The notes under the pieces: generated by a model | The model's input: only the letters and a program-made list of their open reading frames with translations | Told to the model about the DNA's origin: nothing | Databases searched by the model: none | Shown here: piece after piece, positions 1 to 21,049 of the stretch | Numbering within the stretch: position 1 is the first letter of the stretch | How the letters are laid out: the number at the start of each line of letters is the position of its first letter | Assembly (NCBI GenBank): GCA_041586955.1 | Contig: JBFGZE010000060.1 | Span: 1-21,049, forward strand | Direction: 5' to 3' | DNA: 21,049 nt | From: Bacteriovoracaceae bacterium | Lineage (GTDB): Bacteria; Bdellovibrionota; Bacteriovoracia; Bacteriovoracales; Bacteriovoracaceae | Position numbers and translations under genes: made by a program

Positions 1-84
1 GCCTAACATTTTATGCAGGTGATGAGCAAAGGTTGTTTTACCAGAGCCTGAACCACCAGCAATTCCAATTATCAAAGGGGTCAT
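1..84 (-). CDS. udk: Uridine kinase, N-terminal part (runs off the left window edge)
   Basis: My translation from ATG at 84-82 gives MTPLIIGIAGGSGSGKTTFAHHLHKMLG, the uridine kinase P-loop. GGAG RBS at 93-90 overlaps the upp stop. Not in the ORF track. Confidence 0.88.
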   Translation of the reverse strand, partial: MTPLIIGIAGGSGSGKTTFAHHLHKMLG

Positions 85-92
85 GTTATCTC

Positions 93-725
93 CTACATAT
101 TTTGGAAAAGGCGATCTCCGGCATCACCAATGCCAGGTAAAAGGTAACCATTGTCGTTAAGGCCTTCCTCTTTATTAAGAGCATAAACTTTGACATCAGG
201 ATGAAAGTGGTGAAGTTTTTCTAGGCCTTGACCACTCACTAAGATAGACATCATTGTGATTTTGCCGACATTATATTGCTTAAGACGATCGATACAGGCA
301 ATGGCGGTATCTCCGGTCGCTAAGAGAGGGTCTAGTAAAATGATATCTTTCTTTTCTTGGGTCTCTGGCAATTTAAAATAATACTCAACGGTATTTTTAA
401 TAAACTTATCACGATAAATGCCAATATGACCTGCATTGGCGTTGGGGATCGCCTGTAAAACACCATCAAGCATACCGTTACCAGCACGCATCACAGAGAC
501 CACCAGTGGAGAATTTTTAATAAAGTTGGCAGGAGTGGCGCAAAGAGGTGTCTCAATGTTTTTGGTCTCTAATTCTAAATCTTCTGTCACATAGAGCGCC
601 AAATGCATGGCAACTTCATTCATTAAGCGGCGAAACTCTCGCGCTTGAGTACTTTTATTCCGCATCATACTTAACTTATGCGTTAAAACAGGATGGTTAA
701 CTTGAATATATTGCTTATCTGTCAT
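93..725 (-). CDS. upp: Uracil phosphoribosyltransferase
   Basis: 210 aa; HPVLTHKLSMMR, IETPL, VMRAGNGM, GHIGIYRD, PRPP loop LLDPLLATGDT, C-terminal GYLLPGIGDAGDRLF. Confidence 0.96.
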   Translation of the reverse strand: MTDKQYIQVNHPVLTHKLSMMRNKSTQAREFRRLMNEVAMHLALYVTEDLELETKNIETPLCATPANFIKNSPLVVSVMRAGNGMLDGVLQAIPNANAGHIGIYRDKFIKNTVEYYFKLPETQEKKDIILLDPLLATGDTAIACIDRLKQYNVGKITMMSILVSGQGLEKLHHFHPDVKVYALNKEEGLNDNGYLLPGIGDAGDRLFQNM

Positions 726-737
726 TTACGACTCCTT

Positions 738-1940
738 TTAAAAAACTGTACCGTCACTGGCCAATTGAATGGGGGGCGAACTTAATTCACAACGTTTTTT
801 CGCCAACCGGCGGCCGGCCCACCATGTTCCCCCTTCTAGCATTTTCGCTAGAGGGAATTCTTCTTCAGACTTACCTAACTTCTCACGAATAAGAGGTGCC
901 ATTTTATCAAGAAACACTAAAGTCAATGCACGCCATTCAATAATCAGAGCGCTATCTGGCCTATGGCGCTCATTGATCAGCGTCTGGTCCTTGAGAGAAA
1001 TAAGTCCACTATCAAGTAGTAATCCTCCATTGCGATATTCAGCAAGTCCCGTCAAGAGGTTGACTCCAATAACATCAATCCCTGCTTCTTCAATAGGTTC
1101 GATTAAAGAGTACGTAAGCCATTGAGAAAGTTTATGAAACACAATAAGTTCTTTCTCTCCACTTGGTAATGCGTACTCCCAAATATCACCAAGACTCACA
1201 CCCTTTATCTCAAGACGACTTGGCCAAATTCCGCCAAAGTATTTAAGAACAAAGCGCAGAAGGTCTGTGGCATGGATACTTTCCCCATCAGGGGCCAGAA
1301 AATCCAGAAGATCACCTGGGCGACCGTTAGGAAAAATATTTGGTTGTGCCGCGAGAACTTTCCCCAATGATTGCAGTAATTGGGTACGCCCCTCAACTCC
1401 AATCAAAGGATTAGATTCTGTTATTTGAAAACCTTGAATCAAGTCATCAACACTAAAGTCCTGTAAGTGTTTCGCCTGAACGCTAAAATTTGGGCCAAAC
1501 TTAGAGTCGACAAACATATGATAACTGGCAACCGCTAAACCTTCAGAGCGCTCGATACGACTCCCTGTCGATTGTTCCTGGTATGACCATTCATTGCCCG
1601 CTCCTGCGTCAAGAAGTACTGAGACCAATGCCAAATCAATCTTCGCCTTGGCCTTCTCCCGCGCATCAAAACCAGTAATTAAATGATCAAATTGCTTTTC
1701 ACGATCCACACCACCGGCACGAAAATGGCCCCAGCGAGAGTGAAAAGGAATCTCATAAGTCGGGTAATTATCTTTGATCACTTCTAAAACGTAATCTGTC
1801 ACTTCGTCTAATTTCTCAGGATGGAGATCAAAATGAGTCCCTCCCTTTTGGGCCATTTTATAAATTATTTGCGTCTTATCGCGAATCGCTTGAGGCGATA
1901 GCAGATAATCCACTAATTCATCGTCAAACTTCACTTTCAT
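738..1940 (-). CDS. urc4: URC4/Urg3-family protein (DUF1688), uracil catabolism
   Basis: 400 aa; IPFHSRWGHF, VSVLLDAGAG, RSEGLAVAS, FHKLSQWLTYSL, LTGLAEYRNGGL, LEGGTW, C-terminal SDGTVF. 4-nt ATGA overlap with the upstream gene. Confidence 0.92.
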   Translation of the reverse strand: MKVKFDDELVDYLLSPQAIRDKTQIIYKMAQKGGTHFDLHPEKLDEVTDYVLEVIKDNYPTYEIPFHSRWGHFRAGGVDREKQFDHLITGFDAREKAKAKIDLALVSVLLDAGAGNEWSYQEQSTGSRIERSEGLAVASYHMFVDSKFGPNFSVQAKHLQDFSVDDLIQGFQITESNPLIGVEGRTQLLQSLGKVLAAQPNIFPNGRPGDLLDFLAPDGESIHATDLLRFVLKYFGGIWPSRLEIKGVSLGDIWEYALPSGEKELIVFHKLSQWLTYSLIEPIEEAGIDVIGVNLLTGLAEYRNGGLLLDSGLISLKDQTLINERHRPDSALIIEWRALTLVFLDKMAPLIREKLGKSEEEFPLAKMLEGGTWWAGRRLAKKRCELSSPPIQLASDGTVF

Positions 1941-3196
1941 TCCTCTAACTCCCTACCGACAACATTATCAAGGTCTTCACCAGCACGAACTTCTCCGTCG
2001 GTAAAATAACCAGCGGCCTTTTTGGCCTCCATTTCAACCTGAGCGTCAGCAGGAATTAAATAGTCGGGAATAGAGCAACGATTAACAACTTCAATGCCAC
2101 TATTAACGATGGAGTCATATTTCATATTGCTCATAGAATGGAGATTATGAATTTTTTTAATGCCAAAATACTGAAGAATGTCAGGCATAAATTCTTGAAA
2201 ACGAGCGTCCTCAACACCAGCGACACATTCAGTACGCTTAAAATAAGTGGCCGCAGAATCACCACCAACTTGTCTCTTACGCGCATTATAAACGAGGAAC
2301 TTTGTCACTTCACCAAGGGCACGCCCCTCTTTTCTAAAGTAAACAATAATCCCAACGCCGCCATTCTGGGCGGTTTTCGCCGCTTCCTCAATGCCGCAGG
2401 TCAGGTATGGGCGACAGGTGCAGATATCGGAACCAAAAACATCAGAGCCATTGCATTCATCGTGAACACGACAAGTTAATTCCACTTCAGGATTGCGAAG
2501 ATCATTCACATCGCCAAAGATATAGGCCGTTGAGGAACCAATTGGTGGTAAGAAAACTTTTAAGTCTGGCCGTGTGACCAATTCAGGAAACATTCCCCCT
2601 GTTTCATTAAAAAGAATCTTACGCAATTCACCTTCATCGATATTTAATCTTTTGGCGATTCCTGGTAAATGCCAAACGGGTTCAAACGCCAATTTAGTTA
2701 CTTTGATATCTTTTTCTTTGGTCACGATTTTGCCGTCTACTTTCAAACGACCTTTTTCAATCGCCTCGTAAAGCTCTGGAATCTGAAGACGAGCTTGAGT
2801 CACAGCAATCGAGGGTTTAATATTGATCCCTTTATCTAAATAATCCTTAAAGACCTCTTGGACATGCCCTCCCCATGGATCGATGGAAACAATCTTGCAT
2901 GGATCAAACCATGAGTCAGCAGGAGATATTGTAATAGGGGCCTCTGTGTTATTGAGGTCAGGGTGGTGATCAGTTTTAAAATCACCTTTTGCGATAGAAA
3001 GTGCACGGTAAACGGTATAGGAGCCACTATGAGTACCGATAGCATTACGGTTTTCTTTTTCAGAAATCGTCGCAATAATTGGCCCTCTGGCCTGTGGATC
3101 TTTTGCACCCCATTCAATTGGAAGGGATTCTTTAAAAACTTGATTCTTATGCGATGTTAAAATCACATGTGACGAGCGCTTTAATTCATTCGACAT
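1937..3196 (-). CDS. urc1: URC1/Urg1-type GTP cyclohydrolase II-like protein (N-terminal extension plus GCH II domain), uracil/UMP catabolism
   Basis: 419 aa; N-terminal WGAKDPQARGPI and RNAIGTHSGSY of the Urc1 subfamily; zinc motif RVHDECNGSDVFGSDICTC; YFRKEGRALG. Adjacent to urc4 and upp. Confidence 0.9.
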   Translation of the reverse strand: MSNELKRSSHVILTSHKNQVFKESLPIEWGAKDPQARGPIIATISEKENRNAIGTHSGSYTVYRALSIAKGDFKTDHHPDLNNTEAPITISPADSWFDPCKIVSIDPWGGHVQEVFKDYLDKGINIKPSIAVTQARLQIPELYEAIEKGRLKVDGKIVTKEKDIKVTKLAFEPVWHLPGIAKRLNIDEGELRKILFNETGGMFPELVTRPDLKVFLPPIGSSTAYIFGDVNDLRNPEVELTCRVHDECNGSDVFGSDICTCRPYLTCGIEEAAKTAQNGGVGIIVYFRKEGRALGEVTKFLVYNARKRQVGGDSAATYFKRTECVAGVEDARFQEFMPDILQYFGIKKIHNLHSMSNMKYDSIVNSGIEVVNRCSIPDYLIPADAQVEMEAKKAAGYFTDGEVRAGEDLDNVVGRELEE

Positions 3197-3214
3197 TATA
3201 TTCTCCTTTCAGGA

Positions 3215-4693
3215 CTAACTCATCCAATTGGCATCAGATTGCATTTGCCATTTCGTTGTTATTTTTTTGACATCTGACCAGAAATCTAAGCTATGAAGTC
3301 CGGTGATATCACCATGGCCAAATTTTGAATCATTGACCCCTCCAAAAGAAAAAGGTTCTCTTGGAACAGGCACCCCAATATTAATGCCAACCATTCCGGC
3401 ATTGGCCATATTAGCGATCATTTCCGCCATCGCTCCGTTTGAGGTAAAGACGGAACAGGCATTGCCATATTCATTATCATTTTCAACGGCCATCGCTTCG
3501 GTAATATTTTGGCAACGAACAATACTCATAACCGGGCCAAATAATTCAACCGTTGCGGCAAAGCTTCCAGGTTTAACATTATCTAAAATAGTGGGGCCAA
3601 TCCAATGTCCGTCAGCAAAGTCTCCGCCAGGGTTTTGGTTACGCCCATCTAATAAAAGAGTCGCACCTTCGGCCAATGCTTTATCAATCGCTTCGTTAAG
3701 AAAGCTCACCTGCTCAGCAGTAATAATGGCACCCATTTTATCGCAAAGAGTAGTCGCCTCAGCGCGCTCTTTAATTTTTTGGATTTGCGCTTCAACATTG
3801 CCGACCGCTAATAGCACACTGGCGGCCATACAGCGTTGACCAGCACAACCCGTAAAGGAATCGGCAATCCCCTGCCCGGCGATAGCAGGATCAGCATCGG
3901 GAAGAAGGACGATATGGTTTTTCGCCCCACCTAAACAAAGAGCTCTTTTACCATTTTGGGAAGCGCGAGAATAAACGATTTTAGCCACTTTAGTTGAGCC
4001 GACAAATCCAACCGCCTTCACATCTTTATTATCAATAAGGGCGTTAACAGTCTCAGCTCCCCCTTGAACGACGGTAAGAACACCATCAGGAAGGCCTGCG
4101 TCCTTTAAGCAATTGGCAATGGCCATACTAGTCAGTGGTGTTTTTTCCGAAGGTTTCCAAACATAGCAATTACCGAGGGTAATCGCGATGGGAATAGTCC
4201 ACATAGGAACCATCGCCGGAAAGTTAAAGGGAGTAATAGAAGCGACAACCCCTAAAGGCCTGCGTCTATATTCACAAAAAACGCCGCGAGAGACTTCCAT
4301 GCGGCCGCCGAGATCAAGGTTTTGGATACTTAAAGCAAATTCCAGAACTTCAATCCCTTTCAAAATACCGGCCTTAGACTCCCCTAAGGTTTTCCCATTT
4401 TCACTACTGATTAAATGGGAGATTTCTTCAATTCGCTCATATAATAATTCGCGAAATTTAAACATAATTTGCGTGCGCTCCTTAATAGGAGTGCTCTTCC
4501 ACTTGGGAAAAGCTTCTTGAGCACGGGTGACGGCCAGGTCAACATCATTGCTGGTTGAATGATGGAATAGACCGATTGTTTGTCCCGTTAAAGGGCTTAT
4601 CACAAATTCCTCAGCACCAGTTGCTGGAATCCATTTTCCCTGAACAAAGTTTTGACAATTAATATGCTCACTCGGTAGACGAATGGAGGTCAT
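3215..4693 (-). CDS. mmsA: CoA-acylating (methyl)malonate-semialdehyde dehydrogenase
   Basis: 492 aa ALDH with ITPFNFPAMVPMW, KPSEK, FVGST, GGAKNH, catalytic CAGQRCMA and GMVGINIGVPVP, all typical of the MmsA/IolA subfamily. AAGGAG RBS at 4707-4702. Confidence 0.92.
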   Translation of the reverse strand: MTSIRLPSEHINCQNFVQGKWIPATGAEEFVISPLTGQTIGLFHHSTSNDVDLAVTRAQEAFPKWKSTPIKERTQIMFKFRELLYERIEEISHLISSENGKTLGESKAGILKGIEVLEFALSIQNLDLGGRMEVSRGVFCEYRRRPLGVVASITPFNFPAMVPMWTIPIAITLGNCYVWKPSEKTPLTSMAIANCLKDAGLPDGVLTVVQGGAETVNALIDNKDVKAVGFVGSTKVAKIVYSRASQNGKRALCLGGAKNHIVLLPDADPAIAGQGIADSFTGCAGQRCMAASVLLAVGNVEAQIQKIKERAEATTLCDKMGAIITAEQVSFLNEAIDKALAEGATLLLDGRNQNPGGDFADGHWIGPTILDNVKPGSFAATVELFGPVMSIVRCQNITEAMAVENDNEYGNACSVFTSNGAMAEMIANMANAGMVGINIGVPVPREPFSFGGVNDSKFGHGDITGLHSLDFWSDVKKITTKWQMQSDANWMS

Positions 4694-4700
4694 CTCTTAC

Positions 4701-4777
4701 TCTCCTTTTTTTGATGAGTGATTATCAACTCATCAAATGAAAAAAGAAAATAGTAATGATAAATCACGCGCTTGCAT
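4701..4777 (-). promoter_or_regulatory. Putative promoter and leader of the pyrimidine-catabolism operon, with a 10-bp inverted repeat next to the RBS
   Basis: TTTGATGAGT (4710-4719) / ACTCATCAAA (4728-4737) perfect inverted repeat. Possible sigma70-like ATGCAA-N16-TACTAT on the minus strand (4777-4750). Confidence 0.45.
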
Positions 4778-4837
4778 AGGATTTGCTGAAAAAAAACCAT
4801 TGAGATTAGTTTGACCTAATACTTACGATTAACCAAC

Positions 4838-4864
4838 TAAATTATTTTGATCAGTTACCGATAA
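4838..4864 (+). promoter_or_regulatory. Putative sigma-28 (FliA) promoter
   Basis: TAAA(4838-4841)-N15-ACCGATAA(4857-4864), versus the consensus TAAA-N15-GCCGATAA. Confidence 0.6.
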
Positions 4865-4871
4865 ATAGATC

Positions 4872-5900
4872 ATGAAATGGCAAAATGGGATATTTTTAAC
4901 GGGTTACTTTGGGCTTTGGGTCATATGCCTGGTGCTGATTTATCTCGTACCAGATTCTAACATATCTCTTCATCGGTCTCAACGCTCCCCCGCTAGTGCG
5001 CGATTAGAGTTTCCCATTGAAAATTGGTATGCCGGATTATTGGCCCCCCAATTTTATGGAAGTGTCAGTCATTGGCCACAATTTTTTTTACAGCAAAAAA
5101 AGTCCTGGCAAGCATGGCGGCCTAAAATCGACAATACCGACGATCAAGACCCTACTCATTTTTTAGCTCTTGCCTCGCAAAGTATGGGCCATCCCTATCA
5201 AGTGGTTGACCTGCCCTATGATCAAACAGCTCCCGACCTAGGGATCCTAATGGGCATTAATCAAGCAAGTATTTACCCAAAAATGAGCCCCGCACAAATA
5301 GACAAAATCCCCTTTCCACCCTATGTTGAAAAGTTTCAGTACACGGGACATTATTGGAGCTTTTACCCACAGGAGAAAATAGAGAAGCGAACATTAATTG
5401 TCCGTGCCGAAAAATTAAATAAAATAATTGATGAGTATAAAAAAGGTCCCCTTCAGATCAAGTTTTATTCTTTTAAAAAGCATAAAAAGGCCAAGCATAA
5501 TTTTTTAAGCTTTATCCATAGATTAAATCATCGGCCACTTAGTCATGACGTTTTTGAGATTCATTTTGGCCGCTTTCCCCATTGGCAAATCGAGGAACAG
5601 GATTTTAACAGTGGTCAATTTTTTCTCACCGGAAAAATGATGATTAAGGGCCTCCCCTACCCCTTTAAGGCAATCATTAAGGAACTGCATTTTAACCCAG
5701 AAGACCAACTTTATTTACCCAGTTCTCAAATGGAAATTGCGCTACTTTCTTGGGGGCTTAAGGATGCTGAAATCAACATGGCCCAAGAAGCTATTAAAAA
5801 AGAACTTCTGCGAAAAGAGCACCATGCCATTTGGGACGCTCTGAACCTGGGGCAACTTCACCCTCTCTGGCAGAGAAAAAGGGCCCTTGCTCATGAGTAA
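4872..5900 (+). CDS. Hypothetical membrane-anchored or secreted protein
   Basis: 342 aa ORF; N-terminal hydrophobic segment followed by an RSPAS linker; overlaps the next gene's start; no family recognised. Confidence 0.75.
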   Translation: MKWQNGIFLTGYFGLWVICLVLIYLVPDSNISLHRSQRSPASARLEFPIENWYAGLLAPQFYGSVSHWPQFFLQQKKSWQAWRPKIDNTDDQDPTHFLALASQSMGHPYQVVDLPYDQTAPDLGILMGINQASIYPKMSPAQIDKIPFPPYVEKFQYTGHYWSFYPQEKIEKRTLIVRAEKLNKIIDEYKKGPLQIKFYSFKKHKKAKHNFLSFIHRLNHRPLSHDVFEIHFGRFPHWQIEEQDFNSGQFFLTGKMMIKGLPYPFKAIIKELHFNPEDQLYLPSSQMEIALLSWGLKDAEINMAQEAIKKELLRKEHHAIWDALNLGQLHPLWQRKRALAHE

Positions 5901-7053
5901 ATTGATCAAATTGCTTTTCCTATTTTGCTATACGGGCGTTATCGCCTCTGAAGTTGACTTAACTGGCCTGCCTCATTTAATGGAGTCTTGTCAAAAAGAT
6001 CAAAAGATTAAACTTGGTGTAAAATTGGCCCATAGTTATTATTTTGGGCCGTCAGCGATCCGCCAATTATTGCGTTCCCATATACCTAATGAAGTGGATC
6101 TTTTAGATGCCAAAAAACTATCAGTACTCACCCAAAGAATTAAAGACAAGGACCTCTACCGACAACTCAATAAATGGCAACGTTTGGAGCTTCCCAATTG
6201 GTCATGCCTCCCTTCTATCCCCTTTAATAAAGTGCAGATTAACGAGCGTTTAAAGACTCATTCCCTGCTTAAATATTTTAACCGTCACGCGCATCAATCA
6301 AGGGATCTGAAGGATCAAATCTCCGAGTTTAATTTAGGACAAATCAAATGGGGAAATATGGATCGCAAGAATCCTATTCTCTATTGGAAAAACACTCGGG
6401 AAAAAATCGAAATATTAATCGAAGGACCGATGGCGGCGGTGACAGCTTATCTCATAGACCAATATTACTTAAATCGCCGATTCAATATTCAATTATCCCG
6501 TTATACCAAGATGGGAACCGATATCGGTTTACCGTTTTTACCATCCTTGCAGTCGAATCTCATTAGTGCCCAGGCCCAAACGATCCTAGAGGAAGAGAAG
6601 GATGTTAAACTGGAAACCACTTCTTTAAGCGATGATTATTTACTCAAAATCATTCAACAAAAAATACAATTACGTCGCGGCGATACGTGGCTAATAGGGC
6701 CTCTAGATCTGGCTCCAAGCGGAGTCTTACGTCGTTTTAAGTCGCCCAATTTTCACCCCTATACTCCTGCGCCAGACAGCAAAGAACATCTTAAAGAAAT
6801 CATCTTGCTCGGCAAAGAGCGAATCATCCTATCACCTAGGTGGGGTCAGGAAAAAGGCATCACCTGGTTTTTCTCCTCTCGTGCCCTGGCCAGAGATTTT
6901 CATTTCCAAATGAGAAACAGCTTGCATAATAAGCAAATACTTAGGCCCTATACAGGCCCAATCACCACAGAGATACAAAAAAACAAAGAGGCGAAAGAAT
7001 TATGGAATTGGTGGTATCGTCTAAAATTTCGCCAGTCCAATACTAACAAATAA
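5893..7053 (+). CDS. Secreted hypothetical protein, possibly a degenerate phospholipase D/cardiolipin-synthase fold
   Basis: Likely ATG at 5893 overlapping the upstream stop; signal-peptide-like N-terminus; IEILIEGPMA, TTSLSDDYLL...RRG and HLKEIILLG resemble PLD-superfamily segments. Confidence 0.65.
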   Translation: MSKLIKLLFLFCYTGVIASEVDLTGLPHLMESCQKDQKIKLGVKLAHSYYFGPSAIRQLLRSHIPNEVDLLDAKKLSVLTQRIKDKDLYRQLNKWQRLELPNWSCLPSIPFNKVQINERLKTHSLLKYFNRHAHQSRDLKDQISEFNLGQIKWGNMDRKNPILYWKNTREKIEILIEGPMAAVTAYLIDQYYLNRRFNIQLSRYTKMGTDIGLPFLPSLQSNLISAQAQTILEEEKDVKLETTSLSDDYLLKIIQQKIQLRRGDTWLIGPLDLAPSGVLRRFKSPNFHPYTPAPDSKEHLKEIILLGKERIILSPRWGQEKGITWFFSSRALARDFHFQMRNSLHNKQILRPYTGPITTEIQKNKEAKELWNWWYRLKFRQSNTNK

Positions 7054-7060
7054 GGCAGAT

Positions 7061-7088
7061 TAAAGATTTCCCAATCTTTAACCGATAA
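7061..7088 (+). promoter_or_regulatory. Putative sigma-28 (FliA) promoter
   Basis: TAAAGATT from 7061 and ACCGATAA at 7081-7088 (TAAA-N16-ACCGATAA), 33 nt before the GTG at 7122; AGGAG RBS. Confidence 0.6.
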
Positions 7089-7121
7089 TTATAGTCTGAT
7101 TAGTTAATCCTAGGAGAAGCT

Positions 7122-8411
7122 GTGTACGGCCCAAATCACTTTTATATTACTTTTAATCCCCATCTTAATGATTACCTTGAGGCGGATTATACCCAGGCAC
7201 ATGAATTTTTTGATTACCTTAAAGAGGAGATTACAAGCAATAAAAACGGCTATGCCTATTGGGGAAAAATTATTGCCCGGGATCGTGAAAGTAGTATTAA
7301 CATTGATCGATACCGAGACCTGATTAAGAATAATCAAGACAATAATTGTTCAACTCATCTCTATATTACCGACTTTAAAAATATTTGGGTTGGTAAGGTG
7401 GAGTCTATTCATCGCAATATTGGCAATGATTTTAAAACTCTTCAATTCTATAAAGAAAAGAATGTGGAAGTATGGTTTAAATTAAGTGACTTTACGCTAT
7501 TAGAATATTGTTATGAGTCCACCGCCAATAAGCTCAGTGAACTTTATATTGATAACGACTATATGAAATTAAAAATTGATGAACTCTCTCCTTTCACGAC
7601 TGGTATCAAATACCCCGCGATTGTCCAGGATTTATCGGAAGAACAATTTTTTGATCAATTAGAAGAAAATGAAACTCATCTTATCTTAAATGATAACGCG
7701 GCCATTAATACGACTGGTCTCCTCCAAGTGTCCAGGACATTGCAAACCTTTGCTCTACCAGAACCACTCTACTCAATGTTACCTCATTCTGCGAGATTTG
7801 AAATTCAATCAGCGGAACTCGATATGCTCGAGCGGCGCCATCATAATATTAAAAAAATTGCCTTTAGCTATATCAAAGCACTGGAAATGATCGTCAATGA
7901 CCTAACCATCGGTCATCTCAAACGGGCGGGACTTGGCGACCAATTTTTCGTCAAACCGGCGATGATGCCACCTAAGCTATATCTTGATGATAGAGAAGAT
8001 GACCTCCTGCCCATCGGCCTATTTCAAAAAAATTATTCCATGAATCAATTGGTTTATTTTTTTCAACGTTGTGTAAAAAGCGGTCGGATCGATTTCGCTC
8101 GCGCCTATAAAGGGCAAAAATTATTTCTCAAATACTTCACTCAGGATTTTCCAAAAAGAATGGAACATAATCATATTTATGAAATGCGTGGTGTCCTCGC
8201 CCATTCTGATTCATGCGCCGTCTCAATAAAAGACGCCATGGCGGTACGAAACTTAATTCTAGGTGTAGGTCATATGGGTGTCATTCATGAGCTCTACCAT
8301 CATTTTTCACCTGAACTCCTAAGGCCCATGGCCCAAGTACAGAGCATCCCTGATGATGGCAAAAAAATCACCTCTAAGGACGTTCAAAAAATCCTTAAAA
8401 AGGCGAGTTAA
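7122..8411 (+). CDS. Hypothetical cytoplasmic protein: HP0729-like N-terminal domain plus C-terminal HEPN-like domain
   Basis: 429 aa, GTG start with AGGAG RBS; N-terminal ITFNP..YWGKI..HLYITD..WVGKV; C-terminal SYIKALE helix and RGVLAH (Rx4H). Confidence 0.7.
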   Translation: MYGPNHFYITFNPHLNDYLEADYTQAHEFFDYLKEEITSNKNGYAYWGKIIARDRESSINIDRYRDLIKNNQDNNCSTHLYITDFKNIWVGKVESIHRNIGNDFKTLQFYKEKNVEVWFKLSDFTLLEYCYESTANKLSELYIDNDYMKLKIDELSPFTTGIKYPAIVQDLSEEQFFDQLEENETHLILNDNAAINTTGLLQVSRTLQTFALPEPLYSMLPHSARFEIQSAELDMLERRHHNIKKIAFSYIKALEMIVNDLTIGHLKRAGLGDQFFVKPAMMPPKLYLDDREDDLLPIGLFQKNYSMNQLVYFFQRCVKSGRIDFARAYKGQKLFLKYFTQDFPKRMEHNHIYEMRGVLAHSDSCAVSIKDAMAVRNLILGVGHMGVIHELYHHFSPELLRPMAQVQSIPDDGKKITSKDVQKILKKAS

Positions 8412-8608
8412 AAAACTATTGACTAACTCCTAAGTTGTGAAGAATTAAGACATAAGATTCTACCGTCAAGGGGAATGCCTCTAAATAAAGTCAGTTTGAA
8501 CTCAAGCTCTTGGTTCATTTCACCTAAAATTAATACCTTAAAGTTAGTTTTATCATATCAAGCTATAATCCGATAAAGGTGTAAGAACTAACTTAGGATG
8601 ATTTTGAT

Positions 8609-10600
8609 TTGAAAACACTACCATTATTGATCTTCATTTTACTTTTTACGCTCGGCTGTTCTGGGAAAAAGAATAGCTCCAAAGCGATGTTTAATATTAT
8701 CTCATTAGGTCATTTAACCTCTGCTGATTATTCTGGGGGGATGATGCTCTATGGAAAGAATCACGATGATGGGGCCGCTTTTTCTCGTATATTATCGTCC
8801 GAAGCTGACTTTTCGTTCCCCCTGGACAATGGACATTATGACTTTCATATCATCATGTGGGATGGAGCTTCCGGTCATTTTACGGGGGATGCTTTTTGCG
8901 GGAACATCCAAGGCATCATTTTAAACGGTGGTGAGACACCGATTAATATCTATATGTCGAAAGAAAGATGCGCTAATCAATTGGTCAATGGCGCTTCTGT
9001 ATCAATCAATGGCAATAATGATCTGGCGCAATTAGATTTTAGAAGTTGTACTGACAATGCGTTGGCAGCGATTATAACTTTTTCCCCGAATGACTGTACC
9101 AATGGAAATGCCGGTGACATTCAATCTTTTAAAATTTCACTTCTTGAATACCAAGGGGATAAGAGTTCAGTGAACGATTACCTCACCAGTGAATGTATTT
9201 CAAGCTTTGACGGCACAGGTCTGCGCTTTCCCACAGGTAATGGTGCCAATCAATTCTTCGCGACAAAACTGCAGTATTTCTCGGATACTTCCTGTGGCAG
9301 TTCATTGGCCAATGTGATTTACCCTAACTCTTTGTCCAATCCAGCGAACCCAAATGACACCTCACTATTCTATAATTCAGCGGGAACAAATTATCTTCTC
9401 TTTGATGATATCGGTCTCCCCGGTAGTGCGGCCCAAGGACCGTCTCCATTCGTCTCCACCTGGCAAACCACCACTGCTGCGGAAAGTATCACCCTGCCTC
9501 TGCGTAGTGGGTACAATTATAATTTTACCGTTGACTGGGGAGATGGTTCCCCTGCTGATACGGTCACTTCAGATACAGACCTCGACAAGACTCATACTTA
9601 CGCCAGCCCTGGAACCTATAACGTCTCCATTACCGGTACCGTAGAGGCGTGGTTTTTTAATAATAGTGGCGATAAAGATAAGATTATTTCTGTAACGGAC
9701 CTTGGGGATATGGGTTGGCTCAACCTTGAAAATGCTTTTTGGGGCTGCTCTAATATGACTTCGTTTGCTGGTGGTAATACGGCCAATGTCACGAGCATGG
9801 GAAGCATGTTCCGTCAGGCCACCCTCTTAAACTCGCTGGATCTTTCCAGCTTTGATACCGCCTTGGTCACCGATATGGGCTCTATGTTTAAGGATTCCCC
9901 CGCTCTTACTTCCCTGGATTTATCCGGCTTTGATACCAGCAGTGTCATTAATATGAGTGCGATGTTTTTAAATGCCTCCGGACTATCCAATTTGAACCTC
10001 TCTGGCCTCAACACCGCCAATGTCAACACAATGCAATGGATGTTTCAGGGGGCTTCCAGTTTAACCTCGTTGGATCTATCAAGCTTTAATACCTCTAGTG
10101 TCACCGATATGAGCTTTATGTTTCGCGATGCCTCTAGCTTAACCTCACTGGATTTATCCGGTTTTAATACCACAAATGTCACTAAAATGAACTGGATGTT
10201 TTATAATGCCTCCAACTTACCCTCGTTGGATCTATCAATCTTTGATACCTCTAGTGTCACCGATATGAGCTTTATGTTTTATGGCACCACCAGTTTGAAC
10301 TCCCTGGATCTCTCCAGTTTTAATACCGCAAATGTCACCACTATGCAGAGTATGTTTTATAGTGCCTCCAGCTTGGCCAGCATGAATCTCTCTCATTTTA
10401 ATACAACCAGTGTCACCAATATGAGCAATATGTTTCGCAGCACAGCTTCATTAACGGCCCTGGACACCACCGGATGGGATATTTCTTCTGCCGGCACCAG
10501 CACCGATGTCTTCACAGGAGCAAACATCGGTCTTAGTGTCAGCTGTGATCAGGGTGGTCTCCCCGGCACCGGAAGTTTCTTTGGTAAAACCTGCTATTAA
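8609..10600 (+). CDS. BspA-family / DUF285 surface lipoprotein with a PKD-like domain
   Basis: 663 aa; lipobox-like FTLG-C; Cys-rich N-terminal region; PFVSTWQTT..YNFTVDWGDGS..HTYASPGTYNVSITG (PKD-like); nine 26-aa DUF285-type repeats. Confidence 0.88.
   Translation: MKTLPLLIFILLFTLGCSGKKNSSKAMFNIISLGHLTSADYSGGMMLYGKNHDDGAAFSRILSSEADFSFPLDNGHYDFHIIMWDGASGHFTGDAFCGNIQGIILNGGETPINIYMSKERCANQLVNGASVSINGNNDLAQLDFRSCTDNALAAIITFSPNDCTNGNAGDIQSFKISLLEYQGDKSSVNDYLTSECISSFDGTGLRFPTGNGANQFFATKLQYFSDTSCGSSLANVIYPNSLSNPANPNDTSLFYNSAGTNYLLFDDIGLPGSAAQGPSPFVSTWQTTTAAESITLPLRSGYNYNFTVDWGDGSPADTVTSDTDLDKTHTYASPGTYNVSITGTVEAWFFNNSGDKDKIISVTDLGDMGWLNLENAFWGCSNMTSFAGGNTANVTSMGSMFRQATLLNSLDLSSFDTALVTDMGSMFKDSPALTSLDLSGFDTSSVINMSAMFLNASGLSNLNLSGLNTANVNTMQWMFQGASSLTSLDLSSFNTSSVTDMSFMFRDASSLTSLDLSGFNTTNVTKMNWMFYNASNLPSLDLSIFDTSSVTDMSFMFYGTTSLNSLDLSSFNTANVTTMQSMFYSASSLASMNLSHFNTTSVTNMSNMFRSTASLTALDTTGWDISSAGTSTDVFTGANIGLSVSCDQGGLPGTGSFFGKTCY
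9776..10477 (+). repeat. Nine tandem 78-bp (26-aa) coding repeats, DUF285/BspA leucine-rich type
   Basis: Consensus [N/D]TsnVTdMsxMFxxAssLtSLDLSxF repeated in frame nine times. Confidence 0.9.
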
Positions 10601-10723
10601 AATCGGATCCCCAAAAAAGAATTGATAGGCCTCTCATGTCTTTAGTAGAAGTCCCTTATGACACAAGGCAACCAACACAATAAATCAGAAACTGATCTGC
10701 GATAATACGGCAGAGCATAAAAT

Positions 10724-10752
10724 TTGCTTCTTAATGATTTCTAAGCAAGAAT
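10724..10752 (+). promoter_or_regulatory. Possible sigma70-like promoter/operator of the hppD-paa operon
   Basis: TTGCTT-N17-AAGAAT, overlapped by the inverted repeat TTGCTT(10724-10729)...AAGCAA(10743-10748). Confidence 0.35.
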
Positions 10753-10799
10753 ATGGCCCTAAATAACAAATCAACTAATTGTTTATGAAGAGGCCCATC

Positions 10800-11867
10800 A
10801 TGACCACTCAAATCAATCCAGAAAACCCCTTGGGTATCAAGGCAATTGACCATTTAGAATTCTGTTGCGACCAATTAGATACACCGACTAAAGAATTATT
10901 TTATACGTTTGGTTTTGCTAAAACTTTTAGTAATGACCAAGAAGAATTATTTACCCAAGGGCAAGTGCGCTTTCTCCTATCGGCGAAAAAAGATGGCCAT
11001 GCCCGCCAATATTTTAACAAGCACGGCGAAGGTGTCAGTACTCTATCCTTTCTGGTTGAAGATGTGGGCCACGCTCTCAAGGAGGCCCGAACTCGAGGAG
11101 CAGAAGTCTTGCAAGAAGTCCAAATGGTAGAGAGCAAGCATGGCGTTTATAAGACCGCCCGTATTCAAGGCTTTGGTGATGTTCAAAATGAATTTGTCGA
11201 GCGACCCATGGCCCATTTCCGCCCCGAACTCAAATCCCTGGCCCTTGACTCCAAGGCGCGTCCCCTCGCCTCTCGCGTCGCACGTATTGATCACCTCACC
11301 AATAATGTGCCGAAAGGAGAAATGGATCAATGGGTGGATTTCTATAAACGTATTTTTGGTTTTAAAGAAACTCGATACTTTGATATCAAAGGCGTTAAAA
11401 CTGGCCTGCAATCAAAAGTGGTACAATTGCCAAATGGAGTGGTGATCATTCCTATTAATGAACCCGAGGCCAAAGATGGAAAATCACAGATCCAGGAATT
11501 CCTCGACCTCCATAAAGGCGCTGGCGTTCAGCATATTGCCCTGACCTGCTCTAATATTATTGAAACAGTAAAGGACCTAAGACAACGAGATATTAAATTT
11601 CTCGATATCCCCGCGACCTATTATGAAGATATTCCCAAACGAAATTTCAAAGTGGAAGAGGACCTCAAAGTTTTAGAGGACACTCAATTATTAGTTGATG
11701 GTGACCCCGAAGGCTACCTCATTCAAAACTTTACTCAAACCTATATTGGCCCACTTTTCTTTGAGTTTATTCAAAGGAAAAACCATAATGGCTTTGGAGA
11801 AGGAAATTTCCAGGCACTCTTTGATGCCATCGAACGCGACCAAGTCAAACGCGGCTATTTGGAGTAA
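10800..11867 (+). CDS. hppD: 4-hydroxyphenylpyruvate dioxygenase
   Basis: ENPLGIKAIDHLEF, Fe ligands in IDHLTNNV / GVQHIA / FFEFIQRK, and GFGEGNFQALFDAIERDQ. Start taken at ATG 10800 (GAGG RBS) rather than TTG 10779. Confidence 0.95.
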   Translation: MTTQINPENPLGIKAIDHLEFCCDQLDTPTKELFYTFGFAKTFSNDQEELFTQGQVRFLLSAKKDGHARQYFNKHGEGVSTLSFLVEDVGHALKEARTRGAEVLQEVQMVESKHGVYKTARIQGFGDVQNEFVERPMAHFRPELKSLALDSKARPLASRVARIDHLTNNVPKGEMDQWVDFYKRIFGFKETRYFDIKGVKTGLQSKVVQLPNGVVIIPINEPEAKDGKSQIQEFLDLHKGAGVQHIALTCSNIIETVKDLRQRDIKFLDIPATYYEDIPKRNFKVEEDLKVLEDTQLLVDGDPEGYLIQNFTQTYIGPLFFEFIQRKNHNGFGEGNFQALFDAIERDQVKRGYLE

Positions 11868-11869
11868 TT

Positions 11870-12649
11870 ATGGAAACCATCATCGTTGAAAAACATTGGC
11901 GCGATAACCAGCACCTCACTTTGATTCGCATCAATCGTCCCAAGGTGCTCAACGCTCTCAATAATACGGTCATGCAAGAGATTGTTCAGACACTTGAAGA
12001 ATTAGAGAAGGCCAATGATCATTATCTGACAATCCTCACTGGTGATGACCGCGCTTTCGCCGCTGGTGCAGATATCGCCAGTATGAAAGATGACTCGGCG
12101 GTGGACCAATACCTCGGCACACGCGCCCAATTATGGAAACGCTTTAACCTTATTCGCAAACCTATTATCGCTGCCGTTAATGGCCTTTGCCTAGGCGGTG
12201 GTAATGAATTGGCGATGGCCTGTGATCTTATTATTGCCGGAGATCAGGCGAAGTTTGGCCAGCCAGAAATCAAATTAGGACTTATGCCCGGTGCCGGTGG
12301 TACCCAACGCTTAGTCAAGGCGATTGGTAAAGCACGGGCCATGCGCTTATGCCTTACCGGTGAAATGATTAACGCCGAGACTGCTTTTTCGTGGGGTCTT
12401 TTATCAAAAGTTGTTCCTGCCAATACCTTATTGCAAGAAACTTTTGAGATGGCAAAAAGCATTTGTCAGCAGCCCCCCCTCGCCGGCCGCATGATCAAAG
12501 AAAGTGTCAACCATAGCTTTGAATCTTCTTTGGCCCAAGGCCTAGATTTTGAACGCCGACTTTTTTATTTAACCTTTGCCACTCAAGATCAAAAAGAAGG
12601 AATCAATGCCTTTCTTGAAAAACGCCAACCCCAATTTAAAGGACAATAG
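11870..12649 (+). CDS. paaF: Enoyl-CoA hydratase, PaaF-like (2,3-dehydroadipyl-CoA hydratase)
   Basis: Crotonase fold: NRPKVLNALN, FAAGADI, GGGNELAMACD, QPEIKLG, PGAGGTQRL; paa context. Confidence 0.85.
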   Translation: METIIVEKHWRDNQHLTLIRINRPKVLNALNNTVMQEIVQTLEELEKANDHYLTILTGDDRAFAAGADIASMKDDSAVDQYLGTRAQLWKRFNLIRKPIIAAVNGLCLGGGNELAMACDLIIAGDQAKFGQPEIKLGLMPGAGGTQRLVKAIGKARAMRLCLTGEMINAETAFSWGLLSKVVPANTLLQETFEMAKSICQQPPLAGRMIKESVNHSFESSLAQGLDFERRLFYLTFATQDQKEGINAFLEKRQPQFKGQ

Positions 12650-13438
12650 ATGAGCGATTACCAATGGATTCAAGTGGAGCTCCAGGGCGCGACACAAATC
12701 ATCACGATCAATAGACCCGACGTCTATAACGCCCTTAATAAAGATTCGAAAATCGAAATCATACGAGCAATCCGTCAGGCCAATAAAAATAATGAGGTCC
12801 GCTCTATCATACTAACTGGCAATGGCAAGGCCTTTTGTACCGGCCAGGACCTAAACGACCGCTCAATTTCTAGCGATGAAGGCCCAGTTGACCTTGGTAA
12901 AACATTAGAAACCGAATGGAATCCTCTGATCAACGCTATCCGCGATTCCAAAAAAATTATGATTGGCGCCATTAATGGTGTCTGCGCTGGCGCCGGTCTT
13001 TCCGTTGCCTTGGCCTGTGACATAATCCTCGCCAAAGAAGGCAGTCAATTTATTAGTGCCTTTTCTAAATTGGGCCTGGCCCCGGATGCCGGCAGCTCCT
13101 ATATCTTTGTGCGCCAAATAGGCTATCACCGCACCTTAGAATTCTTCCTCCTCAACCACCCCCTTCTGGCCGAGGAAATGGAAAAATCAGGACTTATCAA
13201 CCGCGCCTGTAGCGAACCCCTGACTGAGGCCTTAGAATATGCCGAGAAAATTAATCAATTGGCGCCTTTATCCACTGAGTCAATCAAGAGCAATTTATTA
13301 AAGGCCCAGGATGTCAACTTTGAACAAAGTATGCTAAATGAAACCTACACCCAGCGCTTTCTCAGTAATAGCGCGGACTATCAAGAGGGGCTCAAGGCCT
13401 TTTTTGAAAAAAGACCACCTCAATTTGGTGGCCATTAA
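12650..13438 (+). CDS. paaG: Ring-1,2-epoxyphenylacetyl-CoA isomerase, PaaG-like
   Basis: Crotonase fold with FCTGQDL, GAGLSVALACD and GLAPDAG (PaaG-type Asp, lacks the hydratase Glu pair); follows paaF. Confidence 0.85.
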   Translation: MSDYQWIQVELQGATQIITINRPDVYNALNKDSKIEIIRAIRQANKNNEVRSIILTGNGKAFCTGQDLNDRSISSDEGPVDLGKTLETEWNPLINAIRDSKKIMIGAINGVCAGAGLSVALACDIILAKEGSQFISAFSKLGLAPDAGSSYIFVRQIGYHRTLEFFLLNHPLLAEEMEKSGLINRACSEPLTEALEYAEKINQLAPLSTESIKSNLLKAQDVNFEQSMLNETYTQRFLSNSADYQEGLKAFFEKRPPQFGGH

Positions 13439-13471
13439 ATAAAATCATTAAATGCTTGAGGAGACAATGAT

Positions 13472-14281
13472 ATGGCAACACAAGAATACAGTGCAGAAGA
13501 ATTACAATTATTCCAAGACATTAAAAATGGAAAAACTTTTGATAAAGGTGAAGAACTTCCTGCCATCTACAAAAAAAATCTCATTAATTTATTGTGGATG
13601 CAAGGTGACTCCGAATATTCAGGTGCCCTTGGTTATATGCCCTGGATTGAGAAGGCTCCTAGCGTTCAGGAAAAATTATTAGTCGCACAAATCGTCAAAG
13701 ATGAAATGCGCCACGCCTCTGTCATTTACCGTATGCTTAATGAATTAGGCGAGAATCCAGAAGATCATGTGAAAAAAGTAGACCTAGGTTTTAAACTAGA
13801 AGAAGATGAAATCAATATTGGCTTTAAAAGAGTAAAAGACGATTACCGTGTCAATATCTTCTATTATAATATTAAATATTGGACAGACTTTATCCTTTTC
13901 AATTTTCTTATGGATCGCGCTGCTGGTCACCAATTGGAAGACACCCTCGATTCAAGCTACCTTCCCTGGAAAAAAGGGATTGAAGGAATTTACAAAGAGG
14001 AAGTCATGCACCTCACCCATGGAGATAAATGGGTCAAGATTCTTGCCAAAGATCCAAAAGATAAAGAATTTCTTCAAGAAAGACTGAACCTTTGGTGGCC
14101 TCGTGTTATGAATGTCTTTGGTAAATCAAAAGGTGGCGCTAATAGTATCTACGTCAACTTAGGTCTCAAACGCCGCAATAACGATGTCGTTCGCAAAATC
14201 TTTGTCGACGAAATCCAAACACTTTGTGATGAAGTTGGCCTTATTGTTCCTGAGTGGAATGAAAGCGATTACTTAAACTAA
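13472..14281 (+). CDS. paaA: PaaA-like ferritin-fold di-iron aryl-CoA epoxidase/monooxygenase (PaaA/PaaC family)
   Basis: 269 aa; YKKNLINLL..QGDSEYSG, WIEKAP, DEMRH, MDRAA..QL, SSYLPW, EEVMHLTHG, WWPRVMNVFG; GAGGAG RBS. Confidence 0.75.
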   Translation: MATQEYSAEELQLFQDIKNGKTFDKGEELPAIYKKNLINLLWMQGDSEYSGALGYMPWIEKAPSVQEKLLVAQIVKDEMRHASVIYRMLNELGENPEDHVKKVDLGFKLEEDEINIGFKRVKDDYRVNIFYYNIKYWTDFILFNFLMDRAAGHQLEDTLDSSYLPWKKGIEGIYKEEVMHLTHGDKWVKILAKDPKDKEFLQERLNLWWPRVMNVFGKSKGGANSIYVNLGLKRRNNDVVRKIFVDEIQTLCDEVGLIVPEWNESDYLN

Positions 14282-14297
14282 ACCTCTAGGAGTTTCC

Positions 14298-15155
14298 ATG
14301 GATATCAATTCCGCGGCAATAATCGGCGCGGGCACCATGGGTAGTGGTATCGCCCAATGGATGGCCCAAGCTGGTTGCCAGGTATTTCTTTGCGACGCAT
14401 TTCCCGAGCAGGCGGATAAGGCCTTAACGCTTATTCATGCCTCGTGGGATAAATTATTAAGCAAAAAAAAATTTAGCGCCGATCAAATTAAAAACTTCAA
14501 AGAACACTTATCCATTGGTGAGATTGAAAGCATTCCCACCACAACGGACTTAGTGATTGAAGCAATCATTGAGCGTGAAGATATTAAACAAGAGCTCTTC
14601 CAAAAATTGGATCAGCAATTGCCAGCGTCGACCATTTTCGCCAGCAATACGAGCAGTATCCCTATTGACCGCTTAGCGCTTAATTTTTCCAAAGAGCGTA
14701 AGGCGCGCTTTTTAGGGATTCACTTTTTTAACCCTGCCACCATTATGAAATTAGTGGAGCTGATTAAAGGGACTCATACCGATGAGGGCCTAATCAACGG
14801 TCTCTATCAATGGTTTGATTCTAAGGCCAAAATTCCCGCCATTTGCCAGGACTCACCAGGCTTTATCGTCAATCGCGTGGCCCGTAGTTTTTATGGGGAA
14901 TCCTTGCGCATCGTCAATCATTTGGACCGAGATTTGGTGGCCAAAACAGATAAGGTATTAAGAGAAGTTGGCGGCTTTAAAATGGGCCCTTTTGAGTTAA
15001 TGGACCTGATTGGTATCGACGTTAATTATTCAGTGACCGAATCAGTGTGGAAATCATTTTATCACGACCCACGTTTTGCCCCCCATCCTCTCCAAAGAAA
15101 GATGGTAGAATCTGGCCTTATTGGTAAAAAGGCAGAGGGAGGATTTTATGAGTGA
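14298..15155 (+). CDS. paaH: 3-hydroxyacyl(adipyl)-CoA dehydrogenase, NAD-binding/catalytic half of PaaH
   Basis: GAGTMGSGIA, EAIIE, ASNTSS, GIHFFNPA, DSPGFIVNR, MGPFELMDLIGIDVN. Confidence 0.9.
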   Translation: MDINSAAIIGAGTMGSGIAQWMAQAGCQVFLCDAFPEQADKALTLIHASWDKLLSKKKFSADQIKNFKEHLSIGEIESIPTTTDLVIEAIIEREDIKQELFQKLDQQLPASTIFASNTSSIPIDRLALNFSKERKARFLGIHFFNPATIMKLVELIKGTHTDEGLINGLYQWFDSKAKIPAICQDSPGFIVNRVARSFYGESLRIVNHLDRDLVAKTDKVLREVGGFKMGPFELMDLIGIDVNYSVTESVWKSFYHDPRFAPHPLQRKMVESGLIGKKAEGGFYE

Positions 15156-15822
15156 AAACCCAATCATCGTTCTTGCCACAAAAAATCACCCCCTTTATGA
15201 AGATCTAAAAAAGGCCTCTGTCATGTTCTGTGATCCAGAACTAGAAGAGCCCTTTGAACGCAAAAGAGGTAATTACCTCAAAGCGCAGGCGATCTTAGAC
15301 TTTACCCTGCAATCATCGGATAAAAAAGAAGCGCTCATCCGCTACCTCAGTATGGAGTTTCAAGCGCCTATTATCAGTGACCTGACGCTTTATTGGGGCG
15401 AAAAATTATTCGTCAAATACCCCAACCTAAAAGGAGCGATTGGTGCGGCCTTTTATTCGCCAAAAAATTGTTATGAGTTTTTTAGTCAAAACCAAGAATT
15501 GACAGATCTTATGGCAAAGGTGATGGGCGAGATTGGCCATCAAATTATATCTGTCGATCGGCCAGGCCTGGGATTTACCTATCCACGAGTCATTAGCATG
15601 ATAATCAATGAGGCCTATATCGCCAAAGATGATCGCCTCGCGAGTGAAGATGATATTGACCGTGCCATGAAGTTCGGTGTGAATTATCCACTAGGCCCTT
15701 TTGCCTGGGCCAGAGAAATTGGTACCTGGAAAATCGTTCATCTTTTGGATGAATTATTTAAAGTCTACCAAGACCCACGCTATCGAGTGGCCCCGTCTCT
15801 GCGACTAGAGGCCTTTCAATAA
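15148..15822 (+). CDS. 3-hydroxyacyl-CoA dehydrogenase C-terminal-domain protein (second half of a split PaaH)
   Basis: ATG at 15148 with GGAGG RBS, overlapping the paaH stop; PGL..PRVISMIINEA, DIDRAMKFGVNYPLGPF, YQDPRYR. Confidence 0.85.
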   Translation: MSENPIIVLATKNHPLYEDLKKASVMFCDPELEEPFERKRGNYLKAQAILDFTLQSSDKKEALIRYLSMEFQAPIISDLTLYWGEKLFVKYPNLKGAIGAAFYSPKNCYEFFSQNQELTDLMAKVMGEIGHQIISVDRPGLGFTYPRVISMIINEAYIAKDDRLASEDDIDRAMKFGVNYPLGPFAWAREIGTWKIVHLLDELFKVYQDPRYRVAPSLRLEAFQ

Positions 15823-15833
15823 AGGAATAAATC

Positions 15834-17033
15834 ATGAAGCCAAGTTATATTATTTACGCCAAAAGAACACCTCTTGGAAAAATCGGAGGACTTCTTGCCC
15901 CGGTGAGAGTCGACGATCTAATGGCCCATCTTATTAGTGACTTTAAAGATCAAATGACCTTTGACCCTAAAGAAATTGATGACGTGATGGTGGGCTGTGC
16001 CAACCAAGCAGGAGAAGATAACCGCAATGTCGCGCGTATGAGCTCCCTTTTGGGCGGACTTCCCTTTGAAGTCCCAGGCACCACGTTGAATCGTCTTTGT
16101 GGCTCTTCTCTTGATGCCGCCATGGGCGCCGCCGCTCGCATTTCTTCAGGACTGGCCGATTGTATCGTGGTGGGTGGATGCGAATCCATGACCAGAGGCC
16201 CTTTAGTCCTCTCCAAAGCATCAACAGCATTTGGCCGTGACTCAAAAATGTATGATACTACTTTTGGTTGGCGCTTTCCCAACCCTAAGATGAAAGAACT
16301 CTTCCCGCTCTTTGGCATGGGAGAAACTGCCGAAGAAGTCGCTGAATTGCTTAATATCTCACGCCAGGATCAAGATGCCTATGCTTTGAATAGTCATCAA
16401 AAAGCGACTAAGGCATGGGATAGCGGGGCCTTCAAGGACGAAATCGTCCCGATCGAAGTCAAACTCAGGAAAACAAATTATATTGTCGACCGCGATGAAG
16501 GGCCAAGGCCCGATACCAGTCTTGAAAAATTGGCCAAACTCAGACCGGCCTTCCGCCAGGGAGGTAGTGTCACGGCCGGAAACTCCAGTATGATGAACGA
16601 TGGAGCCGCTTTAGTCGTCATTGTCAGTGAAGAGTTCCTCAAAAAGCATAACCTCACTCCGATGGTGGCCATTGAGGCCGCTGCTGTTCGCGGTGTTCAT
16701 CCCAATACCATGGGACTAGGCCCAGTCGAGGCGACCCGTACCCTATGCCACCGCTTTGGAAAAAAAGTCTCCGATTTTGATGTCATTGAATTAAATGAGG
16801 CCTTTTCCGCGCAATCGCTTGGTTGTATTCGCCAATTAGATTTAGATCCCAATAAAATTAACTTAAACGGCGGAGCAATCGCGATTGGCCATCCTCTAGG
16901 ATGCTCTGGTGCACGTATCCTCACTACTCTAACTCATATTATGGCGAAAAATGCCAATTACAAACAAGGCCTCGCCACAATGTGTATTGGCGTTGGTCAA
17001 GGGATTGCCCTGTCTGTAAGGAATTGTCGTTGA
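15834..17033 (+). CDS. paaJ: 3-oxoadipyl-CoA / 3-oxo-5,6-dehydrosuberyl-CoA thiolase (PaaJ/PcaF type)
   Basis: GCANQAGEDNRNVARM, NRLCGSS, DTTFGWRFPN, NEAF, GHPLGCSG, MCIGVGQG. Confidence 0.92.
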   Translation: MKPSYIIYAKRTPLGKIGGLLAPVRVDDLMAHLISDFKDQMTFDPKEIDDVMVGCANQAGEDNRNVARMSSLLGGLPFEVPGTTLNRLCGSSLDAAMGAAARISSGLADCIVVGGCESMTRGPLVLSKASTAFGRDSKMYDTTFGWRFPNPKMKELFPLFGMGETAEEVAELLNISRQDQDAYALNSHQKATKAWDSGAFKDEIVPIEVKLRKTNYIVDRDEGPRPDTSLEKLAKLRPAFRQGGSVTAGNSSMMNDGAALVVIVSEEFLKKHNLTPMVAIEAAAVRGVHPNTMGLGPVEATRTLCHRFGKKVSDFDVIELNEAFSAQSLGCIRQLDLDPNKINLNGGAIAIGHPLGCSGARILTTLTHIMAKNANYKQGLATMCIGVGQGIALSVRNCR

Positions 17034-17461
17034 GCTCCCAGCTAGAAAAAGGACCTATCATTGTCTCCGCCTGTTTAGCGGGTATTAATTGTCGCTATGA
17101 TTGCGCTGCCAAATCAGCACCCGATATCGTCAAAATGGTAGAAGAAGGCCTGGCCATTCCCCTCTGCCCAGAGCAATTAGGAGGCTTACCCACGCCCCGT
17201 CCACCGGCCGAACAAATTGGCGATAAAGTCATCACCATTGATGGAGTTGATGTCACCGCTCAATACCAAAAAGGTGTGGAGGAGGCAATTAAAGTTGTTG
17301 AGATGACGGCGGCCAAAAAGGTTTACCTCAAATCAAAATCCCCTATGTGCGGGGTCGGCCAAATTTATGATGGGACGTTCAAAGGCCAATTAAAACCAGG
17401 AGAGGGTTTATTCGCGCGCGCCTTAAAAAAGCTCGGCGTTATGATCGAAGAAGTTGATTAA
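17030..17461 (+). CDS. DUF523 / TudS-family (2-thiouracil desulfurase-like) Fe-S protein
   Basis: SACLAGINCRYD, CPEQLGGLPTPRPPAE, KSKSPMCG, GEGLFA. True start likely TTG 17030 (TTGA overlap with the paaJ stop, AAGGA RBS), 143 aa. Confidence 0.85.
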   Translation: MSSQLEKGPIIVSACLAGINCRYDCAAKSAPDIVKMVEEGLAIPLCPEQLGGLPTPRPPAEQIGDKVITIDGVDVTAQYQKGVEEAIKVVEMTAAKKVYLKSKSPMCGVGQIYDGTFKGQLKPGEGLFARALKKLGVMIEEVD

Positions 17462-17467
17462 CAACCA

Positions 17468-17503
17468 CTTTGTCCTTTATCATTTTAAGGACAAAGGATT
17501 TTT
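17468..17503 (+). terminator. Probable intrinsic terminator of the hppD-paa operon, overlapping the mscS RBS
   Basis: CTTTGTCCTT(17468-17477)/AAGGACAAAG(17487-17496) stem followed by GATTTTT. Confidence 0.55.
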
Positions 17504-18310
17504 ATGAAACTTGGGCCCCAAACTGAACTTGATATCAATATTTTTCTCTCTCTTTTTATTGGCATCACAATATTTATTATCCGCTTCATCACCGTTAAGA
17601 TCATTCATAAAGTCATTGAGGATCGGGAAACAAGACGACGCTATTATGTCCATCTCAATTCATTGATTACTGTCGCCTTCTTTGCCGCGCTAATTATTCT
17701 TTGGTCCAGCCAAATTAAAACATTAACCGTCTCTCTCTTAGTCATCGCAGTCCCCATTGTCTTGGCAGGTAAAGAATTATTTGCCAGCATGGCCGGCGGT
17801 TTTTTAAAATTGACAAGTGGCAGTTTTCAAATCGGAGACCGTATCGAAATAGGGCGCCATCGCGGAGATGTTGTCGGTAAGACCCTTTTAACAACAAAAC
17901 TTTTAGAGATAGGCCCAGGAAAAAAAACCCATCAATATACCGGCCGTAGTATTACCATTCCCAACGCCAATTTTCTCGATCAACCAGTTATTAACGAATC
18001 CTTTCTCAAAAACTTTGTTTTACACCCCTTTGAAATTAATCTCAAACGCGATGAAAATTGGGAAAAGGCACAAAGTCTCTTAATTGAAATCTGTAACCGC
18101 CATTGTGAGGAATATTATGAGCAGGCCCAAATCTATATTGATCGTCTGCAATCGAAGGCCTCCTTACACACTCCTGGAATCCGCCCACGAGTTCATATAA
18201 GACTACCTGACCCCCAGCAAATTCAATTTATCGTTCGAATCACCATACCGGCCGATCTTAAGGGAACCATCGAACAAAAAATTATTACTGATTTTTTACG
18301 TGAGTTTTAA
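17504..18310 (+). CDS. mscS: Small-conductance mechanosensitive channel family protein
   Basis: Three N-terminal hydrophobic helices, FQIGDRIEIG..GDV, TIPNA..L..PVIN. Confidence 0.88.
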   Translation: MKLGPQTELDINIFLSLFIGITIFIIRFITVKIIHKVIEDRETRRRYYVHLNSLITVAFFAALIILWSSQIKTLTVSLLVIAVPIVLAGKELFASMAGGFLKLTSGSFQIGDRIEIGRHRGDVVGKTLLTTKLLEIGPGKKTHQYTGRSITIPNANFLDQPVINESFLKNFVLHPFEINLKRDENWEKAQSLLIEICNRHCEEYYEQAQIYIDRLQSKASLHTPGIRPRVHIRLPDPQQIQFIVRITIPADLKGTIEQKIITDFLREF

Positions 18311-18317
18311 TAAGTTC

Positions 18318-18366
18318 AAAGAAAAACCACATCCTCATAAGCGGGGCAGGCCGATAAGGATGTGGT
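18318..18366 (-). terminator. Intrinsic terminator oriented on the minus strand
   Basis: Minus strand reads ACCACATCCT...AGGATGTGGT followed by TTTTCTTT; 10-bp perfect stem (18326-18335 / 18357-18366). Confidence 0.7.
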
Positions 18367-18433
18367 CCTTATTATCACTACAAAAGTAGCGATAGATCTT
18401 AATGATATGTGAAAACTATTTCTATTTAGCTTC
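18318..18433 (-). ncRNA. Candidate small RNA of about 115 nt
   Basis: Orphan minus-strand terminator; second hairpin TATCGCTAC-TTTT-GTAGTGATA (18373-18394) whose mismatch is a G-U pair only on the minus strand; upstream ATGACC-N17-CATGAT. Ends are approximate. Confidence 0.4.
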
Positions 18434-18659
18434 TTTTCTATCATGCCTGAAGACGCTAATAGGGTCATTTCTTTTTTCATTATTTCCATAGAATATTAAA
18501 TTATATTAAGTGGTTAAATCAATTTTCAGGTGACGATCAACCACCAAAAAAATGAGGCAATATTGGCCGGAATAATTTTGGTCACCAACAGGAGATTTTA
18601 CATTCACCTTGAGAAAGCCAGTCAATTTAATAGACTAAAGCTTCGAGAGAGGAAAAAGC

Positions 18660-20297
18660 ATGCGATCCATTTTTATAATACCATTTATTGTCTTAAGCTT
18701 AATGGCCAATATCCAGGCAACCATCCCCCACGCCATTAAATTAATAATAGGCCCTTCTGGACAAAAAGTTTTATCCGATAACCTTCCCTTCTTTATTGAA
18801 AACTCTGGCCTAAATTTAGAAGATTTTTATTTTCCTTCCAAAGACCTGACTCTGCCGATTAAAACCACAAGAGAGTTCAGTGATAACCCTGAAATTCAAG
18901 AAATCATTGATAAAGTAAAAGAGACTCTCGAGCGTTTTATAACGGGTATTGAGATTAACGATCATCAAGTATTTCTCTCTTTTCAAGAAATTGAGGTCAA
19001 TATCAATTGGGAAAACATAGATTTTACAATTGAAGCACCAAAAGATCCTATCATCAAAGAGTATTATGATTTTCTTGTGCGTCTTCATTTAGAAGTTAAG
19101 GATTTTAATCTCAATGTCCAGCAAATGATCGCCAATGATTTAGGCAATCCATGGCTGGGTACGTATGGCCTTAATGATGTTCTTATCGCAAAAGATAAAG
19201 AGTCACCTCATTTGCGCCTATCTCTTCCTATTTATTTTCGCAAGGACCGCAATAATGCCATGAGCACTGTTCTGATGGCACCTAACCATAACTTCAATGA
19301 TATTCAATTTGATGTCGATTTTAAGTCCCCCATTATTATGCCAAAGATCACCATGAATATTGATAATTATGTTATGCGCGTGAATACCGAAGAAGTCGAA
19401 GCGCTAATTAAAGAGAAAGAGCATATTTATAAGGATATGATAAAAGAAAAAATAAATCAGATGCTTCGAAAAAACTTACCAGAAATGATTAATAATATGC
19501 TCAAAACGAAACTCGACCGCCCCTTTCGAGAAGTGAACCAAATGCAACCTCCAGGGGCCCCCGACAATGCCGAAGTCGCACAATTTATCTGGGGTATTGA
19601 CCTCCAAGATTTTTCTTATCAACGTCAATTATTAGTGATTGATTTAGACGCCAATATCGAGGATCCAACTTTTGACAAAGACTTGCGATTGGCGCCACGC
19701 CTGAAGGCCCCTGGAAAGCTCAATTTAAAGAACGCCAATATCAGCAATTATGATTTTACTTTTGTTCTCAATCAAGGACTGCTGAATAAAGTCCTGCAAT
19801 TAAGTGGCCGTCGTCAATATTTTGAAGAAATCCCACTCGCAGCTGGAGAAATGATTCGCCTCGGAAAAACTCCGGAATTACAATTGGCCGGTTCCCGTCC
19901 TCACCTTAAACTAGAAATTGAATATGAAGTAGAGGGTTTTCAATCTGTTTTCGTTAAAAACCCAATTCATATTGAAATGAACCTTCTTCTCGATTTCCCA
20001 TTGGATCCCCAGGGAAAAGTACAAATGATAGCGAGAGGAGTTGACCTCAACTCTGTTCATGTCCCCTCTCGCTATATCCATATGTTTAAAAACAAAGTAA
20101 GAAAAGCGGTCAAAAAACGCATTAAAGAGATGAATGCCGGGCTCAATGGTTTCGTTTTGGCCCCAGAAGTCCCCATTCCCACAAGCCTTGGCGGTATCAA
20201 TTTAGAAAAACTCAAAACACAGGTTGACCCCTCAGGCAATCTTCTTATATACACAAATTACGTCGATGAAGACGTTCAGGCAGGAGATGATTTATGA
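18660..20297 (+). CDS. Secreted hypothetical protein, possible BPI/LBP/CETP (TULIP)-like lipid-binding fold
   Basis: 545 aa; signal peptide; GAGG RBS; alternation of long beta-strands and helices in two halves, with segments resembling BPI. Confidence 0.7.
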   Translation: MRSIFIIPFIVLSLMANIQATIPHAIKLIIGPSGQKVLSDNLPFFIENSGLNLEDFYFPSKDLTLPIKTTREFSDNPEIQEIIDKVKETLERFITGIEINDHQVFLSFQEIEVNINWENIDFTIEAPKDPIIKEYYDFLVRLHLEVKDFNLNVQQMIANDLGNPWLGTYGLNDVLIAKDKESPHLRLSLPIYFRKDRNNAMSTVLMAPNHNFNDIQFDVDFKSPIIMPKITMNIDNYVMRVNTEEVEALIKEKEHIYKDMIKEKINQMLRKNLPEMINNMLKTKLDRPFREVNQMQPPGAPDNAEVAQFIWGIDLQDFSYQRQLLVIDLDANIEDPTFDKDLRLAPRLKAPGKLNLKNANISNYDFTFVLNQGLLNKVLQLSGRRQYFEEIPLAAGEMIRLGKTPELQLAGSRPHLKLEIEYEVEGFQSVFVKNPIHIEMNLLLDFPLDPQGKVQMIARGVDLNSVHVPSRYIHMFKNKVRKAVKKRIKEMNAGLNGFVLAPEVPIPTSLGGINLEKLKTQVDPSGNLLIYTNYVDEDVQAGDDL

Positions 20298-20770
20298 AAC
20301 GCATTCTTATTTTATCACTCTTTCTTTTAAGCTCCATTATTTCTGCCAGAAATTATACCATTCCTGAGACTAAGGTTAAAAACCTTGAGAATTATAAAAA
20401 TCTTTATATGACTCGTTATTTGGTATTTGCCACAAAGGGCCTGGGCCAATATTTTAGCATTAATACCGTTTATAAAGTGGGCGAGACAATGCCCATTGAA
20501 TATAATGAAGTAACCTTTAAGTCCCAATCGTTTAAACAAACCTGGGGCGGTTTTAAAAATCCCAATCGTATCGTTTATGTGATTCATCCAGGACCTGAGC
20601 ATGCGCTTAATGCTCTAGGACTGGCGAATGACCCTTTTGTCATTTCGCGCTCCCCCTTTAGGGCCCCCGATTATATCGCTCCGGCAGAAGAAACGAAGGT
20701 CACCGACAAAAATAAAAAATTTATTATCAGGCGTTTTCATAGGCCAAAAACCACTCAAATAAGTTTTTAA
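20294..20770 (+). CDS. Small secreted hypothetical protein
   Basis: 158 aa; signal peptide MKRILILSLFLLSSIISA; AGGAG RBS; ATGA overlap with the upstream gene. Confidence 0.75.
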   Translation: MKRILILSLFLLSSIISARNYTIPETKVKNLENYKNLYMTRYLVFATKGLGQYFSINTVYKVGETMPIEYNEVTFKSQSFKQTWGGFKNPNRIVYVIHPGPEHALNALGLANDPFVISRSPFRAPDYIAPAEETKVTDKNKKFIIRRFHRPKTTQISF

Positions 20771-20892
20771 CAACTGGTCCATATAAATGGTGTTGAGACT
20801 TCGATAAAAAATTTACCTCTCTCCCCCCAATGTTTTATGTTTTTGGATACTTACACATAGCGAACCTGGGTAAGCATTGCTCTTAGCTTAGT

Positions 20893-21049
20893 ATGAATCT
20901 ATGCTGCCCGAAAAAATCATGTAAAAACACAAATTCTATTATTAAGGATGGCTTCTTTAAGCGCAATTGTGATGCGAAGAGAATTCAAAGATATCGCTGT
21001 AAGCGTTGTGGGCAGCGGTTTTCGCGAGCAACATATCGTGATGATTATA
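20893..21049 (+). mobile_element. IS1/IS1595-like transposase, N-terminal zinc ribbon (truncated by the right window edge)
   Basis: My translation gives MNLCCPKKSCKNTNSIIKDGFFKRNCDAKRIQRYRCKRCGQRFSRATYRDDY: CPxxxC..IKxG..QRYRCKxCG.xF, the InsA-type ribbon. Not in the ORF track. Confidence 0.7.

Follow-up and report, generated by a model that had tools for sequence, protein, structure and literature searches.

A putative mmsA-urc1-urc4-upp-udk operon of a Bacteriovoracaceae bacterium, with a predicted route from uracil and uridine to acetyl-CoA

To our knowledge, URC is the least understood among the four pathways of pyrimidine degradation. Its yeast version was reportedly described by Andersen et al. 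in 2008 and by Rasmussen et al. in 2014. Malonic semialdehyde or beta-alanine is also the end product of other routes of pyrimidine breakdown, namely Rut and the reductive pathway, and these likewise require an enzyme that disposes of the aldehyde. The yeast genes named in the excerpted text of PMC7530994 are URC1, URC4, URC6, URC8 and URC3,5 of Lachancea kluyveri and urg1-3 of S. pombe. In the pathway outlined in the same excerpt, as in the locus described here, a Urc1-type cyclohydrolase, Urc4 (DUF1688) and a uracil phosphoribosyltransferase (UPRT) act jointly on uracil, and the products are urea and a three-carbon acid.

The locus differs from yeast URC in its exit: the Urc8 reductase of yeast yields 3-hydroxypropionate, whereas a CoA-acylating dehydrogenase, with acetyl-CoA as its predicted product, is found here. 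The yeast system also differs in that the bacterial genes form one compact operon, with a uridine kinase within it. Compared with the Rut and reductive routes, ring opening is proposed to occur on the nucleotide and not on the free base, and the genome (88% complete) shows neither a RutA match nor a dihydropyrimidinase over the cut-off.

The window, that is, the whole stretch of DNA analysed (21,049 nt), is the entire contig C60 of the assembly (G000) of a marine Bdellovibrio-like bacterium. Its five genes, all on the minus strand, are arranged in the order mmsA-urc1-urc4-upp-udk (Table 1). Gaps of 18 nt (mmsA/urc1), 12 nt (urc4/upp) and 8 nt (upp/udk) and a 4-nt overlap (urc1/urc4) match, together with the coordinates, the co-oriented and tightly packed genes claimed by a first-pass annotation of this DNA. 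All the families that it proposed to check (GTP_CH_N, GTP_cyclohydro2, DUF1688 and MMSDH, methylmalonate-semialdehyde dehydrogenase) were matched in profile searches. Its claim of a bacterial URC-type operon is likewise supported. Because the arrangement recurs in dozens of genomes of these phyla, it is not a product of chance. Judging from their spacing, the five genes would be co-transcribed.

Table 1. Coordinates of the putative operon genes and of the upstream region in the window.
Feature	Coordinates	Strand	Description
mmsA	3215-4693	-	492 aa; first operon gene; predicted CoA-acylating malonate/methylmalonate-semialdehyde dehydrogenase, URC-linked clade
urc1/urcA	1937-3196	-	419 aa; two-domain, predicted UTP-cyclohydrolase-type ring-opening enzyme
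urc4 (DUF1688)	738-1940	-	400 aa; predicted Qng1-like N-glycosidase, proposed 5-phosphoribosylurea hydrolase
upp	93-725	-	210 aa; uracil phosphoribosyltransferase
udk	1-84	-	uridine kinase codons 1-28; gene cut by the contig end; rest at G000:C119:6333-6887
divergent intergenic region upstream of mmsA	4694-4871		AAGGAG and inverted repeat

Upstream of mmsA, a Shine-Dalgarno-like AAGGAG is present, as well as an inverted repeat with perfect 10-bp arms separated by 8 nt (4710-4737) that is absent from the other upstream regions scanned. The intergenic region gave no Rfam match. Promoter and terminator scans were uninformative, the frequency of promoter-like sites at the locus not being above that in shuffled sequence.

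The reading that we favour, and hold to be probable, is that of a five-gene catabolic operon that turns uridine and uracil into acetyl-CoA, ribose 5-phosphate and urea. UMP would be made by Udk from uridine or cytidine and by Upp from uracil, and would be raised to UTP by housekeeping kinases. As a zinc-dependent, GTP cyclohydrolase II-type enzyme, Urc1/UrcA would then open the uracil ring of UTP in two hydrolytic steps, with release of pyrophosphate, and the expected products are 5-phosphoribosylurea and malonic semialdehyde, the latter representing the fragment C4-C5-C6. Urc4 would cut the N-glycosidic bond of phosphoribosylurea to give urea and ribose 5-phosphate. In the last step, suggested by family membership and gene linkage, MmsA would oxidise and decarboxylate malonic semialdehyde to acetyl-CoA, CO2 and NADH. 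Urea would be excreted, and the pathway would provide carbon and energy or dispose of surplus pyrimidines rather than supply nitrogen as in yeast. We thus infer malonic semialdehyde as a product, acetyl-CoA as the end point and energy as the purpose.

Conservation of the link between mmsA and the urc genes had been named beforehand as a check. All 12 relatives of the genome under study have urc1 next to urc4, and in 7 of them mmsA adjoins as well; the 5 relatives that have urc1-urc4 and no adjacent mmsA carry a classical MMSDH elsewhere in the genome. Inspection of 80 Urc1 loci revealed 79 with Urc4, 75 with Upp and 54 with Udk; mmsA lies directly upstream in 50 of the 80, and another 9 are too short upstream to be judged for mmsA. 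Urc1 is present in 118 of 301 Bdellovibrionota genomes, and an MMSDH-type gene lies directly upstream on the same strand in 86 of those 118; in Myxococcota, where 41 of 201 genomes have Urc1, mmsA is upstream in 29 of 30 loci among the matches listed. As the genomes compared are kin, these counts overstate independence. An MMSDH (E<=1e-100) was detected in 115/118 Urc1-positive versus 43/183 Urc1-negative Bdellovibrionota genomes; among the positive ones, the sole MMSDH in 13 is a classical one located elsewhere, a gene of the URC-type score class is present but unlinked in 7, and no MMSDH was detected in 3. Outside this range, mmsA was found within 1.5 kb of urc1 in none of 19 loci from Alphaproteobacteria, Actinomycetota and non-Cellvibrio Gammaproteobacteria. 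At the level of gene order, the coupling between mmsA and urc1 is conserved, though not universal, and operons of this type occur chiefly in Bdellovibrionota and Myxococcota, two mainly predatory phyla.

The same data bear on a rather unlikely alternative in which the cluster is a salvage operon fitted with an overflow valve. Upp and Udk would have the main role, Urc1 and Urc4 would drain excess UTP, MmsA would detoxify the reactive malonic semialdehyde, and energy would be incidental. The chemistry is identical to that of the catabolic reading, and purpose alone differs. This proposal gains from the occurrence of a urc1-urc4-upp core devoid of mmsA in many lineages, and from a search of the assembly that revealed no second upp or udk, so that the operon also serves salvage and is not purely catabolic. 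Both assignments are backed by profile matches. Upp scores 209 bits with UPRTase and 215.1 bits with TIGR01091 (cut-off 208.35). The 28-residue start of Udk holds the P-loop and matches the PRK family (26.9 bits) and NF004018, and the remaining 184 codons, at the end of contig C119 and scored separately, give 94 bits with PRK and are 63% identical to a Bacteriovorax Udk. The ends of C60 and C119 overlap by 30 nt that differ at one position (29 identical), and the peptide encoded there is the same in both. What weighs against mere overflow is the existence of a dedicated aldehyde dehydrogenase (ALDH) clade beside urc1 in the Bdellovibrionota and Myxococcota loci counted above.

That no urea-splitting enzyme was found fits carbon flux and overflow equally. 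Unlike yeast URC, the locus comes without a detectable urea amidolyase (Urc3,5) or urease, and nitrogen is apparently not harvested: a search for the urease alpha subunit and urea carboxylase in the genome (88% complete) yielded no urease alpha and no urea carboxylase over the cut-off, and urease alpha was also missing from near-complete relatives that bear the cluster (0/5). Urea is therefore probably excreted, and the absence of urea-splitting enzymes is in keeping with a pathway used as a source of carbon or energy and not of nitrogen. The observation that no Urc8-like reductase is visible can be extended, since no short-chain reductase was found in the window, nor did one appear when 126 ORFs flanking 22 related loci were examined. 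The URC variant of the catabolic reading seems tuned to burning pyrimidines over harvesting nitrogen.

The urc4 product matches DUF1688 (PF07958) with 466.4 bits over profile positions 1-420 of 420. Its AlphaFold model (pLDDT 94.5, pTM 0.92) has Qng1/DUF2419 proteins as best Foldseek matches (E 8e-9), and alignment to Qng1 with VIA-align gives a Z of 28.5 and an rmsd of 2.8 A, with 312 of 319 chain residues aligned. The next fold is that of AGOG DNA glycosylases, with a Z of 11. The model thus matches the whole Qng1 fold, a two-lobe structure derived from HhH glycosylases and carrying Qng1-specific insertions. A weak hhalign alignment (E 4.7e-4, probability 32%) places the invariant K270 of Urc4 at the HhH Lys and the invariant E301 at the HhH Asp, and both families share a conserved aromatic C-terminal residue. 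The proteins differ in other respects: Urc4 is only ~17% identical to Qng1, belongs to a separate Pfam family, has Glu for Asp and is ~80 residues longer. No match to PF10343 (Qng1/DUF2419) was obtained, and a Pfam scan to E 10 returned DUF1688 only. According to its model, Urc4 is a structural relative of Qng1/DUF2419 that lies outside PF10343. In the excerpted text of the Qng1 paper (PMC9881137), the terminal carboxylate of Qng1 is said to reach the active site, and there is no occurrence of DUF1688 or URC4.

The first-pass annotation regarded the Urc4 reaction as poorly defined; with a model that matches Qng1 (Z 28) and the catalytic Lys and a carboxylate tentatively aligned, the evidence now points to hydrolysis of phosphoribosylurea as the predicted reaction, a shared fold not fixing the substrate. 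The leaving group would presumably be urea, while in Qng1 it is a 7-deazapurine. It is quite unlikely, in our estimate, that Urc4 acts instead on another N-ribosyl intermediate, either a ring-opened ureidoacrylate ribotide that precedes release of the three-carbon unit or a dephosphorylated ribosylurea. Such a substrate would accord with a Qng1 likeness that is limited to the fold and two putative catalytic positions, and with the excerpted text of PMC7530994, where the substrate of yeast Urc4 is given as ribosylurea and not its phosphate. However, the biological substrate of Qng1 is queuosine-5'-monophosphate, a 5'-monophosphate, in the part of PMC9881137 that concerns it, and a phosphorylated product is expected of Urc1 if it acts on the nucleotide UTP, like the family enzyme in the excerpt of PMC9499338.

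Returning to phosphoribosylurea cleavage as the favoured Urc4 step, the three-carbon fragment would be left to MmsA. The mmsA product matches Aldedh with 427 bits and, at 459.7 bits, narrowly passes the cut-off of TIGR01722 (MMSDH; 448.5). Its best 10 PDB sequence matches are all MMSDH/MSDH (331-363 bits), including human ALDH6A1 (9IZV), B. subtilis 1T90 and S. meliloti 4E4G and 4ZZ7, and the next ALDH scores 196 bits. Alignment with classical MMSDHs and human ALDH6A1 reveals the catalytic-Cys motif GQRCMA, and alignment with two further ALDHs encoded in this genome reveals a Leu at the Glu of 'LELGG'. The missing Glu is what we take to be the general base of hydrolytic ALDHs, and in both traits mmsA is like classical CoA-acylating MMSDHs. 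Sequence features thus make it a predicted NAD+/CoA-dependent enzyme acting on malonic or methylmalonic semialdehyde. Unlike the classical enzymes, the URC-linked proteins form a clade of their own: 53 urc1-adjacent ALDHs, mmsA included, group together in the tree with an SH-aLRT of 100. They score 430-487 bits on TIGR01722, straddling the cut-off, compared with 518-819 bits for classical members of the same phylum, and because their scores sit on the annotation cut-off the clade is named inconsistently in genomes.

Classical MMSDHs work in valine, beta-alanine and inositol catabolism, and one might thus view mmsA as an unrelated neighbour that serves one of these pathways and owes its position to historical accident. 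The existence of urc1-urc4 pairs devoid of mmsA in other phyla agrees with such a view, and so does one genus (G113, G299) in which no Urc1 was found and an ALDH of the URC-type clade shares its operon with genes for an ABC transporter and a GNAT acetyltransferase; the URC-type ALDH is therefore not strictly tied to Urc1. We nevertheless deem this view very improbable. In the genome, 88% complete, mmsB/HIBADH has no match and mmsA is the sole MMSDH-like gene found, which makes a valine-catabolic role unlikely. Adjacency of mmsA and urc1 is kept across two phyla, and URC-positive genomes that lack the linked gene have a classical MMSDH. In addition, Cellvibrionaceae have an MMSDH (678-683 bits) in divergent orientation next to urc1. 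This gene falls inside the classical clade and is, by its place in the tree, a second, independent juxtaposition.

The urc1 product has two Pfam domains, GTP_CH_N (271.5 bits) followed by GTP_cyclohydro2 (57.3 bits), and scores 706.9 bits on NF005536 (cut-off 403). In an alignment with E. coli RibA (2BZ0), its C248/C259/C261 correspond to Cys54/65/67, which we take to be the zinc-binding triad, and Y303 and R332 to Tyr105 and Arg128, presumably catalytic. These residues are invariant among 11 relatives. The protein matches PDB 7EJ3/7EEV with 558 bits over residues 8-418; it is like the UrcA of those structures in its two domains, zinc ligands and equivalents of the RibA tyrosine and arginine, and is a different orthologue. 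The two-domain Urc1 family is described as UTP cyclohydrolase in the excerpted text of PMC9499338, and the same activity is attributed to bacterial UrcA by Zhang et al., ACS Catal 2021, 11:8895, as cited in an excerpt of PMC12507026. Two earlier statements need revision in this light: the Urc1 reaction was called poorly defined, and it was placed at the level of UMP, which is probably not the substrate. On the basis of homology, Urc1 of the window probably opens the uracil ring of UTP. That it is an ordinary GTP cyclohydrolase II of riboflavin synthesis, as the name of NF005536 ('GTP cyclohydrolase II') and the retained RibA zinc ligands and catalytic residues might suggest, can practically be dismissed given the described function of the two-domain family, a score of only 50.7 bits on the ribA model TIGR00505 (cut-off 205.85) and the presence of a separate true ribA (254 bits) on contig C80.

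The operon type is found in >100 genomes. A broader proposal, to which we give an even chance, is that a complete pyrimidine-burning pathway is common to both phyla: UrcA would open UTP, Urc4 would split phosphoribosylurea as a Qng1-type N-glycosidase (the first reaction assigned to DUF1688), and a dedicated, previously unrecognised MMSDH clade would lead to acetyl-CoA, with nitrogen discarded as urea, the reverse of the yeast logic. Linkage to mmsA speaks independently, at the genomic level, for malonic semialdehyde being the three-carbon product, and Urc4/DUF1688 gains a concrete candidate reaction, N-glycosidic cleavage of phosphoribosylurea in a Qng1-like active site. A separable clade is also marked out inside the MMSDH family. 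Such bacteria feed on the RNA of other cells, and in them the ring-opening chemistry of URC is apparently wired for carbon and energy, not nitrogen.

The window is an entire contig (C60) of a marine metagenome-assembled genome (G000; 3.46 Mb in 194 contigs, 88% completeness) whose nearest relatives, judged by Urc1, are Bacteriovorax and Halobacteriovorax. The minus-strand cluster of five genes proposed in the first-pass annotation was borne out by the coordinates, the tight spacing and the matches to Pfam and NCBIfam families. From mmsA through urc1, urc4 and upp to udk, the first junction has a gap of 18 nt, the second an overlap of 4 nt, and the last two gaps of 12 and 8 nt. The remainder of udk was found at the end of another contig of the same genome (C119): the ends of the two contigs have 30 nt in common with one mismatch, and the overlap encodes an identical peptide. 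Downstream of udk, C119 shows a gap of ~195 nt followed by an ORF without a family match. Both upp and udk are the sole copies found in the 88% complete assembly.

Features of the window and of compared loci (MMSDH, methylmalonate/malonate-semialdehyde dehydrogenase; ALDH, aldehyde dehydrogenase)
Feature	Location	Strand	Remarks
mmsA	window 3215-4693	minus	Aldedh; TIGR01722 (MMSDH) 459.7 bits, cut-off 448.5
urc1	window 1937-3196	minus	GTP_CH_N + GTP_cyclohydro2
urc4	window 738-1940	minus	DUF1688
upp	window 93-725	minus	UPRTase; TIGR01091 215.1 bits, cut-off 208.35
udk, initial 28 codons	window 1-84	minus	uridine-kinase P-loop
Perfect 10-bp inverted repeat	window 4710-4737		arms 4728-4737 and 4710-4719, spacer 8 nt
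Three consecutive ORFs	window 4872-8411	plus	342, 388 and 429 aa; no Pfam match
DUF285/PARCEL-repeat gene	window 8609-10600	plus	
DUF285/PARCEL-repeat gene	C119 (locus L113) 3-704		
Run of seven ORFs	window 10779-17033	plus	
3HCDH C-terminal-domain-only ORF	window 15121-15822	plus	part of the seven-ORF run
2-thiouracil desulfurase family ORF	window 16901-17461	plus	PF04463, 135 bits
URC-clade ALDH, genus with no Urc1 found	L143 6956-8428; L144 6941-8413		after solute-binding protein, permease and ATPase; before GNAT acetyltransferase
Split urc1	L021 (genome G006) 10172-11435		two overlapping/adjoining ORFs
Split mmsA	L038 7329-8968; L043 7378-8969		two overlapping/adjoining ORFs

Conservation of the cluster was examined at increasing phylogenetic depth. 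DUF1688 is present in 13 of 41 related genomes, the window's own included. In all 12 relatives that carry it urc1 and urc4 adjoin, upp comes next in 11 (one locus ends at a contig edge), and udk follows in 10. A directly upstream aldehyde dehydrogenase, with 64-69% identity to the MmsA of the window, is found in seven; the five relatives whose urc1-urc4 pair has no adjoining mmsA all possess a classical MMSDH elsewhere. Among 80 loci with an Urc1 alignment, which come from the best of at least 599 hits and are biased to close relatives, Urc4 accompanies 79, Upp 75 and Udk 54, and mmsA lies directly upstream in 50; the upstream DNA of nine was too short to judge. At one locus of the comparison, L105, an upstream mmsA is present that shadow ORFs in GC-rich DNA had masked in the automated count. 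Both urc1 (one locus) and mmsA (two loci) were seen split into two ORFs, and frameshifts or assembly errors may be the cause.

A broader and more even sample was obtained by crossing the coordinates of Urc1 and MMSDH matches in 301 Bdellovibrionota genomes, 118 of which have Urc1. Among the matches listed, 86 of the 118 show an MMSDH-type gene immediately upstream of urc1 and on the same strand (433-487 bits). Nine more have an equally strong match whose coordinates fall outside the matches listed, including one genome (G009) where the gene adjoins urc1. A classical MMSDH elsewhere in the genome (559-819 bits) is the only one in 13, the low-scoring type is unlinked to urc1 in seven, and no MMSDH match was detected in three, two of which have urc1 at the extreme start of a contig. 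Of the genomes lacking Urc1, 43 of 183 have an MMSDH (40 classical, three of the low-scoring type). The co-conservation of mmsA with urc1-urc4, a check named in the first-pass annotation, is found at both depths, in seven of the 12 relatives and in at least 86 of the 118 Bdellovibrionota. The compared genomes are kin, and such counts are not independent trials; kinship notwithstanding, the distribution is what functional coupling predicts.

In search of a substitute for mmsA, Pfam was run on 126 flanking ORFs from 22 loci where no mmsA adjoins on the same strand; no recurrent reductase, decarboxylase or transaminase was found among them. The sole recurrent flanking family was PutA, at four of the 22 loci. 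Genes of this type (proline dehydrogenase + ALDH, 1056-1411 aa) were noticed shortly 3' of the URC cluster in the unrelated loci L018, L058, L060, L061 and L100, a recurrence that may be plain synteny.

The top ten matches of the MmsA protein among PDB sequences are all MMSDHs (331-363 bits; human ALDH6A1, 4E4G, 4ZZ7 and 1T90 among them), with a drop to 196 for the next ALDH. MmsA keeps the catalytic Cys in its GQRCMA motif. In the alignment, the Glu of the 'LELGG' motif of the other ALDHs of the genome is replaced by Leu or Phe in MMSDH-type proteins, a substitution consistent with release that depends on CoA and not on hydrolysis. A tree of 70 ALDHs places the 53 urc1-adjoining proteins in a single clade (SH-aLRT 100) within the MMSDH family, distinct from the classical members found in that phylum. 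In Cellvibrionaceae, all four loci examined carry a classical MMSDH (678-683 bits) divergent from urc1 that falls in the classical clade, a placement which indicates that MMSDH was paired with urc1 on at least two separate occasions. The same four loci (L047-L049, L051) contain two UPRT genes, one 3' of urc4 with 43-46% identity to the Upp of the window, and a second, convergent one with 36-37% identity (UPRTase 228-233 bits in L048 and L051, the two scanned).

Exceptions to the linkage exist. In family f13, a URC-type ALDH unlinked to urc1 groups in the URC-type clade. In one genus without detectable Urc1 (G113 and G299, loci L143 and L144), a URC-clade ALDH shares its operon with genes for an ABC transporter and for a GNAT acetyltransferase, which represents a different use of this clade.

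Outside Bdellovibrionota, samples that each include one seed genome picked for having Urc1 yielded the Urc1 N-domain in 41 of 201 genomes of Myxococcota, 16 of 221 of Alphaproteobacteria, 4 of 221 of Actinomycetota and 3 of 221 of Gammaproteobacteria. The gene mmsA stands beside urc1 in 29 of the 30 myxococcal loci returned, in 0/13 alphaproteobacterial loci, in 0/4 actinobacterial loci and in neither of two gammaproteobacterial loci other than the Cellvibrionaceae, where mmsA is divergent. Hence, the operon headed by mmsA is a feature of Bdellovibrionota and Myxococcota, both of them largely predatory phyla.

The substrate of Urc1 deserves separate consideration. The protein matches PDB 7EJ3/7EEV, entries titled 'GTP cyclohydrolase II', with 558 bits over residues 8-418. 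Its C248/C259/C261, Y303 and R332 align with Cys54/65/67, Tyr105 and Arg128 of E. coli RibA and are invariant in 11 relatives. RibA Arg128 is responsible for displacing pyrophosphate, and conservation of the RibA-equivalent positions is in line with a triphosphate substrate. A separate, true ribA is found elsewhere in the genome (254 bits; Urc1 reaches 50.7 bits on the same model). UrcA appears as a UTP cyclohydrolase in a study (Zhang et al., ACS Catal 2021;11:8895) listed in the references of PMC12507026. The first-pass annotation had UMP as the direct substrate of Urc1; this reading was dropped because the Arg128 equivalent is kept and the family is described as a UTP cyclohydrolase.

For Urc4, sequence comparison with the PDB gave no meaningful match (best E 0.12), and a relationship emerged by fold search only. 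With a confident AlphaFold model computed from 52 sequences (pLDDT 94.5, pTM 0.92), Foldseek retrieved Qng1/DUF2419 proteins as its entire top ten (E from 8e-9). In VIA-align, 312 of 319 chain residues were aligned with Qng1 (Z 28.5, rmsd 2.8 A); the next fold, that of AGOG DNA glycosylases, had Z 11. According to PMC9881137, Qng1 splits queuosine-5'-monophosphate by hydrolysis into queuine and ribose 5-phosphate, with an Asp and a Lys of the HhH motif taking part, and its C-terminal carboxylate extends into the active site; the paper makes no mention of DUF1688 or URC4. When profiles were aligned, with DUF2419 represented by six actinobacterial proteins, the invariant K270/E301 of Urc4 were paired with the Lys/Asp of Qng1, although weakly (E 4.7e-4, probability 32%). 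A conserved aromatic C-terminal residue is common to both families (...TVF in Urc4, ...Y in DUF2419). Qng1 is inactivated by a tag at its C-terminus.

No Rfam match was obtained over window 1-5200, and promoter-like and terminator-like sites were no more frequent than in shuffled sequence. A search for sequencing runs turned up four DNA sets, all belonging to one marine metagenome study, and no RNA set. Lying just 5' of the ribosome-binding site for mmsA, the inverted repeat could serve as an operator or form a hairpin in the 5'-UTR. It is absent from all other upstream regions scanned, and therefore no regulatory role is claimed.

The 2-thiouracil desulfurase family ORF, ~12 kb from the URC operon and on the opposite strand, is a second pyrimidine-base enzyme and could supply Upp with thiouracils from tRNA breakdown. 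The seven-ORF run encodes an HPPD-like dioxygenase, two enoyl-CoA hydratases, a PaaA/PaaC-like ferritin-fold protein, a 3-hydroxyacyl-CoA dehydrogenase, the 3HCDH C-terminal-domain protein and a thiolase, and looks like a beta-oxidation-like catabolic cluster. Genes for DUF285/PARCEL surface proteins (185 bits, 8 repeats) flank the region on both contigs; going by its names, the family belongs mainly to Mycoplasma and Listeria, and its presence in a Bdellovibrio-like genome lies outside that range. The third of the three ORFs without a Pfam match (429 aa) has a weak match to the HP0729 family (47 bits, cut-off 250).

Enzymes of other routes were sought in G000. At 88% completeness, the assembly yielded no urease alpha, no urea carboxylase or dihydropyrimidinase above their cut-offs, no HIBADH/mmsB, no RutA and no second MMSDH. 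Urease alpha was likewise absent from five near-complete relatives carrying the operon, in all of which the sole MMSDH-like gene of that score class adjoins urc1.

Neither the URC pathway nor the UrcA enzyme is new. In the literature searched, which covered few subscription journals, we found no report of a URC operon in bacteria that includes mmsA or is extended by mmsA and udk, of DUF1688 as a glycosidase or an Urc4-Qng1 link, or of the separate ALDH clade, the concentration in Bdellovibrionota and Myxococcota and the missing urea utilisation; any of these may nevertheless be in print.

The five-gene unit is a real, well-conserved operon, a variant of the known URC pathway. The results establish gene content, gene order, conservation, family membership and the Urc4 fold; two accounts of the role are considered. 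One, which invokes the same chemistry as the other, is that the operon is a salvage unit with an overflow and detoxification valve; we consider it unlikely, even as the main rival. The account we favour, and hold to be probable, is a route from uridine and uracil to acetyl-CoA, ribose 5-phosphate and excreted urea. UMP would be made by Udk and Upp and raised to UTP by general kinases; UrcA would open the ring, releasing PPi, phosphoribosylurea and malonic semialdehyde; Urc4 would yield urea, to be excreted, and ribose 5-phosphate; and MmsA would produce acetyl-CoA, CO2 and NADH. Acetyl-CoA and ribose 5-phosphate would then enter central metabolism, and on textbook energetics the route should net energy despite the ATP cost of reaching UTP.

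Follow-up and report, generated by a model that had tools for sequence, protein, structure and literature searches.

Layout and conservation of the operon

The window, that is, the whole stretch of 21,049 nt analysed here, is an entire contig from an 88% complete Bacteriovoracaceae MAG, whose host is a marine predatory bacterium. The 19 ORFs of the window were scanned with Pfam and NCBIfam profiles alongside the ORF list. Seven closely packed genes, all on the + strand, lie at 10800-17033 in the order HppD, ECH1 (PaaF-like), ECH2 (PaaG-like), a PaaA-type diiron protein, PaaH N, PaaH C and a PaaJ-type thiolase. HppD and ECH1 are spaced by 2 nt and the remaining intergenic gaps are at most 33 nt. 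The initial annotation had described this same series of genes, with hppD 2 nt from paaF, and had noted that hmgA, maiA, fahA, paaB/C/D/E, paaZ and paaK are missing from the window; the profile scan of the 19 ORFs likewise gave 0 matches to any of them.

The first gene, hppD (10800..11867), encodes a 4-hydroxyphenylpyruvate dioxygenase of 355 aa (TIGR01263, 360 bits, cut-off 277). Its ATG at 10800 is preceded by AAGAGG at 7-8 nt, and relatives align from residue 1-5 of this form; an alternative TTG start exists at 10779. The closest solved relative is the Pseudomonas HPPD 1cjx (211 bits, full length), with which the His/His/Glu motifs, which we take to be the metal ligands, are aligned.

ECH1 (11870..12649; PF00378, 262 bits) is closest to the 2,3-dehydroadipyl-CoA hydratase PaaF (NF007239, 298 bits, cut-off 371), and ECH2 (12650..13438) to the epoxyphenylacetyl-CoA isomerase PaaG (TIGR02280, 202 bits, cut-off 345), with a further match to the oxepin-CoA hydrolase model NF046063 (182 bits, cut-off 300). 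The 269-aa PaaA-type diiron protein (13472..14281), a candidate phenylacetyl-CoA epoxidase, matches PF05138 (PaaA_PaaC) with 118 bits (cut-off 28.5) and the PaaA equivalog with 114 bits (cut-off 280). The PaaH-like 3-hydroxyacyl-CoA dehydrogenase is encoded in two pieces: an N piece (14298..15155) with the NAD-binding and first C domains (PF02737, PF00725; TIGR02279, 282 bits, model positions 7-284 of 503) and, as a separate gene, a C piece (15148..15822) with the second 3HCDH_C domain (PF00725, 46 bits; PaaH model positions 400-495, 80 bits). The last gene (15834..17033) encodes a PaaJ/PcaF-like 3-oxoadipyl-CoA thiolase (TIGR02430, 500 bits, cut-off 597; TIGR01930, 438 bits, cut-off 241). The ECH1, ECH2, PaaH, thiolase and PaaA-like proteins, as well as the HmgA-like protein described below, all score under the NCBIfam equivalog cut-offs.

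Comparisons were made with 42 related loci around the PaaA-like gene, found by tblastn, and with a panel of 60 family genomes, each at least 90% complete; because the compared genomes are kin, counts across genomes and loci given here and below are not independent. The gene immediately before the PaaA-like gene is ECH2 in 39/42 loci, as it is in loci of Tumebacillus and of alphaproteobacteria, and the N part of PaaH follows downstream in 39/42. The thiolase is found in 31/42 loci, HppD in 28/42 and ECH1 in 22/42, some of the loci that lack ECH1 being cut upstream; 9 of the 14 loci without HppD are truncated within ~1 kb on the upstream side of the crotonases. Since the same layout surrounds the PaaA-like gene in these 42 loci, the arrangement is not due to chance. 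The split of PaaH is natural as well, because the two parts are separate genes in 42 of the 43 related loci holding both, and fused in one (L052). The two reading frames share an 8-nt overlap: the second piece starts with the ATG at 15148, preceded by GGAGG, and the first ends with the TGA at 15153-15155.

The lone PaaA-type diiron protein

The source genome has no PF05138 match other than the window gene. The six iron ligands of E. coli PaaA (Glu42, Glu72, His75, Asp126, Glu155 and His158) align with E48, E78, H81, D148, E177 and H180, and Phe108 aligns with F130. At the positions of the lysine bridge (Lys68 and Glu49 in E. coli PaaA), the lone protein has Ile74 and Tyr55. An AF2 model (pLDDT 92.4) has PaaA chains as its best fold matches (TM 0.80).

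According to a review (PMC4498308), epoxidation by the canonical system requires PaaA, B, C and E together. An aryl-CoA diiron epoxidase that works without a structural partner subunit is already known in the benzoyl-CoA 2,3-epoxidase BoxAB (Azoarcus evansii BoxB; PDB 3PER, 3PM5), whose BoxB the same review describes as monomeric. BoxB is however ~470 aa long, and the 269-aa protein resembles it distantly (TIGR03225, 24 bits, cut-off 499; TM 0.62). PF05138 also includes the Sulfolobus solfataricus protein SSO1313 (PDB 4MUD), which is short, ferritin-like and PaaA/PaaC-like, stands alone and is uncharacterised (phmmer E 2.6e-15, TM 0.73); its identity to the window protein is 20%. The nearest relatives form a big cloud of short, unnamed PaaA-like proteins, in which 9 of the 70 cluster representatives scanned attain the PaaA cut-off and 0 the PaaC cut-off.

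Modelling suggests that the lone protein is probably a homodimer: the homodimer model scored 0.79, against 0.00 for the best of 3 controls, with contacts agreeing over 3 runs and a partner pLDDT of at least 88. The mark was reached by 20/30 solved homomers and 1/23 single chains, a calibration that is only approximate for a model built with its own alignment, and the high score may stem from the predictor having memorised the solved PaaA-PaaC pair. No candidate electron donor was found, and no ferredoxin gene lies near the genes checked. A flavin reductase on contig C36 tracks the HmgA-like gene (39/60 genomes, adjacent) and not the PaaA-like gene.

Missing Paa components and co-occurring genes

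In E. coli K-12 and Pseudomonas sp. Y2, the paa pathway for aerobic breakdown of phenylacetyl-CoA comprises PaaK, PaaABC(D)E, PaaG, PaaZ, PaaJ, PaaF and PaaH. The source genome likewise has PaaZ and PaaG-, PaaF-, PaaH- and PaaJ-like genes; it differs in its two-gene PaaH, in having HppD as the first gene of the operon and in its unlinked PaaZ, a true one on contig C84 (969 bits, cut-off 563). It differs further in that PaaB, PaaC, PaaD, PaaE, PaaK and PaaI were not found in the source genome. When the canonical proteins of the family member G060 were searched against it by tblastn, nothing matched at E<=1e-5 save PaaA, which hit the window gene (28% identity). PF05138 occurs in 24 of the 60 family genomes, of which 22 have exactly one match, G006 has two and G060 has canonical PaaA and PaaC; PaaB is found in G060 only and is absent from all 22 single-PaaA-type genomes. 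Because near-complete relatives show the same PaaB/PaaC gap, the absence is not a MAG gap, and the pathway is truly minimal rather than scattered.

All 15 loci with an aldehyde dehydrogenase (ALDH) gene after the thiolase belong to genomes without PaaZ, whereas 23 of the 24 loci without it are in PaaZ genomes. This resembles an alternation between PaaZ and a separate ALDH already known from a published account (PMC9007349). The ALDH of the cluster is of a BADH-like rather than a PacL/PaaZ type. The PaaZ/ALDH split probably follows one marine/freshwater divergence, and hence few independent events.

A fused enzyme of the indolepyruvate:ferredoxin oxidoreductase family (IOR, ~1140 aa) is encoded at C19:11113-14532 of the source genome. 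Orthologs are present in 24/24 PaaA-type genomes and 18/18 PaaZ genomes, and in many related loci IOR adjoins hppD. Its TPP, POR and IOR alpha/beta domains are those of Pyrococcus furiosus IorAB and Desulfococcus multivorans IorA3B3, enzymes of a family described as converting arylpyruvates to arylacetyl-CoA (PMC5109826), and the same reaction is predicted here. Unlike them, it is a single fused protein, occurs in an aerobe and is paired with a NUDIX and metallo-beta-lactamase fusion protein; the ortholog at L013 reaches 349 bits on NF009589 (cut-off 816). A search of the source genome for phenylalanine hydroxylase (PF00351) found none. This enzyme occurs in 0/11 genomes that combine the lone PaaA-like gene with PaaZ, genomes that would therefore need a phenyl-ring route, and in 17/17 genomes with HppD but without IOR, PaaA-type gene and PaaZ.

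Two sets of relatives bear on the role of the lone protein. G060 carries a canonical PaaE-A-B-C-D-I-J-Z cluster, and its hppD cluster, where ECH2 abuts PaaH, has neither the lone PaaA-like gene nor the thiolase. In G005, of the same genus, the lone gene stands between ECH2 and PaaH. The pair is a natural swap of the canonical set for the lone gene. Six near-complete genomes (G024, G037, G040, G041, G052 and G053) have no PF05138 match, yet retain IOR, PaaZ and the hppD-crotonase-PaaH(-thiolase) cluster. The PaaA-like gene is cleanly missing between ECH2 and PaaH in three contiguous loci among them, no substitute oxygenase was found among the neighbours, and PF00351 is missing as well in four of the six. 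The lone protein may thus be dispensable, or other than the epoxidase of the pathway.

These six genomes, the low PaaA equivalog score, the loss of the lysine bridge and the affiliation with short unnamed proteins all favour an accessory oxygenase acting on another IOR-made CoA thioester (4-hydroxyphenylacetyl-CoA or indoleacetyl-CoA), with the core cluster (ECH2, PaaH, thiolase, PaaZ) running without it and an unrecognised enzyme attacking the phenyl ring. We consider this unlikely: the canonical PaaABCDE set of G060 coincides with loss of the lone gene, Phe108, the residue of E. coli PaaA that positions the phenylacetyl ring, is kept as F130, no other oxygenase recurs in the clusters, and the lone-gene genomes with PaaZ would need a route for the phenyl ring.

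It is very doubtful that the crotonases, dehydrogenase and thiolase form a generic module, for short-chain beta-oxidation or acetoacetyl-CoA, at the ketogenic end of tyrosine breakdown, with the PaaA-like gene as a passenger. Such a module would fit enzymes that fall under the paa equivalog cut-offs and also match PRK05862, PRK08268 and TIGR01930, and a cluster that persists in the six genomes. The dehydrogenase nevertheless carries the additional C-terminal domain that characterises PaaH, the top models of the thiolase are for 3-oxoadipyl-CoA thiolase, and the cluster has no acyl-CoA dehydrogenase. Moreover, PaaZ, with no role in acetoacetate metabolism, is restricted to IOR genomes, and the thiolase missing from the hppD cluster of G060 sits in its canonical paa cluster.

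HppD, homogentisate genes and two proposed arylpyruvate routes

The linkage of HppD to the cluster is kept within the family: in 20/23 genomes it lies at most 8.3 kb from the PaaA-like gene, a result of the synteny comparison that the initial annotation had named as a check. In G006 (locus L068) a second HppD is directly followed by a divergent PaaA-like gene.

These linkages, and the 2 nt between HppD and ECH1, would suit the hybrid route put forward in that annotation, in which the product of HppD (homogentisate, or phenylpyruvate-derived 2-hydroxyphenylacetate) is made a CoA thioester and opened by the PaaA-like protein and PaaZ. We regard this as highly improbable and have set it aside. 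No CoA ligase or transferase is found among the cluster genes annotated (10 of 42 loci), and no PaaK in the genome; HppD occurs in the 17 genomes without IOR, PaaA-type gene and PaaZ; and lone-PaaA modules of Tumebacillus, an alphaproteobacterial MAG and a further MAG have no HppD beside them. The G006-type pair is not conserved, HppD being adjacent in 1/3 loci found, that one being G006's own record. CoA esters are most simply supplied by the IOR-family enzyme, which would compete with HppD for arylpyruvates.

HppD instead co-occurs with an HmgA-like gene (40/46 HppD genomes), adjacent to it in G045. In the source genome, contig C36 carries, clustered together, a divergent HmgA-like dioxygenase (361 aa; 62 bits, cut-off 511), a FAH-family hydrolase (75 bits, cut-off 375), an aminotransferase and the flavin reductase. 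The three Fe ligands of human HGD, as we take them to be numbered, are matched in the alignment with the HmgA-like protein. The homogentisate pathway of Pseudomonas putida and humans (HppD, HmgA, MaiA, FahA) is thus matched by an HppD above its equivalog cut-off and by C36 genes; it differs in that the HmgA-like and FAH-family proteins are far under their cut-offs, no MaiA above cut-off was found in the source genome (best glutathione transferase 74 bits, cut-off 171), and a flavin reductase is in the cluster. The other earlier proposal, co-regulation of tyrosine and phenylalanine catabolism with further genes elsewhere, is borne out in part: a genome-wide search located PaaZ on C84 and the HmgA-like and FAH genes on C36, but PaaB/C/D/E/K were found nowhere in the genome.

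We favour, with a probability of roughly 60%, two parallel arylpyruvate routes, tyrosine via HppD and homogentisate, and phenylalanine via IOR, phenylacetyl-CoA, a lone PaaA-like epoxidase and a paa-type lower pathway. The analysis establishes gene content, conservation, co-occurrence, conserved metal ligands and fold, and from these each enzymatic step and the substrate of the lone protein are predicted. In the tyrosine branch, HppD would form homogentisate, to be processed by the unlinked HmgA-like dioxygenase and FAH-family hydrolase. In the phenylalanine branch, IOR would turn phenylpyruvate straight into phenylacetyl-CoA, so that the PaaK ligase would not be needed. The single PaaA-type protein, replacing PaaABC(D)E, would then epoxidise the ring, ECH2 would take the role of PaaG, and the unlinked PaaZ would carry out ring opening and oxidation. 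The thiolase, ECH1 and the two-piece PaaH, acting as PaaJ, PaaF and PaaH, would finally yield acetyl-CoA and succinyl-CoA. HppD would be placed in the operon because substrate pool and regulation are shared, not as a feeder of the CoA pathway. The conserved operon would allow Bacteriovoracaceae to burn the two arylpyruvates arising from transamination of prey-derived tyrosine and phenylalanine.

Organisation and conservation of the hppD operon

Seven ORFs lie on the same strand (+) between positions 10800 and 17033, with gaps of at most 33 nt. The first encodes HppD (10800–11867; TIGR01263, 360 bits versus a cut-off of 277), which also aligned full length to 1cjx, a two-domain VOC fold, with matching His/His/Glu metal-ligand motifs that we take to bind the iron. 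It is followed, after the 2-nt gap reported in the initial annotation, by two crotonases, ECH1, closest to PaaF (11870–12649; NF007239, 298 bits versus 371), and ECH2, closest to PaaG (12650–13438; TIGR02280, 202 bits versus 345). The central gene (13472–14281) encodes a 269-aa PaaA_PaaC protein (Pfam, 118 bits) that does not reach the PaaA equivalog TIGR02156 (114 bits versus 280). Downstream lie an N-terminal (14298–15155) and a C-terminal (15148–15822) piece of PaaH and a thiolase (15834–17033; PcaF/PaaJ model TIGR02430, 500 bits versus 597). The PaaG, PaaF, PaaH and PaaJ equivalog scores are all below cut-off (for PaaH, 282 and 80 bits in the two pieces versus 669 for TIGR02279), and we infer the roles of these genes from their context. 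Pfam and NCBIfam scans of the window ORFs agreed with the earlier statement that the other paa and homogentisate genes are absent from the window.

The division of PaaH is not due to a frameshift: the start of the second piece overlaps the stop of the first and is preceded by GGAGG, and the gene is split in 42 of the 43 related loci holding both parts. A promoter and terminator scan of 10400–18400 was uninformative, with counts inside the shuffle range.

The window makes up one entire contig, C60, of the genome (3.46 Mb, 194 contigs, 88% complete, 2% contaminated, 39% G+C) of a Bacteriovoracaceae bacterium; relatives of the central-gene protein belong to Bacteriovoracaceae and Halobacteriovorax, predatory Bdellovibrionota. 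The stretch was found in three DNA runs from one marine-metagenome study and in no listed RNA run. The arrangement around the PaaA-like gene is repeated in 42 loci of related genomes. ECH2 is immediately upstream of it in 39 loci, the N piece of PaaH is downstream in 39, the thiolase is present in 31 and HppD in 28, nine of the 14 loci without HppD being cut just upstream. In 20 of 23 genomes HppD and the PaaA-like gene are no more than 8.3 kb apart; the linkage seen in the window is conserved within the family. In many relatives a gene for a fused enzyme of the indolepyruvate:ferredoxin-oxidoreductase family (IOR) lies upstream of hppD, often divergently oriented; in the present genome this link is broken by rearrangement.

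Several neighbouring genes deserve mention. The slot where relatives have the IOR gene, just upstream of hppD, is taken by a gene (8609–10600, +) for a lipoprotein-like protein of 663 aa, in which a PKD domain accompanies eight PARCEL/DUF285 repeats. After the thiolase comes a 2-thiouracil desulfurase family gene (PF04463; 17054–17461, +), and genes of this family also come after the cluster in a number of marine relatives, among them L013, L019, L030, L037 and L040. Four adjoining genes on the opposite strand (93–4693, −) encode Upp (uracil phosphoribosyltransferase), a DUF1688 protein, a GTP-cyclohydrolase-II-like protein (PRK07198, 707 bits) and a CoA-acylating methylmalonate/malonate-semialdehyde dehydrogenase. 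The set resembles the yeast URC uracil-catabolism genes (URC6, URC4 and URC1) and might represent a bacterial cluster for URC-type breakdown of pyrimidines.

A diiron protein of the PaaA fold

The AF2 model of the lone PaaA-like protein (pLDDT 92.4) has PaaA chains as its best Foldseek matches (3pwq, 4ii4 and 4iit; TM 0.79–0.80, 26% identity), followed by SSO1313 (0.73), PaaC (0.69) and BoxB (0.62). The six diiron ligands of Escherichia coli PaaA, as listed in PMC4498308 (Glu42, Glu72, His75, Asp126, Glu155 and His158), align with E48, E78, H81, D148, E177 and H180 (compared with 3pvr and 4ii4), and Phe108 aligns with F130. In an alignment of 49 sequences, conservation at each of these positions is 90% or more, and canonical PaaC lacks them. 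Phenylacetyl-CoA epoxidation is a candidate activity for the protein, supported indirectly by F130 conservation and gene context.

The canonical epoxidase, PaaABC(D)E, shares this fold and these ligands with the window protein but differs from it in several respects. PMC4498308 gives PaaA, PaaB, PaaC and PaaE as needed for ring epoxidation, and describes a Lys68 bridge with Glu49, Glu72 and Asp126 proposed for electron transfer. That bridge is not kept (Lys68 aligns with Ile74 and Glu49 with Tyr55), PaaB, PaaD and PaaE were not found in the genome, and no counterpart of the ligand-less partner PaaC was found, canonical PaaC giving no tblastn match.

A two-copy model passed the mark of the prediction tool (score 0.79 versus 0.00 for the best of three controls, with identical contacts in three runs and partner pLDDT of at least 88). 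In calibration, solved homomers reached this mark in 20 of 30 cases and single chains in 1 of 23, counts that hold only roughly because our own alignment was used. The model favours a homodimer without showing one, and its pass may reflect memory of the solved PaaA–PaaC pair.

Only 19 of 1.84 billion cluster representatives matched at E≤1e-30, and the closest full-length relatives outside the protein's own clade are 47% and 34% identical. Of 70 representatives scanned, nine score above the cut-off for PaaA, and not one does so for PaaC.

Gene content of the genome and of related organisms

The initial annotation had allowed for the remaining pathway genes elsewhere in the genome, and this was borne out in part. 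A stand-alone, full-length PaaZ with Aldedh and MaoC domains was found on another contig (C84:9054–11093; TIGR02278, 969 bits versus 563). A third contig, C36, carries an operon-like row of a HisC-type aminotransferase, an FAH-family hydrolase, a 361-aa HmgA-like cupin and a flavin reductase. The cupin is divergent (TIGR01015, 62 bits versus 511), and keeps three ligand positions (His/Glu/His) when aligned to human HGD (1ey2), the numbering of these iron ligands being our assumption. MaiA above cut-off and phenylalanine hydroxylase (PF00351) were not found in the genome. Nor were PaaK (TIGR02155; best match 20 bits versus 646), PaaB (PF06243; zero matches) or a second PaaA/PaaC-family gene (a single PF05138 match); in this 88%-complete genome PaaE gave at best 36 bits versus 421 (TIGR02160) and PaaD zero matches (TIGR02159). 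Searching the genome by tblastn with canonical PaaB, C, D, E and I of a relative, G060, returned nothing at E≤1e-5. Assembly incompleteness was rejected as the cause of the missing paaBCDE and paaK, because PaaB and PaaC are equally missing from relatives whose genomes are near-complete or in few contigs.

The flavin reductase of C36 was considered as a dedicated reductase of the PaaA-like protein. This was not supported: the reductase gene co-occurs with and adjoins the HmgA-like gene, also in genomes that lack the PaaA-like gene. The pair (C36:11406–15287; L004 4407–8288), present in 39 of 60 family genomes, always has the divergent HmgA-like gene first and the flavin-reductase-domain gene adjoining it. 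A flavin reductase is an uncommon companion of a homogentisate dioxygenase.

On contig C19 a 1142-aa fused IOR-family protein is followed by a 640-aa protein and by a fusion of NUDIX and metallo-beta-lactamase domains. An IOR ortholog from locus L013, 65% identical to the genome's own copy, has TPP_enzyme_C and POR domains and scores 349 bits versus 816 on NF009589. The 640-aa protein (C19:14538–16460) has no Pfam or NCBIfam match, and weak relatives (29–33% identity) occur near IOR in L019, L029, L030 and L034. The ~445-aa fusion, which also has a winged-helix domain (C19:16457–17797), lies beside the fused IOR gene in L063, L064, L065, L066, L071 and L072 as well; that it could be an acyl-CoA proofreading hydrolase in the part of PaaI is speculation.

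We compared 60 family genomes, each at least 90% complete. A PaaA/PaaC-family match is present in 24: a single one in 22, two in G006, and canonical PaaA plus PaaC in G060; PaaB occurs in G060 only. PaaZ is present in 18 genomes, and IOR in 31, including all 24 PaaA-type and all 18 PaaZ genomes. HppD is present in 46, with an HmgA-like gene in 40 of these (adjoining HppD in G045). PF00351 was found in none of the 11 genomes that combine the lone PaaA-like gene with PaaZ, in 7 of the 12 with the lone gene and no PaaZ, in all 17 with HppD and no IOR, PaaA-type gene or PaaZ, and in none of the 12 lacking HppD as well. The IOR/PaaA-like/PaaZ set is therefore present where the hydroxylase route from phenylalanine to tyrosine is missing, although the genomes are kin and the counts overstate independence. 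Four of the 17 (G003, G032, G034 and G045) have a divergent form, in which the hydroxylase domain appears as two weak stretches in ORFs of ~600 aa versus the usual ~280-aa protein.

G060 provides a natural replacement. It has a canonical PaaE-A-B-C-D-I-J-Z cluster, all above cut-offs (PaaA, 533 bits on TIGR02156). The lone gene and the thiolase are both missing from its hppD cluster, where PaaH directly adjoins ECH2; in its congener G005 the lone gene lies exactly between ECH2 and PaaH. This swap links ECH2 and PaaH with the paa pathway, and suggests that the lone protein and PaaABCDE are interchangeable. A second alternation involves PaaZ. All 15 loci with an aldehyde dehydrogenase after the thiolase are in genomes without PaaZ, and 23 of the 24 loci without it are in genomes with PaaZ, the exception being a truncated locus. 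PMC9007349 describes fused PaaZ alternating with a separate dehydrogenase in known systems; the family's loci mirror this, but their dehydrogenase is BADH-like, and the split probably reflects a single marine/freshwater divergence. Between the thiolase and this dehydrogenase, PaaZ-less relatives have a ~430-aa protein with no family match (L024:11508–12803, and six further freshwater loci, L025, L026, L031, L032, L048 and L054), a candidate for the missing function of the PaaZ-less variant.

The module is not confined to the family. Two Tumebacillus isolates have the order EthD, PaaG-like crotonase, lone PaaA-like gene, PaaH pieces and thiolase; the lone-PaaA module also occurs in alphaproteobacterial MAGs and one further MAG, and a related PaaA-like gene lies on a short Chloroflexota contig. 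HppD is absent from the module in all the Tumebacillus, alphaproteobacterial and further-MAG cases. Exactly one PF05138 match was found in each of five genomes checked, including the complete Peredibacter genome, and cultured carriers of the gene include Halobacteriovorax marinus SJ, Bacteriovorax stolpii, Peredibacter and Tumebacillus. The small EthD-family protein, absent from the window, is encoded ahead of the crotonase genes in the modules of freshwater Bacteriovoracaceae, Tumebacillus and Alphaproteobacteria (L016:6123–6428, L024:5968–6300, L072:10670–10975; also L074, L076 and L077).

Proposed parallel arylpyruvate routes and the putative epoxidase

The initial annotation left two readings of the operon, co-regulation or a hybrid route in which the HppD product is opened as a CoA ester. 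We found no support for the hybrid route: we could identify no enzyme that would activate the HppD product, other genomes have HppD independently of the module, and in other phyla the module lacks HppD. A second HppD and PaaA-like pair in G006, examined as evidence of coupling, is not conserved (of the three loci found, the only one where HppD adjoins is the record of G006 itself). The data are most simply read as two arylpyruvate routes that run in parallel under shared control. Tyrosine would pass through HppD to homogentisate and on to the HmgA-like and FAH enzymes. Phenylalanine would be converted by IOR, through chemistry of the kind described in PMC5109826, to phenylacetyl-CoA, on which the lone PaaA-like protein would act as epoxidase before ECH2, PaaZ, the thiolase, ECH1 and the split PaaH.

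We somewhat favour the lone protein as the epoxidase of this pathway, with a probability of roughly 0.55–0.6. What keeps it near this value is that six near-complete genomes have no PaaA-type gene but retain IOR, PaaZ and the cluster; in three contiguous loci the gene is missing cleanly. Among the genes neighbouring these six clusters, several of them without a Pfam match, no substitute oxygenase was recognised, and PF00351 is absent from four of the six genomes. Since their cluster architectures differ, we infer several independent losses of the PaaA-type gene.

A stronger version of this reading, which we consider unlikely, is that the lone protein acts on phenylacetyl-CoA as a homodimeric epoxidase sufficient in itself, its two electrons coming from ferredoxin that the invariably accompanying IOR has reduced. 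Phenylpyruvate, CoA and O2 would then yield ring-epoxidised phenylacetyl-CoA without NAD(P)H, PaaB, PaaC or PaaE, a redox-coupled two-enzyme entry into the paa pathway. Such coupling would also account for the missing Lys68/Glu49 bridge.

In the literature outside subscription journals, neither this operon nor an epoxidase consisting of PaaA alone was found described; the supplements of a 2026 survey, PMC13186573, may list such genomes. That survey puts forward PaaA and PaaC together as markers for recognising the pathway in genomes. Should the route through the lone protein hold, it would offer a much simpler aryl-CoA epoxidase for enzymology and for engineering of tropone-type biosynthesis, and the ligase-free IOR entry would show how aerobes link amino-acid transamination directly to a CoA pathway. 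If a single PaaA-type protein suffices, surveys that rely on markers would overlook the catabolism of phenylalanine and phenylacetate in Tumebacillus, in other lineages and in a whole family of predatory bacteria.
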